A stretch of 62,692 nt of DNA, counting the filler, from Rhabdomonas costata (Eukaryota): the NCBI GenBank assembly GCA_019059605.1. It is 44 parts of 44 records of this genome, joined end to end, with 100 filler letters (N's around TTAATTAATTAA, not from the genome) between each part and the next. Parts side by side here need not be neighbours in the genome. Positions count along the whole stretch, not along the records: positions 54,229 to 55,555 come from JAHMHO010019278.1; positions 55,656 to 56,982 come from JAHMHO010019279.1; 42 more parts are not named here. The stretch is one strand, 5' to 3'. Positions 1 through 62,692 of the stretch are shown one piece after another (position 1 is the stretch's first letter; each line of letters opens with the position of its first letter). A model generated the notes under the pieces. It was not told where the DNA came from, made no database searches, and was given only the letters and a program-made list of their open reading frames with translations. The position numbers were made by a program, and so were the translations under genes.

Positions 1-115
1 GGTGGGTTGTATGATTATTGACCTGTTCTGTGGAAACCTCTGCGGTTTAATCTTGTCATTCCATTCCCTGTTCTTCCTCATTTGCATGTTCCTTGGGAGA
101 TGGTTTCTCGCTCAG

Positions 116-1106
116 GTGGCTCTGCAGACGCATGCCAACGTGTGTGTGCTGTGCCAGGAGGCCTCGGAGAGGCACTGGAGCTTTCTTGGGGATATCGTCT
201 CCCAGGTCTCACTCGCTCGCCATGTGTGTGTGGGGATGCAGCCCCAGTCAGCAAGCGGTGCGGCATGTCGCCACTGCGGCGCAACTTCTGCTGATCTTTT
301 TTGCACGCCGTCGATGAATGCGGCACAGCCCATTTTGGACCTACTTCCTTTTGCGTGTGCCTGGGAAGACTCTATGGGAACCCCCTTGTGATGTGATGTC
401 GCTGTGATATCCTCACACACACACACACGCAGCAAGACGAATGCCGTTCGTTCTGCTTGACTAAAAGTGCTGAACAGTGAGACTGGATTGACCTTACTGT
501 CACCGCTGGTTTCGATTTTCCGCTTGGGGCGCTTGAGTGGTTAGGCCGTTGCAAAAAAAAAAAAGGTTTGCGACGCGATCTGCCGGCGCGCGGCGGAGGG
601 CAAGGGGTACGGGGTGGTGCTTCTGCCCGGGGCTGTGGTGCACGCCACCCACGACTTGGCGGGGATCATCGCGGAGCTCACCCAGCACGCCTCCGCGGGC
701 GTACCGCGGGAAGCTCTGGCCGCGGCACTGTCACCGGGCTGCCGGTGTGCACGTTTTTTTTTGCCATGGAGAGGATCCTTTTTAAATTGAGTTTTGTCGG
801 GCGGGAGTGGGGGGAGAGAGTCGGCAAACAAAGGAGGGAGTGGAGCATAGCGAGCTTCTGGTGTGTCCTACTTCAATGTGAATCGAGTCCTGCGCTGAGA
901 TTGACGTGACCGGCGTCGCCCAATGAAATTGTGGATACGAACGCGTAGGTATGAAGTAGTGTGTGCTGCGGTTGGCTTGCAGCGGTGTGCTGGAGAGGCT
1001 CCCACAGTGGGTGCAGGAGATGCTTCTGAGCGAGCGCGACTCCACCGGCGGGGTGGACCTGACTTACGTGCAGATCGAGCGGGTGCTGGCCCAGTTGTGC
1101 GAGCAG
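116..1106 (+). CDS. Pyrophosphate-dependent phosphofructokinase-like protein, 3 internal exons (partial)
   Basis: GT-AG exons 116-205, 566-744 and 983-1106 join in phase: VALQTHANVCVL...VCDAICRRAAEGKGYGVVLLP...IIAEL...LPQWVQEMLLSERDSTGGVDLTYVQIERVL. This resembles the long PPi-PFK motifs ALQTHPN / ICKRA..GKNYGVVLIPEG / QLLLERDPHGNVQVAKIETEK. Confidence 0.85.
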
Positions 1107-1328
1107 GTGTGAGAAGGGGGACCTTCCCTCTCCTGGAATTTTGTCGAGATTCCCTCTTCTGATTTCTTCACGTTTGTCCTATCAATGCCCTCCCTTTGAG
1201 GACACCATCCCTTTCGTACTGCATGGCAAGTCAAAAACGACCGAAATCATTGTGTGCGGAGTTCCATCCATACCAATGTTTGCACTGTTCTTTTTCCCAG
1301 ATGTCAGATTGCAGAAAACCCCGCCATG

Positions 1329-1428
1329 NNNNNNNNNNNNNNNNNNNNNNNNNNNNNNNNNNNNNNNNNNNNTTAATTAATTAANNNNNNNNNNNNNNNN
1401 NNNNNNNNNNNNNNNNNNNNNNNNNNNN
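1329..1428. other. Artificial contig linker N44-TTAATTAATTAA-N44 (first of 43; recurs about every 1428 nt)
   Basis: Identical 100-nt spacer with stop codons in all six frames separates 44 contigs of about 1307-1331 nt. ORFs in the track that contain X run into these linkers. Confidence 0.99.
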
Positions 1429-4400
1429 CGCCCAGCTGTATCTCTGGGCGGATGCCCCTTCCTGTATTCTGGTTTGTTTCGGGTTTTCTCCATTATCCGC
1501 TGAAGCCTTCCTTTCTGGTGCGACGATGTAGGCAGGTTCCTTTTTCTGTGTGGTTTTTGTTTGCTTCCCTTTGGGCAGCACAAAGGTGGGATGTACATGA
1601 GCATTGCCGGAGCAGATGGTGTCACCTTCCGCTCCGCCCTCTGCTTTGCTAAACTATGGCTCTCCCGCCGTTTTTGTCGAGAATGGTTTCGTTCTGCGCC
1701 ACCAAAAAACTAAAACCTCAGTATCTCTCTCTTTCGGTCTCTTGCCGCACTGAAAAGAAACGCCGCCTTGTTGCCCTGTGGTTAGGTGTGCTGCGTTTTC
1801 AGAGCGGAGTAGGGGATGTTGTATTTTACTCTTTCGCTCCTCTTTCCTTCGGCCGCGCATTTTATAATCTTTGTGCAGTTTGCTTCCGGCAACCCTTCGT
1901 TCTGGGATAGCCCGCGGTTCATCCCCCAGCCAGCCTATGTTTCGTGTGCTTTCGTGGATACTGGCGAACGTGTTTGTGTGGGCCGTCTTGCGGCCTCTTC
2001 TCGCAACTTCGGGATTGCCCTCGTGTGGCTGGGCTTGTTGTGTGTTCCCCTATGCTCCTGTTAACAGGTTGTTTATGAAGAAGTTGCTGTCCCCACGGGG
2101 TTATGTTGTTTGGGGGGATTTGTATTGGCGGAGTGCTGTCGCCTTTTTCTGTTTTCTTTTCCCTCATTCGCATTCGCGAACGGGGAGTGAGCTTGGCCTC
2201 AGCGAGCTCGAGCCTTCTGCAGGCGACGCGCATCTGCAAAACCAACCAACTGCATGTGGTGCTGTTGGTTGTGGGACGAACTACTCCTCTCGGTTCGGTA
2301 GGAGAGGGGCGCTGCGGGCCGACGTGCGCTCTGGTGCTCACAAAACCCTGCCCTTGTGCTAGGCGCGAACTGCAGCACTCTGCGAGGCATCGGTTCAGAT
2401 CGGTACCTGATGCAAATTGAAAGAGAGCTTTGCTTTCGTATTTGTGTGTGTCTCTTTGTGATAACTAGAGTGATAGTAATGGCAAGTAGCAAGTTTAACA
2501 TATCTGTCCCTCAACTTTTTCTTGCTTCTGCACTCGAGCACTTTTGCTGCATAACGACACCAGCACAGCCTCACCTATTCAATTACGTATTCACCATCAG
2601 TAGATGTTGACTTATCATTCCTGATCATCCGGTGACGATTAGAAAACTCACTTTCTTGCATGAGCATGTGAGCACTGTTTGCGTGCCTTGCCTCACGCAG
2701 TATTGCCCAGGCATGCAGTTTTGCTTCCAAGGCCGTTCAACACAAACCAACNNNNNNNNNNNNNNNNNNNNNNNNNNNNNNNNNNNNNNNNNNNNTTAAT
2801 TAATTAANNNNNNNNNNNNNNNNNNNNNNNNNNNNNNNNNNNNNNNNNNNNGGTTGGTGTGGAGGGTCAGCTGGCTTGCTGGCAGCGTCTCGGGGTCTCG
2901 GGCATGACCTTGTGCCGGCGAATAACCGGAACTTGCCCTTGGTGTGCTTCCAGATGCCGTAATTATAGACAATTCCGGTTCCCGTGGTTTATTGAATTCT
3001 TTCGCCTCCTTGACCACGTCCTCACAGGTCATGCTGACGGGCTCGAAGACGTTTTTATCAGCGAGGTATTTCACCATCTCCCTCTGGTACCACCGCAGGC
3101 ACGAAGAAACCGTGGGGCGCACGCTTGCACACACACACACACTCTCACTCTCACGCATCCTCTCTTCTAGGCTGGCGTCTCCTGCCCGGGTTCGACTTGC
3201 TATCACTCCACCTCCTCGGTCTTCTGCGTTGCTCTTCAAAACTTCTCTTTCTGTAACGGGACTCCCCAAAACTTCGTCCTGCAACTTGCCTTTCCGGCTT
3301 TCCCTTGCCTTCTTCGCTGCTTTGGCTCCACCTCCGGCTGTCCATCTGCTCTGCCCATCCTGTGAGCTCAATATTCCCGTACAGAATCTCTTTCGAGACC
3401 ACTTAGCTGTCATGAAACAACTTCTATTGCAAACGTGATACATAACGGTCCTGAGCCTCCCCTGCTAGGACAGAGGTATACTCCACAACCCACGTCCGAT
3501 CACCTAACGGCTCAGCTTGTTCTACTGCTCACCATGCAAACTTTTGTAGTCTAAGTCAATTCTTCTTCAAACAATGCAATACCAACCTCCATCAGCTGCA
3601 ACCAAATGCAACTCTTTTCTTTCAATTGCTGCAGCCACTTCTTCTCCACAACCAATGCAACACAATGACTGCAACATCAACTTCACTATCGACAATAGTA
3701 GTAGCACAGCACTGTGCCTTGCAAAAAAACGACAACAGGGACAAAACCCTGCTATTTTTCTTCGAAGCTTCGTAATCTCTTCTGTTTGAAGTCCTCCTTC
3801 ACCAACGTCGTCTCCATCTGAACCACAAGAAACAGAAATTGAAACACTGACACAAACATCACATGCATCCATAAGACTGCTATGCAATCTCAGTAGCTTC
3901 AGTAGCTTTCAAAGCTTTCTGCAATTGTTGACGGCAATGTAGTATTCCTTGTCCTCATGGGTGAGTGGATGCAATTTTTTTCAAACTAACGAGCGCTATG
4001 ACGGGGAATTTGCGAGTTAACGCGCGATACGGGCGGGTTGCGAGGGTGTTCTGCACTGATAAGGCAGCGGTAACATTGTGGTCACGATATGGTAACGATG
4101 GAAAAACAGTGGTTGAAAAACAAACCAGGTCAGCGGATACTGATATTATATCAGGGCAAACTGAAATGCGCGGTTTGTNNNNNNNNNNNNNNNNNNNNNN
4201 NNNNNNNNNNNNNNNNNNNNNNTTAATTAATTAANNNNNNNNNNNNNNNNNNNNNNNNNNNNNNNNNNNNNNNNNNNNAGCAGCCTGCTGCCGCTATAGA
4301 CCGTGCGTACCGACCCACACCAGAGCCCAACAAACAGAAAGGAGCACAGCAACAAAGAGCAGCGCCACACACACACACACGCGCGCAAGCACACACACTG

Positions 4401-5713
4401 AACACATAACAGCAAAACGGAAGGAAAACAGAACGCCTACAGACCGCGCATTTTGTGTGTGTGAGCGAAGGCACAAAAGAAAGCAGCAAGCAGATTATAT
4501 TACAAGAACAAAAACGCACCAAGGCGCGGGACGCGGAGCGCGGGTGGTGAGACGGGCAGGGGAGGAAGGCGCGGTTTGAGAGGAAAGCTCTGAGAACAAA
4601 AAAGCCCTCCACCGTTCCAACCACAGCCTCCGTGAAAACTGAACCTCACGCCAACTCCGGTCGGTGGGGGAGAGTGAGGAGGGAAGGTTGTTTTGCAGCA
4701 AAAACATTGCATCGGCTATCTTAAAAGCGCGGGGTCCGGGAAATACATTCGACCTAGACCTGGACACGGTATAGAATTATTTTAGGTCTGATCGTCTGTC
4801 ATTTTATCTTGAATACATGCCAAAGAATGGCAGCGATGAAGGCAGACATCCACTGTTGTGCGGATACACGCAGATCGAGAAAGAAATTTGTCTCAGCGAA
4901 AGAGTTTTGTTGTGCAATGTCTGCGGCCACGCTGTCTGGTGTAGCACTACTGCACCGTCAAGGTAACCCGTGGACGCAATACCATCCATGGCGGACTACT
5001 AATTTTTCCGCAGCGAAGGCAAGCGACACGGTAACCTCAAAAATTTGGGGCGTATCCGACAATATAAAATTATGGCTAACCGCAAAGCCCGAGAAGAGCA
5101 ATTCTAATCGAAAAATCCGGTGCTGCGGGCAAAGTTGAAAAAAAAACCGCGAATCCCGAATTACAAACCTCATCATATCCATCATGTTCACAACCTCCTG
5201 CGTTTGCATTCCACCGACCCCTCCGCAACAGCCCCGCCGCAAACCTTACTCTCTTCGACCACTCTTTCCCTCTCTCTTTCCTTAACCAGTATCGACAAAA
5301 GACTGCCTTCCTGGGCTGCGCAGCCTCTTCACCTTTCCCCACGATCCCTTTTTCCCTTTCTGAGCTCTTGCTTCCTTGCAGGGCGGCGGCGGGATCAAGG
5401 TCAAATCCGTCGCCCCCGGGCAGGGGCACGGGGCCGTCCAGCGGGAGCTTGGCACGGCCCAGGTACTCCACCAAGTCTCGACGGGTGAGCACGCTGCATA
5501 CCGTGGAGTGCCACCCTGAGAGAGTGGACCAACCATCATCCCACGCGCTGCGTGGTACACCAGACGCCTCCTCGCCCACCCATGCGCAGCGATGGCTACC
5601 CAAACCCNNNNNNNNNNNNNNNNNNNNNNNNNNNNNNNNNNNNNNNNNNNNTTAATTAATTAANNNNNNNNNNNNNNNNNNNNNNNNNNNNNNNNNNNNN
5701 NNNNNNNGTTGTG

Positions 5714-5892
5714 TTTGCCCGATTTGGGAAGGAAGCGTAAAACGTTTTACAACAAATAGCCGTGACAATAAGCAACTGCAATTTCTCTCTCCTTCGCCTA
5801 CCCCATGCTCTTCAATTCTCGAATTTGCAGTTGCTTATTGTCACGGCTATTTGTTGTAAAACGTTTTACGCTTCCTTCCCAAATCGGGCAAA
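5714..5892. repeat. Contig-terminal perfect inverted repeat (~68-bp stem), probable amplification fold-back
   Basis: TTTGCCCGATTTGGGAAGG...GCAACTGCAA is followed after a ~40-nt loop by its exact reverse complement. The outermost bases of the terminal arm are G/T only. Confidence 0.9.
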
Positions 5893-6024
5893 GAAAACCC
5901 GGCTCTGGTGGTCTTGAAGTCAGCCAAAACATGCTTCATGAACCGATGTATCATATCTGACCACCCGATGTCTGGCCGGAGGGCCAGTGATCAGTTTGGG
6001 ACTTATCAGTTGTATCCTCTTTAC

Positions 6025-6500
6025 AGAAGGGTTAAAATCAGCTTGAAAGAATAAGCACAGCCGATATGCACTGGAGCCTAGTTTTTTCACCACCCGTTTT
6101 TGCTTCCAAGTCCGAAAACGCCTAATTTAGTGCCACATCTGTAAGTTGTGACTTTTTGAGGTGACGCAGACAAACATATGCAACTCTGTGCATTACAACG
6201 CACAGAAACCAGTGGTTCAGCACGGTGCTGCATGTTCTGACCTTTGACTTGAGTTTTTAGGCAGAACTGTGCCCACTTTTGGGCGCTGGCTCAAAGATTC
6301 CGAGCTCATCTGGCGTACCTTGGCCCGCATCACCTCAAAAGTAAGCGGTGACCGTAGAAGGTTAAAATCAGCTTGAAAGAATAAGCACAACCGATATGCA
6401 CTGGAGCCCAGTTTTTTCACCACCCGTTTTAGCTTCTAAGTCCGAAAACGCCTGATTTAATGCACACCTTTGTTGTGACTTTTTGAGGTGACACGGACAA
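6025..6500 (+). repeat. Diverged ~150-bp direct repeat (6025-6173 and 6356-6500)
   Basis: Both copies read AGAAGG(G)TTAAAATCAGCTTGAAAGAATAAGCACA..CCGATATGCACTGGAGCC..AGTTTTTTCACCACCCG...GTTGTGACTTTTTGAGGTGAC, with scattered substitutions and indels. Confidence 0.9.
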
Positions 6501-6575
6501 TATCACACAGACCTTTACACCTCACTCCCATACGGTGTTGCTCTCGCCACCCCCCCCCCCCCCCCCCCCGCCGTA

Positions 6576-6770
6576 TCAACTCGCACGTTCATTGCCTTGG
6601 ATGGGGCTTCCAATTGCTTCCCACTGCGCCGTGTCGGGATTGACCCAGCACAGCTGCGCGCTGCCCTCGTCGACCGCCACGCCCCGCACCACTGCTTCAA
6701 AGGGGCCAGGAGTCTCCACCACTGCGGCGGAGCTGCCGTAGCCCCCCGCCTTGTTGCCACAGGGCTTCCC
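6576..6770 (-). CDS. Probable terminal exon of an unknown protein
   Basis: GC-rich coding-like stretch (..VETPGPFEAVVRGVAVDEGSAQLCWVNPDTAQWEAIGSPIQGNERAS*). The acceptor site is uncertain. Confidence 0.35.
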   Translation of the reverse strand, partial: GKPCGNKAGGYGSSAAVVETPGPFEAVVRGVAVDEGSAQLCWVNPDTAQWEAIGSPIQGNERAS

Positions 6771-9700
6771 AGCCGCCACCAGCGCCAGCACTAAAACCAA
6801 AGATGTGTGTTTGTGCGATGCTGTCAGGCACCTGGTCGTGTGGGAGTCCCACAGTTGGGAAACTGTATATATTGCATGCAAGAAGGGTCACCACGAACTC
6901 ACCGCAACCACGCACATATGCAGACACACACACACACATACACGCACGCACACGCTCGCACGCACACACACACAGACACACACACACACACACGAGAATC
7001 CTCACTAGTGCAAAACCACCAACCACACCCAACACNNNNNNNNNNNNNNNNNNNNNNNNNNNNNNNNNNNNNNNNNNNNTTAATTAATTAANNNNNNNNN
7101 NNNNNNNNNNNNNNNNNNNNNNNNNNNNNNNNNNNGTGTTTTGTGCTTGCTGCACCCGTAATTGAAGTTCTGTTTTTCGTCATGGGCCAGAACCGAAGCA
7201 GCCGGGCATTGCCCTATTCTGCTTGGGATTTTCTGCGAGAAGATGTTTCTCTGCCTTCAGGGTTTTGGTCTTGCACCTTTTTGTGTGTGACATCGCGTTT
7301 TGGTATTCGAGGACGCCTTACCCAAGGGGCATTCCTCTGCAGCGACCTTTGACTCCTTTCCCCTTAGAATGTATACCCTGCTGATTTTGCCGGGATGCCA
7401 GGCTGGTCTCTGTTGATGGTTTGGAGGGCTGGCTCGGTGGTTTTGTAAATTGGCGGCCGTCGTCCCACCCAACTCATCTTTTCGTTGTATAGTTTTGCGA
7501 TGAGCAGGGTGGCTTCTGTAATTTGTCTGGACACCCATTGGAAGCGCTGGAAGCACGGCAGCCTTCTGGCTTCCTTTGTTGGGTGGAGTATGATGCCTTG
7601 AATAACTGATGATACGGGCGCCTATTGTACAGTGCGCAGGGGCACAGAGAGCTTGAAGTGAAATGAAGGGGAACGACAGGGCTCCACTTATTTGCCATTA
7701 TTACCACCTGCCACGTCATTGAGAGTGTCAAACTTACCACTTCTGCAAATGCAAAACTTTGTACTTTTTTCAGTAACATGTATATGTTCTCGTTGTGGGA
7801 AGTCCCCCAGCGTTCATAGCATCTTTTTCTTTTGATCAAGCAAGCAGGCCACAGGAGTCATTGCAAACTCTGTGTATATTTTGAGGCAGTGCTTCCAGCC
7901 AATAACCGGAACAGGAATCGGGAAGGGGAAAGAAAGAGAGGGAGGTGGAGAGAGAGGGGGGTAACAAGCTGGTTGAGGGTGTGTATATACTCCGATTCTC
8001 GCCGAATTCTTTTTAGTTGTGACCGGGATTTCTTGGCGCTTGAAACATGGATCCCCGACTGTATTCAGGTGGATTCCCCCACCTCGGACCAAAGCAAGCC
8101 AAACACGCCTTTGCTGGGGGTTAGGTACGCTTCCCGGGACTCCAATAGAAACTGTTGCAGGAATTTTGGTTGGGATGCACGTTTCCGATGCTTTGTTGTA
8201 GGATATCTTGGGCCATTCGCGCTGCAATCGGCCGTCCAAGATTCTGTTTGTTTACGTTTTAGATAGTCCACGCACGCTTCGTCTTCCTCCATATGTACAA
8301 GTGTTTCCTTCTTTCGGCTTTCTCAAAACAAACCCTTTCCTGAGAGGGGACCGATTATGCATTTTTCAAGTGGGTCCTGGTGGCATCTTCATGGATTCCT
8401 TTTTAACGCGGTGCACAGAGTGTACACGCAGCAGGAAAACCCAAAACCAAACACACCCACCACNNNNNNNNNNNNNNNNNNNNNNNNNNNNNNNNNNNNN
8501 NNNNNNNTTAATTAATTAANNNNNNNNNNNNNNNNNNNNNNNNNNNNNNNNNNNNNNNNNNNNGTGTTGGGTGTTTGGGGGTGGTTTTGCCGACTGCCTT
8601 AATTGTGTTTGCAAATACTGCTGAGAAATTCCTATGCAAGTAACATTATAGTGTCATTTTAACTGGTGTAGAATCCACTACTTTGTGCTATAATGTAAGT
8701 GAGTTATGTACAATGTTACTGTTGTTGCATAACTCACACAGTTTCACGTGACATTGGTCTCATTTTCACTCTACGTGCATGTTTGGTGGCCTCTTTATGG
8801 CTTCCAGTTATCAAAAATTAGCACTGAAGTTACCAAAATGGTTCCTATAGGAGGTCGTGACCATAAGCGCAGTATATTATTACAGGTTGTGTGGTTAACA
8901 TGGGTGTTTGTGCGGTTGGTCATAGCTTCACTCGGAAATCCTTAGCCATCATGTCGGCCTCGGACTCGGCTTCACCGCTCATCACGGCTATTTCTATACA
9001 TCACAAAATCAACATTACCACTATTGCCATGTGATTTGGTGAGTGGATGGTGATGTGTAGCGTCGTTATAGCCACTAAAGCAATCTTACCACAAACGTCA
9101 CAACTACCACGGCATCACCACGTCAGCCATAGTGGTTGGCACTTGAGACAGTAGGTTGTGTTTGCCATCCACAATCCATTCATGCAAAACCTCGTCATGG
9201 TCTAACACTTCTACTATGCTCTGATTATATTGTGTGAGTAACAGCAACTACTCCATTTGTTTGAATCACATGGCTTTGTACCATAGTTGTTCTCAATATG
9301 GCATAGAAACCACCCACCCAAGAACAAGAATCTTAAAAGGGATAGAATATCACTACACCTATCCACATTACAATAGCCACTGTTTTTCGTGTTGTTTGAG
9401 TTTTATTGTCCCCTGCGGTATTACTCGAAACCATACTGCAGATCTACTGCTACGGTTAACTGGGTGCGTTAACTGGGTCATTGTTGTTAAAGACCCATTG
9501 TATCCGTCGCTATTGTGACTCACCATTGCATTTTGGTTTCACAATTGCTATCTCGTAGTACACCTACGGCTTACTTGGACATTAACAATGACGATTGAAA
9601 CCAACGTCAAACACACACACACACGAGAAATTGCACAAAAAAACTGCACACATTAAGACCATCCGATTCAAGAATGTCAATTTGGCACAACGTTAACTCA

Positions 9701-10958
9701 AAATCAACCACACAGCGACACCTAGAACACATAAAACGCAGTAAACTCCACAGCCACCGCTCCACAAAACCCCACCAGCTCAACAAACACATCAATACCA
9801 AAAGAGTGACCCATAGTCAGCACCATAATAAATACAAGCGGCATGACCAACTAACCAAACAACCACCACAACAAGTTACACCAACAACAACNNNNNNNNN
9901 NNNNNNNNNNNNNNNNNNNNNNNNNNNNNNNNNNNTTAATTAATTAANNNNNNNNNNNNNNNNNNNNNNNNNNNNNNNNNNNNNNNNNNNNGTTTTTTGG
10001 GGAGTACACGCGTCCGTTGGACGGCTCTTGGTCGTTTGCGATTGTTGTTTTTTATCGGACACTCGACCCTTCGAACTGCTGCGCCGAACTTCGAGTGGGA
10101 TCTGCGCTACCTTGTTTCTTTTAACGTATTTTGATTGTTCTGGAAGAGTGTGGGAAAAGGATGGTGATTATTTCAGTGTTGGTTTCTATTCCCAATTCCG
10201 CTCTAGTACATTGTGGTGCAGAAGAGAACTGCAGAAGGGGCCCACGAAAAGCGGCAGTGTTTGTTGCGTCACGTGATTCCGTTGCCACCGAGGGCAAAAG
10301 ACTTCGAATGGAAAACCGTCACGGACCGTTTTCTGAATTTCTGGGTGTAACTTACCTTATTTTTGGGCGTCCTACCGCCGATCGACAGGATCTGAAGGCC
10401 CACAGCGGGACGGGGGGAAGGGCAAGGGACCTGCAATGCAAGATAACCGGGCCAAGGCCATCAACACGAAGCCCCGCCACGCACGGTATCGGGAACCGTT
10501 CCTTTGCTGCCTCCGTAGCAATTGACTCACAACCCATGACAAGCCCACAAATTGGCACCTTTTTTTCCCAAAGGAGCGTCAATAAGACGGATTTCACGAT
10601 GACATCGGGGGTCCACCCGGCGCGGCGCGCGCGACAACCACGGCCGAACATGGAAGACAAAAACAGGAAGACATCTATAATGGTCCGCCATCTCGGTGGG
10701 CGCGTTTATGCCTCATTGCCGAAGCGGCGGTGTACCGCCGTAACGTAGGTTTCAACGACTTTTGAGAAAACTATTGCCCGCTTGGCCTAACCCATATTTT
10801 AACGGCCTTTTAAATCGGCGGAATCATTTAAATTCACACAATTCTGCAAAAAGTGGGCGGTTGAATTTGACTAGCGTAACTAGACACGGTGTGTCGCAAA
10901 AACCTCATCCAAAATTTTCGTTTACTGAAAAGGCAAATACTTTTGCGAGCATAATAAC

Positions 10959-10997
10959 ATGAAGTACGAAGTATGAAGTATGAAGTATGAAGTATGA
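10959..10997 (+). repeat. Short tandem repeat (ATGAAGT)n, about 5 copies
   Basis: ATGAAGT ACGAAGT ATGAAGT ATGAAGT ATGAAGT ATGA read directly. Confidence 0.85.
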
Positions 10998-11203
10998 CTA
11001 GGACATAGGACTTCATAAACTTTTATGCTGTTAATCATTACATAAATCAAGGTGCAGCACATTCAAACGGATAATAAAGATGTATACATAGAGACAAAAA
11101 ACCAGCAATTACAATGAAAAAAGCCACCCAGCACTTAAAAAAAACATAAGGCGCTCCTTCAGTTGTACGGCACACTGTAATTTTAAGTCAGGGGGTTAGG
11201 GGG

Positions 11204-11309
11204 CGATGCAAGCACAGGGCAGAGCCCCCCCAGCAACTTTCCTAGGGTTAGGGTGCGGTGCCTTTACCCTAGGAAAGTTGCTGTGGGGCTCTGCCCTGTG
11301 CTTGCATCG
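11204..11309. repeat. Contig-terminal imperfect inverted repeat (~45-bp stem) next to TTAGGG-like units
   Basis: CGATGCAAGCACAGGGCAGAGCCCC...AGCAACTTTCCTAGGGT pairs with ACCCTAGGAAAGTTGCTG.GGGGCTCTGCCCTGTGCTTGCATCG. There is a mismatch in the C-run. Confidence 0.85.
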
Positions 11310-12615
11310 TCCCACAACCCNNNNNNNNNNNNNNNNNNNNNNNNNNNNNNNNNNNNNNNNNNNNTTAATTAATTAANNNNNNNNNNNNNNNNNNNNNNNN
11401 NNNNNNNNNNNNNNNNNNNNGGTGGTGTTGGTGTGGGTTTAGCGTGAATGGTGGTGTCGTTGTCTGTGCTCCTGCTGGTTTCGGTCTTCCGTGTAGGTTG
11501 TGCTCAAGAGTTCGGTCCCTTTGGTCCTGACGCTGGACTTCATATTTGGGTTTGTTTTGTCTTGCAGCGGAGACGTTTAGTGGCTGAGGTGCTGGGGCTC
11601 GTTTCTTTGCGCAGCTAATGGTGTGTCACTGGTCCAGATGCAGTGATGCCCAGCCGGTCTGTTGCGCAAAGCCATTTTGATTCTTGCTGCCCACGCTGGG
11701 GCGGAAACTACAGTACTACTACAGGAGTGCAAGATTTCTTAAATGTAACACGGAATGTCAGATAATGACTAGTGAAAACGCTTGAAAAATTGGTAAGCGT
11801 TTGGTTAGATATTGGGTGGATTGAGTCGGGTTAACTCGGTTTAACATAATCTGACACCTGCAAGCTCAAAGACGACGACAAAATTGTCAGAATCACAGGT
11901 TCCCTCGCATAGTTTCTCCAGTGAATCTAAATTGCTTGACACGGTCCTACATCTAAATGCAGCTGCACAGGGCGGATTTCCCTTTTCCCCGTAGATCCGG
12001 TCCATTTCTTGCAGTTTCCTTACAGTATCGCCGGTCTGCTTTCCTGACAGCTTCGGTTTTGCAGAGCTATGGATAATCGCTGATCTGTGCTTGCGGTGCG
12101 TTTGTCTCACCCAAATATCAGTTATCAGAAGCTCATCAACAAACTGGACCCAGTTTTTTAAAACGCGCACACAAACGCACGCTCGTAGGTCTGACAATTC
12201 AATTCCCATGTGGTTGCAACATGTGCATACATGCCAAGAGTCTGCTGAGTGTGTGAGGAGCGTAGGATGAGGAAGGAAAGGCGGCGAAGCGAGAAGCCCT
12301 CGAGGCAAAAGGCATACCATGGAGTAGCACTCGCCGACACCCATCGCCCCCATTAGGATGGCCATACACACCCGCAGGACCTGAAACGGTAAAAATGCAG
12401 AGGATGGTTGGAAGCCCTGATTGTTGGAATGAAAGCTATCGAAGAAAGAACTCGCGCGCCAGGAACAAAAACCCACGAGGAAAGAAAAAATTTATGCACA
12501 AATATCTTCCTCAGCTTGAAACGGCAACGCCTAGCGAGAAACCTAATTTCAAAGCAGCTATGACCAGGCAATCCGAAAGATTGTACTGAAGCCTGTACGG
12601 AAGAGGGGCCGTGGA

Positions 12616-12739
12616 GTGCACTCTTAGTCTCATCTGGAAAGAAAGAGTGAGGTGGGCAGGAAGCCATTTTGCTCAGGTATCTGCAAAATGGCTTCCTGCC
12701 CACCTCACTCTTTCTTTCCAGATGAGACTAAGAGTGCAC
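12616..12739. repeat. Contig-terminal perfect inverted repeat (~57-bp stem), probable amplification fold-back
   Basis: GTGCACTCTTAG...GCCATTTTGC, a 10-nt loop, then the exact reverse complement, then a C/A-only tail. Confidence 0.9.
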
Positions 12740-14276
12740 ACCACCACCNNNNNNNNNNNNNNNNNNNNNNNNNNNNNNNNNNNNNNNNNNNNTTAATTAA
12801 TTAANNNNNNNNNNNNNNNNNNNNNNNNNNNNNNNNNNNNNNNNNNNNGTAGAAGCCGAGGAACCCTGCAATGGCCATCAGAGCGATAAAGGCCACCGTC
12901 AGCAAGACCTTCAGCGAGAGGAGGTTGGCACCAAGTTGGCGACACAGAATTTGTGCCTTGGGACAGGATTTCGCTGCCATCGCAGCGGGATGTAGGAGTC
13001 TAATGGCTACCGCAGGAGACAGCAGGGGAAGACAAGAAGCACTACGGCTTTAACACGAGCAAGAACAACACGGCGTGCATGCAAAACACGGCAGCGGTTT
13101 GGATGGCTATCAAGTTCAGGTGACCCATGAGTGCTCTTTACCATCCAGAGTTCGGCACTTGGTTAGGGATTCCGGACAGAACATACCGGAAAACCCCATA
13201 CCCTTCCACAAAAGGGAATGGGAATGGTTGCAAACGATTCCTCTTGGAATTTAGAAAATATAAGTGGGACAGAATCCATGTTTTGTGTAGCTTTTCAAAT
13301 TTTTTAATTACTTCCTTCTTCTTCTTCTTCTTCTTCTCTCTCTCTTTCTTTTCTGGTTTTTCACGAAGGTAATATGCCGTCTGACACTTCCTTCTCCTTT
13401 TCAACCAGCGGTATTTCAAGCTAATGGTTTCTATTGGGGTTGAGGGTCAGAGTTTGGATTCGGGTTAGAGTAGGGAATTAAGGAAAACGGAACGCGAACA
13501 TGCACACGCTCTGCAGAACGCCAAAAAGAAAGAGGCCTACTCTCCCTCGCTCGCCGCAATCGGCTCTTCTTTCTTCAAGTCATTACGTCACATTCAGCAA
13601 GCCAATGCCCACAGGTCTCTTCGAGAAAGGCAGGCAATGCAAATGACGCAACGACGGACACAACGAAAAGAAACGAAGAAGAGGCCTGTGTGTGGAGAGA
13701 GAGAGAGAAGAGGAGGAGGAAGAAGAAAGCATGGGCTCACAACAAGCACACAACAGAAGAGAACAAAAGTGAAGAAAAGGAAAAGTAATGTAAAGTCGCT
13801 TCGACGCAGGTTGCCCGCAGAGAGACCGTTTGCGGGGAGGGAGAGGGGGGTATAGGTGTGGTGGCGTGAGGGACAGCAGCGATGAAAGGGAAGGAGAGAC
13901 GGAGAGAGGGGGAAAGCTTGCGCAAACCCCCCATTGCAAGAAGATAACCAACCTCTCCTTCGGCAGGATTCCGCCCCAGCACAGGCCGCTTTGTAAGCGC
14001 CAGAATGCAGACAAGGCCAAAGAAGGAAAACCCCTCTTCCACACGTCATCCTACTCCCCTGGACGATAGGGGTATAAACTCCAAGTGATGTGTGCAGCAT
14101 ACATGTACATTCACACACATAGTGTGGAGGAGATCAGAAATGTACAGAGAGGACACAGACACCACACCAAACTCATNNNNNNNNNNNNNNNNNNNNNNNN
14201 NNNNNNNNNNNNNNNNNNNNTTAATTAATTAANNNNNNNNNNNNNNNNNNNNNNNNNNNNNNNNNNNNNNNNNNNN

Positions 14277-15586
14277 GGGGTTGGGGGAGATGGAAATGAA
14301 GGCGCACTTCCGGAACCACCCCAACGTCGTCGGCCTGCGGAACGTCCTGTGCCTTCCCGCACATTGCATCCCGTGGTGCTGCCCACAGCCCCAGCCGCAG
14401 CCCACGGCGCTTTGTCTTGCCTTAAGGGCTTAAGGGTTGGTAGAAAAAACGGAGGTTTCCTCGAAACAAGGGGAAAAATTTTAAACTCGCCATCAACACA
14501 ACATCATTATATCTTCACTAACTTAACAGCGAAAAAAAAAACAAGCCGCTCCGTGTGCCTGTTTCCAGGACCTTATAGCTGCCCAAGCCGTGGGGAACGG
14601 GGAGGCTGACGCGAAACAGCTTCTGGGCCACCGCCATGAGGTCAAACTTCGGCGGGTTGAAGACTCCCTTGAGCTCCAAGGGCGACAGCAGCTTCGTGGA
14701 GTCGAACATTCCATCCATGCAAACTCCGAATTCCGCCCCTAAAACGCAGCAAACACAGGGAAGAGCGAGAGGGACAAAAGGCTTAATAGGAACAAACGTA
14801 AGAGCACCGTCGCACTGAAGCCAGGAAAACACAGGCCGAACATAACCAAATCAATTGCAGAGCAGATAACTCTCCCTCTTTATTCCCTCTCATTTCACAA
14901 GGACAACAACAATGCATTTTCGCCCTACTTTTGTGAAACAACAGGCTTGCAGTCTCCTCTAATTTCCAGCTTGCTTTTCCAAAGGCATCCGAGTAAATGC
15001 CTATGGTGACCCAGACAACACCTCGCAGTTGCCAGGCAGGATTGACCCACACGGACTGAGGGAACAAGCACACGACGAAATTCGCTTAATTCAAACATCA
15101 ACAAGTGCCTTACTGAGGCAGGGTGCGACACGGCTCATGAAGAACCCCATCTTCACCACTTTGGGATCGGTCAGGACCCTGGTGAGCCGGGGCCCTAGCT
15201 TTCCTCCAAAGTGCATGATATGAAGCAGCAGCACGCACTCTCCCGTATACAGCGACAGCAGCACCACAGAGTACCGCTCGGAGGTGGGCCCGCCCTGCCA
15301 CCGCCGAGTATTGCCCATCACCCCTAATGCCATGCGCCCGGGGCTGGGCTGTGTGCCTTCCTCCTTCCGCTCCTCTCCTTTTGAGGTCCTCCTCTTCTTC
15401 TCAAGCCTCTTCCGTTTCTGCTGCAGCTTGTGCGCCCGCAGTGGACGAAGGATGTGAAGCCGCACCAGGCGCTCGCCTGCGCCCGGTCGCCGGTGTAATA
15501 CACCGGAGTGCTAGAGAGAGCGGCGCGCAGGCGGGCCTCTGGAGACTCCTCCCCCGTGGCCGTGGGCCGGGCTGTGGATGTACCAT
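14277..15586 (-). CDS. WRN/RNase D-type 3'-5' exonuclease-fold protein with degenerate catalytic motifs (partial)
   Basis: Exons ~15586-15132 (internal frameshift or extra intron near 15465), 14738-14599 and 14346-14277. Translation: VVLLSLYTGECVLLLHIMHFGGKLGPRLTRVLTDPKVVKMGF / EFGVCMDGMFD / DLMAVAQKLFRVSLP. This resembles WRN-exo VALLQLAT..CLLFQL..LP..L..LLEDPSILKVG / DFGI.V.GVVD / SLA.LVEEVLG..L. Confidence 0.7.
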
Positions 15587-17132
15587 CTGCACAAGAGACA
15601 ACCNNNNNNNNNNNNNNNNNNNNNNNNNNNNNNNNNNNNNNNNNNNNTTAATTAATTAANNNNNNNNNNNNNNNNNNNNNNNNNNNNNNNNNNNNNNNNN
15701 NNNGAGTTTGGTGCACTTCAAAAAGTTCCTTGAGGATTTCTGTCTTCATCGTCTTTCACACTCTCTTACACCCTCTCTTAAGTTACAGTCTTACAATGGG
15801 GCCATAATTTTATGCATATACTTTGACCGCTGGGTTTCAGCCCCTCTAAAGATAATTTTGGGGTCACTTGCCTGCCTCGTCTAGCAATAGTATTCTCTCT
15901 CTCTCTCTCTTTGGGGAGAGGGCAAGATCATGTCCGTACGTGGAGTTGCGAGATGCACCCGAAAAGACCAGTTAAAATCCAAAAGATACAAAGACCAAAA
16001 ACCATGGGAAGAGCCGGTCGTGGATTCATATCATTATTCCCGTTTGCCTGGGCTGGGAGTTCGAACACCCTGGCGAGGTGAGTACAACGGGACTCAGAGT
16101 GATAGGAGGCTAATATGAGGTGCACAATACCATCATGGTTGTCTTTGTATGCGGAGTTCCCGCAGATGGGAGGGTCCTCCCCGCCACCGCGGGGCAGCCC
16201 CTCGCCCCTTGGTCCCACCACCGTTGTAGCATTGCAGCAGCACAGGTGGTTCGAATACGCAGCGACTTGCTGCAAAGCTGCGGTGGTGACGGCGGTGGGG
16301 TGACGAGCCCCGGCCACCAGAAAAACTCGCAGCGCGGGATACCTGCCGATAAGGGAGAACTGTATTCATTGCAATGGGAGAAGGTGCCCCAATTTACGCA
16401 GAAACGCTTGTAAAAGCCACCACCGATGTAGTCAGGTGACAGCGACCTTCCATGAAAGAAAGGCTCCTTGTCAAACGCGGCATAGCTGTGCAATGGTGGG
16501 AATTGTTTCGGTAGAAGAGAATAAAAAACAGCCCAAGAAGAAGCATCGACAAAAGACGGGAGTCTGCCATTCGGAGAAAGAGCAGGGCTTATCATGTGAC
16601 GATGTTCGGCATGTCTATCCTCTCACAGGGGTCTGAACATAAATCTGAAAGGACTCAAGAGCGAACAGCTTCTGTTCCTGGTCATTGAAAACGGTCCAAG
16701 TAAACGAGCGCGCAGACGGAAAAGCTCAAATGTTTGAATGCAAAACCGTACTTACCGCGTAACAGAAAAACAATCAAAGGCAGTGCGTCCAACAGGATGA
16801 GTACATTACCGTTTCGCCTGTGTTCCCCCAAAGCATTTGCGAGCTCACGCCATCTCAACTATTCAGTATGTTCCACAAAACGCAAGGCCAATCTGGCCCG
16901 AGCTCCCTGCCGACTCACCCGCCTCTTTACGGCTCAACCAATGCGGTCTTCTGGCAGATAGGCACAGTGACAATTCCTCCCACGACGCAGAACGCTACCG
17001 GATAACAAATCGCAAAGAGAAAAAGGGGAAANNNNNNNNNNNNNNNNNNNNNNNNNNNNNNNNNNNNNNNNNNNNTTAATTAATTAANNNNNNNNNNNNN
17101 NNNNNNNNNNNNNNNNNNNNNNNNNNNNNNNT

Positions 17133-17441
17133 GCGAGGGTTGGAGCTTGCGTTAGTGCCTACTGGGAGCAGAAGAAGCACATGGCTCGAGGTGATGTGGA
17201 GCCTCAGGAGGTTACCAAAGTGCTGGATGTTTTACGGCCGCACCTATTCGGTGCCACGCTGGCAGGAGCAGGTGGCGGTGGCTTCCTGCTCTGTATAACT
17301 CGCCATCCTGACATTCAGCCAACCTTGAGGGAGGCGTTGCTGCGGTCTGGAATCAATGGCACGGAGAGTTGGACCTTGCATGCAGTTGCGGTGGATACCA
17401 TCGGTCCCATTGTCCAGTACGGTGTGGTGTGCAAATCATAG
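17133..17441 (+). CDS. FCSK: L-fucose kinase, C-terminal GHMP domain (3' end of gene)
   Basis: ARVGACVSAYWEQKKHMARGDVEP...LRPHLFGATLAGAGGGGFLLCITRHP...LHAVAVDTIG* closely matches fucokinase YWEQKKLMAPGCEP...LAGAGGGGF...VEVDTQG. Confidence 0.9.
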   Translation, partial: ARVGACVSAYWEQKKHMARGDVEPQEVTKVLDVLRPHLFGATLAGAGGGGFLLCITRHPDIQPTLREALLRSGINGTESWTLHAVAVDTIGPIVQYGVVCKS

Positions 17442-18720
17442 ATCTTTTCACTTTTTCCGAAACTGCCACTCGCTCTTGATTTGGTAGGTGTTCAACCGAT
17501 GTTCTTACTGTGCATTTTTTGAGCTTCCTGTTTCGAGAAGACAAAATGGAGATAACGAAAAACAGTCTTGGAAGCTTCTGCCATTGCACTGCTGATTGCA
17601 AGGGAGGATTTGCAACTCATAAATAAAAAACAGAATTGCGTAGGTCTGAGTTTACGGTGTAACGTTCTTTATTTTGCTGGTCGACTCTTGGTGCAACCCA
17701 GCAGATCATGATTACATGCTGTGCTTGTATGTTTGGTACATCCAATATGTTACCTTGCAAGCCTGCTGCATGGTAAGGTATCGAGTGATTTGAGCGAAGT
17801 GTCGCACCACCAATTTTCTAGAGGGTTTGGGACCAGATTCGGTCCAAGATAGAATTCAGTGGTGGGGCATCGTCTTCTAACCCCGCCCAAATAAAGGTCT
17901 GGAATCCCAGGGAGGTGATACGGCCAGAACACACTGTTGGGCGTGCAGCGGTCGTTGGTCTGCCATCAAGTGAGTAGACTCCCGTGAATTTTTTGCCTTT
18001 CTTGAATCGTGCCGTCATTTATGCGTCGTGTGTAAACGGATACCCAACGAACTCTTTTGATACTTGAATCTTCCGGCACTATTCTTCTTTTCTACTTGTC
18101 GTCCTTGAGACCTCCACCCAACCTCAGATCTCATGTCGGAAGTTTAAAGTTTCAGGGGAATGCAGTTCTAGCTGCCGTTGGGGCCTTGCTGTTTCCAACT
18201 TCTGGATGTCGCTGCTCCCCCCCCCCTTCCCTGCGCCAACAGCCGATTTGTGTCGGTGCATTTGAGAACGATGGTTTTCTTATTGCGATTATCTTCACTA
18301 CTTTTTGTGCGCATCGCAGCTGTTGTTTGACTGGACATCGTTTTTGGCACTTCACAATGGCTGAGGACTCTGGTCCTCCGGATGAGGACCGCCGCCTTAG
18401 TTTGGTCTTCCCCACACTCTCCCAGGATGAGATTCCCGTCCCTCACCCCCCTCCTACCCNNNNNNNNNNNNNNNNNNNNNNNNNNNNNNNNNNNNNNNNN
18501 NNNTTAATTAATTAANNNNNNNNNNNNNNNNNNNNNNNNNNNNNNNNNNNNNNNNNNNNGTGGTTTTTTGTCGGTTCGCTGGTTGGTTTGGGGTCCGGGT
18601 TGCATCCTGTGCCGTGCGTCCTCCCAATGTTGCGTGTCGTGTGTTGATCGGCAGACATCCGCCTTTTCACAGGCTCACCATCGATTTAGTATCGTTCAGA
18701 ATGGTTTTTTCTCTCTTCAG

Positions 18721-19753
18721 GATTGAGCTACTTGCACAACAAGAACATCATCCACGCGGATATTAAGGTGTTCAGTTTGTCTTCGTATTCTTGTGTGCAC
18801 GGGTTGCAGGAACAACAAAATGCAACATCATTTGCAAGGAGCTCCAGATTGCTTTGTTTTTTTGCTCCTCCTTTTCGGTGTAACGCCTCTGCTCTGCTTT
18901 CTTGGACTTGTTTCGACTTGTGAAACCCGTGGGGCTGGGTACAGGGGCAAAACATTCTGATAAGCGACCGCGGGGAGGTCAAGCTGACGGACTTCGGCGC
19001 GTGCAGCATCCAGGCCCACACCCGCAAGAGCATTGACCCAGCCTCGGCCTCCGCCGCGATGGAAGCGACCTCCTCCCTGCCAATGCCCTCTCCCCTCGCG
19101 GACATTGCAAAGAGGCCCCGGCCCTTCATGGGAACCATCTGGTGGATGGCCCCAGAAGTCTGCCGGAAAGGTCCTGCACACTTCCGCTCCCAAGTCCCAC
19201 GGCTCTCAAGCAAGGCACCTGGTTGTCTCGAGCTCGAGAACAAGCAGCTCCTTGTGCTGCATTGTCCTGGCGCTTTATATGATGAGGCGACCGTCTTGGT
19301 TGGAAGCCAAGTCATGTAGCCAAGTCATGTAATCTGAAGCAGAGTAACACTGTGTCTCACTGCGTTGGACGAGCAGGTTCTTCGCACTACCATAGCGCTA
19401 GTGGTCGGAAGGGGGATGATGGCTCCAACATTTTGGTTTGTTGCAACTTGTCAGCCTGCCTCTTGCATCGTGTGCACCTTGCCTCCCTTCTCCCTCCCTT
19501 CGCTTCCTCTATTTAACGCTGTTTATGCTTCGTGTGGCATTGCACAGCGGAACCCACGAAGGCGGGCGATATCTGGGCCCTGGGGTGCGTGGTCATCGAG
19601 ATGCTCACGGGGAAGCCCCCGTGGTCAAGCATGAGTTTTGAGGTTCCCTCGGCCGCTATCCTATTCATTGGGCGCACCCGGGAGCCACCAGTGCTCGACG
19701 CGGGGTACGAGCTGGACCCGGAGACGGTGGCCTTTTTCCGAGAGTGCGTTCAG
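18721..19753 (+). CDS. STE/MAP3K (STE11-like) Ser/Thr protein kinase, 3 internal exons
   Basis: GT-AG exons 18721-18767, 18945-19170 and 19548-19753 join in phase: LSYLHNKNIIHADIK|GQNILISDRGEVKLTDFG...GTIWWMAPEV...DIWALGCVVIEMLTGKPPW. Confidence 0.93.
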
Positions 19754-20616
19754 GTTCAGGAGCCCTTTCCCATTGCTCTTTATAGCTTTGGCCAATGATG
19801 TTCTTTCCTCCCCGCCCCTCAGAAGTTGCACATTGTACTTTCTTCAGCCAACCCCAAAAATTTCAACCACTCGGGCTTTCATGTGCGNNNNNNNNNNNNN
19901 NNNNNNNNNNNNNNNNNNNNNNNNNNNNNNNTTAATTAATTAANNNNNNNNNNNNNNNNNNNNNNNNNNNNNNNNNNNNNNNNNNNNGTGGGTGTTGGGT
20001 TTCAGCAGACGGAGGGAAACAATAGAAAATACCCTGGGGGTCAGGGATTCACCTCAAAGCAGAGAGGTGAACAGCTACCAGCTACTTGCCTTTTTTGTGG
20101 TGCCTGAGGAGCATGCATTGTTTCATGCTGTCCAGCAAAGTTGTTTTTTAGAGAGTTTTGGGTAGCCGCGGCTATGGATTGGGTGGCAGTTGTTATGCCT
20201 CAGACAAGGGCTCTTTTTGCGCCAGTGTAAACTTGGTAACATTGTGGAACAGCCCCTCCGTGCCTCTGCTCCCGTAACGCTCGATTATTAAGCGGCTGCA
20301 TAATCGCTCGGGGATTCTACAATGTATTTTCCTGTACGACTTCGTCGTGGTCTAGGTTTTACCGTTTTTACAGGTGCACCTCCTGCCGCACGCCGGCGAC
20401 ACCCAAATATTTTACCGATAAGCTCGGCTTCTCGGCATTGTCCCTTGAAGATTCTCGTAACACAACCGCCCCCGGTCTTCTCTGTCGTCACCTTCTAACA
20501 TGGACACTGAGCGAAAGCTGCGCACCCTGGTGATGGCCTTTCTGTCTCTGAGTGCGCTGGTGGTTGTGTGGTAGGCTCTTCTGTGAGCTTTGAGACTTGC
20601 TCGTATTTGTCAAAAG

Positions 20617-21003
20617 GAGGCTCTGGCGGAGCTTGCGGAAGAGCGGCAAGCCTGGGTGAGACGTGCCGCGGAGGCCACGGTGAAGGCCGTTGCGGCTCAC
20701 CGGAAAGCGGAGGTATTTGTCGGAAGGGCGGAGAGGTGGCGGTGTAATGGTGTTTCATCATCATTTCTTCGGAGGTTCCGCACGTTTACGCTTATCTTCT
20801 CCATTTCACCGATGGAGGACTCCCTCTATTTGTGGACTTTTTTTTACCGATTCTCTCTGATTGATTTCCCCTCAAAATATACACAGCGAGTATTGCTTTC
20901 TGCCGAACATCGAGCGAGGCGTGGGGTGGTAGCCTCGGAGCGTGAGCTCCGCTGCGCCACCTTGCAGCTGGCGGGGCTCTCTTACGAGCTGGCCTCAACC
21001 AAG
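20617..21003 (+). CDS. Unknown helical/coiled-coil protein, 2 internal exons
   Basis: Phase-0 exons 20617-20712 (EALAELAEERQAW..) and 20887-21003 (RVLLSAEHRARR..ELASTK). The second is followed by a probable GC donor (GCATGT). Confidence 0.5.
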
Positions 21004-21923
21004 GCATGTGCCCGGAAGGGGTCGGGGAACCTTGCTGGACGAGGAGCACTTCCTTTTTCGCTACGTAAATTCCTCATGCATTTCAACCAATTGAGTTGAA
21101 TCAATTGAGTTACTCCTTTTCTTCGGATTCAAGAGGAGGGCAGACCAGAAGCAGTGAGGCACTCAGCAGCACTCTTTTTAATAAAATCGAGAGGGCCCTC
21201 TCTGGTTCTTGGCATTTCTGTTCTTTTCGCAGGTGCACCGGCTTTCGTTGACCTCCCCCTCGTCCGTTGACGACCTGTCGCCCTCTCAGGTGCTTCTTCG
21301 AAAAGAACACAAACANNNNNNNNNNNNNNNNNNNNNNNNNNNNNNNNNNNNNNNNNNNNTTAATTAATTAANNNNNNNNNNNNNNNNNNNNNNNNNNNNN
21401 NNNNNNNNNNNNNNNGTTGTGGTGGGTCCTAAACTGGGGGGGGGGTGCCAGTGGTGGCCATGCGTTCACAGATCACGAAGAATCAGAAGGCGATGTACGA
21501 TTTCAATATTTCGGAACAGAGTGGCTGAAAGAAGGCTCGCGGTGACCCGCTTGAGGGATAATAAGAAAAATTGTCCCAGAAAACGCGCGCTGACTGCGTG
21601 CTCGGGGGGAGATTCAGTATTGTCTTATGACACAACAGGTCAGGAATATCCAACTGCCCCACGGGTTCCAGGAACAGCATTTGCATGTCAACGTATAACA
21701 CAAAAGGAAACCCTCCAAGGCACCACCACATTGATGCTGCGGAGTTTGGGGAAAGTTCTTTTTTTGAAATGTCAGTGACACGCTCTCACACACGCTCGCA
21801 CACTCAGAAACCCCAAAAATCCCCCGCAAACATAAGAAGCAATACGCAAAACAAAAACTTACAAAGATGCTATTCCCTTCCCCAGAAAAGGTTGCCACTG
21901 GCAAATAACCGTTTCGGGCATAC

Positions 21924-22109
21924 CTTCTTATCGATCTCGAGGAGAACGTCCTTGGCCACGCTGCTCCGGCGGCGACGTGGGCCGCCCCCGGCCTTGCCAC
22001 CGGGCTTCTTCGAGCTTGTCCCGGTGGTGGCGGTGCCCCCACTAAGAGCCACGGACGCAGCGCCCGCTCCACTAGGGGCCCCACTGCTGTCTTCAGAGGC
22101 CTCCTCTTC
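21924..22109 (-). CDS. Internal exon of an unknown protein (low complexity)
   Basis: CAG|EEEASEDSSGAPSG...RRRRSSVAKDVLLEIDKK|GTATGC. Confidence 0.45.
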
Positions 22110-22887
22110 CTGACAACGGAAGTCGGGAAGGGGGATATTAGGAGGATGTGTTGCAAACTTGCAGCTGCCCGACAGGACATTCAAAGTGGTTAAGAGGCTT
22201 GGAAGTGGTAGTCCCTCATCAAGAGCTCGAGTCAGCTCGAAGTTGAGTACATGATCTGGTGGATTACTAGGAATGGGATAGTGGCCACTGTTTCATGTGC
22301 AGAAAAAGAGGTCCTTTACTGACAAGCAAGAGCCAGTTATGAAAAAGGGAGCCAATTTATTTTAGGATGGGGAAATTGTTCTTGTGCAACGAGGCAGCAG
22401 AGTTCGGTCTTTTGCGCCATCTCGGTAATCAGAGGGACTAACGTGAACGCCCATACATCAACCAGGAGTATGGAGATCTCAGCAGATCGAGATTATTGCG
22501 TTTGGCGTGAGTGTCCGGTGACGTGCGTTGTCACCAGCATGTGCACGTTTAGGAGGCTAGCTAATCCCCTCGCAAAGGCCACTGCGACCGCCAAGTACCG
22601 TCGTATGCATTGTTTTGCGAGGAGACAAAATGGGGATATCTGGCGTTTCCGATCGGTACCTTCGGCGCTCCACTCCGCCAGCCTACAACTGAGGCAACAG
22701 GGGGAACCAACCATGGCTAACCGATTTGCTGATCCCCCCCACCNNNNNNNNNNNNNNNNNNNNNNNNNNNNNNNNNNNNNNNNNNNNTTAATTAATTAAN
22801 NNNNNNNNNNNNNNNNNNNNNNNNNNNNNNNNNNNNNNNNNNNTTGTGGTGTGCACGGCGACACGGTGTTCTGTCGCCCCATAACAG

Positions 22888-23988
22888 ACACCAAGGGCCA
22901 GGTCATCACCAACGGGACCTGCCTGGAGGACTCCGAGCTGCTGAGCATGATGTGGCTTCCCTCTGTGGCGGTATATTGGTCTTTGAGATTCTCCTCTTGA
23001 CGCCGAAGAGCATTTTTATTGCGCACTGACCTGTAACAGATGCGTTTCCAGTGACAGTTGAGGAATTAGGGTAGAAAATTGGAGTCCGAAATTGGAGTCG
23101 TTTCCCCTTCAGTTGTGCTTCAGGCTTTAACAACGCCGGAGTATTATCAGACATCCCCACTCCCCCCGCTGTGACCATTCAAGAAGTTTCTTTCTTTTTG
23201 TTTTGCGTGTCTCCTCAGCATGATCATGGGATGTGGACCCTTCCTGGCCGCGTGTGTGTGGAGGGCACATACGGTGTGTTTGACCTGGGCACCCTGACGA
23301 TCCACTGCCTCCGATGCCCCCCAGGTGTGCTTCGTGAAGACCCTGTGCTCCAGCTTTCAGCTTCCAGCTTTTCTGACAAATACTAAGTGCGGGGCTGGCG
23401 CGTTCTCTCCCAGCGGTGCGGTCACCGCCCGTTGCATTTTCAGCAATCCATGCGGTGTGCATTCGGATCCCCTCCTACTCCTATGTCGCCCTCTCCCACT
23501 TTTATAGGTACGGTCTCTGTGAACACCGACCAGGCCTCGGAGTGCGTGGGGTGCCCACCGGGCACCTTCTCCAATGGAACGTCATCGCAGTGCACGGCCT
23601 GCCCTGCCGGTATGCTCTGCTCTGTCGCACTGGAGCCATCATTGGGGAACAGTCCGGCTCCCGTAGCTCGAGTTTTGTAATGGTTGTGATTATCTGTGTT
23701 TATCAATTCACCAGCCCTTTTGAGGTGTGAACTTAACTGCATCCCACAAAGTTCGTTCTGTGTGGTGGCGTCGTTTGGACGTGAGTGGGGTGGGCTTCAG
23801 GGACCTACGGCGCCGTGGCCAACGCCACGGCCTGCCTCCCCTGTCCCACGGGAACTATCGCGGCCTCGGCAGGGGCTCTGGAGTGCGAGGCATGTCAGTC
23901 CTCCTCGCATCAGCCCAACAGCGATGCCACGGCTTGCGTGTCAAAGCCCCAGCCTTGGATGCCTGCGGTAATTGCTGTCCCAATCGCA
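22888..23988 (+). CDS. Cys-rich (GCC2/GCC3, ephrin-receptor-like repeat) type-I membrane/receptor protein, 4 exons
   Basis: Exons 22888-22970, 23219-23324, 23508-23609 and 23801-23988. Repeats CLRCPPGT, CVGCPPGTFS, CTACPAGTY, CLPCPTGT and CEAC precede the start of a TM helix (WMPAVIAVPIA). Confidence 0.85.
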
Positions 23989-26073
23989 GTATGCGTCAGT
24001 TTTTTGTGCGTGTCCTTACGGATAGTGTGTTGAGGATGGGGCGCAGGTTGGTCATGAAGGCAACTTGCTTCTTGAGGATCCTCATCTTTTTGAAGTTTTT
24101 GTCTTTTGAGTGCTTGTGTGCTTGAAGACGCTTCACGAAACTTCTGGACGGGTTGTATCCCCCACCCCCCCNNNNNNNNNNNNNNNNNNNNNNNNNNNNN
24201 NNNNNNNNNNNNNNNTTAATTAATTAANNNNNNNNNNNNNNNNNNNNNNNNNNNNNNNNNNNNNNNNNNNNGGGGTTGGGTTTTGGGACAGATTGGAACT
24301 GTCGTTGAATAGGTTGTTGCGCGTTTCTTCACGCTTTGCAAACTCTTTTTTTATTTGCTGAATGTAGTCTTCCCTTGGCGGGGTTCGCGAAAAAGCTGCG
24401 GATGACTGACACATCTGAAAAGCAGCGCGAGCTATTTGCCCTCTCGTGCCAGGTATCCAGGTGTTCTGCTACTCCTGAGTTCTTTTAAAGCAGGAAGTGA
24501 TGAGGCTTCTTTGCCGGTCCTTTTCTCCTTCAGATGCTTCAGGCTCTTCAACAGAAGCAGTTCGAGTCTGCTTATTCAATTTCGCAAGCAAGTATACCTG
24601 AGGGCCCCCTTTCGGAGCTGTTTTCGTTGTGGGATTAGTGATGCCTGTTCTAATTTTGGCACCTTTTCGGTTAAAAAACAGTTCTTGAGCTGGATCCGAC
24701 TTCATCCACAGCTGCACTCTACCAAGGGCTGCTGAAATCCAAAGCGGCAGGTTTCTGTTTGCGTTGCACGTTCCGCCCGCTTGCTGTGAGTGAAGCTTTG
24801 GCAATTCTGAGCAAATGAGTCAATTGACTTCCGAGAACTTCCGTTTCTCGAACAAATAACGTTGTTTCGATCCCCAAGTCTCGTCTCGTGCTGTAAGATG
24901 GGGTTCACTTTCCCAAGACCCCTCCTCTCTTTCTCCACTTCAGTCAACCATGGCAACTTTGGAGGACCTCCAGATGGCAAAATCCAGACTGTCCATACTG
25001 AGTAAACCAATATAAGTCAGATGCGGACCCATAAAGTGAGATGTGCGCAGTGGACGCATGGTGTGCATTTGTTACCCACCTTGCATCTGCGTAAATGAAG
25101 CAAGTAGTGCAACTGAAAAGTTACTTGAGGTTTAACGGAGGTTGCACATTTTGCTTGGTTTTTTTTACAGAGATACCTCACGAGAGCTTGGCCCAGTCAC
25201 AGGTCTGCCAATTGGGAAGTGTCTTGTTCGCAGTCTCCGGTTCCGCGGCTCTTTCTTCTTTCTCCTGCACCACGTCACAGGTGGCGGCAGCTGCTGAAAG
25301 CGACAGCGAGAGTGACGAAGACGAGCGGGATGACTCAGTAGACGACTCTGAGGTTTGAATGTGTTTGAGGTCTTCCCTTGGCTTCCGCTGTTGCGAACAA
25401 ACGTTTCTATAGCTGTATAATTATACATTTCAACCTTAAAACAGTGAATTGCCCACTGCATTTTCTCAATAAGCACCCGCCCACGAGTGGAAACCTTGGG
25501 CGGGTAAGCCAATGAGTTCGTGGCTGAAGGTCGTGGAACAGCATTGCTACGAATCGCACTGTGCCAAGTCTGGGTTTCTGGTTTGCAGGCAACCGAAAAC
25601 CCNNNNNNNNNNNNNNNNNNNNNNNNNNNNNNNNNNNNNNNNNNNNTTAATTAATTAANNNNNNNNNNNNNNNNNNNNNNNNNNNNNNNNNNNNNNNNNN
25701 NNGGGTTTCCGTGACACCAAAGAAAACCTTTTTGTAATCTTGGCGAAGGCACAATCTTTTTCTGAAATACCTTTCTTTGATGGGGCATGGGCCTGGGTTC
25801 ACCTCTGTTCGCTTTGGGCCTCACGGCGGAACTCTTATCTCCTTGGGACCCCTCCCCCCCTCCGCGACCTTGGGAACCAAGATTCAGCCAAAAAATTATA
25901 CACACACACGTGCACACACACGCATGTGCACACACTTTTGGCTTGCTTGGCGCGGCTGTCTGGTACCATCCCTTCCCTCTGTCCTACCCTCCATTCCACA
26001 AGGCGAGTGGTGAAGTGACAGGGCAAAGAGAGAGAGAAGCAGACAGACAGAAGGAGAAATGGCATATCCACAC

Positions 26074-26937
26074 CGCGTCCCACTGCAGGCAGGTCGTGCT
26101 GCCAGAGAAGCTCGCGTCCCCTAAAAGCTCCTCGTGCGAGACGTCCGGGAGGTGCCCGAAGTACTTCGCGCACCCGAAGTCCACCACCTTGATGGCGGGA
26201 TCATCCAAAGAGTCCACGGTGACCAGAACATTGTCCGGCTTGAGGTCCCGATGAGCTTGTCCCCAGGGGGGAAAGGGACGCAGCCCCCGCCCATCGTAGA
26301 CACCCCCTTCTGACGCTAGCCGTTCAAATTTCATGCCACATGCTCCCTAAAGCTATCCATCCAACGTTAGGCCTGCAGGATGTCTGAAAACGTTGGGGAC
26401 GGGCGATGGTGCTATTTCTTCAATGTCTCCTTTCATTAAAAAAACATTGTTATATTGCCCATCCCTGTTTCGACTATCATTAACGAGTGTAAACGTGTTT
26501 TTTTCTTTTCGAATTTCAGCTCATGCAGTTTGCGCCCCTATTCTTTTGTTAAGATGAGCGCTTACCACCACTCACCCAAAAAGTTTACTGGCCTTCATAC
26601 CGTCGTACAAGAAGCTGGCATGCAAAGCAATTTGGTCAACCAGGGATCAGGGGCCTCCGTCTGTGCTGTTCATAACGCTCATTACGGACACGGACACTAG
26701 AAAGGGTTCGCAGGGCAGGCAGGGGCTCCCCTCCGCCCCGACCCTACCCTTGCATGTGGACCACACAATGGAGGTACCGCAGCATCCCCAGAAGCTGCCG
26801 CACCAGCTCCCGCGCTTCGGCCTCGCGGAGGCTGCCCCGGTCTGTGATGAAGGGGATGAGCTGCCGATACCCCGCAGCAGGGCCGCAAAGTTCCAGGATG
26901 CCGTACAAGGTGCCACCATCCTCGGACCTGTGACAGC
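26074..26937 (-). CDS. CAMK-like Ser/Thr protein kinase, 2 exons joined by an apparently non-canonical intron
   Basis: Exon 26937-~26753 (LYGILELC...LREAEARELVRQLLGMLRYLH) and exon ~26256-26074 (AHRDLKPDNVLV...IKVVDFGCAK). Confidence 0.88.
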
Positions 26938-27210
26938 CTGAGGGAGTGAGGGAGGGCGTCACGAGAGGTCGGAAGCTGAGAAGATGGGAAGAACACCACC
27001 TGTGCGCGTGTGTAGGTTTGACCCCAAAACNNNNNNNNNNNNNNNNNNNNNNNNNNNNNNNNNNNNNNNNNNNNTTAATTAATTAANNNNNNNNNNNNNN
27101 NNNNNNNNNNNNNNNNNNNNNNNNNNNNNNTTTTGGGTTTCCACAACTTTTGCCTCCCTTGCTCAAGTGCTTTTTCCTCGCGCCTCATGCCTTGTTTACT
27201 CCTCCTCCAG

Positions 27211-28457
27211 ATCCACTTTCCTTCCCACCCATATTTGTCGACGCCGCCCCAGATACACCTTTCTTTCGCATTGTCACAAACAAGTTCTCTCGGATGCTGA
27301 CCTCCGTTGTGGTGCCGAGCTGCGTGAAAAGCCAAAACCAGGCCGAGCTGAATGGGCTCTTCCACTCTCTCTCGCGAAAGAATAAGGACCTCCCGATGGT
27401 TGACGGTGGCGATTGCTCCTTTCCTTGCGTTCCGGCTTCGCATCTCTTTCTTGTTCCATCCGTGTTGTTGTTTGCTGTTTGCTGTTTGCACGTGGACCTG
27501 CAAGTGCCGAACGATGTTTTCTTGCATTTTATCTCAGTTTTGCTTTTGTTGCTGCGTATTGCCGATGCCTGTTGAGGTTTGTAGCGATCAAGGACACAAG
27601 GCGGAAGCTGTTTTCTTTGATTTAGACGATACTCTCTACCCGCGGAACCGGGTGATTGACGACATAGTGAATGAGAGGATCACTTCATATTTAGTCATGA
27701 AGCTGAAAATCAAGCCGGAGAACTGCCAGCTCTTTCGAGACAGACTACACAAGAGTTATCCGCTGACAATCTCTGGTCTGGTGGGCGAAGGACATTTGAG
27801 GTCTCATGACATTGAGCCTTATCTGCGTTTCATCCTTGATCCGAATCCAATTCCTTCTCTCATTGGGACGAATCCTCGCTTGAGGACGATGGTGACAAAT
27901 CTGCGGCCAAGCATTAAGAAGTGGGTATTCACCAACTCTGACCGGAAGCATACTTTGAGGTTCTCACGGGAATTTTTTTCGGAAACATGCTGCCGGAACT
28001 CGGGAAAGCCTTTTGGTGAAAGAAGAGCGACGTGACACGGTTGGAAAACAAGAGACTGTATTCCTATTCATTTCGATCAGCACAAATATTCGAGTATTTG
28101 ATCAATTTTTTTTGATCGAAAACTAAGTTGATCGAAAAAGCGGTTCTTAGCTCTCGGAGGGGAGGGAGGAAGGCTGCCCCTCCCCTTAAAGGTGAACGAA
28201 ATTTGATCCGAACCGAAATTCGGGAAAGGCCGAGATCGAAAATTGGATGAAAATTGATACGAATACTGTAAAATGGACCTGAGCCGAGAACGCTTGACGG
28301 TCCATTGCTTAGAAGTTGCAGTGACCTACCGGTGCTACTGTCGGATGCATCTGTTGTCTTCTGACTCCTTTGTAGGGTTCTTGCGGCGCTGGGCTGTCTT
28401 AATATATTTGATGGAGTTATCGACCTGCTTGCAATGGGAGTGATGAGCCCCAAACAA
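27211..28457 (+). CDS. HAD-family pyrimidine 5'-nucleotidase (SDT1/PHM8-like) with a probable N-terminal extension
   Basis: Exon ~27577/27585-27959 has FFDLDDTLYP (HAD motif I) and WVFTNSDRKH (motif II). Exon 28376-28457 reads VLAALGCLNIFDGVID. A probable upstream exon spans ~27211-27398. Confidence 0.88.
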
Positions 28458-29116
28458 NNNNNNNNNNNNNNNNNNNNNNNNNNNNNNNNNNNNNNNNNNN
28501 NTTAATTAATTAANNNNNNNNNNNNNNNNNNNNNNNNNNNNNNNNNNNNNNNNNNNNATCGCGCAGTGGTGAGTGAGAGGACACCTCCGGGTTTTGGTCA
28601 CTAGCAGTCCTCTGGCCTGTCGTTATGTGGCGTTCCTGTCGCCTGAGGAACAGATTGGGACTTTGTCTTTCTTGGCGACTAAGGCTTGCGGGGTGAGCCG
28701 TCCCGCGTTTGTGCGGGCATGTCTTGGTGTTTCATGTGTGTCTGCGTATATGTGCGTGTGCGTGTGGGCCGTTTCATTGAAGGACAGTGGTGTGCCTGGA
28801 TATGTCAACTGAGACGGAGGCCCCTGCCAGAGGGTGCGGTTCTTTCTTTTCGCACACCTACAATCTTCGTCTTGGTCAGGACGGATAAAAACCAGGGTCG
28901 ACAACAGCGATGTGTGTGGGCGGTAAGCTGAGGGGCGGGGTGAATAAAAGACTCAAGAAATGACAACGTGCTGAATAGCAACCAGCAAGGGGAAAAGGAG
29001 GGTTAAGATGGCCCATCCATACAGTCACACACGCACTCACTCAGGCAGGGCACAACACGGTCTTGGGGAGGTGGGGTAGGGGAGGCAGGCTACGCTCTAA
29101 TACTCGCCGGCGCAAC

Positions 29117-29262
29117 CTGCTCCACCACCATGGGGTAAACCAGGAAGAGGATGATGATCGCCGCGCCAGACCAAAACCTCCAGAAACTGCCGTGGTCAAG
29201 AAGGTTCACCGTGCGCGCGCTCTCCATCTGGAGCTGAAGCTGGGGGATGTCCGCAGTGGAAA
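29117..29262 (-). CDS. Internal exon of a membrane protein
   Basis: CAG|..STADIPQLQLQMESARTVNLLDHGSFWRFWSGAAIIILFLVYPMVVEQ|GTTGCG, with a hydrophobic helix. Confidence 0.55.
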
Positions 29263-29602
29263 CTGAGCACATTAGGGGATGAGCTACTTCTAGAGAGACA
29301 GAAGGTGGAAGTCGGGAAATCAGTGAAGTGGGAAAACCGGACGGTCACAGGAAACACAGGCATGTCATAACCTTCCAGTTTAAGAAAGCCCTTTTAAAAC
29401 CACAAGGGCGAGGCGTTGTGAAAAAACATCACATATCGAAGGAGGAGGTTTAAGCCAGAGTGGAGGGAGCAACCGCATTGTTTGTAAGAAGCCAAAAAAA
29501 AACATCATGCTCTTGCTCTGACACATTTGCCTGTGTGGAATCTGAATGAGTTTGTATGACTTTTGCTGGCCTGCGGGGTTGAGTTTTTGTTTCTTGGGGA
29601 AG

Positions 29603-29756
29603 ATTCGGCACTCCCGGGGGTGGTCCCTGGCCGACTACCAGTTCCTAATGTGGGAGAACCCCCTGGAGGACCGCGCCCTGAACCACTTCGCAACGTTTAT
29701 GCCTTACACCGACTACGCCGCGGCCTTTGGGATATCCAATGAGAGCGAAGGCGCAG
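29603..29756 (+). CDS. Internal exon of an unknown protein
   Basis: AAG|IRHSRGWSLADYQFLMWENPLEDRALNHFATFMPYTDYAAAFGISNESEGA|GTGGAG, with GC3-rich codons. Confidence 0.5.
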
Positions 29757-29965
29757 GTGGAGCGTAAGGTGCGCTTGAAGCAGCTGTTTTCCCACACGCC
29801 ACCGCTTGAGATTCTTTGAGGGCACGTGAATCGGCGGGCTGCAGATGATGCAGTTGACAGGTTCNNNNNNNNNNNNNNNNNNNNNNNNNNNNNNNNNNNN
29901 NNNNNNNNTTAATTAATTAANNNNNNNNNNNNNNNNNNNNNNNNNNNNNNNNNNNNNNNNNNNNG

Positions 29966-31292
29966 GATCTCTTTCTGCTGGGATTGTGTGTGGACTTGAG
30001 CGTGGCCCTGCATAGCTCAGTGCCGAATATTGAGGAGCTGGTAACAAGCTTCGAAGATGCCTTGTCAATGTCACTCAGTTTCTTCAGCGTTGTTGAGCTT
30101 GTCTTCTGCCAATACTGTAGACTTCTTCTCCACACTGAAGTAAAAGCACTATTTCGAAGTATGGAGGCGCTCCATTTGAGTCTCAGCCACAGCTGTGCGC
30201 TCGCTTTAGTGAGCTACCACTGCAAGACTGGCAACACCCAGGGTGCTTTCGAAGTCATCGTTCGGCAGACACCAAAGAACGAAGATCTTTGGGATGAATT
30301 GCTAGCTCCCTTCTTAGACGCTTCCTGCGAGGCCGCTTTGCCTTTCGCTGGGTTGGCCTCCAAGAATTCCAGCTTATGCCTTCGACTTCTGACTTTGATT
30401 TGCAGTAAAGGGCAGCTTCAGGTTGCCGCTGCTTGGCTTATTGCCATCATGCACAGTCAGGTATGTCCCAGCCTGTCGATGTTCTCGACGTTCCTGTTGG
30501 GCGTGCGGGAGGCACGTGAATTGGAGTTGGCGTACCACGTTTTTATTGAGTTCCAGACATGTGTCCTGAAGACGCTCATAACTCCGCTTCCGGCGATTTA
30601 CACGGCTTTTATAGCTACCTTTGTCCACAACAACGAGTATTACTCAGCTGAGCAGGTGTTTCTACAGATGCACGAAGCTCATCTTCAGCCCGAAGAGCTC
30701 GCGTGCCACATCATACTCGAAATGTACATTCGTTCTGGGAAGCATTCTAATGCATTGGTTGTGCTGAACTACCTTCATCAGCAGTCAGGGATGAGACCTG
30801 TGGCTTACTCTTTGTCAGAGCTGTTCTCTGCGATCGTTGCCAAAATTACCAGCATCGCATTGGTCTTAGCAGTCCAACGCTGCACGGTACCTGCACTGAC
30901 CCAAAGTTCAATGGTTTTCTACCAGCTGAGGACCACCACTTCGAAAAGGAAATTCTCAATCCATGGCGGTGCCTTTTCTTCTGCTAGGTGGACTCTGAAC
31001 GTCGTTAAAGCCAAGTCAAAGCCGCAGTTGTCCAGGGACTCATGCAGCCTGGCGAAGGGACTGCCCATACGCTCTGTGGGTTCCTTTTTCCAGCAGTCCG
31101 TTAGGGCGCGTGTGACACATCATTTGCTAGAATCTCGTTTTACAGTCACTGCTAAAACTTGGTCTCCCTGTGGTGCTAGCACCAGCGCACGAAATCCAGC
31201 GGCTTTCCACTGGCTGCGGACCGTAACTCCGAAAAAAGAAAAATGGTCCCTTACTGGGAAAACCTCTGCTTCTGCGAAACCTACCAGAATAT
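29966..31292 (+). CDS. Pentatricopeptide-repeat protein with a possible C-terminal SMR domain (partial, intronless here)
   Basis: Frame is open across the whole contig. ~35-aa repeats such as PLPAIYTAFIATFVHNNEYYSAEQVFLQMHEAHLQP and EELACHIILEMYIRSGKHSNALVVLNYLHQQSGMRP are followed by FSIHGGAFSSAR...SVRARVTHHL. Confidence 0.8.
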
Positions 31293-32008
31293 NNNNNNNN
31301 NNNNNNNNNNNNNNNNNNNNNNNNNNNNNNNNNNNNTTAATTAATTAANNNNNNNNNNNNNNNNNNNNNNNNNNNNNNNNNNNNNNNNNNNNTGTGATGG
31401 TTTCCGACTCTGTCCTGCCTATCGCTTTCGCGATCGTAATTCATTCTTTTCCGTGCATAGTGCAATTTTTGGCTTGTTGCGCCGCTCTTCTCTTGGCAGC
31501 AGGAATCTTTGTTTGTGTTTCAGTGATTGCATGAATGTAATGCAGTAGGTCATTTCAGGGGGAACCGCAAAGAACGGAAAAAAAAAACTGCCAACCTCAC
31601 TGAAGCGATTTCTTCACTCGAGAAGTGTGTAATCGTCATCCTGCAATGTTGGCATGGAAGCACGCAAAAGTCACAAGAAAGCTTTCTACAGCACGTCGTC
31701 CGAGAGTCTCAGTTTCACACCTGCACAAACACACACGTCACTCCGTCGAGCGATCCCCGAGTCACCGCACGCTCACTCTCTCCCCGTCGCCCTCCACACA
31801 TAACCGCGAACCCTCTGGGCAGGGGATGGGTTCCCGTCCTCTCCCCTCGGCACACTATTGTCCGAAAGACAGACCCAGGATCACAGAATGCACGGTGCGC
31901 GCATATGGGAAGTTCCTTCTGTTCTTTGGAAATTTGGGCGAGCGCAGAGAGGAAGAGAGACGGCCACAGCAAGGTCCAGGCCCTGTTCTGCCGGTATCCT
32001 ACACGCAG

Positions 32009-32411
32009 CTACACCCAGGAGGGAAGGTTGGTAACTTTGATGTCCTCCTCGACCTGTGCGCCGGACTGCCCGTTGATGTACTTGGGCTTTAGTCGCATCA
32101 TCACTGGGCGGTGGGGCTCGCTGGGGTTCTCGACCACCATCTGCACCTGCAACATGAGAGAGAAGGGGTGGGCCGATCCGCTAATTTTCAACCGTCACAT
32201 TAATATGAAGTGAATGCACGACAAGGCATAAGCGTACTACGCGTCTGCTCCTTGTGCGAATCTCCCCTCCCCTGAAGGTAAACGCACCGTAGCTATCAGC
32301 ATTCTCAGCGTCACAGTATGGAGACCACGAAGCGCGCATGCAACCACCTTGAGCGACCCCCCTGGGGGAATGGTAGTGTCGGTCAGAGGAAGGATGGTCA
32401 ATTTCGCATAC
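32009..32411 (-). CDS. Gamma-adaptin ear (GAE) domain, probably the C-terminus of AP-1 gamma subunit
   Basis: Exons 32411-32348 and 32146-32009 give YAKLTILPLTDTTIPPGGSLK|VQMVVENPSEPHRPVMMRLKPKY...VEEDIKVTNLPSWV*. This resembles GAE LQLLPPSS..IPP.G.ITQ...VLNP....LRMRIKL.Y...EVNNFP. Confidence 0.75.
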
Positions 32412-32822
32412 CTGCGCGCACGCAAAAGAGCCCTACAGGTGCACATTCCTTCCAATCTAAAAAAAAAAAGCAGAATTGCCCATGAAAACTCAGCGCATTC
32501 ACTAGTGACACCCAATCCAATAGGAATGGGAAAAGACCTCGCCTATGATTTAGCCGAGCCTAAGATTCAAAGCTTCATCTTTTCCCAAAGATCCCTGACC
32601 ACACCCACATCAACGATCACTACTGAGCGTAAGAATTGTGCAGCTGACAAAGTTTGTAATTTTGTTGTGATTCTCCGTGGTCCTTTCCCCGGCGAAAGGA
32701 CCACGGAGAACCACAACAAANNNNNNNNNNNNNNNNNNNNNNNNNNNNNNNNNNNNNNNNNNNNTTAATTAATTAANNNNNNNNNNNNNNNNNNNNNNNN
32801 NNNNNNNNNNNNNNNNNNNNGG

Positions 32823-32944
32823 GTGGGGGTAAATGTGTACAACTGCGAAAATAGGAGTGGGGATACCATTTGTTTCCAGCTCCAGCACTCAAAACAAATG
32901 GTATCCCCACTCCTATTTTCGCAGTTGTACACATTTACCCCCAC
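32823..32944. repeat. Contig-terminal perfect inverted repeat (~53-bp stem)
   Basis: GTGGGGGTAAATGTGTAC...ACCATTTGTTT, a loop, then the exact reverse complement. Confidence 0.9.
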
Positions 32945-33659
32945 GGTTGCTGGCCGCACCACGCACCACGTCCCATTGAGTAGCTTGTAACTTATTGTGT
33001 TACATCACTGGGGAATAGCGGAAGCTGAAAGAATATGGTACCAGTTACCCGTCTAAGACCCTCCGTTTCATTTCGAGACTCCAGTACGCAGCACCTTTGG
33101 CGAGGTTTGGCACCATTTGCATTGTCGTCAGCACAACGGAACGTCGTCCCATGGAACAACGGGGAAAAGGGGTTGCTCAGATGTTTGAATGCAGAATTCT
33201 GTATTTCTTTTTAGTTTTCGGCAATGACACGTACAGCACATGTTTGTTGATTGGGATGATGGCCCTGCGTCCGAGTCCGAGAATCTCGCATTCAAGACCC
33301 ACCCATCACAGCATCTCGCCCACACTGTGCTGTAGGTTTACCTCAAGGTGGAGGTACACGTCAGCGCAATGGCTGTCACTTACACCCATCACAAATGGGC
33401 CTGGCTCTTCTCTGTATTTGTCGCCCCAGATGCATGCTTTAAAATCTCATAGTTTATCCACGAGCGTAGTTTTGAGGGTTTCTTCCTTTGCTGTTTATCC
33501 TTCTATGGCCATTTTCAGCCATTGTGCACACGAATCGTGAAAGCCAGCAATCAAGCTTCGCGATTGCATTGTGACTGTTAGCCCAACAGCTTCAACTTGG
33601 TACCGCAGGTTTTGTTCCGTCTGGTTTTCAACGGGTTTTCTCAGCGCGACGGCGCCGCC

Positions 33660-33908
33660 ATGCTGACCGATTCCAGCGCCGCAGTGTCTGGGGGCAAAGC
33701 CTCCACGGGGGGCCCTCCCTGCCTCAAGATCGGTGGGGGCAATGTGCTGACGGTGCCAGCGGAGCACTCCCCGTCCTCCTCCTCCTCTTCCTCATCCACA
33801 CTGCCCCTTCCCGCGCCGGACCAGTTCTCGGGGTTTGAGTTTGAGGTTCTGGCCCAGGTGAACCGCTGCCGGTCCGACCCTGTGGGATTTGGGCAGTCCC
33901 TGGCCACG
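33660..33908 (+). CDS. CAP/SCP-domain protein, N-terminal exon
   Basis: A Ser-rich leader precedes FEFEVLAQVNRCRSDPVGFGQSL|GTATGC, which resembles the first CAP helix E.EVL.E.N..R..P.. Confidence 0.6.
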
Positions 33909-34042
33909 GTATGCATCCGTGGTGTGTGTGTGTGTCAACAGCCGCGCCAAGAACGCATTGGCAAACAAAACAGGTGTCCAGAAGGGACAGAAAGGCAGCG
34001 AAACCCCGCAGCAAACTGCGATGAAGGTGACGTTTATCAGTC

Positions 34043-34140
34043 GTGACAGGAATTAAACTAAAAGATTCATTGCTGATTTTATTTTTTTACTCAGAAGAGG
34101 GTTTCTTGTGCAAAGGGTGTTTTAGTTTAATTCCTGTCAC
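34043..34140. repeat. Contig-terminal inverted repeat (~21-bp stem)
   Basis: GTGACAGGAATTAAACTAAAA ... TTTTAGTTTAATTCCTGTCAC, then a C/A-only tail. Confidence 0.85.
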
Positions 34141-34839
34141 AACAACCNNNNNNNNNNNNNNNNNNNNNNNNNNNNNNNNNNNNNNNNNNNNTTAATTAAT
34201 TAANNNNNNNNNNNNNNNNNNNNNNNNNNNNNNNNNNNNNNNNNNNNTCCAGCATAAACTGAACGTTAAGCGCGAGTTGCTGGAAGCTCAGGGAAGAGTG
34301 AACCAACAAGGGGATGTCCAGTTTGCGCGCCCGCAACAGGGTAACCAGGGGCTGCACAAGAACAAAAATGCACACGCAGACTAAGCCAAACCGCAACCTG
34401 TTAGCAGAGAAGGGAAAGGTGGTAAAGAGAAAGGATGACCTATGCAGTTCAAAACACTGGCTGCGAAACCGAGCCACACTAGGCCCACCATCGTTGCTTA
34501 GCTTTTACTCCAAGGCGATTCCAAGGCAGCGCAAAGCACCAGACTTTCCTGTCAACAAGGGCTTCGGTTCGCGGTCCTTACACGATGCCGTGCGACTATC
34601 CCCTCAGTCATCCGACATTCGGTCAGGTAGAAAGCACCAGCTGGAGCACACCTTAAGTCAAAGGAGGGAGACAGCTGCCGATTACTTACGATTCTTCAAA
34701 TCACTCAATTTGCCCTCAGGTCAACCTTTCACTCGGGGGCATTGGGAATGACGGGGCAGCCGGGGGCGGTGGTACCAGCTCCAGTGTGGAGTGGCCCGTG
34801 CAGCATAGCCGGCGCGGCACAGCACATCCTCCGACAAAC

Positions 34840-35442
34840 AGCTCGGGGTGTGGCTCCTGCTCGCAGCTCTGCAGCATGCGCTGGAAGCGACTACGGTCGA
34901 AGTTCACTTCCTTCCAGAGGTCGTTCAGATCAGCCTTCTGGCCCAGCTCCTCGGGCAGCCTAAAGACCTGCAGCTCAATCCCTGTCTCCATCAGGGTCCT
35001 CGCCAGCAGCCCAGCAGCCCGCTTCCCTACCGCAAAGGAGGTACACAGACTGATTTCCGGCTCACAGGAGCATTCCAGTGCTGGGGTACATCCTGGGTGC
35101 CGAATCGCAGGACTTTGCGCTCATATAGGAGGTTCTTGGTGCCGAAGCACCAAGTGTCGCAACCCACGCAAGAAATAGTGACCATCCAACTGCCTGTGGG
35201 TTGAGATCGTTTTATCCATTGACGAGAACTCCCCGCGGCTCACGAACATACAGAAGAACTCCCATGCACACCTGTGGTGTCCAGGTCGGGGAAATACAGC
35301 ACCCGCTTCACGCCAATGCCCTTCAGGTCTTGAATCAGGGTAGGAGGCACACTGATCTCCCCAAAGAGGCTAGCCACGTTGTCCACACCAGCCGCCAGGC
35401 AAGCCAGCACGCTGGGCTCCCCATTGGCCAGCACCAGCGTGC
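34840..35442 (-). CDS. Toprim-domain (DnaG/phage primase-like) protein, 2 spliced exons
   Basis: Exons 35442-35272 and 35026-~34840 join through a GTGTGC..TAG phase-1 intron: TLVLANGEPSVLACLAAGVDNVASLFG...KRVLYFPDLDTTG|KRAAGLLARTLMETGIELQVFRLPEELGQKADLNDLW. Confidence 0.8.
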
Positions 35443-38400
35443 CTGTGCACATGAATTCAAAAAGGGGGCAGCCCGGCACTGAGATTATTGCCACTTCAGA
35501 ATGAAACCAAAATATAAAGTATCCTAATAGTGAATGAATATTGAAAAGAACCTTACACCGCACACACGACTGTCTNNNNNNNNNNNNNNNNNNNNNNNNN
35601 NNNNNNNNNNNNNNNNNNNTTAATTAATTAANNNNNNNNNNNNNNNNNNNNNNNNNNNNNNNNNNNNNNNNNNNNTTGTTGTGGTTAAAAAAAAGCAAGA
35701 GTGCTGTGCGGATGCTGGTACTGTCACCTTAGCCTCCCCTCCCCCGGTCCCAACAAACACCCACGCACACGGCTGTGTGGTTCCCCGCAGCCATGGTCCC
35801 TTTGGCTGAGTCATGGCAGGCACTGACCCACAGCTCCCAACACACACACCCGTCCCCTTCCTTTTTTCCCCGAGTGAGAGAGTATGGCGGATATTCTTCT
35901 CCTTCTTCTTTTGGCCCGTCGCAGCGCACGGGCCCCCCACCGGTGACTCCTTGTTTCCTGTGCTTTGTGTGTGTATCCGCAAAACGCCAAGCACACAGAC
36001 ATACACTCACTCAACGAACATAACCTTTCCCAAAACGGTTCTTTTGGTATGGACCCTCCCCCATCTCCATCTCCAAGTTCCGGTGCGGGTGCGGGTCACT
36101 TGCTCCGAACTGGCGGGGAGGAGATCGTGGGGAGCGACCCGAGCATGTGGTTTTCTCACAGACACATACGCACATGCACCCCACGCGCGAACCGCCAACA
36201 CAAAGCAGCAAACAAACCGACCTCTGAACGCACACACACGCACACGAAGGGAAGCGATTCCTTCTATTTTGCGTTTAGGTGTCCCCCGTCCCTCCCCGTT
36301 CAAACGGCCGCAGCGGAAAGGAGGTGTGAGGCAGGTAGGGGTTGGGCATTGCCGAGAACATGAGAGTATAGATGAGGTGGGCGGGTGATTGAATTGGGTA
36401 AATGAGGGGTGAGCCCTCACAGTATACAGTATATCCTGTTGGTATGTGGGTTTGGGAGAGGGAGAGGGAAGGAGTGTGCTCCGGCGAGTTTTGCGATGGG
36501 GTCTGCAGCATTCGGAGGAGCGGTGGCTACTCGGTGGCCACTTCCACGCTTCCCAGAGGCTTTGCCCGTACCCCGTTTCTTACTCATTTGTGCTAGTGCT
36601 CCGCTTCGGCTGAGACCGGTTGTGGTTGTGTGTGTGTGGCTTTTTCACTATGAGGTGGTGTAGGGGGATCGGCGAGCCCCTGCAGGGCCCAGCATTGTGT
36701 CCACCCCATTGCTATTGGGACTAGAGAAAGACACACACACACACAAGAGAGAGAGAGAGAAAGAGAGAGAATACGCACATGCAGGCACACCTACACACAT
36801 ACCTACGCTAACGCAGTGGGATGTGCCCTTCAGCGCTCTCTTTCTGGATTCGTTCCGTTCACCCCCCGAGACCGTGGGTACCGCTGAGGGCCCTTTGCAC
36901 ACCTCTCTGTGCTGTTTTGCCTCCGCCCTTGCCTTCCGTTGGGTATATTTTGCTGTATTCACAGCTCTCCCCTCCCCGACCGCCCTCTCTCTCACACTTT
37001 TCNNNNNNNNNNNNNNNNNNNNNNNNNNNNNNNNNNNNNNNNNNNNTTAATTAATTAANNNNNNNNNNNNNNNNNNNNNNNNNNNNNNNNNNNNNNNNNN
37101 NNGTTTGTTGGGAGCAGGATTGGGGTGTTTTCCTGAATAGAAATTGAAATTGTAAGAATGAGCTGGAGTCGAAAGTAAAGAGACTACAAGTTGCATACGG
37201 GAGAAGTAGAAATGAATGGAATCAGAAAATTCTGAATTGGGTTGTTGGCGTCTATTTTGTGTATATATATATTGGGATGTCTGTTGACGCCCGAGTTATG
37301 TTGTGTTGTTAAGTTGTATTTGATTGCTTGGGTGGACAGCGCGGATGCTTAAACGACATCTTGGGGGAGTGTTCATCTCGTCCGTTTTGCTTGCCTATCG
37401 GTTTCTGCGCATCAGAGCTCTCCTTTGTTGCTGCCTTTGGGCTTGCCTCTTGGGCTCTGGCGTCCTAAGTTTTTGTAGTTTTTGTAGTTGGGAGGGGTGG
37501 CAGACGGTGCCGTTGACCCCTCTGCCCTTCGGCACGCTTGGCCACCTGAGGGTAGATTTGGCTCGGATCGACTCGAATGAATTCAGCACATGGTGCGGGG
37601 GAAGCGGCTGCGGGGCCCGTGGTGTTGTACACCGTCCCAGAGCTTGAGCCCGAGCCTCCAGATGGTGGTGCCCCTGCACCTGCAGCGGCTGCTGTCGAGG
37701 TTGCAATGCCTCCCGAATTCCCCACGATCCATTTCTGACGCGTTTTCGCTCTTTGGCGGTTGGTGTAATGGGAACCACCTTCTGAAAATTATTGAAGCGT
37801 GAGGGGATTTTGGGATCCCAACTGCAGTTGAATCCAGTTTTTACCGTCCGTTTACCGCCGGTAATGTATGATTTCCGAGTGCTGTGTGTGTGACGGCTTT
37901 TGCCGCCGACGTCCGCTTTGCAGCAGAGTTAAGGTGTCATATACTCCCTATATCAACCACCACAACCGAAATGCCGTGGGGTCACGGCTGCTCTCGTTCT
38001 TTTATGGAATTGAATTTGACCCTGAAAAGTCAGTGAGGCATCATAAAAAATTAATCTTATAAAAAGCAAAGTGAACTCTGCTTCGAACGTGCAAGAGGCT
38101 ATTTTGCCGCAGTATATTCACACGTGAGATTTTGCTCACTATTACCAATCCTTTCTGTCGGATCTGGGTTCGCAGAGGGTATGCTTTTGTTCAGGCTAGA
38201 TCTGCGGAATAAGATCAATCTGACGTGGTAGTTTCGAATGCGCATGTTTCTAGACGTGCAGTTTTCATACATTAACTGCAGTGAGCGCCATACCGCAGAG
38301 CTGCACAGCTGTGGTCTGCCATGAACCCTATTTCTGAGCTGGCCTTTCCGGGCAATGCACCCATTGTCTGCTGGTTTGGTTGTTGGGAACTTGTTCAGGG

Positions 38401-38969
38401 ACTCAGCGTGGTGGAAGTTCCCAACAAACNNNNNNNNNNNNNNNNNNNNNNNNNNNNNNNNNNNNNNNNNNNNTTAATTAATTAANNNNNNNNNNNNNNN
38501 NNNNNNNNNNNNNNNNNNNNNNNNNNNNNCTCGAAACTCAGGTGTTACGAGTTTCCAATGGAAGTCATGGGAAGCTATACAATGCCGTTAGGCGGATGTA
38601 TGCATACGAGATGTTTCAGACTTTCTGATGATACTGAAGCTCAAAAGCAAGGCTGTTAGATCTGTTGCGAGCGAATCTCAAATACGTTAATACAGAAGTG
38701 CCACTCAAAGGCACTTCGACAATTACATTTCAGACCGCCAGCTTGGACCATGTCAGAACGATCACTCAGCCATTGCAGCAAATGTGCCCGGGACGACACC
38801 GAAAGTAACTCGTCGTCCGCACTCCCTTCAGCATTGTGTCAGGCGTTGCTCCGCGCTTCCCCGCTTTTTTAAAGTCCCCGTTTTTTGTGTGAGGACTGAG
38901 TCGCGCGTCTTTTCTCGTTTCCATTATTTTTGCTCCTCCGGTAGCGATACCCAAGAGCCCTTCCCATCA

Positions 38970-39857
38970 ATGTGGCACTGGAACAACCCCACCGACGGCC
39001 TGTGGTACCTGTACAGCGGAGAGACCCAGGCCCAGCTTTCGCAGGCGGTGCAACACGGGGTGAGGCTAGTTGGAGTTGTGGTGGACGGGATGACCGCCAC
39101 CGTGGACTTGGTGAATCTTCGGCAAACTCTCTACGGAAACGGGCATCACCCGAGGGAGGAGGGCGCAATCCGCTACGTCGCGGGTCTTGAGTGTGTGTGT
39201 TTCGTGTCGTAGTTGAGGTAGCGGACGTAAATTTTCCCCTTCTACCGAACCTGCGTTTTTGTGGTTCCAATCTGGTGTGTTTACTATTTTCCACTTTCTT
39301 ATTACATGGACCCTGTGAACTCTTGCACGTTTCTCCACGACGACGTTCAGGTTGGCCTATACTGGACTGGACTGGACTGGAGTGAACTTGCTGAATTCCT
39401 ATCATTGGCCTGAGAAAGTGACTTGACGTGAACCATGAGCAACGACAGGACGAGGGTTTTCCAACTGCATGCCTTGGCTGTTGCCCCATATGTCCTCGGG
39501 GAACGCTTTGATGACGACGATTCAGCACATAGGCCTTTGGGCGAGCCGCGGTGGAATGGTGGTGCACTTCCGATTGTGGCGCATGGCTCCCCGCTTTTCA
39601 CGATTGCTGGTAATGAAGAGAGAACCAACACCCAATGGAGTGTGGGTGGCCTGTGACGGGTATTGCAACAGAGAAACTCATCTCCGTGGGTGTGCCTGGG
39701 GGGCCGTTCTCGCGGGGCGGCGGGGCGTGTTGACGGCACTTTCATTTACTGCAGCGCCGCGGTCCTCGCGGTTTGACAACGCCTCGCGTCCGGACAGCGT
39801 TCCCGGTGCGGAGGACGGCTTCCTCCCCCCGGAAGCGGGAGAGTCTCACCCCCCACA
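38970..39857 (+). CDS. WWE-domain protein (partial)
   Basis: Exon ~38970-39183 reads MWHWNNPTDGLWYLYSGETQAQLSQAVQHG...ATVDLVNLRQT, the WWE pattern W.W.....W..Y.......A...G....DL..M.Q. The next in-phase exon starts at 39755. Confidence 0.75.
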
Positions 39858-39957
39858 NNNNNNNNNNNNNNNNNNNNNNNNNNNNNNNNNNNNNNNNNNN
39901 NTTAATTAATTAANNNNNNNNNNNNNNNNNNNNNNNNNNNNNNNNNNNNNNNNNNNN

Positions 39958-40152
39958 TACTGGGACCGGGCCCTGAAGTACTGAGCGAAGACGGACGACG
40001 GACTGCTCCATAGCGCCCTGGCGAACGAGATCTCCCCGTCCTGCTTCGTGATATTCCCTCTGGAGGTGATCCAAGAGACAAGTACAAGTGCTGCCTCCCA
40101 CGCGAGAACTACCGGGTCGGGCCTGAACAGCATGTGGCCCTGCGGCTTCAAG
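39958..40152 (+). pseudogene. Decayed GIY-YIG-like endonuclease fragment (possible Penelope-like element)
   Basis: LLHSALANEISPSCFVIFPLEVI, a frameshifted RENY.V and LNSMWPCGF resemble the GIY-YIG C-terminal half LH.A.....F...PLE....RE..W...LNS..P.G.N. There is an in-frame TGA at 39982. Confidence 0.5.
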
Positions 40153-40499
40153 CCGCCGTTCCGGGGCAGCCCGTCGCAGCCTGGGTGCCGAGGAAGTACC
40201 GCGTGCCAGAGCCAAACAGAGGAGAGCTAATCGACGTGGCCCTGGACCAGGTGGGACGCCAGGTCTCCACCTGGTTGAAGCAGCTCGAGACGCTCGGAGC
40301 GGACACTTTGAAGAGCCTGGGACAAGGTCAAGATCCGGGACCGGTTAAACGACGCCGCTGTGGCAAACCTGCTGAAAATCCTAACCCAAGCCCCAGGCCG
40401 CAGACGCGTAGGACTCGTTCAGCAGGGCACGCAGGTCCCAGCCCCCAACAGCCATGCGGGCAGGCTTGGGCCGCAGGCCACGCAGTCCTCCCAGTTAAG

Positions 40500-40895
40500 C
40501 TATGGCGCACGCACACTACCCTAGAAAAGCTCGTGCTCCCCAAGTCTACCACTGCGCTTTTCTTCACCAAACTGGAAATATCAAACTGTTTTTGGTCCAT
40601 TAAGGTTCCCTCTGCAGTGTGTGGCTCATTTGCATTTCAGTCCCCTGTCGGAAATCTCTCAACACGCCGCCTCCCGTTCGGTTGGTCATGGAGTCCACTT
40701 CTTGTGCACTCCACACAATTCACCCTTTCACCCCTTCACCTGCTCTTCCTCCTTTTTGGCAATACATTGACGCCAATTTGCTCGCGCACCCTGATCCACG
40801 TTCTCACATTCCACAAGCATTTTGCTGTCTTTCTGCTGGAGCAAGACGGGTTCTTACTGAACCAGAAGTGCAGTACCATTCCTGCAACTTCCATC
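40500..40895 (+). mobile_element. Degenerate reverse transcriptase of a DIRS/tyrosine-recombinase-type retrotransposon
   Basis: FFTKLEISNCFWSI...LPFGWSWSP, then after a frameshift WQYIDA (YxDD broken), then LLEQDGFLLNQKC. Confidence 0.8.
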
Positions 40896-41392
40896 AGTGA
40901 AAGACCCACATGCAAACGGCAAACAACAGAGTACTGTGTTCGTGCTGGTGCTGGTCGTCGAGTTCCTGAGCGTCAAGCCCGATGCGCTCGCGCCTGCTTA
41001 CATGGGTGTGGATTCGCTCTACCCGCCCTCCCCGAGCCTTCCCGCAAGAGACGTCACCAGGATGAGTGGACCTGGGATTCCTGGAGAGCTTGCAGCCCTC
41101 CTTCGCTGGCCGCCAGCGACGGAAGCCCGCTCTCCGCAAAGCTGTCAAGCTGTGAAGCTGTGTGAGTCCGACGCTCCCTATGTCAACGTCAACTTTAAGG
41201 ACAAGCAGAAGTTTTGGGATATGACTGGCATGATCTACAGCCAATTCGCAACCGGCAGATGGTTCGTCCCCAAGACCGTGAACAANNNNNNNNNNNNNNN
41301 NNNNNNNNNNNNNNNNNNNNNNNNNNNNNTTAATTAATTAANNNNNNNNNNNNNNNNNNNNNNNNNNNNNNNNNNNNNNNNNNNNTTTTGGT

Positions 41393-41536
41393 GCAAGAAA
41401 CCTTAAATAGAGGTGAAACAATGGTGCTAACGGAGCAAAGTTCCGGACCGCACACTCGGGTAGTACTGATCTCACGTGCACCGGAGGCCTTTCCTCCGTT
41501 AGCACCATTGTTTCACCTCTATTTAAGGTTTCTTGC
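41393..41536. repeat. Contig-terminal perfect inverted repeat (~43-bp stem)
   Basis: GCAAGAAACCTTAAATAGAGG...CTAACGGAG ... CTCCGTTAG...TTTCTTGC. Confidence 0.9.
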
Positions 41537-41896
41537 CCCAAAAGCTAAAAAAAAACGCAGGCATCCCTTTTGAAACTGGTCTGCACTGGTGGTTACTCGG
41601 GCAGGTTTTGATCCTTTACCATAATTATTCTGAAAATAACAAGAATTCCATGGTATTCAGGCTCGGCATACCGTACCGTACATGCATTGCTCTGTTCAAT
41701 GTTTTGACACCTCCAGCACGGAGTCGTCAAAGTGAGCTTTGACACGTTCACGCACACGCTTTGACGCTTTTTCTTCTCCTTCAAAGAGCTTCTGCTTCCG
41801 GGCCCTTTGCCTGCACTGGCGTGGGGCTGGTTTGCCTCCGACCTTGCATTGCCATGGCAACAGGCCGCGCACACCGCGAGCTTGTGGCTGCTTGTG

Positions 41897-42690
41897 ATGG
41901 CCTGCTTGTGGCAGGCTGCCGGCACCAAAGCAGACTTTGCGGAAACCGGGGGATCCTCCCGGGTCCTTGTCCTGGGCGCCGCCGTGGCCCCGTGGGCGCA
42001 GTTTCCGGGGATGTTCTCAACGTTTGTACATTCTGCACTGCGGCACCTCAGCTCTCGCACCGACGTGGTGCTGCTGGTGGGGAGAGCTGAGCTTCCCTCC
42101 GCACAGCGATGGAATGCGCCGCCCCCCCTTCCCGCTTGCCTGACTTTCTGATGCATTTAAGGGCCCATTTTTTGTATTGTTTTGGGGGGTGAGGAGAGGA
42201 ATGAGGAGAGGGGAGTTCCCATCAAGGCGATCAGCGGGGGTTTGTTCATGCTCTTTTCCAAAGCGGGGTTCACTCATCAAGCACCCAACCAACCTTATGT
42301 GCTTTGAGTCCTCCTCTAACAAGCCGCCGCCGCTGATCCTCGAGCAAGGGGTGCCATTCCAACGTACGAGTCTTGGTTGGTCGTTTCCTCTGCCTTGTGG
42401 GCAACAGGTTGGATTGCCTCCAAGCAACGCAGCGGCAGGCTGCCCCCATCGCCTCCCGCGGCCCTCCGCGGTTTCTGGTGGAGGATTTCGAGGCCTGGGC
42501 CACGAGCGGAGCGCGTGGTTTGCGGGGGTTTCCTGTGGCGGCGCGCCGGGTAGTGGCCTACCGCAGCTTTCTGGCGGTCCCCCAGCGTGCAGCAGAATAC
42601 GGCGCCGTGCTGCTCTCGGACACTCGGGACGTCTTGTTCCAAGCCGACCCATTCGTGCCCTTTACGGGGCAGCCCGAAGATGGTAGCCAC
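41897..42690 (+). CDS. GT-A-like glycosyltransferase-type protein (DxRDVxFQxDPF family), 2 exons
   Basis: VLVLGAAV...FSTFVHSALRH...DVVLL and RRVVAYRSFL...EYGAVLLSDTRDVLFQADPF. The start and the exact splice junction are uncertain. Confidence 0.7.
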
Positions 42691-43256
42691 ACCCCCCCAA
42701 ACACACCCACACNNNNNNNNNNNNNNNNNNNNNNNNNNNNNNNNNNNNNNNNNNNNTTAATTAATTAANNNNNNNNNNNNNNNNNNNNNNNNNNNNNNNN
42801 NNNNNNNNNNNNGTGGGTGTGTTTGGGTTGGGGTAGCGACTGGATTCGGATCGCGGCGTCCTCCTAAAGCATAAAAAAGAGAAAGAAAAGAATGAAAGAA
42901 AACAGAGAGACCAGAGAGACCAGAGAGACCAGGCATCCACACAACATGAGCATAATCCCATTGCAGCCCATGAGGAAAAGAGGACAGGGGACACGAGAAA
43001 ACGAAAAGCAGGTGGGACGCGATACGGCACTGAATGTCTCCCTACGTTTTAGAATAAAGCAACCACTCCGCACAGGGAAAATGTTGAGTGGGGATTGGGC
43101 AAGCGAGAAAAAGAATGATTGAATGAGTAAGAGATGAGTCCAAGAAAGAGAAGAGGAGGAGATTAGTGTAACCGTGCGTCTCCACCGATTTCCGTAGTAC
43201 GGCGCCCTCATTATGGTCCATCGCAGTCACACGAAATTCTGAATAACGCAGAGGAC

Positions 43257-43530
43257 CTCTTGGAGGTGCGCCATCCTTTGTAGCTTTTGTTCTTGCAGCG
43301 TAATCTTGGCACGCATCGTGGGCCACAGCGGGTGCAGTAGCAGCTGGTGCGGTAGAAAGAATGGAAGGAAGGAAGGAGAGGAAAGGAAAGGAGGAATAAG
43401 CCCATGCCATGTCATCGCGCTCCGCTGCTTGCTCCCAGCTGACTCCCATGCACCGGCGCTGGAAGTACCCTCGGAACCACTCCTGGATCCTAGCCGCGGC
43501 GGCGCCTTTTGGAGTCTCCGGCTCGGTGCG
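43257..43530 (-). CDS. IQ calmodulin-binding motif protein, 2 exons with a GC-AG intron
   Basis: Exon 43530-43408 reads AAARIQEWFRGYFQRR...DM|GCATGG. Exon 43343-43257 reads LLLHPLWPTMRAKITLQEQKLQRMAHLQE|GT. Confidence 0.65.
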
Positions 43531-44425
43531 CTGCGGGGGAACGAGGGGGAAGACATGGGGTCCGAGAGGATAGAGGATTCTCAATTGCCATCCACAACTC
43601 TGCGGATGCGCACCTGAAAACTACGACCGGAAAACGCCAAACCCCTTTCAGACACCCACATCGACTGAAACAGCTTTCGCAGTGGCTTCTAAAAGGCATC
43701 ACTACCGACAAGCACGTTTGGGTGCTTCGCGCTACTGCTCGACTTCACCAAACTTAGGCGACAACTTAACGAACACTCCGAATTAAACTGAGTCATCCAG
43801 GAAAAGCGAGTCAACATCGGGGTGGGGGGTGATGGACGAACCACAGAAGTGGAAAAAGAGTATATCACTTGGCTTTCGATTCCCCCCCCCCCCAAAGCAA
43901 TAGAAAACCGAGAAACTCAGCCACCAAGCTTTTTCGAAAGGACTTCTCAGCACAGCAAAACATAGTCTCACAGAGTGTCCCACACCGCGACCCCACCTCC
44001 CTTTGAGTGTGGGTCACTCCTCTTTTGGGTGAACCTTCCGTAGTCTTCCGAACCGGAGCCCTTCAAGGGCCGCAAGTGTGATCCCATTCAAAGGACCCTG
44101 CCTTCAAATTGCACACCCAGAACAGAGCGCACCACCACCNNNNNNNNNNNNNNNNNNNNNNNNNNNNNNNNNNNNNNNNNNNNTTAATTAATTAANNNNN
44201 NNNNNNNNNNNNNNNNNNNNNNNNNNNNNNNNNNNNNNNGGGGGGGTGGGGAGTCGAACTTTTTTCGAAGTTGATGCGAGCCATGAAATAAGACCGAGAC
44301 ATCAATTTTTTTTTGGTAAAAGTGGAGCAATTTCGAATCTCTTCGGGGTAATCTATCATAATAGGGAGAAAACAGAACGAGCCAGCAGAGGCACGGGATG
44401 AAATGAAAAAAGAAGCCGCAGAGAC

Positions 44426-44550
44426 TTTGCGAAATCTTTCCAGATCATCCCAAGGGCGCTCGGGTTTCGGGAGTCTCCGTAGGCCCGCGCCAGCAGGCCG
44501 TAAGTGCGGAGGTTGGGCTTGAGGTGCAGCCTGGCAATGTTCTTCCGCAG
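44426..44550 (-). CDS. PPR protein internal exon (absent from the ORF track)
   Basis: CAG|LRKNIARLHLKPNLRTYGLLARAYGDSRNPSALGMIWKDFA|GT, a typical KPN..TY..L..AY PPR motif. Confidence 0.7.
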
Positions 44551-45883
44551 CTGTGCGTGCGCACGCGCCAGGAGGTTGTGGTGAGCTCAGAGCGCAGCTG
44601 CTTTCTTCCTTTCGGACTTCAGGCTAGATCAGTTCAAATTGGCAGGCTGACAACTTTTTCATGAACAAAAGTTGTCACCCGTTAACTCAGAAACACGTTA
44701 ACCCGTTAACTCAGAAGTACGCTGTCTTATTTTTCTGCGCAACAATAGCAAAATCTACCCTTGCGACCAGCACGACCAACCGGCCAAAATATCCTGGCAT
44801 GCGGTGGGTTGCGCCATACAATATGACTGAATGCTAAGAAAGTCTACTTTGGAAGCAAAATGAAGGTCTTTATTCACTTACGGAGTGCATTACTCGACCT
44901 TACCATCGCTGCGCAGAAAACCGACTCCAGGTTGAAATGCGACACGTACGTTTTTGGTTTCGGAGTGTAACCATCCTTAATTCGAGTTTCCCATTTTTCA
45001 ACGAAATCTGGGCAAAGCATCGATTTTACGAAAGTCTTGCGCACACTTTTACAATGACAATCGCCTAACAGCACAGTTCAGCACGTTTAATATACCAAAT
45101 ACTTGCACTGTGCCCAGGCACTGCTAAACCAATCGCATTGCACTGGAAACAGGCGTTCCGCCAGGCGTATCGCCATCCCACGGAGTCGTTCGATCCAACG
45201 GCACCTCTCGCGAGCACGGGCCAATAGCGCGTGCTCGGCACAATTGTCGCCACAGTCAATCAGGCAACAGCCAGCGCACTACGCGCCCCGAAGCAGGGCA
45301 GCGAACGCTCCAAAGGAACCGTATCCAGTTCCCGTGGCTAACAGCAGTATGCAGGTCGGTCGAGAGCAGTCACCAACAGCACCAGTCATGCAAGAAACAG
45401 CGCGGGGTTCAGCCGACACACGCACAACACACACTAGTCGAAGCTGGGAGCATCCGTACCGAGCCCTAGAAGAATCGAGCCTCGGAGGAACACGCCCCCT
45501 CATGATCACGCCTCTTAGGCCATATCGCTATTCAGTATGTCCAATGGCACCCCCTACACCCAAACCNNNNNNNNNNNNNNNNNNNNNNNNNNNNNNNNNN
45601 NNNNNNNNNNTTAATTAATTAANNNNNNNNNNNNNNNNNNNNNNNNNNNNNNNNNNNNNNNNNNNNAGAGCCTCAGTAACGAAGCGAGGTTGCGTCCTAC
45701 ACCATTGCATTGTCACACGGCAGGCGTGTTTTGATGAATGTGAAGGACCGGGGACAGGACTGATTGCACTTGTGCCCTTTCAGGTCAGGTTTCTGAATAA
45801 CACTCCCTGTGTTTGAAGTATATCCTCGCAAGCAACACATCTTCGGAGATCAGCAGAATGCTTCTTTTTCTTCGTAATCTCAG

Positions 45884-46993
45884 GGCGACAGCTGGCGCTG
45901 AAGATCAGTGCAAACTCAGTGTACGGCTTCACTGGGGCCACTGTAGGAAAACTTCCATGCCTTGAGATCTCGTCCTCCGTGACGGGCTTTGGGCGGCAGA
46001 TGATCAACCGGACAAAGGAGCTGGTGTCCACGCCCTGCCTGCCTGATTTCCTCTTTTCCCGTCCATCGATTTTTCGCACGTTTCTTTCGGGTTCCTTCGC
46101 GGTTCGTCAGCTAGGAATGAGCTGTGAGGGGCAACGAACTCAAGAATACAAGTGACTGGCATTTCTTTGCTTTCCTCCTCCAGGTACTGAGCTCAATGTG
46201 TAATATACTAATGCACACTGTCCTTCGTTGTCCACGTCGCCTTTGCTTTTGCTTTTGATGCGTTCTTGCAGAGTCGTGTGTTCTTAATATTACCCATCCC
46301 AAACAAGTGCTTAGATTTCAATTTAACCCGACATAGCGTGCGGGCTCTTATGTGACGATGACCACCCGCTGGGCTTCTGCGCCTGTTGCGCTTTTTGTTC
46401 TTCCTTCTCAATCCATTTGCGATTTTGTGACCAGGTGGAGTCGATTTACTGCCAGAAGAACGGCCATCCTCACGATGCAGTGGTAATTTACGGGGACACG
46501 GACTCTGTCATGGTCAAGTTCGGATATCCTGACTTGGCATGCAGCACGCAGCAAGCAGCACACACAAAGAGAGACACGTGAAGAGCTATGTAGCCACTGA
46601 CGAAGCCGACAGCTCCATATCAGTCTATGTGCCGTGCCCATACACACCTGACCCTATTGGCACATCACCTCCACTGTGGAGAGGAGGATGCAGTATTCAC
46701 CAGTCGTCATATTGAGTAAAATACTCAATATGAATTCGCTCTAATTCTTAGCAATCAATCTTAATTCTTAGCAATCATCCGGTATGGGTTTGTGTTTTGG
46801 GCCACTGCTGATGCATGGACTTGGAATATTTTCCTGAAACAGAGTCGCTGGATATTGGGTTGCACAGAATATAGAGTTTAAAGTACAGGGTTAAATGAAC
46901 TCTGCGAAATGCGGCATGATGTGCCCCCACCCTACGGTTCGTTGTTGTTTTCATTCTGCATGCAGGAAACCTCAATGAAGATGGGCAAGGCCG
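45884..46993 (+). CDS. POLD1: DNA polymerase delta catalytic subunit, 3 exons
   Basis: Exons 45884-46023 ([40 protein letters not shown]), 46435-46536 ([22 protein letters not shown]) and 46966-46993. The second intron is GC-AG. Confidence 0.95.
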
Positions 46994-47589
46994 NNNNNNN
47001 NNNNNNNNNNNNNNNNNNNNNNNNNNNNNNNNNNNNNTTAATTAATTAANNNNNNNNNNNNNNNNNNNNNNNNNNNNNNNNNNNNNNNNNNNNGTGTTGG
47101 GTGTGTGTGGTGGGGTTGGGGGGGGAAAAGAAATGGCAAGAGATGTAAGATGCCCAAATTTAGCTTTTCATGTTGCTATGAAGCGAGATTAATATTCAGC
47201 CGTGAAGGTTGAGACACCTGGTACATGCCCAAAGAAGATGAGGATTAGAGCAGTAGATGAAAGTTAGCGTTCAGGTCACAGCTTTTTTGTTGGGAGGAAG
47301 GATTCACTGAATGAGACATGGAAGCGAAACGGTTCTACAGTGGCCGCGCACCAAACGCGGCGCACTAACCTCAAACGCACCGTCGCATTCCCGCCACCAT
47401 GATAGCTTCACCATTACGAGGCTGTGAAGACATAAGGCGCACGAAACTTTCTCGCTGTTCACCATATACAGAAACATTTGCTGTCGTTCCTTTTCCATTT
47501 GCTGGCACCTGTTGGTAATCATGGGTCCAGACTGGTTTCCTCCTCCTCTCACAAGGACACGTATGAGAGCTTTATGCACCCACGCACAC

Positions 47590-47862
47590 AGGTTCGAACC
47601 CCAGTGGCGTAGGGCCATCCCAGGAAAGGTTGACCCACAGCCCACCCGAGGAGGGCGGAGGGTCGCACAGCGCAACGCTCAGATGGAAGCACCCGGCCGT
47701 GGCCCTGGCCACGAAGTGGGCCGGATTGGTGTTGAACGACCAGATCGTGCCAGAGGTATCGACCTCGTACACCCGGGGGTCCACCGGAAGCACTTCTGCC
47801 CAGGCAGCATGCCGCCCCAGTGCGAGCCCCGCCGTAGCCACCCACCAAAATGCCACCCACAT
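47590..47862 (-). CDS. First exon of a probable secreted protein
   Basis: ATG starts a signal-peptide-like MWVAFWWVATAGLALGRHAAWA. The exon is 91 codons and ends at donor GTGTGC. Confidence 0.55.
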
Positions 47863-50505
47863 CCAGCAAAAAGGCGGAACACCGAGGGAACGCAAACAAC
47901 ACAAGAACAACCGGGGCCCGCCAGCGCAAAGAGAGAAAAAGAAAGAGGGAAAAAATGCCAGGTGCAGCTGTTTGCAAGTCGAAAAAAGTACTCTTGGAGC
48001 TCTTCGCAAAACGAATCTGCCAGGTCATATATAGCTCAGATACCACGGAAAGGGCTGCGGCAGAGACGCTTCTATATCGCTTTAGAGGCTATGAATGGGA
48101 CAATAAGGAAAACGATTGCAACCCCCAAAGATATCGCCAAATATTCCTTTCCCCCAAAACCCAGAACTTAATGCCTCGAGACCACGCATCCGACACTTTT
48201 GGTCTTCTGTACAGGTTGATGGGAAACGCTGTGACGTAAGGAACCCGCATCGGAGTTACCGTGAATCCGTGTGCACCACCTACTTACCAAAGACAGGGCG
48301 GAGGTCTCAACGCTAACCGCTAACCAGCACCCTTTTTTTTACTGTTTCAGGAAGCAAAGGAGCACAGACTTTTGGTACACGTGGCAGCGAAAAAATGATT
48401 ACAATCAGTACAACAAAAAANNNNNNNNNNNNNNNNNNNNNNNNNNNNNNNNNNNNNNNNNNNNTTAATTAATTAANNNNNNNNNNNNNNNNNNNNNNNN
48501 NNNNNNNNNNNNNNNNNNNNGTGGTGGGTTTCGCCTGCAGGAGCACACCTTTCAGGAGGGAGGAAGGGAGGGAGGAGGTAGGGAGGGGGGTGCCGAGGCC
48601 TTGTACAGCTTTGGTGCTTTGATGGTGCGCGCTTCTGTTGTTGCCCGTGTCTAAGCCAAATTTGAACAAGCAGCTCCCGGTGACCCTTCTCGTCCGCGGC
48701 TGCTGCTTGGCTTTCTCCTGCTGACTTGTACTGCTGCTCCTTTTGCTGATGTTGGTGAGCTTTGGATACTCTGCATTCACATGGGACGGGACGAAATGCA
48801 AAAAAAAGGTGCAGAGGGGTGGTGCGGAAGTCCCTTTCTTAAAACACCATTTTGTTTCAAATTACATGTAATCTGGCGTGTCTGTTTTTGAACTGGGACA
48901 GTTTTAAATCATCGTACACTGGTCTCTTCTGAGAGCGTTTCTTCTTTCTCAAAGTCTTCCAGATGGAGTCAGACAGACCGTGTTAGGCGGCAGCGGTTTC
49001 CTTCGTGAACAATAACTCCAAACCGCGAGAATAATTGATGCAGCATTTTCCTGCCTCTTTTGCAGCTTAAACACTGTTGTTTGTTTGTTTTGCATTTATG
49101 GAAATCGCATGAACTCCGCTACTTCGCCGCATAAAGGTGTGTGTGTGTGTGTCCAATGCCAACACCCATGCACAGCGCGTTTTACCTGTGTACGCATGGG
49201 CCCCTCTCTCTTTCTCTCGGTTGTTCACCGCCTCGGCGCCTTGTTCTTATTTCGCTACCAATTGTACGGTGTTGTTAAGTTGGTGAGACGTTCCTGTTGT
49301 TTGCATTAACTCATGCCTCTTGGCGGCATACAAGTGGGAGCTAGGAGATTGCAGCTTTTCCCCGTTCAGTTCAAGTTCATTGTTCAGCTTGGTGATAAGC
49401 GATTAAGGTTTCCAAACAGGTGTAGTGTGTGGGTGTGAGTTCAACCTGATCAGGCCTGACAGTATAGAGCGTGGTCTGAATGCCGCGTGCTGTTGCCTGT
49501 GGATCTGATGCTCAGCCTGAAAATTGCGAAACCCGATAATTGGCTTTCTTCTTCGCCAGCTTCCTTTATGATTGCTTGGCAACTAAAACTGACTTTGCAG
49601 GTCTTGTGCACATTACCTATTTGCAGGTTCACAACCCGACCGGTGCAATCCCAAAGGGCTTCATGATGGAAAGGAGGTGCGAGGCCGGGGCCCAGTCTCC
49701 TGGAGTCACGGCAAGTCTGCCCGCGTCTCTGTGATTTCCTCCTCCTCTTCCTGCTCGGTGTCGCCAGATCCCACTGTTGGGACTTCAAGAAGGCACCATG
49801 CTGCGGACGAATCACTCCCACTTTCTCGCGGTAAACACCACCCCCACNNNNNNNNNNNNNNNNNNNNNNNNNNNNNNNNNNNNNNNNNNNNTTAATTAAT
49901 TAANNNNNNNNNNNNNNNNNNNNNNNNNNNNNNNNNNNNNNNNNNNNTTGTGGTGTTTGCTGCAAGAACGATAATGGGACAATGCCCTTCTCATAGCCCA
50001 AGAGTTTGACAGCACCCAACCTCCTCTCCTCTAACCTTTAGAGGACACCCCCATTGCCCAGTGCTGTCCTTGTTAATTTTACCGTTTCTTCGTTTCTGTG
50101 TTTTACCCCTGCAGGTCCCAGCTGCTCTCTTCTTCATTTTCGATCGGCGTTCGTGCGTCCCTTCCCGCAAGTCGAATCACCTCTTCTTCTTCTGCGTGCT
50201 AGAATCCCCTCTCCCGGTTCACCACCTTCCTTGTTGCATTGTACGTAATTCAGCTCCTTTGGCTATTGATAGTTATCCATATCCAGGCCTGGATTGATTG
50301 GTCGACACAATTTGGGAACACGGGCGTGAAAGCCTATTTACCCTGAGTTAAGCAACATTTTGCTGCAGTTTGCAGCTAGAATGCTGTTGCGAGGTTCCGT
50401 ATCCTTCACAGCACTATTCAAAACAACCCCCAACAACGTCCATACCTCCCCCCAGCACTTGCCGGTTTCCCAACTCTTTCTGTGTTGTTCCACTCGCGCC
50501 CTGCA

Positions 50506-51274
50506 ATGCGCACCCTTCCGCTTTGGATATGCTTCGCCGTCGCCGTGCTGGCCTTCACCGGGGCCTTTACGGGGAGCCTGTGGAGCACCCTGAACCAGGC
50601 CGCGGTGTCCTCAGTGGACGAGCTTTCTGGGGTTTTCCGAACTGCTGTGATGCGGGACCTGGAGCACCGGCTGCTGAGCGTGCTGGACGGGATGCTGTTG
50701 ATGCTGAAGGACTGGCGTGCGTTTCCTGGGGTGGAGAACAGCACGGTGGACGATGTGTACCTGTTTACGTACCACGTGATGCGCGACACGCCTGCAGTTG
50801 CGGGAATGTTCTTCAGTCGTCCGGACGGCGAGGCGATGGGCTCGACTGCGTTGCCATCAGGAGGCATCGGTGTGGGCAGCCGGCCCGCTGCTGCATTGGG
50901 CGTTCGTCTTAACATGACTTCTTACAAATACAACGGGACCATGGGAAGTGCGTACCTCACCACCACAGGTTATGACGCCAGAGTGCGACCGTGGTACGTT
51001 TCAGCGGTGGAGGCAGGTCGCCCCGTGTTTACGTATCTGTACAACTCCGCCGTCACGACAATTGAAATGATCGCCCTGTCTACGGCGGTGTACAACTCCA
51101 GTAATGGTGTGGCTGCGGTGTTAGGCCTTGCGTGTCCATTTGCGCTGCTCACCAGTGAGCTTTCCGCGGCGCACCGGGACTTGCGAAGCTCCGGGATAAT
51201 GCTTCTTGTTGAGCAGCAGAGCGGAATGGCGATCGCAGCGACCTCAGCTAACCCTTCCTCCCTAAATGCGGACG
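50506..51274 (+). CDS. Membrane receptor with an N-terminal TM helix and a dCache_1 sensor domain (partial)
   Basis: TM helix WICFAVAVLAFTGAFTG, then MFFSRPDG, GYDARVRPWYVSAVEAGRPVFTYLY and STAVYNSSNGVAAVLG. Intronless over 256 codons. Confidence 0.88.
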
Positions 51275-52325
51275 NNNNNNNNNNNNNNNNNNNNNNNNNN
51301 NNNNNNNNNNNNNNNNNNTTAATTAATTAANNNNNNNNNNNNNNNNNNNNNNNNNNNNNNNNNNNNNNNNNNNNGGTTTGTGGGAAGAGTGCTGTATAGG
51401 GCCGCGGTGCGGCGCTTTAACACCACGTGGTCGCATGTTGCTTGGTTGGCGTTTTTGTGGTGTATTCTAATGTGTGTCATGGGGCCGCGCGATTTTTGCC
51501 CTTACGATTGGCTTTTGCCTTCTGCTGGGCGAAAATCCTCGGCAATATCTCACATGCCCTCATTGCGTGCTTCTTTTACACACACGCTCCCCACCCCCTC
51601 CCTGGAACAACCGCATCCCTCAGTCGTATCGGTTCGAAATTGATTGTGCACTGACTCGGAGGCGTCGTGCGCAGTGCTGTTCAGTACAGTTCTGCAACCC
51701 TTCATGCCTCTCCTCTCTGGGTGACTTCATGCTTTCTGATGTTTCATGCATCGCTAGAGGAGCGCCAAGCAACATGTCATTTTTGCATTTTTCTGCCCTT
51801 TTTTATAGTGGCGCTGCCCCCAGTGGAACGGCAGGATTTGTGCAGTGACGCAGATTTCTACGGAGAAAGGCCATTTTAGGTGGTGGCTTCATTGTCGGCA
51901 CCCCGCACCCGAACGTGCCTGCGTATTGATTTTGAGTTCTAGTTGCTCCGAGTCCCACAGGAGGATGGATGAGCATCGGCACTGTGTCTAGTGAGTTTGC
52001 AGATGCCGTGATTTGGTGATGACCGATTAGGCTGCGTTTCACCTTGACGGGAACTGCAGAGTTTGGAAATTGGAGATGCCACTGTTGAACTGTGGGAAGG
52101 ATCCCTTTCTGATGGTCTGGTGTGGGGTCAGTGCTTGTGGTATGATTTGACCTTTCTTCTTTGAAGAAGGTCGTCAATATGTGGGGTTAAAGCAACTCGA
52201 TATCACGATATCTTTTGGCCACCCTACATTACTGGGCGTACCACCGAGTGGCATCAGCAGGAGGGAGCCTCGCTCATACTGCCCACCGTGTGCTTGATAC
52301 AATGATGGGATCTCAAAGGGACAAC

Positions 52326-52476
52326 GACTTTTTCGTCTGAGGGAACTTCAAAAACCTTGTGTGTGCATCCCCAGTGCGCTTCATTCGACAGCTGAAGCAG
52401 AAGATCCGGAGGGTGATCAGAGCGATCCCCGCCGCTACGCTTCACCGTGCCTTCAATACACTGATACACTGCTTCG
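52326..52476 (+). mobile_element. Remnant of a Tc1/mariner-superfamily transposase C-terminus
   Basis: DFFV*GNFKNLVCASPVRFIRQLKQKIRRVIRAIPAATLHRAF resembles DFFLWGYLK..VY...P.TI.ELK..I...I.AIP...L.RAF. A TGA replaces the Trp codon. Confidence 0.7.
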
Positions 52477-54509
52477 TCGGTTCCGGCGATTGTTGTGTTT
52501 ACGAGGGGGTTATCTTGAAACAGAGCTCCATAGCGCCTGCGCTGCCTCATCACCTTGTTCAGTCCAACACTGCAGTTGTTTTTGTCGATATTGGGTCTGT
52601 CATAAAGCCAGCTGTGGTTCGACCAACGTTCAACAAAACTCCCAGCTCACTCCTACACAGCCTCGCTTAGACGCATTTAAGAAATTTCCTGCAAAAAAAC
52701 ANNNNNNNNNNNNNNNNNNNNNNNNNNNNNNNNNNNNNNNNNNNNTTAATTAATTAANNNNNNNNNNNNNNNNNNNNNNNNNNNNNNNNNNNNNNNNNNN
52801 NGGAAGCCGCAAGTCTCGCGCCAAAGCGCGGGCATCGAGAAAAGATCAAAGCCCACCACGGGGAGAACACACACAGAAGACGGAAAGACGAATCACTCCG
52901 GCACCTCATATGAATGCCCATCCGGCCGAAGCAGGTTTTCAGAGGGGCCGGAGAGACTGTTGCGCAACGCCCGGGAGCGCGTCCGGTGGAAGAACGCTGC
53001 CTGACTTTTTTTTCCACCTTTATGCTGCAACACCTTCGGTGTAATTCTTGTCTATTATTATTTGCTACCTTCGTGCGCATTGAGAGACTGAGAGAGTGGA
53101 TCTCTCAGTGCGCATCGTCACCGACATGATGATACCAATTCGATCATTATCAGCAGCCACAGCCTGAGATTATTAACGGGTGCAATCCATCTCAAAATTC
53201 GAAGAAAGCGAGCAATCACCTCAACAGCAACCAGCCAAAAAAGTTGAGGGACCGCATCGTGCGCGTCACTCTCCAAGACGGCAAAATTAACGGCAGGGAA
53301 GTGAAAACCAAACGAAAAGGAAAGAGGGAAGGCGAGGGGAGAGCCACCAGAAAGAATGCGGTGGAGGGAGGAGGGGTTGTCTCTGGTACGGCGCGGAGCC
53401 GCTTTTAGCGTAACGCCCCGCCGCGCACGGACAAAGCATGCAACAGCTACACAATTTTGACTCCAATTTCCTTTTTCACAATCCATGCAGAGAGGGCAGC
53501 GACAACGAGGACCACAAACAGTGCTTGGGAGAGCTCTAACTGAGGTGCTGGTAGTGGATGCCGGCAGGAGATCAGCGAAAGAGAGAAAAGGGAGGGGAGG
53601 TCACTGGACGTCAGTCCCCCAAAGAAGGAACTTGGAGAAGAGAGAATGCACGAGGGTAGAGCCCAATGAACGCATGAAAAGTGGAATCAAGCAAGGGCAG
53701 GACCTCGGTATCAAGAACATCTCAACCCTCCCTCCCTGCCTCCCTCCACAGGAGACCAGCACATGCTAAGGATGATAAAAGGACGTCGCATATACACACT
53801 CACAAACTCAATGGCGCGCGAAGTTGGAGAAGCAGTCCAGTCACCGCTGGGCGCGTGTACCCGCACCTCGCCGATGTGGGTGTCCGGTCAGGATTCTTTC
53901 GAATTCCAATATCGGTGCTTCGCAAAGACTCCGCAGTGGATCCCCAGCACACGAGGGGGCACATAGCCAGGGGAACCTCCTGAACAATGGCGGAATCATG
54001 GCTTGCCTCCTCGCGGTCTTGTTCGGAGAAGGACCCATGAACTCTATCTCAAACAGAGGCAGTGAGAGGAACAGAATGGAGATGAATGGGCACCCACACG
54101 CGGCCAACACAAGCACGATCCCACAACCNNNNNNNNNNNNNNNNNNNNNNNNNNNNNNNNNNNNNNNNNNNNTTAATTAATTAANNNNNNNNNNNNNNNN
54201 NNNNNNNNNNNNNNNNNNNNNNNNNNNNGGTTTTGGTGCGTCCGTCAGGAAAGTGGAGGTATTGAGTTGTGTGGGGTGACTGGTGGGTAGACTGGGCGGA
54301 TTTAACCCGCTTCCGCCCAAGTTAGCGGTGGGCACTTCTTCATTCCTGAGAGAGCCACCTTGCACCTGACGTGTGCTAGAGTCCTTTCTTGGCAGCCGCG
54401 GGTCCCTGTGCATGTGTCCGTCCTTTTTGTCTGGAGTGTGGGCGTTGTTCAGAATGCTAGTTTCGAGGGGTCGGGGTTTTCTTCTGAATACGGCGGTGTT
54501 GGTTTTCAG

Positions 54510-55082
54510 ATAAGGACGCTTAAGGAGGAAGGCAACAAGGCCTACCAGGCTGGGGACTACTCCACGGCGATTGCGCGGTACTCCAAGGCGCTCGAGCTGG
54601 ATCCCACACACCACGTTCTGCTGTGCAACCGCTCGGCGGGCAACCACAAACTGAAGGATTATGTGAATGCCCTGAAGGTGGATTCCTTTTGCCGAGGCCC
54701 TTGAATCCCCAGCTTGCGGTGCCTTCGGTGCTTCCCGTTCTTGAATTGTGGCCCAATACACAGTTCGCATGTTTCACGAAAGTTGTCAGACAACGGAACA
54801 AAGGGGCTAACCTAATGCTATCAGTACCAGTGGTGGCCTGCGCTGCGCGTTGTGCATGTGCACCAAATTTCGTTGGCTTTTGGGGAAGTATGTGCATGCT
54901 TGTAGGACGCTGAGCAGTGCGTGAAGCTGAAGTCCGACTATGCGAAGGGGTACTCACAAAAGGCGGCCGCACTGCTGAAGCTCGGGAAGAGGCAAGAGGC
55001 CATGCAGACGTACCGCATGGGCCTGAGTGTGGACCCAAACTGTGACTCAATGAAGTCTGCGCTCCAGAGACTCGAAGCTGGG
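54510..55082 (+). CDS. STI1/HOP TPR1-like co-chaperone domain, 2 exons
   Basis: Exons 54510-54677 and 54906-55082 give LKEEGNKAYQAGDYSTAIARYSKALELDPTHHVLLCNRSA..|DAEQCVKLKSDYAKGYSQKAAAL...GLSVDPN. Confidence 0.88.
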
Positions 55083-55796
55083 GTGCGCCCTTGCCACCTC
55101 TCTTCTTTCACCTCCTACCTGAAAAAGGATGTCTGGGGGCGTGCAGACATAAAGAACTACTGTCGCATTTTGCAGCATGTACAAGAGGGGAGTTTGAAAT
55201 TTTTGCCGACCCCCCCCCCCACACACACAAAGCAGGCGCAGACCAGCGGCGCGGTGGCCGAAGCGGGGTGGTGGTGGGGATTGATGCGTACTTGTGTCCG
55301 AACCATTTTTTGTTAGATTTCCATCATAACCATTGCTGCTTGTTGCCAAAAGAGTTTGTTAAGCGTTGCAAAACGTTGCAACCCCCCCCCCACACACACA
55401 CACAAGCGTTCTGTCCATCGGGGTTTCATTGGGTCTCAAAATGTGAGCCTGTCGTGTCTGTCGCCGTTAATGTGGTGCTTGAAGCTCTTGTGCGTTTGTC
55501 AGCAGAGCGCCATGCTGACCATATGCCACCCTCCAGCAAGTTCCTGCTGTTAAATNNNNNNNNNNNNNNNNNNNNNNNNNNNNNNNNNNNNNNNNNNNNT
55601 TAATTAATTAANNNNNNNNNNNNNNNNNNNNNNNNNNNNNNNNNNNNNNNNNNNNTGTGGTGGGTGTGGGTGGGTTTTTGGGTCAAAAAATAAAAATTTT
55701 TAGTATCATCATTAAGATATTAAAAATATATTTTTATACAGTTAGTTCAAATTTTATTTATTTCCATTGATCCAATAAAATTTTTAATAAGTCATT

Positions 55797-55827
55797 AAAT
55801 TTTTATTAAATATTTTAATAAAAATTT
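55797..55827 (-). terminator. Perfect AT-only palindrome (14-bp stem, 3-nt loop) abutting the stop codon; Mimivirus-type 3'-end hairpin candidate
   Basis: AAATTTTTATTAAA-TAT-TTTAATAAAAATTT lies immediately 3' of the TGA at 55830-55828. Confidence 0.6.
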
Positions 55828-56670
55828 TCAACATAAACATCTTGACCACAACATTTTATCATATTGTATTTTTGAACCATTTGATAAATATATCGTAAAA
55901 CCTAAATCATGTATTTTTTTGAATCGTTTTTTTATTTTATTTTTATATATAAAACAATCATCAAAAACACCATCAACATAAATTTTATTACAACATGCTG
56001 TTATTTTACAAGGATATAAACAAGTTGTTTTTTTCTCATGAATATTTTTTATAATTTCTGCACTATTTTTTAGTGAATAAAATGATACAACATGAACTGA
56101 ATTATTTTTTATACAATTGTAGATCAACGAATTACAACAAAAATCACATATGTTATTATGATGATTAAATTTAAAATCAATTTGTGTATAACAATATTTT
56201 ATTTTTACAATACAACGTATTATAAAAGTTGCATATGATCCGTTTTTTGTTATACTTATCCATTTTGGTTTAAATAAATTTTTTAAATATAATTCTATAA
56301 ATAACAATACATTGTTATTTGATTTATTTTTTACTAAATCTTTGTAAAATGTCTGTAATATACTATCTTGAGGAATAATCACATCAATATCATTAGGTAT
56401 TTTTTTCAATATTTTATCTCTCCAAAAACCACCGAAAATTTTAAAGTTATTATCTAGTAATAATGTTTCACAGATTTTCAATTCATTTAATTTATCTCTT
56501 CTTTGTTGTTTTGAAAGTAAATTCATAAACAATGCACTTTTTACAGATACACCAAAAACATACACATAAAATTTTGAATTTGTTTGAGTTAATGTTAAAA
56601 GTGAACGAACATCCAAATATTCAATTATTTCACCGACTAATTCATAAACCAATAAAAGTAAATTAACCAT
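55828..56670 (-). CDS. F-box + class II nucleotidyltransferase-fold protein (giant-virus-like), 280 aa
   Basis: F-box-like LLLLVYELVGEIIEYLDVRSLLTLTQTNSKFY, then IFGGFWRDKILKKIPNDIDV (GG..RD..DxD) and DFCCNSL (cf. DFTINAL). Intronless and very AT-rich. Confidence 0.8.
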   Translation of the reverse strand: MVNLLLLVYELVGEIIEYLDVRSLLTLTQTNSKFYVYVFGVSVKSALFMNLLSKQQRRDKLNELKICETLLLDNNFKIFGGFWRDKILKKIPNDIDVIIPQDSILQTFYKDLVKNKSNNNVLLFIELYLKNLFKPKWISITKNGSYATFIIRCIVKIKYCYTQIDFKFNHHNNICDFCCNSLIYNCIKNNSVHVVSFYSLKNSAEIIKNIHEKKTTCLYPCKITACCNKIYVDGVFDDCFIYKNKIKKRFKKIHDLGFTIYLSNGSKIQYDKMLWSRCLC

Positions 56671-56767
56671 TTAATGTATCAATATATGTAAATTCTTTTT
56701 ATCATTTATTGATGTATATCAATAATTAAATTTAATTATACAAGGAAAAATATCTTATTGTTTATAT

Positions 56768-56982
56768 ATGATTGAATGTGATAAATTTTATGCTTTTAGT
56801 GATATTGAAGGTTCTTTTGTATTTCGTGATATAGATACTAATGATAAAGTACGTGTTCTCGACAGATTATCTAGTATAGAAAAAAAATCTCCACCTAAAA
56901 TATTTAGTAATCATGGATTTGATAAATTATTAGAATTAAGTGATCTATCACATATTGGTGTTGAGTTAAGTTCTGAACTAAA
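56768..56982 (+). CDS. Divergent AT-rich ORF, possible metallophosphoesterase N-terminus (partial)
   Basis: MIECDKFYAFSDIEG resembles the first SD(I/L)(H/E)G motif. The ORF is truncated by the contig end. Confidence 0.5.
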
Positions 56983-57089
56983 NNNNNNNNNNNNNNNNNN
57001 NNNNNNNNNNNNNNNNNNNNNNNNNNTTAATTAATTAANNNNNNNNNNNNNNNNNNNNNNNNNNNNNNNNNNNNNNNNNNNNGTGGTTT

Positions 57090-57898
57090 GTTCGCTCCCT
57101 CCGCTGCCCCGCCTCCGCCTCCTCGACGGCCCGCCGGTGCTGCTCCGCAGCCAACTCGGCCTGCTTGCGCTGCTCCTGCCCCCCAGACACCCACAAAAAG
57201 AGCAACCACCCCAACGAACCGTCCTTCGGTGGCCACGGAAGCCCGCTGAGTGTTCAAGGTCCGTGAGAACGGTAATGTAATAGTGCACACAAGGAGAACC
57301 AGGTTACCATAGAACAGTCAAACATGGAAGCAGGGGAAATAACACAGTACAATAGGCAAAAAAAAAGTGCAAGCAGCAGAAAATTAGTGAGGTCCGCCAA
57401 CGATGGGCAAAGTTGAGCGAAGGATATGGTAGGGAGGGGTGGCAGATAGTGATAACGACCAAAGTTGCACCATTGGCGGGTTTTGTCAGTTGAGTTGTCA
57501 TTCTTACGGTTGTCGAACTGTTGTGGTTGTCTTTTTCTGCCCCAGAGCGATTGAAAAGGACCGTTAACCGTATATGTGCAAGACCACTTCAGTGCCTTTT
57601 TTGTTCCCTCCCGCAGCCCTCCGGCAATCTTTGCTCTTTGTTTCGCCTTGGGTGAGACGAAAGAGCAACCACCACAGAAAAAACAACAAAACACTCTACA
57701 ACAGCGGCTCCCAACAACAAGTTTTCATGTCTTGCTGGCTTAGGTTTTCTCATAGCACGGACCTCTTCGGCCTTCATCTTCTCTGCCAGGCGTTGCTTCT
57801 CCAGTGCGCGTCTTCGGACTTCCACGCGGGCCCTGTCTTCCTCGCAGACCTCAGAAAATGCTGTAAACCCCGCAGACTCGCCGTCGCAGATGATCGTC
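57090..57898 (-). CDS. Coiled-coil protein, 2 exons
   Basis: Exons 57898-57763 (..EEDRARVEVRRRALEKQRLAEKMKAEE) and from 57175 (EQRKQAELAAEQHRR..) join in phase 0. Confidence 0.55.
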
Positions 57899-58509
57899 CT
57901 GCCCAAAATGGAGTTGGGTCAACATTTTTCACTCCCCTCCCAAGAGACCAAGCAAAGGGCTGCACTTCGTAAATCAGTTAATACACCGAATGTTTTGCTT
58001 TTTGATGCCCGGCATTCTTCCACTCTGGAGATGGACCCACCCGCACGGCCTGGCTTCTCCGCCCCCGGTGGTGCTGGCGATGTGCTGGTGCTATCACTGG
58101 CACTTCGGATGTGAAACCGATATGGCATGTTCATGAACGGAAAAACTTGAAGTTGGCCTCATTTGGACACGCCGTTGAGGTATTATTAATGGATTGGATA
58201 AATAAGGGTTCAACTCCTGTTGTTTTTGAGAAGAAGAATGACGGTTCACAATAAAAATGGTTCAAGGAGACCAGTGCAAGAAAATTTCCATTCATCTTCT
58301 CAGTTAATTTTCTAACCGTGTTGATGAGTTGGTGCACTGGGTGACCGAACACAGCATGTACGGTTTCCTCCAGCAGAACGACAACCTCAGCAGGACGTTA
58401 CACCCCACCNNNNNNNNNNNNNNNNNNNNNNNNNNNNNNNNNNNNNNNNNNNNTTAATTAATTAANNNNNNNNNNNNNNNNNNNNNNNNNNNNNNNNNNN
58501 NNNNNNNNN

Positions 58510-59837
58510 ACATAGACGTCATGGTGTACTGGAAGGACCCGGAGCTGGTGGATTTTCAGGAAATTCTGGATGCCACTGGGGTAAACCTGCTGAAAGTCAG
58601 CGGAAGTTATGTCCCGGAGCTTGTTTTCGACACGGTCATGCCCCACGTGGTATGGTATCCGACTCTGATCTTCCCAACGATCAGGCAGATCTCAAAGGTA
58701 GGGCTGTTTCTTTTCGAAGTGCGGTTTCAGGTGGTCAAAGCGCATCATCATGCGCGTGAGGGAAACCCGGGGTGGGGGGGTTGATGTTTAGGACTTTGCG
58801 GACCGATTGCGACAACAAAAGTTGAGGGGCGGAAGCCCGCCAGCCCGCGGCAGGTCAGGAGCGGACGGATGAGGCGAAGACGTGCCATTGGGGGGGGGGG
58901 ACGGCTTGCGTAAGTGTTGCTTTTTGTTGTATAAAGGTGTTAAACGTTTGACCCCGTTAAACACCAAAATCTTTTCGGTTATTGTTTTTCAAAAAGTTAT
59001 TTTCCGAGCACTGGGTTTTGGTGAAGTGTGCCTGTACTTACTCGATGCTTGGCCTTCAGCGTAGGCTCCAAGGGCAAAAAGAGACGCGGTGTTCCTCAAG
59101 CTGCTCCGTCTAACCAACCGTCCACACTGGCACAATGCTGCCTGCACTGTACAGCCGGCTCGACTTGTGGTGCCCTCAAGGGTCCAGAGCCTTTGGTTAG
59201 CCGAGAGAAAAATGAGGCCTTCAGTGGAACGCCCAATATATTCCTTTGATTCAACTTAAAGCAAGGTCGATGTGGCAGCCCCTCTTTCACGTGTTGGGAA
59301 TAGAGGGCACAACCCCGGGAGGTATACTGTGAAAGTGATGGACTTGCTTTGGTTCCTCATGCCCTAGTTTCGGTTCGAGCCGTCACTTTACTTATGCCCC
59401 CCCCCAAAAAAAGAACCATTTTCGGTGGAAAAAACACTCCTAATAATGAAGCTACGGTACCGCATGCATGTTGATTGGACGTGATACATAAACAAATGGC
59501 AGGTCCATGAAAACACCCCGAGGCTCGAAATTGTAAACCCGCTCCACTTCCTCTTCCCGACCCTGGCCCCTGGAAAGAAACACACGTACCCTTTCTTCTG
59601 CTGCTGCAACACCTTAGGCGGACGAGACCACAGCCGGAGTGAACGAATTCGTTCGGCTCACTCTATTTCTTCCCTCTGCGCTGGAGCCGGCAGACCATGT
59701 TTTCACTTTGTACCGTCACGTCGTTGGTACAACCTCGTGCGCGATGGACTTCCACCGCTTCCCCTTCGACACCCAAAACTGCGCCGTCCCTGTGGTGGTG
59801 TGGGAAAAAGGCCTCCCCGTCAGCTCCACCACCACCC
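58510..59837 (+). CDS. Pentameric ligand-gated ion channel extracellular domain with a Cys-loop, 2 exons (partial)
   Basis: Exon 58510-58697 (VYWKDPEL..VWYPTLIFP) and exon 59618-59837 (..GTTSCAMDFHRFPFDTQNCAVP) join through a phase-0 GT-AG intron. C-x13-C lies at 59738-59782. Confidence 0.9.
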
Positions 59838-59937
59838 NNNNNNNNNNNNNNNNNNNNNNNNNNNNNNNNNNNNNNNNNNNNTTAATTAATTAANNNNNNN
59901 NNNNNNNNNNNNNNNNNNNNNNNNNNNNNNNNNNNNN

Positions 59938-60761
59938 GATGGGGCAGACGGTGGAGGATGACATCAGCCAGAGCGCCTCGGAGCAGGCGGAGAGGGCGAA
60001 GGACAGGGCCCAGGACCAGGACCAGGACCTCGGCCCCGAGGTCAAGGAAGGAACGCAGTCAACCGGCAGGGAACACGCTCCTCCGCTCAGTATGTAGGAT
60101 TACCAGAAGGTTCGCAGTAATGCCTGCCTTCCAGAAGAAGAGCGGGAAAATAAAGAGAGATGGAGGTGGTGCTTTTTTTACCCGTTGGGTTGAGGCAGGG
60201 AGAAGGTTGTTTTCAGATGTCTTCGAAGGCTGTGATTGTGAAGGCTGATTATGGTTGTGGTGCTCCATTATGGAGAAACAGCCCTGGTTTTGGAGGGCGA
60301 GCCTATTCGCCTCTTCCTTTCGTCGGAATTGGTTGGATGTATTGACCTTTTTATTTGATCGTTACTTACACTTACTCTCTGCGCTGAAATTTAAGAATAC
60401 TGCGTGTCCCGACAGGGTCACTCTTATGGTTCGGGATGACCGTGCGTCGTCTCTTTCTGAACCAAGTTTCGAGTTTTCCAAGTAAAGAAATGGGATTGGG
60501 AGGACGTTCAACGTTTACATTGCCAACATTTAGCAAGAGCAAAAGAAATCTGTTTTTGATGGACAACTGTGGTTATTACTGGCGGGCTCTGTGGGGAGGA
60601 TTGGGGGTGGGTTTCGGGAACAAGTGAGGCAGCTTCAGTTTAGATGCGGAAGTTGGTTGCCGCGAAACACACATGCCTGTCGCGAGATGGCCAGGGCGGT
60701 CGAGGAGGCCTGGGATACGGTCATGGAGCGTGTAGCCATGTGGAAGTATAAAAGTATGGAA
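59938..60761 (+). CDS. Unknown protein, 2 exons
   Basis: Exons 59938-60089 and 60625-60761 join in phase 1 (GTATGT..AAG). No family recognised. Confidence 0.4.
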
Positions 60762-61386
60762 GTAAGCCAGCAACTCCTTGAAGGAATATTTTTCGAAATT
60801 GATGCGAGGTAATCAACTCTCAGACCATCAGCTGCATCTAAAGTCAAACAGCCCCCTTCAAAATACAGCAGCCTCAAAAGAAACGGCATTTGATGTTGGA
60901 GCTTTCGTATCCATCAGTTCACCCAGCTCAACTGCCGACGCACACACCGCATGCAATTTGCTGTCTTTCTAGATTTCGTAAACCGGAATGAAGACTGGCC
61001 TAATCCCCTACCTATTCAGCACATACTCCCCACTTTCATCCCGATATTTTAATTGTGTCTTTCTCTCTTTGTGCTCGTTGTGCGAGACCGGTTTGACTCT
61101 TTTTGTGATGCCGAATTCACTCTCTGTCATCGCCGTCTTCTGCATTTCCGCTGTTGTGACTCTGCTGGCCTCAAGTTTGATTGCGTGGAAGATTGAGTCC
61201 TATCGGCAGGAAAACGCTGACTTGACCTCGTCGCTAGCGCACCAAAACAACCTTCTGTTCATCTNNNNNNNNNNNNNNNNNNNNNNNNNNNNNNNNNNNN
61301 NNNNNNNNTTAATTAATTAANNNNNNNNNNNNNNNNNNNNNNNNNNNNNNNNNNNNNNNNNNNNTTGTGCTCCTGGTTGGGCCCAG

Positions 61387-62464
61387 ACCAAGGTTTTGGT
61401 GGAGACTCTGCCTTGCCCGACCCTGCACCGGTGTTTCCACATTCTTTGGGTGCCTCCTCGAGCACGGCTGGTGCGGTGTGCCAGGTACATGGCCTCGGCG
61501 GACTACGGGGTGCTTCCCATATCCAGCCGCGCAGAAGTGGAGAGGTTGAGACCTCAGCTGCAAGTAGGGCTTGCTCTCGGGCTGTCCGGCCTCCTGGTCG
61601 TTCCTGTAGGGGATCTCGCTGCAGGTCTGCAGGTTTCTCGGTTTGCTGTCATTCATTGAGTCACTGTTGCAGAGCAATTGCTGCTTTTGGTTCGGTGTGT
61701 GTGTTGGCATATCACCGGCATTTTGCACACACACACACACACACACACCTCCCCTCGTTAGTCATGCATCTATTATTCAAGAAGACTCATCCCGACCATC
61801 GCCTGATCCAAAATGCGTTGGTCGCGACATCCGTAGCGTGCCATCCCCCCCCCTCCCAGGCCACAGACCGGGATGCTATCCCCTTACGCGGTTTCGGTCA
61901 CTTTCGCTTTGTAGAGACGGAGGGCGGTTTTGATGGAGACGAGTTTTGCGCGGCTCTGGGCGAGGGCTGGCGCGTGGTCAAGGTTGGGACTGTTGGGAGC
62001 TGGTTGGCGCCCGATATGCTGAGAGAGTTTCCCGCGGTACCGCTATGTAGTGAGCCACCAGCTCGGTTTGCTATTCTGCGAACGGGAATCGCTTACAGCG
62101 GAGGCGGTATTCAGGTGCGAAAGCGAGGGAAGCGTAATGAAGAAAAAGCCCGCATGAGTCCAAACAAGCGGGAAAGCACCTGTGCAGTGGAGCGTATCGC
62201 TTTTTCTAGTTTTGCGGGTTCTTTTTGTTTTTAGTGTGTGATGAGATCTTCTTTCCCAGTTCCTACGAGAGCTGCTTTTCATATGACCTATCCAAATGAC
62301 AACTTTTAAAGCTTGCATCAGCATCCCGCATGTAGCATTAAGGACAACACCTCAAATACTCTTCCATGCTGGCACACAGCTTGTGGGTCGGCTGTGGTCA
62401 GGGCAGTTGCGCGCCGGCGATCTAGTTCTTGCTGCACCCTCGACATCAGACACACCGGTCACAG
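61387..62464 (+). CDS. Divergent EF1A/HBS1/eRF3-family protein with degenerate GTPase motifs, 3 exons
   Basis: Exons ~61387-61632, 61860-62114 and 62380-62464. EPPARFAI...GGGIQ|LVGRLWSGQLRAGDLVLAAP matches EF-Tu domain II. MASADYGVL and GLALGLSGLLVV align with ASQADCAVL and AYTLGVKQLIV. Confidence 0.65.
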
Positions 62465-62692
62465 GTAGCTTCCCTTTTGTGTGCTTTCGTAAAAACAGTA
62501 CAGGAGCTTTTCACCTGATCCGCTGCATCTATGCCGTGCTTTTGCGTCCTTTGGTGGATTCATCGCTTTGCTCTGCTCGGTTGCCAGAGCTCCTTCAACC
62601 TTAGTGCTTGAACTTGATTGTTTTTGTTTTTTGGTCTGGTGATGCCTGACAAATCAAGGGAAGTGGGCAAATGGGAAGGCCAAAAAACACAC

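Follow-up and report, generated by a model that had tools for sequence, protein, structure and literature searches.

We report that a gene part on the minus strand of a short Rhabdomonas costata contig encodes a Toprim subdomain of the DnaG superfamily, split by a predicted spliceosomal intron. With a probability of about 70%, we read it as part of a nuclear eukaryotic gene that was horizontally acquired from a bacterial mobile-element family and gained its introns later. Sequence comparison confirmed that the stretch 35442-34840 (minus strand) encodes one gap-free Toprim domain interrupted by a predicted intron.

Results

Gene structure and genomic context

The window, i.e., the whole stretch of DNA that was analyzed (62,692 bases), consists of 44 contigs of 1307-1331 bp each and 43 artificial linkers between them (N runs around TTAATTAATTAA). 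Since these contigs are unlinked, the sole real context of the Toprim exons is the contig at 34248-35575. The features of this contig are as follows.

34248..35575, no strand assigned: contig with the Toprim exons; 1328 bp, GC 0.55, artificial linkers on both sides
35443..35575, minus strand: region upstream of exon 1, probably the last part of a preceding intron; GC 0.41, pyrimidine run, cacag/G
35272..35442, minus strand: exon 1, 171 nt; first Toprim half with ANGEPS, FGE..P and DLDTT
35411..35425, minus strand: motif 1, N-G-E-P-S; family consensus [A/S]-G-E-x-D
35279..35287, minus strand: motif 2, D-L-D (Toprim DxD); both Asp columns 24/24 in homologs and kept in the window
35027..35271, minus strand: predicted intron, 245 nt, GT...AG, with a pyrimidine-rich tract before the ggtag acceptor
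34840..35026, minus strand: exon 2, conserved part; second Toprim half with G..A..LA..L, LPEELGQKADLNDLW, FD...F and L..C
34914..34937, minus strand: motif 3, K-A-D-L-N-D-L-W; consensus K-G-D-I-N-D-L-W, with D 24/24, L 24/24 and W 23/24 in homologs, all three kept
34716..34839, minus strand: continuation of the exon-2 frame; 41 codons, Pro/Ala-rich, to a TGA at 34718-34716, GC3 0.66

Exon 1 is bordered by an acceptor-like site (...tgtgcacag/G), which is preceded by an AT-rich stretch, and by a donor (ACAG/gtgtgc). The region 35443..35575 upstream of it may alternatively be a 5' leader, if the start codon is the ATG at 35452; in tblastn searches with homologs, similarity to the family starts only at about 35443. 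Exon 2 encodes G-K-R-A-A-G..., L-P-E-E-L-G-Q-K-A-D-L-N-D-L-W, F-D...F and L..C. Its 3' end at 34840 (GCT/gtttgt) is only one possible donor, the frame being open beyond it. The continuation of this frame (34716..34839) may code for a linker or the C-terminus, or may be intronic. Homologs have no similarity to it, as a variable linker follows L..C in them, and the contig continues for 468 nt past the stop of the exon-2 frame. The GC3 values of exon 1 (0.75) and exon 2 (0.82) compare with a GC of 0.53 in the intron and 0.41 in the upstream region.

Other contigs in the window contain eukaryote-type genes, namely those for a PPR protein, a TPR protein and a protein-kinase fragment. The TPR gene has an intron of ~226 nt (~54680-54905) with GT..AG ends, and the GC3 values of its exons are 0.74 and 0.78. 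These genes, including the intron-split TPR gene, indicate that the source is a eukaryote with conventional introns. A weak reverse-transcriptase-like ORF was also observed on another contig, which suggests that the genome contains mobile DNA. Rfam models detected no RNA family at the gathering threshold in the whole window.

Homology evidence for a Toprim domain

Neither exon on its own had a Toprim match in Pfam, PHROGs or NCBIfam, because each exon alone is too short; the weak matches obtained were unrelated (PF08100, E = 0.026; phrog_20142, E = 0.065; phrog_22262, E = 0.32). When each exon was compared with PDB sequences by phmmer, there was no relevant match, and word-index protein searches with each exon gave no candidate at E ≤ 10. 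When the exons were compared with phages by tblastn, the only matches (E 4-5) were to a Microbacterium phage primase(/helicase), inside its Toprim domain. Judged by further sequence comparison, these matches proved to be true but remote. The 118-aa product spliced in silico scored 23.3 bits against the Microbacterium phage primase/helicase, collinear across the junction; when exon 1 was replaced by shuffled sequence, only one construct in 300 scored as high.

An exhaustive HMMER search of 1,835,955,588 representatives (threshold E ≤ 1e-3) with exon 2 alone (P0003, 62 aa) retrieved 18 proteins at E-values of 1.7e-6 to 9.8e-4 and identities of 30-48%. Seventeen of them were used to build a family HMM; P0011 was left out, as it is a repeat protein of 2960 aa that was matched in ten stretches. 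This HMM was then compared with the 2169 six-frame ORFs of at least 15 aa in the window. It matched the exon-1 ORF at E = 1.6e-16 (57.1 bits, HMM positions 109-172) and the exon-2 ORF at E = 1.1e-24 (84.0 bits, HMM positions 166-226). The two ranges are collinear, and the next best ORF had an E-value of 2.9. The exon-1 ORF represents an independent test, as it played no part in gathering the homologs behind the HMM.

It could be argued that non-coding or unrelated coding DNA resembles a Toprim domain here by chance, given that single exons lack a Toprim match in Pfam, PHROGs, NCBIfam and PDB and that the word-index searches were empty. However, this explanation is refuted by the best exon-2 E-value (1.7e-6 in 1.84e9 proteins) and by the profile E-value of exon 1, and the shuffled constructs (1/300) also speak against it; its probability is practically nil. 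Thus, the proposal of the earlier note that this DNA encodes a Toprim domain of bacterial or phage type is borne out by both the 18 exon-2 matches and the exon-1 ORF. The Toprim HMM check that it suggested had a divided outcome: single exons match no Pfam Toprim model, whereas the family HMM finds both exons and reaches DnaG chains.

No further exon was detected on the contig or in the window by the family HMM or by tblastn with seven homologs. Neither the contig nor the rest of the window yielded the N-terminal primase subdomain (seven conserved columns, 20-78 in the numbering of the homolog L004), a zinc ribbon, a helicase or a targeting peptide. There is no second copy among the 44 window contigs, which are a tiny sample of the genome.

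Nature of the interruption

The best reading of the 245-nt insert is a predicted spliceosomal intron. Its sequence has GT..AG ends and a pyrimidine tract, and its removal restores both the frame and collinearity with no gap against the two closest homologs, L003 and L004. The insert ends in ...cctcctttgcggtag, has stops in all three frames and has a GC of 0.53. Its ends, pyrimidine tract and size are like those of the TPR-gene intron in the same window. Joining 35272 to 35026 yields D-L-D-T-T-G-K-R-A-A, which is the DxDxxGxxxA spacing of the homologs covering that stretch. Among eight frame-restoring GT/AG pairs near the junction, 35271/35027 is the one with gap-free family spacing.

The spliced product is 51% and 49% identical to L004 and L003, respectively, over 108 residues (phmmer, 103 and 100 bits). 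These alignments have equal query and subject spans and hence run through the splice junction without a gap. Its score was 98 bits against P0015 and 0.2 bits against T7 gp4. Taken together, the GT..AG ends, the pyrimidine tract and the gap-free junction agree with the earlier proposal of a Toprim domain split by an intron with spliceosomal features.

A different explanation is that the contig is bacterial or phage contamination, in which case the 245-nt interruption would represent a self-splicing intron, inserted DNA or a pseudogene region with a frameshift. All detectable homologs are indeed uninterrupted prokaryotic-type genes, and group I introns can occur in phage replication genes. However, group I and group II intron models had no match in the window at the gathering threshold or on the contig at E ≤ 10; the only match on the contig at the latter threshold was a queA RNA (E = 4.1) on the other strand. 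The insert is also no more structured than its shuffles (RNA fold z-score -0.77). Moreover, contamination would have to account for the GT..AG ends with a pyrimidine tract, a size like that of the TPR-gene intron, a further acceptor-like site that follows an AT-rich stretch and precedes exon 1, and other annotated contigs with eukaryotic-type genes (PPR, TPR and protein kinase). We therefore consider contamination very unlikely.

An altered first motif shared with bacterial relatives

In the profile alignment with Aquifex DnaG, E-G-y-f-D lies over the family pattern a-G-E-p-D, and the DnaG Glu falls on the position before Gly. At this canonical Toprim Glu position, the 24 homologs have A in 16 cases, S in five, N in two and E in one. 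The residue after Gly is E in 15 homologs, P in five, A in three and M in one, and the residue two positions beyond that is D in 22 and S in two. The window has Asn in place of the canonical Toprim Glu (the E of EGxxD), whereas the Glu of G-E, two residues later, is shared by the window and 15 of the 24 homologs. L003 and L004, the two homologs that combine N before Gly with a final S, have ANGEPS exactly as in the window; another Chloroflexota homolog has N-G-E-P-A.

Hence, the first motif is altered as had been noticed, reading NGEPS rather than EGxxD, but the change is not derived within the eukaryote: ANGEPS is found in L003 and L004, and 23 of the 24 homologs have a residue other than Glu at the canonical position. 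Because ANGEPS also occurs in the two closest bacterial relatives, NGEPS is, as judged from the alignment, a trait of a bacterial subclade inherited with the gene and not the result of eukaryotic decay.

Fifteen columns are at least 90% conserved in the 24 homologs and covered by the two exons; one extra column was discounted, in which MAFFT had put the first Met of P0001 against start codons. The window sequence keeps 14 of these 15 columns. The exception is the motif-1 Asp, which is changed to Ser as in L003 and L004. The expected DxD and KADLND are both retained, the Asp columns being 24/24 in homologs and D, L and W of motif 3 all being present. The intact frame and the retention of all other conserved residues argue that selection still acts on the fold and the metal site. 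Catalysis could be weakened, given that the near-invariant motif-1 Asp is missing.

A rare primase family in bacteria

Among the 18 exon-2 matches, nine contain a Pfam Toprim family (Toprim_2, Toprim_3 or Toprim_4) and 11 contain a helicase/ATPase module: D5_N plus DUF5906 in four, DUF3987 in two, DnaB_C in two, AAA_25 in two and DUF927 in one. A CHC2 zinc ribbon is present in four of the 18, and in three of these it is C-terminal to Toprim. Fifteen more proteins came from a word-index profile search, whose 17 matches also included the known P0004 and P0019; the new proteins had no informative names.

Scanning one genome of each prokaryotic species for the pattern revealed two loci, L003 and L004, both on short contigs of Anaerolineae (Chloroflexota) metagenome-assembled genomes (MAGs). 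These contigs are 3.6 and 5.5 kb in length, so that the Anaerolineae assignment could be a binning error. The corresponding ORFs have 1037 aa, and 582 aa with an open 3' end. In both L003 and L004, the primase module stands in front of an SF2 helicase of the Herpes_ori_bp type (UL9/RepA-like; E ~1e-12). RepA proteins of linear-plasmid prophages, such as VP882, phiHAP-1, VHML and MAR, match the helicase part of L003, and a ParB_N-domain gene adjoins L004. The primase module of L004 had no match at E ≤ 1e-3 in the phage and plasmid collections, which suggests that the primase part belongs to a lineage other than the N15/PY54 RepA type.

Only six of 401 sampled Chloroflexota genomes had a match at E ≤ 1e-5; this number includes the source genome, and only one other match was strong. 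Ordinary DnaG may account for some of the weak matches. No more members of the NGEPS subclade were detected in the viral contigs or metagenome contigs searched. On the basis of these sequence data (the helicase fusions, the RepA matches of L003, the ParB_N neighbor and the six of 401 genomes), the primase family is rare, sporadic and tied to mobile elements. Literature searches found no experimental study of, or biochemical data on, any family member, and full-text searches found no description of a eukaryotic nuclear gene of this primase family.

Phylogenetic placement and predicted fold

In a maximum-likelihood tree of 25 Toprim domains, from which two short fragments were left out, the window sequence falls in a 13-row clade with support of 100/99 and is placed no more precisely than that. 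The phylogeny suggested by the earlier note thus resolves a well-supported clade, in a set assembled without eukaryotic Twinkle or plastid DnaG. L004 and L003 are nearest to the window sequence by tree path length. The putative sister relationship between the window sequence and the Anaerolineae proteins is based on their identity and common ANGEPS, not on the tree.

The family profile reached DnaG chains in PDB at E-values of 2e-3 to 3e-3 and T7 gp4 (1nui) at 0.044, while no Twinkle chain was found at E ≤ 1. The fold evidence comes from a model not of the window protein but of the 51%-identical L004 module, which has the same motifs. An AlphaFold model of L004 residues 1-248, based on a 26-row alignment, had a pLDDT of 90.7 and a pTM of 0.82; this homolog model is predicted to cover the N-terminal subdomain and Toprim of the DnaG-type RNA polymerase domain. 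When compared with PDB by Foldseek, it matched Toprim-containing primases at a probability of 1.00. The best hit was 3b39 (E = 1.5e-10, TM 0.59, 240 columns), and DnaG catalytic cores ranked first (3b39, 5vaz, 1eqn, 1dd9, 5guj, 4e2k and 2au3; E 1.5e-10 to 3.4e-9, TM 0.53-0.60). They were followed by human Twinkle (7t8c, E = 1.1e-6), T7 gp4 (4.5e-6 and weaker) and T4 gp61.

The gene might also be an organellar helicase-primase of the Twinkle/T7 gp4 type, or a plastid-type DnaG, whose primase motif is degenerate as in animal Twinkle. The fold superfamily is common to all of them, and human Twinkle and T7 gp4 do appear in the fold search of the homolog model. On the other hand, the spliced product scores only 0.2 bits against T7 gp4, compared with 23.3 against the Microbacterium phage protein and 103 against L004, and the profile reaches DnaG at lower E-values than gp4. 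In addition, the order of N-terminal zinc finger, Toprim and DnaB_C is seen in none of the 18 matches of the exhaustive search. A Twinkle-like gene with a degenerate motif is rejected on the basis of the gp4 and L004 scores together with the lack of a Twinkle chain at E ≤ 1, and this explanation as a whole is extremely improbable. The earlier impression that the sequence is not Twinkle-like therefore holds. We conclude that this module forms its own branch within the DnaG superfamily, being neither a Twinkle/gp4 ortholog nor a cellular DnaG.

Proposed origin and function

Horizontal acquisition, as previously proposed, fits these data because the detectable relatives are only intron-less primase-helicase fusions from metagenomes and Chloroflexota MAGs. 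The most likely course would be transfer from a bacterium, or from its plasmid or phage-like element, to the eukaryote, after which the gene would have gained spliceosomal introns and a host-like codon composition. Upstream exons would supply the N-terminal primase subdomain, and downstream exons may supply a helicase. The acidic residues of E. coli DnaG are the basis for assigning metal-binding roles; by analogy with them, the Glu of G-E, the DxD pair and both Asp of KADLNDLW would bind the catalytic metals. The protein may still make primers, possibly within a primase-helicase like its relatives, and the DNA that it helps to replicate may be an organellar genome, another extrachromosomal genome or a mobile element.

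Alternatively, the exons could lie in a mobile or endogenous viral element of the eukaryote, or in a decaying remnant of a transfer, in which case there would be no domesticated host gene and no cellular function. The relatives are replication proteins of mobile elements, and the reverse-transcriptase-like ORF on another contig points to a genome with mobile DNA. Against this stand the two open exons, the retention of 14 of 15 conserved columns, the host-like GC3, the presence of an intron and the lack of a second copy among the 44 contigs (a tiny genome sample). We regard a mobile element or remnant as unlikely, though it deserves serious consideration beside the acquired nuclear gene that we favor.

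A more specific and rather doubtful suggestion, made by analogy, is that a captured primase-helicase, with the xGExS module perhaps fused to a RepA/UL9-like SF2 helicase, replicates the genome of the mitochondrion or plastid, either together with Twinkle or in its place. Such an organellar capture would resemble that of the phage-derived PolIBCD+ polymerases of kinetoplastids and diplonemids; according to PMC7883662, mitochondria of particular lineages have taken over phage replication enzymes before.

Significance

To our knowledge, the Toprim-type primases known in eukaryotic nuclei are Twinkle/gp4-like proteins, apicomplexan PREX and plastid DnaG. A well-conserved, intron-bearing eukaryotic copy of a different mobile-element primase family would add a case to the transfers of replication enzymes between domains of life. 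Provided that the gene is expressed, its product would be a candidate for a part in an unusual machinery that replicates organellar or extrachromosomal DNA. The analysis also reveals a rare bacterial primase family with xGExD in place of EGxxD and with a zinc ribbon that often follows the catalytic domain. In this family, one primase module is combined with at least six helicase types (D5-like, DUF3987, DnaB-like, AAA_25, DUF927 and UL9/RepA-like SF2), and the family merits biochemical study for itself.

Comparison with known systems

Like the Twinkle/T7 gp4 type and PREX, the gene described here would be a phage-derived Toprim primase in a eukaryotic nucleus. Unlike Twinkle and T7 gp4, it has no detectable sequence affinity with them, and the L004 model ranks Twinkle behind all DnaG chains. 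Twinkle is described as phage-derived and widespread in eukaryotes where PMC7883662 and PMC7050145 deal with its origin.

The architecture of the nearest bacterial relatives, a primase followed by an SF2 helicase, is like that of the N15/PY54 RepA type, while no helicase was found on the window contig. According to PMC4889955, the SF2 helicases of N15 and PY54, confirmed as replicative, contain a DnaG primase domain at the N-terminus. Fusions of a DnaG-type primase to SF3, SF4, DUF3987, DUF927 or SF2 helicases, the combinations seen among the relatives found here, are phage replication proteins in its account. The same source describes DnaG-like primases as confined, among dsDNA viruses, to bacteriophages.

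The bacterial DnaG core is the best structural match of the L004 model and shares with the family the DxD and the later acidic pair. In contrast, the sequence relation is remote, the Glu of EGxxD is replaced by A, S or N in 23 of 24 family members, and the CHC2 zinc ribbon of the family often lies after Toprim instead of before it.

The closest known counterparts are the Anaerolineae proteins that combine Toprim with a UL9/RepA-like SF2 helicase. The window gene differs from them in having at least one predicted GT-AG intron and in lying in a eukaryotic assembly, but it shares 49-51% identity with them across the whole Toprim domain without gaps, as well as ANGEPS, DxDxxG, LPxxLGxK.DxNDLW, FDxxxF and LxxC.

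Composition of the window and its genes

The window (1-62692) consists of 44 mutually unlinked contigs of 1307-1331 bp each, apparently ordered by size and separated by linkers of 100 bases in which runs of N flank TTAATTAATTAA. Any reading of gene neighbourhood that spans a linker would be wrong. Imperfect, low-complexity (CA)n/(CACG)n-like tracts are common across many of the contigs (e.g., 35840-36260 and 36700-36800) and appear on translation as T-H or C-V runs in several frames. These tracts are not genes, and they swell the ORF lists of the window. The following features were recorded outside the primase contig:

Features recorded outside the primase contig
40014-41165, plus strand: 383-aa open frame with a weak RVT_1 (reverse-transcriptase) match (E 3.8e-4)
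50380-51273, plus strand: open frame of ~300 aa with a dCache_1/MCP-like PDC sensor domain (E 1.5e-7, under the Pfam cut-off)
54480-55080, plus strand: intron-split TPR (Hop/STI1-like) gene; intron of ~226 nt with GT..AG ends
55828-56670, minus strand: 280-aa ORF whose sole domain match is a weak F-box (E 0.006)

The TPR-gene intron, with the borders AAG/gtggat and gcttgtag/GAC, served as the in-window reference for the intron style of this genome. The RVT_1-like frame is probably a retroelement fragment. The best-known setting of the dCache_1/MCP-like PDC sensor domain is in bacterial receptors, and the frame carrying it may be another gene with a bacterial origin, or else may encode a protein of receptor type belonging to this eukaryote. 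The contig harboring the F-box-like ORF (55656-56982) has a GC content of 0.21, compared with ~0.5 in the remaining 43 contigs; its source may be another genome, for example that of an organelle, a symbiont, a virus or a contaminant.

Motif 1 and domain order in the primase family

Two Chloroflexota homologs of the window primase differ in the first Toprim motif. L007 (G002:C61:11293-14787; 687-aa frame), a second and distant paralog (34% identity) in the genome of the close relative L003, has the canonical V-E-G-E-T-D, and L009 (G388:C2), a 650-aa protein from a different Chloroflexota genome, has N-G-E-P-A. Judged from these sequences, motif 1 is unusually plastic within this group.

Across the family, a single primase module is joined to at least six helicase types. 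In the homolog alignment (A1), three members (P0004, P0018 and P0019) have an N-terminal zinc-ribbon-like motif; in many others, including P0005, P0006 and P0017, a CHC2 zinc ribbon (CPFH.D..PS...C..CG) lies C-terminal to Toprim instead. In DnaG and T7 gp4, by contrast with these many members, the zinc ribbon precedes Toprim.

What the first reader, a model, noticed from the sequence alone, without database searches (positions are those of the whole stretch)
55656..56982. Giant-virus-like contig inside a protist assembly
Seen: this contig alone is extremely AT-rich (roughly 20% GC by eye, against about 50% elsewhere). It is intronless and gene-dense, with two divergent ORFs 97 nt apart. Known: AT-richness, F-box genes and 3' palindromes characterise Mimiviridae. 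Inference: a co-amplified infecting virus or a recent endogenous viral element, possibly an undescribed virus-host pair.
Basis: partly seen in the sequence, partly recalled or inferred. Interest (0 to 1): 0.8.

Follow-up and report, generated by a model that had tools for sequence, protein, structure and literature searches.

The report
AT-rich orphan contig, perhaps giant-viral
A 1.3-kb scrap of 20% GC DNA among ~50% GC eukaryotic contigs carries one complete gene with no known relatives; it looks most like a piece of an unknown AT-rich giant virus, but it is too short and too unlike anything known to prove that.

Summary
The window is 44 size-matched contigs joined by spacers. The contig at 55656-56982 has 20.9% GC, against 42.0-57.5% for the other 43. 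It holds a complete 280-aa ORF (minus strand) and a divergent partial ORF 97 nt away. A perfect 14-bp A/T hairpin abuts the first ORF's stop codon.

The giant-virus reading stays plausible but unproven.
- For it: GC matches the most AT-rich known Mimiviridae. The fragment is 81.5% coding and uses the standard code. There is a 3' hairpin, a sub-threshold F-box match, and protein-language-model neighbours that are Nucleocytoviricota clusters.
- Against it: there are no hallmark genes. No sequence-level relative turned up in IMG/VR. There is no AAAATTGA promoter motif. The only homologue among 1.84 billion representatives is an unnamed 146-aa metagenome protein.

ORF1 also carries the class II nucleotidyltransferase head motifs (GG-x2-RD-x9-DxD, then DFxxNSL 96 residues on), below family cut-offs.

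The first 28 nt are an amplification-primer remnant, not biology. No host junction is present, so an endogenous element has no support. The whole assembly, sequencing reads and earlier findings were unavailable, so binning could not be done. Interest is modest.

The parts
55656..55683 (.). 28-nt G/T-only run: a remnant of a degenerate whole-genome-amplification primer, not part of the biological insert
   Evidence: 27 of 44 contigs start with a G/T-only run of 8 nt or more, and 26 of 44 end with an A/C-only run of 8 nt or more. This stretch is 58.6% GC against 20.1% for the rest. The link to primer chemistry is inference.
55685..55827 (-). 3' non-coding region downstream of ORF1, 10.5% GC, cut off by the amplicon end
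   Evidence: GC. As RNA the 151 nt fold with z = -2.21; 4 of 200 shuffles fold as well.
55797..55827 (-). Perfect 14-bp A/T hairpin with a 3-nt loop, directly abutting the ORF1 stop codon; candidate transcript 3'-end signal
   Evidence: a stem of 14 bp or more in 5 of 2000 dinucleotide shuffles. It is seen in the fold. The shorter 71-nt fold was not significant (z -0.77).
55828..56670 (-). ORF1 (P0001), 280 aa, ATG to TGA; an orphan protein with an F-box-like N-terminus, a nucleotidyltransferase-head-like core and a Cys-rich C-terminal half (14 Cys)
   Evidence: 0 of 1000 shuffles give a frame this long.
56566..56661 (-). Residues 4-35: F-box-like segment
   Evidence: PF00646 E 0.0061 (16.9 bits, cut-off 20.5) and PF12937 E 0.068. 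Coordinates checked.
56335..56439 (-). Residues 78-112: nucleotidyltransferase head motif A (GG-x2-RD-x9-DID)
   Evidence: PF01743 E 0.018, PF22014 E 0.021; phrog_1614 E 0.018 and phrog_2244 E 0.099; PDB 9kma_A E 0.56, or 0.12 with the profile; Bacillus phage G tRNA nucleotidyltransferase E 0.5; hhalign against E. coli PcnB+Cca E 0.012, probability 3.6%. The motif regex matched in 0 of 200000 shuffles of the protein.
56125..56145 (-). Residues 176-182, DFCCNSL: resembles the RRDFTINS/A motif of class II nucleotidyltransferases
   Evidence: Seen by eye against E. coli PcnB and Cca head domains. The G-to-D spacing is 96 residues in both P0001 and PcnB. D, F, C, N and L are invariant between P0001 and P0003. 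Not reached by any automatic alignment.
55978..56301 (-). Residues 124-231: the only stretch with a detectable homologue (P0003, a 146-aa metagenome protein)
   Evidence: phmmer E 2.4e-12, 41% identity; alignment.
56671..56767 (.). 97-nt divergent intergenic region, 13.4% GC, with three copies of TATTGAT (56678-56684 minus, 56707-56713 plus, 56718-56724 minus); candidate bidirectional promoter
   Evidence: Three copies were reached in 0 of 5000 shuffles, but the motif was chosen after looking. There is no AAAATTGA here, even with one mismatch.
56768..56982 (+). ORF2 (P0002), the first 71 aa of a gene that runs off the contig; no relatives found
   Evidence: GC3 is 5.6%.

Best explanation
The contig is a fragment of an undescribed, extremely AT-rich large DNA virus of eukaryotes. 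The most likely kind is a Mimiviridae-like member of Nucleocytoviricota. It was physically present in the amplified sample: infecting the cell, eaten by it or stuck to it.

Shown: two compact, intron-free, divergently arranged genes that read cleanly in the standard code.

Inferred:
- Transcription starts in the 97-nt, 13% GC spacer, possibly at the repeated TATTGAT element.
- The ORF1 transcript ends at the 14-bp hairpin touching its stop codon, as under the Mimiviridae 'hairpin rule'.
- The ORF1 protein uses an F-box-like N-terminus to dock onto the host SKP1-cullin ubiquitin ligase.
- Its head-only, class-II-like nucleotidyltransferase core and Cys-rich tail bind a target such as an RNA 3' end or a nucleotide, or modify it.

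The only homologue lacks the GG-RD motif and the second catalytic Asp, so a binding role is somewhat more likely than catalysis.
For: Composition and coding:
- GC is 20.1-20.9%, against 42.0-57.5% in the other 43 contigs. That sits at the low edge of known giant viruses: ChoanoV1 22%, Hokoviruses 21%, CroV 23% (passage of PMC6789865).
- The fragment is 81.5% coding with a 97-nt divergent spacer.
- All 3 Trp codons are TGG and all 7 Gln codons are CAA or CAG, which fits the standard code.

Signals and domains:
- A 14-bp hairpin abuts the stop codon (5 of 2000 shuffles). 3' hairpins are listed as a key Mimiviridae feature (passage of PMC6163669).
- There is a sub-threshold F-box match. F-box proteins are reported in mimivirus (passage of PMC8400408).

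Relatives:
- ESM Atlas: the three best clusters score 0.94, 0.94 and 0.93. All are 100% Viruses, commonest Nucleocytoviricota, 265-305 aa long, with Gad2 on 12-29% of members. Gad2 is a predicted nucleotidyltransferase, which agrees with the motif seen independently in ORF1.
- ORF1 is an orphan: 1 hit among 1.84 billion representatives. This is what is expected of giant-virus genes (recalled general knowledge).
- The one completed GTDB genome-contig scan, with the ORF1 profile, found nothing.
Against: No hallmark gene:
- None lies on the contig.
- None of 150 ORFs from the other contigs hit an NCLDV hallmark family at E <= 1e-4.

No sequence-level relative in IMG/VR or searched giant-virus records:
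- IMG/VR gave nothing by seeded tblastn.
- It gave nothing by three back-translated motif scans.
- 0 of the 2 giant-virus records that could be searched matched.

No promoter motif:
- There is no exact AAAATTGA.
- No one-mismatch copy lies in the intergenic region.

Weak domain and structure evidence:
- The Atlas match shares only 153 of 256 features. The tool says this is typical of chance or distant hits, and that shuffled proteins reach 0.9 in 4-10 of 100 cases.
- Pfam Gad2 gave no hit even at E <= 10.
- All F-box and nucleotidyltransferase matches are below the curated cut-offs.
- Structure models were unusable, with pLDDT 36 and 33.

The hairpin is a single case.
Confidence: 0.47

Rival explanations
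1. Nuclear DNA of a second, AT-rich eukaryote (prey, parasite or contaminant) that was amplified together with the main cell.
For: F-box domains are chiefly eukaryotic. The Atlas lists a Rotifera cluster at 0.90 and a Basidiomycota F-box cluster at 0.84. The code is standard. The contig bears the same primer remnant as the others.
Against: A 97-nt divergent spacer and 81.5% coding with no intron are unusually compact for a eukaryotic nucleus (general knowledge). No protein of any sequenced AT-rich eukaryote matched among 1.84 billion representatives. There are no low-complexity Asn or Gln runs.
Confidence: 0.2
2. Part of the host's own AT-rich organelle genome, or of an organellar plasmid, carrying unidentified ORFs.
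For: Organelle DNA is the commonest source of a low-GC outlier in a eukaryotic assembly (general knowledge). It is compact and intron-free, and hairpins at gene ends occur in organelles.
Against: All 3 Trp codons are TGG, and the gene ends at TGA, which is unlike code-4 mitochondria. The whole window holds no tRNA, rRNA or other Rfam family. ORF1 is soluble, Cys-rich and nucleotidyltransferase-like, not a membrane or ribosomal protein. High-copy organelle DNA would be expected to assemble longer than 1.3 kb (inference).
Confidence: 0.1
3. A small satellite of a giant virus (virophage, polinton-like virus or transpoviron) rather than the giant virus itself.
For: Virophages use the same late promoter and hairpin rule as their giant virus (passage of PMC11814242). 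They are AT-rich and full of orphan genes.
Against: No virophage or polinton hallmark was seen on the contig, and there were no IMG/VR relatives. The Atlas neighbours are giant-virus clusters.
Confidence: 0.1
4. DNA of an AT-rich bacterium, such as an endosymbiont.
For: It is compact and intron-free, with a hairpin after the stop codon.
Against: The one completed scan of one genome per GTDB species, with the ORF1 profile, found no relative, though its seeds are only two short peptide patterns. NCBIfam gave nothing meaningful. There is no Shine-Dalgarno-like sequence within 15 nt of either ATG (read). No U-run follows the hairpin. The N-terminus is F-box-like. Bacteria of about 20% GC have reduced, conserved gene sets, not 280-aa orphans (general knowledge).
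Confidence: 0.06
5. An endogenous viral element integrated in the host genome.
For: Giant-virus insertions in eukaryotic genomes are known (abstract of PMC12993054 in the listing).
Against: The whole insert is uniformly AT-rich, with no host-like flank. Both ORFs are intact. There is no blastn or tblastn similarity to the other 43 contigs.
Confidence: 0.05

Closest known systems
AT-rich Mimiviridae recovered from single eukaryotic cells (for example ChoanoV1, 22% GC; PMC6789865)
   Same: Very low GC. Found as a compositional outlier among the contigs of an amplified eukaryotic cell. Compact genes and a hairpin at a gene's 3' end.
   Different: There, 875 kb with hallmark genes was assembled. 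Here there are only 1.3 kb, no hallmark gene, no AAAATTGA motif and no sequence homology to any viral contig searched.
Class II nucleotidyltransferases (PF01743: poly(A) polymerase I and CCA-adding enzymes)
   Same: GG-x2-RD-x9-DxD, then a DFxxN(S/A)L motif 96 residues later, the same spacing as in E. coli PcnB.
   Different: Scores are below the family cut-off (15.8 against 23 bits), and hhalign aligned motif A only. The protein ends about 100 residues after the second motif, so the neck and body domains, and (recalled) the nucleotide-selecting motif, are missing. It has an F-box-like N-terminus and 14 Cys.
Viral F-box proteins (for example in Acanthamoeba polyphaga mimivirus; PMC8400408)
   Same: An N-terminal 32-residue segment matches two F-box models. 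This suggests hijacking of the host SCF ubiquitin ligase.
   Different: The match is sub-threshold. The partner domain here is nucleotidyltransferase-like. SKP1 binding was not tested.
Gad2 (Gabija anti-defence 2, PF26128), a phage protein with a predicted nucleotidyltransferase domain
   Same: Atlas neighbours of ORF1 are giant-virus clusters in which 12-29% of members carry Gad2. Both are nucleotidyltransferase-like.
   Different: Pfam gave no Gad2 match for ORF1, even at E <= 10. Gad2 is about 400 aa and comes from bacteriophages.

Membership tests
Nucleocytoviricota / Mimiviridae | Hallmark genes (major capsid protein, PolB, A32 ATPase, VLTF3) in the same genome | not testable with these tools
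On what is visible there is none on the contig and none among 150 ORFs of the other contigs at E <= 1e-4. The one DNA_pol_B hit there is an exon of cellular polymerase delta.
Nucleocytoviricota / Mimiviridae | AAAATTGA early-promoter motif upstream of genes (PMC6163669) | tested here: not met
   0 exact copies in the insert. All 10 one-mismatch copies lie outside the 97-nt intergenic region. Only two promoters could be examined, and not all mimivirus genes carry the motif (recalled).
Nucleocytoviricota / Mimiviridae | Hairpin-forming motif at the 3' end of genes (PMC6163669) | tested here: met
   Perfect 14-bp stem at 55797-55827, abutting the stop codon; 5 of 2000 shuffles. n = 1 gene.
Nucleocytoviricota / Mimiviridae | Protein homology to known giant-virus proteins | tested here: inconclusive
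   No sequence match in IMG/VR or in the 2 of 5 chosen giant-virus records that were held. The Atlas feature match to three Nucleocytoviricota clusters scores 0.93-0.94 but shares only 139-153 of 256 features.
F-box (PF00646 / PF12937) | HMM score above the gathering cut-off | tested here: not met
   16.9 bits against 20.5 (E 0.0061), and 13.4 against 24.3 (E 0.068). Two related models match the same N-terminal segment, so an F-box-like fold stays plausible.
F-box (PF00646 / PF12937) | Binding to SKP1 | not tested
   No host SKP1 sequence was at hand, so no complex prediction was run.
Class II nucleotidyltransferase head domain (PF01743) | HMM score above the gathering cut-off | tested here: not met
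   15.8 bits against 23 (E 0.018), covering profile positions 3-39 of 126 only. hhalign probability 3.6%.
Class II nucleotidyltransferase head domain (PF01743) | Motif A, GGxVRD-x(8-10)-DxD, with both catalytic Asp | tested here: met
   G80 G81 x2 R84 D85 x9 D95 I D97. 0 of 200000 shuffles of the protein match the regex.
Class II nucleotidyltransferase head domain (PF01743) | RRDFTINA-type motif about 85-96 residues after motif A | tested here: inconclusive
   DFCCNSL at 176-182, 96 residues after G80 as in E. coli PcnB (85 in Cca), and conserved in P0003. The preceding RR is absent and no program aligned it.
Class II nucleotidyltransferase head domain (PF01743) | Neck and body domains, with the nucleotide-selecting motif, following the head | tested here: not met
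   The protein ends at residue 280, and no Pfam match lies beyond residue 115. The motif names are recalled.
Gad2 (PF26128) | HMM match to the family model | tested here: not met
   No PF26128 row at E <= 1 or E <= 10. HMMER filters may hide very weak matches.
Endogenous viral element | Junction between viral and host DNA | tested here: not met
   No GC shift inside the insert. No similarity to the other 43 contigs. Read-level evidence could not be examined.

The most novel reading that the evidence does not exclude
The contig is the first glimpse of a giant virus at or below the lowest GC content known (about 20%), associated with this eukaryotic cell. Its ORF1 founds a new viral effector type: an F-box fused to a stripped-down, head-only class II nucleotidyltransferase. 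Such a protein would tie the host ubiquitin ligase to RNA 3' ends or to nucleotide signalling.
Probability: 0.2. Interest if true: 0.55.

Novelty: new member of a known kind. Interest (0 to 1): 0.3.

Why it matters
If the contig is viral, it flags a virus-cell association in a single amplified eukaryotic cell. Host assignments for uncultured giant viruses are scarce, and this would be a cheap lead: the low-GC bin of the full assembly could hold much more of the genome.

The ORF1 architecture, an F-box-like segment joined to a head-only nucleotidyltransferase, has not been described as far as my three literature searches on these themes show. Those searches were narrow.

As it stands this is one 1.3-kb orphan fragment. 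It supports no ecological or evolutionary conclusion on its own.

Tried and rejected
Homology searches for ORF1:
- k-mer search of 5.8 billion proteins: none. With the two-sequence profile: only P0003 again.
- Exhaustive phmmer over 1.84 billion representatives: 1 hit, P0003. P0003 is a singleton cluster on a 1225-bp contig named 'hypothetical protein'.
- IMG/VR seeded searches and three back-translated motif scans: none.
- Metagenome contigs with the profile and with P0003: none, and not even P0003's own contig.
- GTDB genome contigs: none.
- tblastn against phages: only a marginal E 0.5 hit on the Bacillus phage G tRNA nucleotidyltransferase. Plasmids: none.
- NCBIfam: one meaningless E 0.085 row. 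PADLOC: none.

Homology searches for ORF2: nothing in Pfam, PHROGs, NCBIfam or PADLOC, the longer-protein search, the Atlas or IMG/VR. The GTDB scan for ORF2 got no answer from the machine twice and was dropped.

Structure: AlphaFold2 gave pLDDT 36.2 with one sequence and 33.3 with two. No fold search was run, because such models give meaningless matches.

Giant-virus records: I fetched 18 PolB-bearing IMG/VR loci, using the host polymerase delta exon as bait. I tried to search five of their records with ORF1. Only 2 were held, and neither matched.

Profile comparison with E. coli PcnB+Cca head domains aligned motif A only.

Rfam on the whole window: 0 families.

Binning, coverage and junction reads could therefore not be examined. 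The paper on the hairpin rule (PMC2704430) is not held. That rule is cited through passages of PMC6163669 and PMC11814242.

Rejected reading: the DNA_pol_B hit among the other contigs as a viral PolB. It is a 56-residue exon of cellular polymerase delta, E 4.2e-22 to human POLD1.
Full report
What the window is. The 62,692 bases are not one locus. They are 44 contigs of 1307-1331 bp, joined by N44-TTAATTAATTAA-N44 spacers. The finding covers exactly one of them, 55656-56982.

Of the 44 contigs, 27 begin with a G/T-only run of 8 nt or more and 26 end with an A/C-only run of 8 nt or more. 35 have at least one. I read these as remnants of degenerate whole-genome-amplification primers; that is inference, not shown. 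The target contig begins with such a run, 28 nt at 55656-55683. So its biological insert is about 55685-56982, and it passed through the same kind of amplification as its neighbours.

The neighbours are eukaryotic.
- One holds a 56-residue exon of DNA polymerase delta, flanked by unrelated sequence (E 4.2e-22 to human POLD1).
- Others hit protein kinase (2 ORFs), WWE, PPR, TPR, reverse transcriptase and dCache domains.
- Whether the organism is a protist cannot be told from this.

The observation. It is correct.
- The contig has 20.9% GC (insert 20.1%). The other 43 have 42.0-57.5% (mean 52.1%, SD 3.1%), so it is about 10 SD away.
- ORF1 (55828-56670, minus strand, 280 aa) is far longer than chance allows in such AT-rich DNA: 0 of 1000 shuffles reach it, and the longest shuffled frame is 121 codons.
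- ORF2 (from 56768, plus strand, 71 aa seen) runs off the contig. Its length is not significant, but its GC by codon position (0.44/0.30/0.06) is a coding signature.
- The two ATGs are 97 nt apart, coding density is 81.5%, and the non-coding parts drop to 10.5% and 13.4% GC.
- A perfect 14-bp A/T stem with a 3-nt loop (55797-55827) touches the ORF1 stop codon. A stem that long arises in 5 of 2000 dinucleotide-preserving shuffles of the 143-nt 3' region. The 151-nt region folds with z = -2.2, but a 71-nt sub-window was not significant (z = -0.77).

What ORF1 encodes. Four libraries give weak matches, all below curated cut-offs, to the same two features.
- Residues 4-35 match F-box models: PF00646 E 0.0061, PF12937 E 0.068.
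- Residues about 60-112 match nucleotidyltransferase heads:
  - PF01743 E 0.018 and DUF6932 E 0.021.
  - Two PHROGs annotated nucleotidyltransferase and tRNA nucleotidyltransferase.
  - PDB 9kma_A polynucleotide adenylyltransferase, E 0.56, or 0.12 with a profile.
  - Bacillus phage G tRNA nucleotidyltransferase, E 0.5.

The sequence reads GG-FW-RD-x9-DID, with both catalytic aspartates. That regex occurs in 0 of 200,000 shuffles of the protein.

Ninety-six residues further on lies DFCCNSL. It resembles the RRDFTINS/A motif of E. coli PcnB and Cca, which I fetched for comparison. The spacing equals that of PcnB, and the motif is conserved in the only homologue. No program extended an alignment that far: hhalign aligned motif A only (E 0.012, probability 3.6%).

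The protein stops about 100 residues after this motif. It therefore lacks the neck and body of true CCA-adding or poly(A) enzymes. Its C-terminal half has 14 cysteines. I file it as 'works like an F-box adaptor with a head-only class-II-like nucleotidyltransferase domain', not as a member of either Pfam family.

Relatives.
- An exhaustive phmmer over 1.84 billion cluster representatives gave one hit. This is P0003, a 146-aa 'hypothetical protein' from a 1225-bp metagenome contig, 41% identical over residues 124-231.
- P0003 lacks the GG-RD motif and has Ala in place of the second Asp. This hints that catalysis is not conserved in the family.
- No other ORF1 search found a relative. Those were the k-mer searches, IMG/VR, metagenome contigs, GTDB genome contigs, plasmids, NCBIfam and PADLOC.
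- ORF2 has no relative anywhere I could look.
- Both AlphaFold2 attempts failed, with pLDDT 36 and 33. No fold comparison was possible.

Is it a giant virus? In favour:
- GC at the low edge of known giant viruses: ChoanoV1 22%, Hokoviruses 21%, CroV 23% (passage of PMC6789865).
- Compactness.
- Standard code: 3 of 3 Trp are TGG, and 7 of 7 Gln are CAA or CAG. This speaks against code-4 organelles and mycoplasma-like bacteria, and against ciliates that read TAA/TAG as Gln.
- A 3' hairpin, one of the features a review lists as key for recognising Mimiviridae (passage of PMC6163669).
- An F-box-like segment, a domain reported in mimivirus (passage of PMC8400408).
- The ESM Atlas. Its three best clusters (0.94, 0.94, 0.93) are all viral, commonest Nucleocytoviricota, of similar length (265-305 aa). 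12-29% of their members carry Gad2, and Gad2 is a predicted nucleotidyltransferase (passage of bioRxiv 10.1101/2023.05.01.538930).

Against:
- The other key feature, the AAAATTGA promoter motif, is absent.
- There is no hallmark gene.
- No sequence-level link to any viral contig was found.
- The Atlas match shares only 139-153 of 256 features. The tool says this is what chance or distant hits give.
- Pfam's Gad2 model does not match ORF1.
- The hairpin is one case.

I put the giant-virus reading at a little under one half. The rivals are an AT-rich second eukaryote (0.2), an organelle or organellar plasmid (0.1), a virophage-like satellite (0.1), a bacterium (0.06) and an integrated element (0.05). 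The last has nothing for it here: the insert is uniformly AT-rich and has no similarity to the other 43 contigs.

How it most likely works (inferred, not shown).
- The two genes are transcribed outward from the 97-nt spacer. That spacer holds three copies of TATTGAT, two of them forming a near-palindrome. The motif was picked after looking, so its 0-of-5000 figure overstates the case.
- The ORF1 transcript is ended or processed at the hairpin next to its stop codon.
- The protein would bridge the host SKP1-cullin ligase and a target recognised or modified by its nucleotidyltransferase-like domain.

Limits. They are listed as next steps. Supplementary files of the cited papers were not consulted.

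Verdict. This is a real, compositionally foreign, protein-coding fragment. It is consistent with an undescribed AT-rich giant virus or its satellite, but that is not demonstrated. Finding giant-virus DNA in single-cell eukaryote assemblies is a known kind of result (listing). If confirmed, this would be a new member of a known kind. Interest is modest until the rest of the low-GC bin is seen.

Noticed in passing
window 1-62692: The window is a concatenation of 44 length-sorted contigs (1307-1331 bp) with N44-TTAATTAATTAA-N44 spacers. Neighbouring stretches are therefore not physically linked, and nothing can be inferred from adjacency.
   Followed up: yes
both ends of most contigs, e.g. 8564-8589, 47094-47125, 7008-7035: 35 of 44 contigs carry a G/T-only run at the 5' end and/or an A/C-only run at the 3' end, commonly 10-12 nt and up to 32 nt. 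They are probably untrimmed degenerate amplification primers and primer concatemers, and they could seed false overlaps or spurious ORF starts.
   Followed up: partly
window 45868-46035 (+): A 56-residue exon of cellular DNA polymerase delta (E 4.2e-22 to human POLD1 residues 683-738), flanked by unrelated sequence. This shows the ~50% GC contigs come from an intron-bearing eukaryote. It is not a viral PolB.
   Followed up: yes
window 40014-41165 (+): A 383-aa open frame with a weak reverse-transcriptase match (RVT_1, E 3.8e-4, below the cut-off). Probably a retroelement fragment of the host.
   Followed up: no
window 50380-51273 (+): An open frame with a dCache_1 / MCP-like sensor domain (E 1.5e-7, below the Pfam cut-off) on a 55.5% GC contig. 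The domain is commoner in bacteria, so this contig could be bacterial rather than eukaryotic.
   Followed up: no
window 56678-56724: Three copies of TATTGAT sit within the 97-nt divergent spacer. Two of them form the near-palindrome TTATTGATGTATATCAATAA. ORF1's start lies in TAAATG. Both are candidate promoter elements, but they were chosen after looking.
   Followed up: partly
P0003 (metagenome protein, 146 aa): The only homologue of ORF1 covers just the middle and C-terminal part. It lacks the F-box-like segment and the GG-RD motif and has DxA instead of DxD. The family may therefore include non-catalytic or truncated forms.
   Followed up: partly

Follow-up and report, generated by a model that had tools for sequence, protein, structure and literature searches.

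Class II nucleotidyltransferases (NTases), which include the CCA-adding enzymes, bacterial poly(A) polymerase I and gp199 of Bacillus phage G, share a head domain described by the Pfam family PolyA_pol (PF01743). Motif A of this head reads GG..RD, eight further residues and DxD; motif B reads RRD[FL]T[IM]N, and motif D, EDxxR, is the nucleotide template of the CCA-adding enzymes. F-box proteins, by comparison, are chiefly eukaryotic. The viral and symbiont F-box adaptors described to date (poxvirus ankyrin/F-box-like proteins, giant-virus repeat proteins, NEX1 and NEX2) join an F-box to a specificity module and bind through repeats of the ankyrin, LRR or TPR type (PMC4209131, PMC10583209). Among them, NEX2 of Neochlamydia is described as an F-box protein with a DUF294 putative nucleotidyltransferase and TPR (PMC4209131). 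Here we describe P0001, which follows the same plan of an F-box-like motif plus a putative specificity module. Unlike those adaptors, it has a class II-like NTase head as its sole further module, and this head belongs to another family than the DUF294 domain of NEX2.

P0001 is encoded in a window of 62,692 nucleotides from the Rhabdomonas costata assembly GCA_019059605.1. Because the window consists of unrelated contigs chained end to end, the neighbours of the gene there provide no context for it. The contig that bears it (JAHMHO010019279.1, positions 55656–56982) is a stand-alone fragment of 1327 bp with a G+C content of 0.209 (∼21%), whereas the other 43 of the 44 contigs range from 0.42 to 0.575 (42–58%). 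The preliminary description had placed the gene at 55828–56670 on the minus strand, and this span indeed encodes an intact, intronless protein of 280 amino acids (aa). No stop-to-stop frame of the contig is longer, and frames in 1000 contig shuffles never exceeded 150 codons. Stops number 27 and 39 in the two remaining sense frames. Features of the contig are listed in Table 1. Searches of family libraries and for homologues returned no family and no relatives for the fragment of a second gene that diverges from P0001.

Table 1. Features of the P0001 contig, in positions of the window.
Feature	Residues of P0001	Positions	Strand	Remarks
G/T-only contig terminus, 28 nt		55656..55683	+	probable whole-genome-amplification primer remnant, outside the gene's own genome
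Hairpin, perfect 14-bp A/T-only stem, 3-nt loop		55797..55827	-	starts at the base next to the P0001 stop codon
P0001, intact 280-codon ORF		55828..56670	-	GC 0.21, GC3 0.11
KKRFKKIHDLGFTI	247–260	55891..55932	-	permissive alignment to the R..RF....LGF helix that follows class II motif D
IIKNIHEKKTTCLYPCKITACCNKI	206–230	55981..56055	-	Cys cluster C217/C221/C226/C227, kept in P0002
Motif B-like ICDFCCNSLIYNC	174–186	56113..56151	-	Asp and Asn retained; neither Arg of RRD present
TQIDFKFN strand	162–169	56164..56187	-	D165 invariant in a six-sequence alignment
NTase motif A FGGFWRDKILKKIPNDIDVI	79–98	56377..56436	-	GG..RD, eight residues, DID
F-box-like motif	4–36	56563..56661	-	Pfam F-box and F-box-like profiles
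Divergent intergenic region, AT-rich, 97 bp		56671..56767	.	short inverted repeats; without exact AAAATTGA
Second gene, divergent		56768..56982	+	first 71 codons, cut by the contig end

The N-terminus of P0001 resembles an F-box. Against the whole protein, the Pfam F-box model (PF00646) matches residues 4–35 with an E-value of 0.006 (16.9 bits; cut-off 20.5), and against the isolated first 58 residues it scores 19.9 bits at E 7e-4, just 0.6 bits short of the same cut-off. The F-box-like model of the same clan (PF12937) matches the isolated N-terminus with E 0.0065 (16.7 bits; cut-off 24.3). Neither model reaches its Pfam gathering cut-off, and owing to this narrow miss at E 7e-4 we call the segment F-box-like rather than an F-box, in keeping with the wording of the preliminary description. 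As a control for composition, the F-box model was run over all six frames of four AT-rich viral records (1.32 Mb) and gave no match at E ≤ 0.01. Inspection by eye shows that the hallmark Leu-Pro of the F-box is Leu-Val in P0001. We consider it possible, if a little short of an even call, that the N-terminus adopts a real F-box fold and binds Skp1.

Four independent libraries place NTase motif A at the same residues of P0001, every match being sub-threshold. The PolyA_pol head matches with E-values of 0.018 and 0.011 (15.8 and 16.5 bits; cut-off 23), and the PHROG nucleotidyltransferase and tRNA nucleotidyltransferase families with 0.018 and 0.099. Likewise, the PDB polynucleotide adenylyltransferase chain 9kma_A (E 0.56, or 0.12 with a profile) and the tRNA nucleotidyltransferase of Bacillus phage G (tblastn E 0.5) align there, so that the GGxxRD...DID carboxylates noted earlier are recovered by Pfam, PHROGs, PDB and phage G alike. 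The pattern GG.[VILFW]RD, eight residues, D.D is satisfied at residues 80–96, and hhalign of P0001 against an alignment of eight class II heads gives P 2.4e-5. The 17-residue pattern is a good guide to the family: it was found in 42 viral proteins, and 26 of the 33 distinct ones scanned pass the PolyA_pol cut-off, with two more being DUF5769 proteins that have a weak PolyA_pol match. None of the 33 contains an F-box, unlike P0001 with its N-terminal F-box-like motif.

The C-terminal part of P0001 retains a second element of the class II head. Its best local match to motif B (RRDFTINA), obtained independently of motif A, is DFCCNSL at residues 176–182, the DFxCNSL of the preliminary description. 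This match scores 17.9 against motif B (matched by 0 of 110 column shuffles) and 18.2 against a 34-sequence profile (matched by 1 of 200 shuffles), and it preserves the order and spacing of the class II core D-F-x-x-N-x-L. When P0001 is aligned to NTases of giant viruses and phages, D85, D96, D165, D176, N180 and L182 are invariant among the six sequences. D165 is a candidate extra acidic residue, at most a possible counterpart of a catalytic one. The motif B consensus itself is not satisfied, as P0001 reads ICDFCCN, and the loss of both arginines makes canonical NTP handling doubtful. EDxxR is also absent, as had been observed; the nearest stretch is FDDCF at residues 236–240, and FDDCFIYK is what aligns to motif D. 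Together, the missing motif B arginines and EDxxR argue against canonical NTP polymerisation. KKRFKKIHDLGFTI may be a counterpart of the R..RF....LGF helix of class II enzymes, in an alignment that is greedy and not significant alone; the DUF5769 pair described below aligns there too. The four cysteines of IIKNIHEKKTTCLYPCKITACCNKI, inserted relative to class II NTases, form a possible metal site.

P0001 is similar in size to the 297-aa phage G protein, and it differs from class II NTases in what follows the head. The PolyA_pol_RNAbd and tRNA_NucTran2_2 domains occur in most of the scanned viral homologues, while Pfam finds neither in P0001, which has ∼205 residues after its F-box-like motif. 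Lacking EDxxR, the RR of motif B and any detected RNA-binding neck or C-terminal tRNA nucleotidyltransferase domain, P0001 does not qualify as a CCA-adding enzyme. The architecture proposed in the preliminary description, an F-box-like motif followed by a class II NTase-like core that lacks the CCA templating motif, therefore holds at the level of motifs. Profile matches were found for both halves, none of them above a Pfam cut-off, and since every curated family threshold was missed, we make no family assignment.

P0001 has almost no detectable relatives. Homologue searches yielded none among 1168 candidates, either at E ≤ 0.01 or at E ≤ 10, and an exhaustive phmmer search of 1.84 billion representative proteins returned a single relative, the 146-aa fragment P0002. 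As P0002 has neither the F-box nor motif A, the fusion of F-box and NTase has been seen once. Related-locus searches of viral, metagenome and genome contigs, with P0001 or its alignment as query, confirmed nothing, and a DNA pattern of the conserved Cys motif had 0 matches in the viral, metagenome and genome collections. Nor did a survey of 185,579 prokaryote species, each represented by a single genome, contain a relative. PADLOC gave no match to P0001, and NCBIfam a single 12.6-bit match at chance level. A match to the scorpion-toxin chain 2kbk_A in PDB (E 1.6) was rejected as a chance agreement of Cys spacing. AlphaFold2 models of P0001 are unusable (pLDDT 36.2 from the single sequence and 33.3 from a two-row alignment, with 24–33 over residues 1–50) and hence provide no evidence on its fold. 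The pairing of F-box-like and NTase-like motifs is unusual; the matches behind it are weak, and no known relative shares both. P0001 is so far a single orphan gene on a contig of 1.3 kb, and we regard it as a lead that falls short of a result.

A parallel in motif order comes from two tandem DUF5769 (PF19073) genes, L026:1930-2904:- and L026:580-1872:-, in a 1.26-Mb giant-virus record. Both proteins have an N-terminal extension, with motif A after it about as far from the N-terminus as in P0001, and their PolyA_pol E-value of 0.018 equals that of P0001. Their C-terminal part is collinear with P0001 through KC-I, I-D-x-x-Y, D-F/L-x-x-N-x-L, I-x-x-N-C/I-x-x-K and a final R-I-x-K-x-x-x-x-G-W/F; unlike P0001, they have no F-box. 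A profile–profile comparison of DUF5769 with the C-terminal part of P0001 scores weakly (19.0, with 7 of 150 shuffles as good), and the Pfam DUF5769 model matches neither P0001 nor P0002 at E ≤ 10. The link between P0001 and DUF5769 is only suggestive. A related-locus search for further DUF5769 members returned only the source record, four other large viral records contained 0, and our literature search found no paper that mentions the family. Should the comparison hold, it would offer an initial clue to the function of Pfam DUF5769: the family seems to represent the rear portion of a class II-like nucleotidyltransferase that has diverged.

A second parallel concerns ubiquitination. The protein L057:763-1659:-, from a giant-virus metagenome-assembled genome (MAG), combines a PolyA_pol head with a RING finger. 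Its gene, on AT-rich viral DNA, fuses a short class II NTase head with a module of the ubiquitin-ligase system, the arrangement proposed for P0001, and its motif B (NCDFTANNL) likewise lacks RR. However, its RING is C-terminal and itself an E3, whereas P0001 has an N-terminal F-box-like motif of the adaptor type, and the two share no detectable similarity beyond the NTase motifs. The earlier statement that no characterised protein has this architecture must be qualified accordingly: NEX2 and the PolyA_pol-RING protein are partial precedents, although no viral protein in the motif A scan carries an F-box.

A more distant lead comes from language-model comparison. The three closest ESM Atlas clusters to P0001 consist of Nucleocytoviricota proteins of 265–305 aa (scores 0.93–0.94; a lead only) and share 139–153 of 256 features with it, which is under the usual same-family level. 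In these clusters of giant-virus proteins, 12–29% of members carry Gad2 (PF26128), described as a phage anti-Gabija counter-defence protein and predicted nucleotidyltransferase (bioRxiv 10.1101/2023.05.01.538930). Pfam Gad2 has no match in P0001 at E ≤ 10, and our literature search found no paper linking Gad2 to Nucleocytoviricota. A relation between P0001 and Gad2 is a lead only.

We read P0001 as a putative SCF adaptor of viral origin that carries an NTase-like module. Taken as a whole, this reading of a two-module protein from a virus-like passenger that acts by docking on SCF is tentative, and we hold it at well below even confidence. The AT-rich fragment would most likely derive from a Mimiviridae-like giant virus co-amplified with the protist cells. 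Residues 4–36 would form an F-box-like helix bundle, and residues ∼75–260 a minimal and very divergent class II head of the CCA-adding/poly(A)-polymerase type, with the Cys cluster inserted. By analogy with known viral and bacterial F-box proteins, the F-box would dock P0001 on the Skp1-Cul1 ligase of the infected cell. The NTase-like module would provide specificity: it would bind either the 3′ end of an RNA or a host factor that carries a nucleotide, and so deliver this partner to the ligase or keep it close by. Because the metal-binding DxD is intact, the module may still transfer a nucleotide; however, we regard catalytic activity as unlikely. It is tempting to speculate further that a euglenid giant virus tethers an active, template-free NTase to the host SCF through the F-box, coupling recognition or tailing of RNA 3′ ends to ubiquitin-dependent destruction, for example to remove a host RNA-bound defence or translation factor. 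P0001 would then found, with DUF5769, a clade of giant-virus NTases devoid of RRD and EDxxR, and we consider this extended version very unlikely. If the adaptor reading is true, the pathogen F-box adaptors, which have so far relied on repeat domains, gain a specificity module of the enzyme type. A connection in giant viruses between the chemistry of RNA ends and host ubiquitination would then be suggested as well, and the giant-virus NTase-RING protein points in the same direction.

The strongest alternative accepts the NTase-like core and denies the F-box resemblance any SCF function. P0001 would then be a DUF5769-like giant-virus protein with a helical N-terminal extension of ∼75–110 residues, acting alone or inactive, which we judge somewhat unlikely but deserving of serious weight. 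The DUF5769 paralogues speak for it, with motif A at residues 107–125 behind an extension that contains no Pfam domain, and a C-terminal part collinear with that of P0001. The sub-cut-off F-box score, the Leu-Val in place of Leu-Pro and the lack of an F-box in any P0001 relative are further points in its favour. Yet no alignment is seen between the F-box-like motif and the extensions of the two DUF5769 proteins. That motif occupies the very start of the protein, the position it has in true F-box proteins, and is matched by two models of one clan (E 7e-4 and 0.0065), while the 1.32 Mb of AT-rich viral DNA produced no F-box match at E ≤ 0.01.

Several features bear on the source of the contig, and with it on the putative SCF adaptor. 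The base composition of the contig is foreign to that of the other 43. The stem of the hairpin behind the P0001 stop has no equal in 300 mononucleotide and 300 Markov shuffles of the contig, and one in 2000 shuffles of the 144-nt non-coding stretch; its RNA fold has −7.7 kcal/mol (z −1.5). Since a palindromic hairpin at the transcript end is described as a rule of Mimiviridae (PMC4402537), it is a candidate for a transcript-end signal of this type. The exact early promoter AAAATTGA is absent from the contig, where 10 copies with one mismatch occur, 0 of them in the 97-bp intergenic region, and the contig could be linked with no genome of a cell or a virus. On such evidence we lean towards a viral origin of the contig, and the hairpin, the tight gene spacing, the language-model neighbours and the DUF5769-like motif order probably point to a Mimiviridae-like source. 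The ‘host’ to which the preliminary description assigned the SCF ligase calls for correction, as the gene sits on an isolated contig of 21% GC that is unrelated to its neighbours in the window and is probably giant-virus DNA. The contig would add to the evidence for a Mimiviridae-like virus travelling with the euglenid culture; to our knowledge, no giant virus of euglenids has been described.

A bacterial source is very unlikely. In this case the protist would harbour an intracellular bacterium with AT-rich DNA, and P0001 would be a secreted eukaryote-like effector of that bacterium, analogous to NEX2. Amoeba symbionts are described as having F-box–NTase effectors (PMC4209131), and the published culture of the species as containing uncharacterised bacteria (PMC8219788). 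However, the survey of 185,579 prokaryote species contained no relative, and the NTase family differs from that of NEX2 (class II-like, not DUF294). Terminator-like sites are absent from the contig, sigma-70-like sites are rarer than in its shuffles (10 against a mean of 17.2), and no Shine-Dalgarno-like sequence is seen by eye at the usual distance from P0001. The closest ESM neighbours are viral, and it is a hairpin that abuts the stop. It is similarly improbable, despite the mainly eukaryotic occurrence of F-box proteins, that the contig stems from the nucleus of an AT-rich eukaryote through cross-contamination, or a viral gene endogenised in the protist genome, given that P0001 is intronless with a divergent spacer of 97 bp, that the 1.84 billion representatives include no eukaryotic relative and that no host junction is seen.

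The sole GC-rich bases of the contig are those of its 28-nt G/T-only terminus, which looks like an amplification primer, so that no junction to host DNA is seen on the contig. Ends of this kind, a G/T-only start or C/A-only end of 16–32 nt exactly at the contig end, occur on 9 of the 44 contigs of the window, with G/T always at the 5′ and C/A always at the 3′ end. We rejected the G/T-rich end as a host junction or telomere on account of these similar ends, which fit amplification primers. A whole-genome-amplification kit is named in section 16 of PMC8219788.

The P0001 gene, whose 280-residue product is the protein studied here, is real. The longest open frame over 1000 shuffles of its contig was 150 codons, versus 280 for P0001, the two other sense frames carry 27 and 39 stops, and GC3 is 0.11. 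We read P0001 as a putative two-part protein, an F-box-like segment followed by a nucleotidyltransferase (NTase)-like module; judged from sequence, this single orphan confirms the observation at motif level and partly supports its interpretation.

Coordinates of the features discussed
Feature	Position	Strand	Remarks
P0001 ORF	55828-56670	-	280 residues
NTase motif A, FGGFWRDKILKKIPNDIDVI	P0001 residues 79-98		matched by several libraries at the same place
Second, divergent gene	56768-56982	+	starts 97 bp from P0001; cut by contig end
Perfect 14-bp A/T hairpin, 3-nt loop	55797-55827		first base just past P0001 stop codon
Contig carrying P0001	55656-56982
Linker examples	55556-55655, 56983-57082		N44-TTAATTAATTAA-N44
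G/T or C/A terminal runs	7011-7035, 8436-8463, 8564-8589, 11421-11440, 24272-24287, 42687-42712, 42813-42834, 47094-47125, 55656-55683
Two tandem DUF5769 genes	L026:1930-2904, L026:580-1872	-	1.26-Mb IMG/VR giant-virus record; 325 and 431 aa
NTase-RING protein	L057:763-1659	-	17-kb giant-virus MAG contig; 299 aa

Profile searches place a probable F-box motif at the usual N-terminal location, just under the curated threshold. Residues 4–35 align with positions 1–32 of the 43-position Pfam F-box profile, scoring 16.9 bits with the whole protein (E 0.006) and 19.9 bits with residues 1–58 alone (E 7e-4; cut-off 20.5), and the sister model F-box-like matches residues 1–58 at E 0.0065 (E-values corrected for 24,736 models). 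As a composition control, the F-box model gave no matches at E ≤ 0.01 in six frames of four AT-rich viral records (1.32 Mb). The top ESM Atlas cluster for residues 1–58 is likewise F-box (score 0.81, lead level). The F-box hydrophobic pattern is kept, with Leu-Val in place of the Leu-Pro usual in most F-boxes. The F-box-like segment named in the preliminary description thus stands, narrowly short of the cut-off.

The GGxxRD...DID segment noted in the same description corresponds to motif A of class II (CCA-adding/poly(A)-polymerase-type) NTases. The Pfam PolyA_pol head matches there below its cut-off of 23 bits, both with the whole protein (15.8 bits, E 0.018) and with the C-terminal 222 residues (16.5 bits, E 0.011). 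Further matches at this place come from DUF6932 (E 0.021), a model also cross-matched by true class II enzymes, from the PHROG families ‘nucleotidyltransferase’ (E 0.018) and ‘tRNA nucleotidyltransferase’ (E 0.099), and from PDB 9kma_A of the polynucleotide adenylyltransferase family (E 0.56; 0.12 with a two-sequence profile). The Bacillus phage G tRNA nucleotidyltransferase also matches at this place, at E 0.5 by tblastn over 2.3 Gb and at E 2e-7 pairwise. In hhalign, residues 74–101 align on motif A of an eight-sequence class II head alignment (E. coli CCA, E. coli PcnB, phage G gp199 and five phage ORFs) with P 2.4e-5. An IMG/VR scan for GG-[FY]-x-RD and D-x-D separated by eight residues, in AT-rich codons, returned 49 loci encoding 42 distinct proteins. 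Pfam was run on 33 of these, the other nine being near-duplicates or truncated copies: 26 exceed the PolyA_pol cut-off, two belong to DUF5769 and match PolyA_pol weakly, and the other five are not related (two resemble portal proteins and one a methylase, and two have no family).

Because motif A alone is short, the part after it was tested separately. P0001 residues 105–280, aligned with P0002, its one sequence relative, were compared with the class II alignment downstream of DxD only. The top local match placed ICDFCCNSLIYNC on RRDFTINAL, which is motif B, in the right order (score 17.9, hhalign P 0.051), a score equalled by none of 110 column shuffles (maximum 17.6). With a 34-sequence profile the match was recovered at 18.2, with one of 200 shuffles equal, so that the previously reported DFxCNSL can be aligned to motif B. 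A permissive alignment was collinear past motif B, setting IIKNIHEKK on the G..D....IR turn and FDDCFIYKNKIKKRFKKIHDLGFTI on F.EDPLR..R..RF....LGF.I, neither significant alone. Both arginines of RRD are absent from P0001; EDxxR, which the preliminary description could not see, does not occur in it. Pfam detected neither a neck domain for RNA binding nor a tRNA nucleotidyltransferase domain in P0001, features present in most viral homologues. The names and roles that we give these motifs are those of the class II literature. Two AlphaFold2 runs gave models of low confidence (pLDDT 36.2 and 33.3).

Exhaustive phmmer against 1.84 billion representatives found one match, P0002, a cluster of one comprising 146 aa on a 1225-base metagenome contig (41% identity with P0001 residues 124–231, E 2.4e-12). 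P0002 keeps KNGSY, IDF, DF.CN.L and the cluster KKT.C.Y.C..T.CCNKI. It lacks motif A and the F-box and may be a fragment, so the proposed survey of homologues yielded no second example of the fusion. Word-seeded protein and locus searches of viral, metagenome and prokaryote collections, the last including 185,579 prokaryote species genomes, found no relatives. The top three ESM Atlas clusters for P0001 are Nucleocytoviricota proteins of 265–305 aa (scores 0.94, 0.94 and 0.93), with 139–153 of 256 features in common. Between 12 and 29% of the members of these clusters match Pfam Gad2, a phage anti-Gabija protein and predicted nucleotidyltransferase (bioRxiv 10.1101/2023.05.01.538930); Pfam Gad2 does not match P0001.

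The tandem DUF5769 genes carry motif A (GGF.RD-8-DID) at residues 107–125 in both products, after an N-terminal extension and just upstream of the DUF5769 region. Their PolyA_pol matches are weak (E 0.018 and 0.29), and DUF5769 matches the remainder strongly (E 2.4e-19 and 9.5e-41), with a D-F/L-x-x-N-x-L motif inside this region. Their C-terminal part aligns collinearly but weakly with P0001/P0002 over 95 columns (score 19.0; seven of 150 shuffles equal). The DUF5769 region probably forms the back portion of a divergent nucleotidyltransferase; a literature search, light on subscription journals, found no mention of this family. When P0001, P0002, this pair, the giant-virus MAG protein L057 and phage G gp199 are aligned, D85, D96, I125, D165, D176, N180, L182 and N189 are invariant. 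Two head-only class II NTases of 289–315 aa from AT-rich viral contigs (L010:1105-2049:+ and L043:1006-1872:-) have a family-less N-terminal extension of 105–130 residues, a layout like that of P0001, although without an F-box. A 31-kb IMG/VR contig encodes a 758-aa protein joining an N-terminal GNAT acetyltransferase to a full CCA-type enzyme with head, RNA-binding and HD parts (L034:211-2484:-).

P0001 falls short of membership in F-box (narrowly), PolyA_pol, DUF5769 and Gad2, and is assigned to none of them. In looks its closest counterparts are the NTase-like giant-virus proteins of DUF5769 type, and in its working it would be most like a viral F-box adaptor. The claim that the architecture has no characterised precedent holds in part. 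Passages of PMC5871332 and PMC4209131 describe no fusion of F-box and nucleotidyltransferase in a virus, and our search, light on subscription journals, found no report pairing an F-box domain with a CCA-adding enzyme or linking Gad2 with Nucleocytoviricota. Against this, there are partial precedents. Neochlamydia NEX2 combines an F-box with a DUF294 NTase and TPR (PMC4209131), and the NTase-RING protein has a PolyA_pol head (25.5; cut-off 23) and then a C-terminal RING finger (27.1; cut-off 27), so NTase head and ubiquitin-ligase module also occur together elsewhere in giant-virus DNA.

F-box proteins of giant viruses, poxviruses and intracellular bacteria link their own specificity modules to the host SCF ligase (PMC10583209, PMC4209131). 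From this analogy we infer how P0001 might work: residues 4–36 would dock on Skp1, and the choice of target would fall to the NTase-like module, the most plausible targets being an RNA 3′ end and a host protein with RNA or a nucleotide bound. Since DxD is intact, the module may transfer a nucleotide too; with RRD and EDxxR lost, canonical CCA or poly(A) activity is unlikely, and the module is possibly a pseudoenzyme with a binding role.

Several features of the contig point to a Mimiviridae-like virus as its source: a 30-point GC gap to the remaining contigs (0.209 versus 0.42–0.575 in the other 43), the short divergent spacer, the lack of prokaryote relatives, the viral ESM Atlas neighbours and the hairpin adjoining the stop codon. 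A 14-bp stem arose in none of 600 contig shuffles and in a single one of the 2000 made from the 144 non-coding nucleotides; being all A-U, the hairpin stem folds with modest energy (−7.7 kcal/mol, z −1.5). Mimiviridae transcripts reportedly end at hairpin-forming palindromes whose sequence is not conserved (PMC4402537). Another euglenozoan is the host of Bodo saltans virus, whose GC content is 25.3% versus about 50% in that host (PMC5871332). Counting against a viral origin, the contig contains neither the early promoter AAAATTGA nor any giant-virus hallmark gene.

The second gene gave no match in family libraries or protein searches. Its start, MIECDKFYAFSDIEG, we take to resemble D-x-H-G, the first of the metallophosphatase motifs, except that Glu replaces His; no profile match supports this. 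Between the two genes, at 56678-56739, short inverted repeats (ATCAATATATG / CATTTATTGAT) and a palindrome (ATAATTAAAT / ATTTAATTAT) put ATTGAT-type words upstream of both alike, and may form a common promoter element.

The window joins 44 separate, length-sorted contigs of 1307–1331 bases, and adjacency within it therefore has no biological meaning. The Rhabdomonas costata draft genome (GC 51.6%, N50 1194) came from sorted cells amplified with a commercial whole-genome kit; the culture also contained uncharacterised bacteria, and transcripts of eukaryote affiliation never fell below 45% GC (PMC8219788). Nine of the 44 contigs bear an exactly terminal run of 16–32 nt, G/T-only at the 5′ end or C/A-only at the 3′ end. 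The runs are probably amplification primers that escaped trimming, and risk being misread as telomeres, repeats or junctions. We rejected the 28-nt G/T-only start of the P0001 contig as a host junction, given the like ends on these contigs. In the adjoining contig (54229-55555), open frames at 54360-55316 (+) resemble, on ORF reading, TPR exons of an intron-split STI1/Hop-type co-chaperone, and two C/A runs of 23 nt (55209-55231) and 27 nt (55379-55405) occur.

What the first reader, a model, noticed from the sequence alone, without database searches (positions are those of the whole stretch)
58510..59837. True Cys-loop receptor (C-x13-C) in an intron-containing protist gene
Seen: two in-phase exons give WKDPEL, WYPTLIF and CAMDFHRFPFDTQNC, with exact 13-residue Cys spacing around the FPFD proline motif. 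Known: the disulfide Cys-loop typifies animal nAChR/GABA-A/GlyR/5-HT3 channels, while prokaryotic (GLIC, ELIC) and most reported protist pLGICs are Cys-less Pro-loop receptors. Inference: this protist has a neurotransmitter-receptor-like channel with unusual insertions (~25 aa after WKDP). That could mean a chemosensory ion-channel system and an earlier or convergent origin of the Cys pair.
Basis: partly seen in the sequence, partly recalled or inferred. Interest (0 to 1): 0.85.

Follow-up and report, generated by a model that had tools for sequence, protein, structure and literature searches.

The report
Cys-loop ion-channel gene fragment, two exons
A short contig holds two exons of the outer, ligand-binding part of a Cys-loop receptor channel from an unidentified, probably non-animal eukaryote; such channels in single-celled eukaryotes were already described in 2016, so this is a further example, not a new kind.

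Summary
Contig 58510-59837 is one of 44 unlinked ~1.33-kb contigs in the window. It carries two phase-0 exons (58512-58697 and 59618-59836, GT..AG intron of 920 bp). They encode strand beta2, loop A, the C-x13-C loop with FPFD, and the loop-B Trp of a pentameric ligand-gated channel. Exon 2 passes Pfam Neur_chan_LBD narrowly (27.2 bits, cut-off 26). Exon 1 is recognised only through two unnamed environmental relatives, which align collinearly across the splice junction. One relative (P0011, 422 aa) is a complete subunit with four membrane helices and a PAR start to M2. Its best solved matches are glycine and GABA-A receptors. The group shares two extracellular insertions (about +15 and +12 residues in the window). 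A non-animal origin is likely but unproven. Jaiteh et al. 2016 already reported true Cys-loop receptors in four protist species and proposed a unicellular origin of the cysteines. Verdict: a real, new member of a known kind, of modest interest.

The parts
58510..59837 (+). Whole contig (1328 bp, GC 0.529), bounded by N/TTAATTAATTAA spacers. It is the only DNA linked to the finding.
   Evidence: 44 pieces of 1307-1331 bp; trinucleotide distance to the centroid ranks 22nd of 44.
58512..58697 (+). Exon 1, partial (62 codons, cut by the contig start): strand beta2, an extended linker and loop A.
   Evidence: P0001; tblastn of P0018 residues 92-169 onto 58512-58718, E 7.5e-5, 30% identity. Alone it has no Pfam or PDB hit.
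58530..58547 (+). WKDPEL, the beta2 Trp motif.
   Evidence: It aligns with WQDP / WRDA of P0018 and P0011.
58548..58652 (+). Linker between the beta2 Trp and the loop-A Trp, about 15 residues longer than in the animal hits.
   Evidence: Trp-to-Trp distance is 41 here, 38 in P0011 and 47 in P0018, against mostly 25-26 in the animal domains.
58653..58673 (+). WYPTLIF, the loop-A region (W-x-P).
   Evidence: WYPA in P0018, WFPN in P0011.
58698..59617 (+). Intron of 920 bp, GT..AG, phase 0, GC 0.515.
   Evidence: splice sites, stops in all frames; intron-free relatives align straight across the junction.
59618..59836 (+). Exon 2, partial (73 codons, cut by the contig end): second insertion, beta5-beta6, Cys loop, start of beta7 / loop B.
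   Evidence: P0002. Neur_chan_LBD 27.2 bits. P0011 matches residues 2-68 at 38% identity. A TAG at 59615-59617 bars an earlier start in this frame.
59738..59782 (+). Cys loop: C, 13 residues including FPFD, then C.
   Evidence: It aligns to the 5-HT3A Cys loop.
59801..59803 (+). Trp seven residues after the second Cys. It aligns with the Trp that follows the Cys loop in 5-HT3A (the loop-B position; that naming is recalled).
   Evidence: alignment (query ...cavpvvvw against ...csltftsw).

Best explanation
The contig carries the middle of a spliced eukaryotic gene for one subunit of a pentameric ligand-gated ion channel of the Cys-loop type. Shown: two phase-0 exons encode beta2, loop A, beta5-beta6, the C-x13-C loop with the invariant FPxD tip, and an aromatic residue at the loop-B position. 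Shown: the gene belongs to a small divergent group whose only detectable close relatives are unnamed environmental sequences with the same two extracellular insertions. Inferred from the full-length relative P0011: the complete protein has a signal peptide, four membrane helices, a pre-M1 Arg and an M2 that starts with PAR. On that basis it would assemble as a pentamer and pass anions when a still unknown small ligand (or pH) binds between the extracellular domains, with the Cys loop pushing on the M2-M3 linker. Inferred: the source is the bulk genome of the assembly, an intron-rich eukaryote that is probably not an animal.
For: Pfam Neur_chan_LBD on exon 2 scores 27.2 bits against cut-off 26, E 3.1e-6. 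The loop motif is unique in the window, against 0.02 per shuffle. phmmer of exon 2 against 1.84 billion representatives gave 15 hits at E<=1e-3. Only P0011 and P0016 cover nearly the whole exon (residues 2-68 and 6-59, 38-39% identity). Both exons align collinearly to P0018 and P0011. P0011 passes both Neur_chan_LBD (31.8 bits, cut-off 26) and Neur_chan_memb (30.1, cut-off 28.1). All 60 listed best solved matches of P0011 are glycine or GABA-A receptors or chimeras containing them, the best being GlyR alpha-2 at E 9e-15; its PAR-VGLSIT aligns to PAR-VALGIT. A profile of the extracellular domain only (window exons plus the P0018 cluster) hit 38 solved sequences at E<=0.01, all anion-type: a pH-gated chloride channel and GABA-A subunits. 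Exon GC3 is 0.70 against intron GC 0.515, and both frames are intact. The contig's composition is typical of the assembly, 22nd of 44.
Against: Exon 1 alone finds nothing in Pfam or PDB. The Pfam score of exon 2 is only 1.2 bits above the cut-off. Exon 2 alone is closest to cation-selective 5-HT3A (E 8.9e-4), not to an anionic receptor. No membrane domain, pre-M1 Arg or M2 lies on the contig or elsewhere in the window. The anion-type inference therefore rests on relatives only 38-39% identical. The ECD-only profile is dominated by the P0018 cluster (4 of 6 rows). P0018-type proteins stop about 10 residues into M1. Expression and splicing are unverified. The structure model of P0011 was unusable, mean pLDDT 38.9. 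The organism is unidentified.
Confidence: 0.75

Rival explanations
1. The gene is an animal Cys-loop receptor. Either the assembly is from an animal or this contig is animal contamination of a protist assembly.
For: 9 of the 15 hits are named animal proteins: nematode, bivalves, a snail and fishes. The nearest ESM-Atlas clusters to relative P0011 are animal-dominated. Metagenome locus L001, an animal-like anionic LGIC with introns, has the same loop start CAMDFHRFP. The assembly holds at least one foreign-looking contig, GC 0.209, so mixed sources are possible. A 920-bp intron is ordinary for animals.
Against: The 9 named animal hits match only the Cys-loop neighbourhood, with best stretches lying within query residues 26-63. 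No hit reaches E 1e-10 despite dense animal sampling. The only near-full-exon relatives are unnamed environmental sequences that share two insertions. These are absent from the animal domains measured: loop A to Cys1 is 53-55 residues against 41-46 in 19 animal domains. The contig's composition sits at the median of the assembly. Other contigs carry an N-terminally anchored dCache_1 exon and a 442-codon PPR frame, which are more typical of non-animals. Those Pfam scores are weak and this typing is my inference.
Confidence: 0.17
2. It is a decaying or truncated copy: a pseudogene, or a soluble AChBP-like extracellular domain with no channel part.
For: No membrane domain is on the contig. The eight P0016-cluster proteins all end shortly after the pre-M1 Arg. 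Jaiteh et al. describe frequent loss of pLGICs in unicellular lineages (abstract).
Against: Both exons are open. Every family-defining residue visible is intact. GC3 is raised over the intron. The closest full-length relative has all four helices. The truncation of P0016-type predictions is equally explained by an intron that ends the called ORF.
Confidence: 0.07
3. It is a chance motif in non-coding DNA.
For: Exon 1 alone is not recognised by any library.
Against: Searches give independent significant matches for both exons, collinear with homologues.
Confidence: 0.01

Closest known systems
Protist Cys-loop receptors, anionic-type clade (Jaiteh, Taly and Henin 2016, PMC4795631)
   Same: It comes from a eukaryote that is probably not an animal and has a bona fide C-x13-C loop with FPxD. 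The relative P0011 carries the three-residue anion signature (PAR) that the paper uses to define the clade.
   Different: None of those published proteins appeared among the 15 hits, so this sequence is not close to them at exon level. Its nearest relatives are unnamed environmental sequences. The group has two extra extracellular segments. I could not see the paper's Fig 1, its tree or its supplements, so I could not check which four species it means or whether any has such insertions.
Animal glycine, GABA-A and pH-gated chloride channels (anion-selective Cys-loop receptors)
   Same: These are the best solved matches of relative P0011 (E 9e-15) and of the family's ECD-only profile. They share the Cys loop, the PAR start of M2 and an M2-M3 Tyr that aligns in P0011.
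   Different: Identity is low. Animal proteins matched exon 2 of the window only around the Cys loop. The two insertions are absent from the animal domains measured. The M3-M4 loop is very short in P0011.
5-HT3A receptor (cation-selective Cys-loop receptor)
   Same: It is the best solved match of exon 2 alone (E 8.9e-4). The Cys loop and the following Trp align.
   Different: The match covers 31 residues only. The full-length relative and the ECD profile favour anion-type receptors.
Prokaryotic pLGICs (GLIC, ELIC) and Cys-less protist Pro-loop receptors
   Same: They belong to the same superfamily and share the FPxD proline loop (Jaiteh section 7).
   Different: They lack the two cysteines, which this sequence has. 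No prokaryotic chain was among the listed best solved matches, apart from a GLIC-GlyR chimera.

Membership tests
Pentameric ligand-gated ion channel superfamily (Pro-loop receptors) | Match to the Neur_chan_LBD profile (PF02931) at or above Pfam's gathering score. | tested here: met
   Exon 2 scores 27.2 bits against 26, E 3.1e-6, residues 27-59 to profile positions 113-144. The margin is narrow. Exon 1 alone has no hit.
Pentameric ligand-gated ion channel superfamily (Pro-loop receptors) | [F/Y]PxD at the tip of the beta6-beta7 loop, with the invariant Pro (Jaiteh Table 1). | tested here: met
   FPFD lies inside the loop at 59738-59782.
Pentameric ligand-gated ion channel superfamily (Pro-loop receptors) | Four membrane helices M1-M4 (PF02932) after the extracellular domain, with a pre-M1 Arg. 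| not testable with these tools
   The contig ends 18 codons after the second Cys. There is no other pLGIC piece in the window and no genome is held. The feature is present in relative P0011 (30.1 bits against 28.1).
Pentameric ligand-gated ion channel superfamily (Pro-loop receptors) | Assembly as a pentamer that forms a gated pore. | not tested
   This needs the full protein. The model of relative P0011 failed (pLDDT 38.9).
Cys-loop receptors (sensu stricto) | Two cysteines 13 residues apart flanking the beta6-beta7 loop. | tested here: met
   C, 13 residues, C. The same spacing is seen in P0011 and P0018.
Cys-loop receptors (sensu stricto) | The two cysteines form a disulfide. | not testable with these tools
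   There is no usable structure model.
Anionic-type Cys-loop clade | Three-residue anion signature at the start of M2 (P-A-R type). | not testable with these tools
   M2 is not on the contig. PAR is present in relative P0011 and aligns to that of GlyR alpha-2. The ECD-only profile hits only anion-type solved receptors, 38 of 38, but exon 2 alone prefers 5-HT3A.
Protist (non-metazoan) pLGIC | The gene belongs to the genome of a non-animal eukaryote. | tested here: inconclusive
   Composition is typical of the assembly. No animal hit extends beyond the Cys loop. The relatives are unnamed environmental sequences. A pol delta exon of the assembly is closest (92%) to an unnamed environmental protein, which is itself only about 55% identical to animal proteins. 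No marker gene identifies the organism.

The most novel reading that the evidence does not exclude
The window sequence, P0011 and the P0016 cluster may represent an undescribed lineage of anion-type Cys-loop receptors in uncultured or poorly sampled microbial eukaryotes. The lineage would be marked by two extracellular insertions: one between beta2 and loop A, and one between loop A and beta6. If it branches outside all animal clades, it adds an independent witness that the Cys pair and the anion/cation split predate animals. It would also offer a compact subunit (422 aa, very short M3-M4 loop) for functional and structural work.
Probability: 0.4. Interest if true: 0.45.

Novelty: new member of a known kind. 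Interest (0 to 1): 0.3.

Why it matters
It would add one more non-animal lineage to the short list of unicellular eukaryotes with true Cys-loop receptors. Jaiteh et al. 2016 counted four species. It would also point to a divergent subgroup known otherwise only from environmental sequence. No biological role is known for any unicellular pLGIC (Jaiteh section 14, passage seen), so a compact, probably anion-selective member could be a test case. The fragment itself cannot show a channel.

Tried and rejected
**Closed or unavailable routes**
- Own genome: none is held.

**Searches that found nothing useful**
- Word-based homologue searches found nothing for exon 2 among longer proteins (59 candidates, none at E<=0.01). 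For P0011 they found only itself.
- Rfam: 0 matches in the window.
- The single-protein scan with exon 2 gave 2 loci out of 412 pattern matches. L001 is an animal-like anionic LGIC that shares only the loop. L002 is a spurious match in a bacterial contig, lying in a frame that overlaps a gene called on the opposite strand.
- IMG/VR scans with P0011 and with the AT-rich contig's ORF found no relatives.

**Uninformative results**
- AlphaFold2 of P0011 with a 5-row alignment gave mean pLDDT 38.9 and pTM 0.26, so no fold search was run.
- The ESM Atlas only re-confirmed the family.
- Organism identification through a pol delta exon failed. Named hits were 68-83% identical and mostly vertebrates by database weight. 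The best hit was an unnamed environmental protein at 92%.
- No telomere-type repeat is in the window.

**Readings rejected**
- An alternative acceptor at 59686/59687 was rejected, because residues encoded by 59618-59686 align to both relatives.
- Two of the 15 hits (P0003, P0012) are repeat proteins and were set aside as spurious.
- A phylogeny was not attempted. Only 135 residues are available, and no animal anionic or bacterial sequences could be brought in as stored proteins.

Full report
**What the window is.** The 62,692-base window is not one stretch of genome. It is 44 separate pieces of 1307-1331 bp joined by spacers of N with TTAATTAATTAA. The finding's interval, 58510-59837, is exactly one such contig (1328 bp, GC 0.529). 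Nothing to its left or right in the window is linked to it. Everything about this gene therefore has to come from these 1328 bases and from homologues.

**The observation.**
- The + strand gives an open frame from the contig start to 58697. It holds WKDPEL (58530-58547) and WYPTLIF (58653-58673).
- A second open frame runs from 59618 to the contig end. It holds CAMDFHRFPFDTQNC at 59738-59782.
- The first frame ends at a canonical donor, AAG|GTAGGG.
- The second begins directly after a TAG whose AG closes a pyrimidine-rich tract, CCTTAG|G. Both junctions are phase 0.
- The 920 bases between them carry 9, 7 and 15 stops in the three frames, with GC 0.515. The exons have GC 0.558 and GC3 0.70.
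- The loop pattern C-x6-[FY]P-x-[DE]-x3-C occurs once in all six frames of the window, against 0.02 per window in 200 shuffles.

**Is it a pLGIC?**
- Exon 2 (P0002, 73 aa) matches Pfam Neur_chan_LBD at 27.2 bits, E 3.1e-6. That is just over the curated cut-off of 26, across residues 27-59.
- Against solved structures its best match is 5-HT3A (E 8.9e-4). The Cys loop aligns, as does a Trp seven residues after the second Cys.
- Exon 1 (P0001, 62 aa) alone finds nothing in Pfam or PDB, even at E 10.
- phmmer of exon 2 against 1.84 billion representative proteins gave 15 hits at E<=1e-3 and none at 1e-10.
- Nine of the 15 are named animal proteins (a nematode, bivalves, a snail, fishes). Their best stretches lie within query residues 26-63, around the Cys loop.
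- Two are repeat proteins that I set aside (P0003, P0012).
- Two are other unnamed environmental predictions (P0015, P0017).
- Two cover nearly the whole exon: P0011 (422 aa, residues 2-68, 38% identity) and P0016 (residues 6-59, 39%).
- Both come from environmental assemblies without names. P0011 is a singleton on a 1639-bp contig. P0016 stands for a cluster of 8 on contigs of 1.3-2.6 kb.

**Gene structure confirmed by the relatives.**
- tblastn of P0018 (the 294-aa member of the P0016 cluster) against the window hits exon 1 (58512-58718, E 7.5e-5, 30%) and exon 2 (59633-59794, E 9e-9, 39%). The hits fall in order, at adjacent positions of the protein.
- P0011 hits 59618-59821 (E 2.6e-9).
- No other contig scores better than E 0.48.
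- In the multiple alignment the junction ...ISK | ADETT... lies against continuous sequence in both relatives. No exon is therefore missing between the two.
- The acceptor at 59617/59618 is preferred over a later AG at 59686, because the 23 residues in between are homologous to the relatives.

**What the full protein probably looks like.**
- P0011 passes both Pfam domains: Neur_chan_LBD at 31.8 bits against 26, and Neur_chan_memb at 30.1 against 28.1.
- It has an N-terminal hydrophobic leader, a C-x13-C loop, three helices, a very short M3-M4 link and a fourth helix.
- All 60 of its listed best solved matches are glycine or GABA-A receptors, or constructs containing them. The best is GlyR alpha-2 at E 9e-15. 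P0011's PAR-VGLSIT aligns to the receptor's PAR-VALGIT at the start of M2, and a Tyr aligns in the M2-M3 linker.
- A profile made only from extracellular sequence (the two window exons and four members of the P0016 cluster) hit 38 solved sequences at E<=0.01. All are of the anion-selective kind: a pH-gated chloride channel and GABA-A delta, beta, pi and rho subunits.
- I therefore read the group as anionic-type Cys-loop receptors.
- Three cautions apply. Exon 2 alone is nearest to 5-HT3A. That profile is dominated by one cluster. The window's own M2 is unseen.

**The insertions.**
- I measured distances between fixed landmarks.
- From the beta2 Trp to the loop-A Trp there are 41 residues in the window, 38 in P0011 and 47 in P0018. 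In the animal domains found the distance is mostly 25-26. The heuristic gave 19-32 over 17 domains, with some mis-anchored.
- From the loop-A Trp to the first Cys there are 55, 53 and 53 residues, against 41-46 in 19 animal domains.
- The group thus has two extra segments, about +15 and +12 in the window, rather than one of about 25.
- Their position in the fold could not be modelled. AlphaFold2 on P0011 with the 5-row alignment gave mean pLDDT 38.9.

**Protist or animal?** This could not be settled.

In favour of a non-animal host:
- The contig's trinucleotide composition sits at the median of the assembly, 22nd of 44 by distance to the centroid.
- No animal protein matches beyond the Cys loop, in a library where animal pLGICs are densely sampled.
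- The only close relatives are environmental.
- Other contigs carry an exon with an N-terminal anchor followed by dCache_1 (31.6 bits, below the cut-off of 45) and a 442-codon open frame with PPR repeats. That these suggest a non-animal is my inference.
- A DNA polymerase delta exon of the assembly (73 bits) is 92% identical to an unnamed environmental protein. That protein is itself only about 55% identical to animal orthologues.

Against a non-animal host:
- None of this is a marker-gene placement.
- One contig (55656-56982, GC 0.209) is clearly from another source, so the assembly is mixed.
- An animal-like anionic LGIC in a metagenome contig (L001) has the same nine-residue start of the loop.

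I put the non-animal reading at roughly 0.75-0.8.

**Comparison with what is known.**
- I read the abstract and sections 5, 7 and 9 of Jaiteh, Taly and Henin 2016 (PMC4795631), plus further passages by search. The figures and supplements were not available.
- They report pLGICs in 22 protist genera. [quoted passage not shown]
- They also report that protist Cys-loop receptors fall into the anionic and cationic clades. [quoted passage not shown] - Passages of a 2024 diatom survey (PMC11085791) and of a 2026 preprint (PMC13232294) show that protist pLGICs of both inferred selectivities are now routinely included in comparative sets.
- Three literature searches listed no paper whose title or abstract reports functional characterisation of a protist Cys-loop receptor. 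That is a listing-level statement only.
What may be new is this particular divergent subgroup with its insertions. None of the published protist receptors surfaced among the hits. Without the paper's tree and supplements I cannot exclude that a member is already in their set.

**Verdict.** This is a genuine two-exon fragment of a Cys-loop pLGIC gene. It most likely encodes an anion-type subunit of a non-animal eukaryote. It is a new member of a known kind. The missing membrane domain, the unverified expression and the unidentified host keep the interest modest.

Noticed in passing
window 1-62692: The window is a chain of 44 unrelated contigs of 1307-1331 bp joined by N/TTAATTAATTAA spacers. 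Any reading that links neighbouring features across a spacer is invalid.
   Followed up: yes
window 55656-56982: This contig is a compositional outlier: GC 0.209 and trinucleotide distance 0.22, against 0.02-0.06 for 42 of the others. It holds a complete 280-aa ORF (55831-56670, minus strand) with a weak F-box-like N-terminus (16.9 bits, below the cut-off) and a second open frame running off the contig end. The ORF is not in the 15-billion-protein collection and has no IMG/VR relative. It is probably a second DNA source, such as a virus, a symbiont or a contaminant.
   Followed up: partly
window 8564-9891: This is the second most atypical contig (GC 0.42, distance 0.094). It was not examined further.
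   Followed up: no
window 50380-51273 (+): An open frame begins with Met and a hydrophobic anchor, followed by a dCache_1-like sensor domain (31.6 bits, below the cut-off of 45) with an MCP-like PDC hit. It looks like a bacterial-style extracellular sensor in a eukaryotic genome.
   Followed up: partly
window 29966-31291 (+): A 442-codon frame is open across the whole contig, with PPR repeat hits at about the cut-off.
   Followed up: partly
window 45817-46152 and 46327-46578 (+): These are two exons of a family-B DNA polymerase (73 and 27.8 bits); relatives of the first exon are named DNA polymerase delta catalytic subunit. The best relative of the first exon is an unnamed environmental protein at 92% identity.
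   Followed up: partly
window 40014-41162 (+): A long open frame has a weak reverse-transcriptase match (RVT_1, 20.7 bits, below the cut-off of 29.6). It is probably a retroelement remnant.
   Followed up: partly
window 54306-54701 and 54906-55313 (+); 18924-19316, 19517-19795 (+); 25987-26346 (-): These are exons with TPR repeats and protein-kinase exons. They are ordinary eukaryotic genes split by introns.
   Followed up: partly
L001 2316-3968: A metagenome contig of 4577 bp carries at least three exons of an animal-like anionic Cys-loop receptor (Cys loop, M1, M2-M3). Its loop starts with the same nine residues as the window's.
   Followed up: partly
window 6924-6993, 61726-61748 and others: (AC)n microsatellites and AC-rich short repeats recur in several contigs. 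There is no telomere-type repeat.
   Followed up: no
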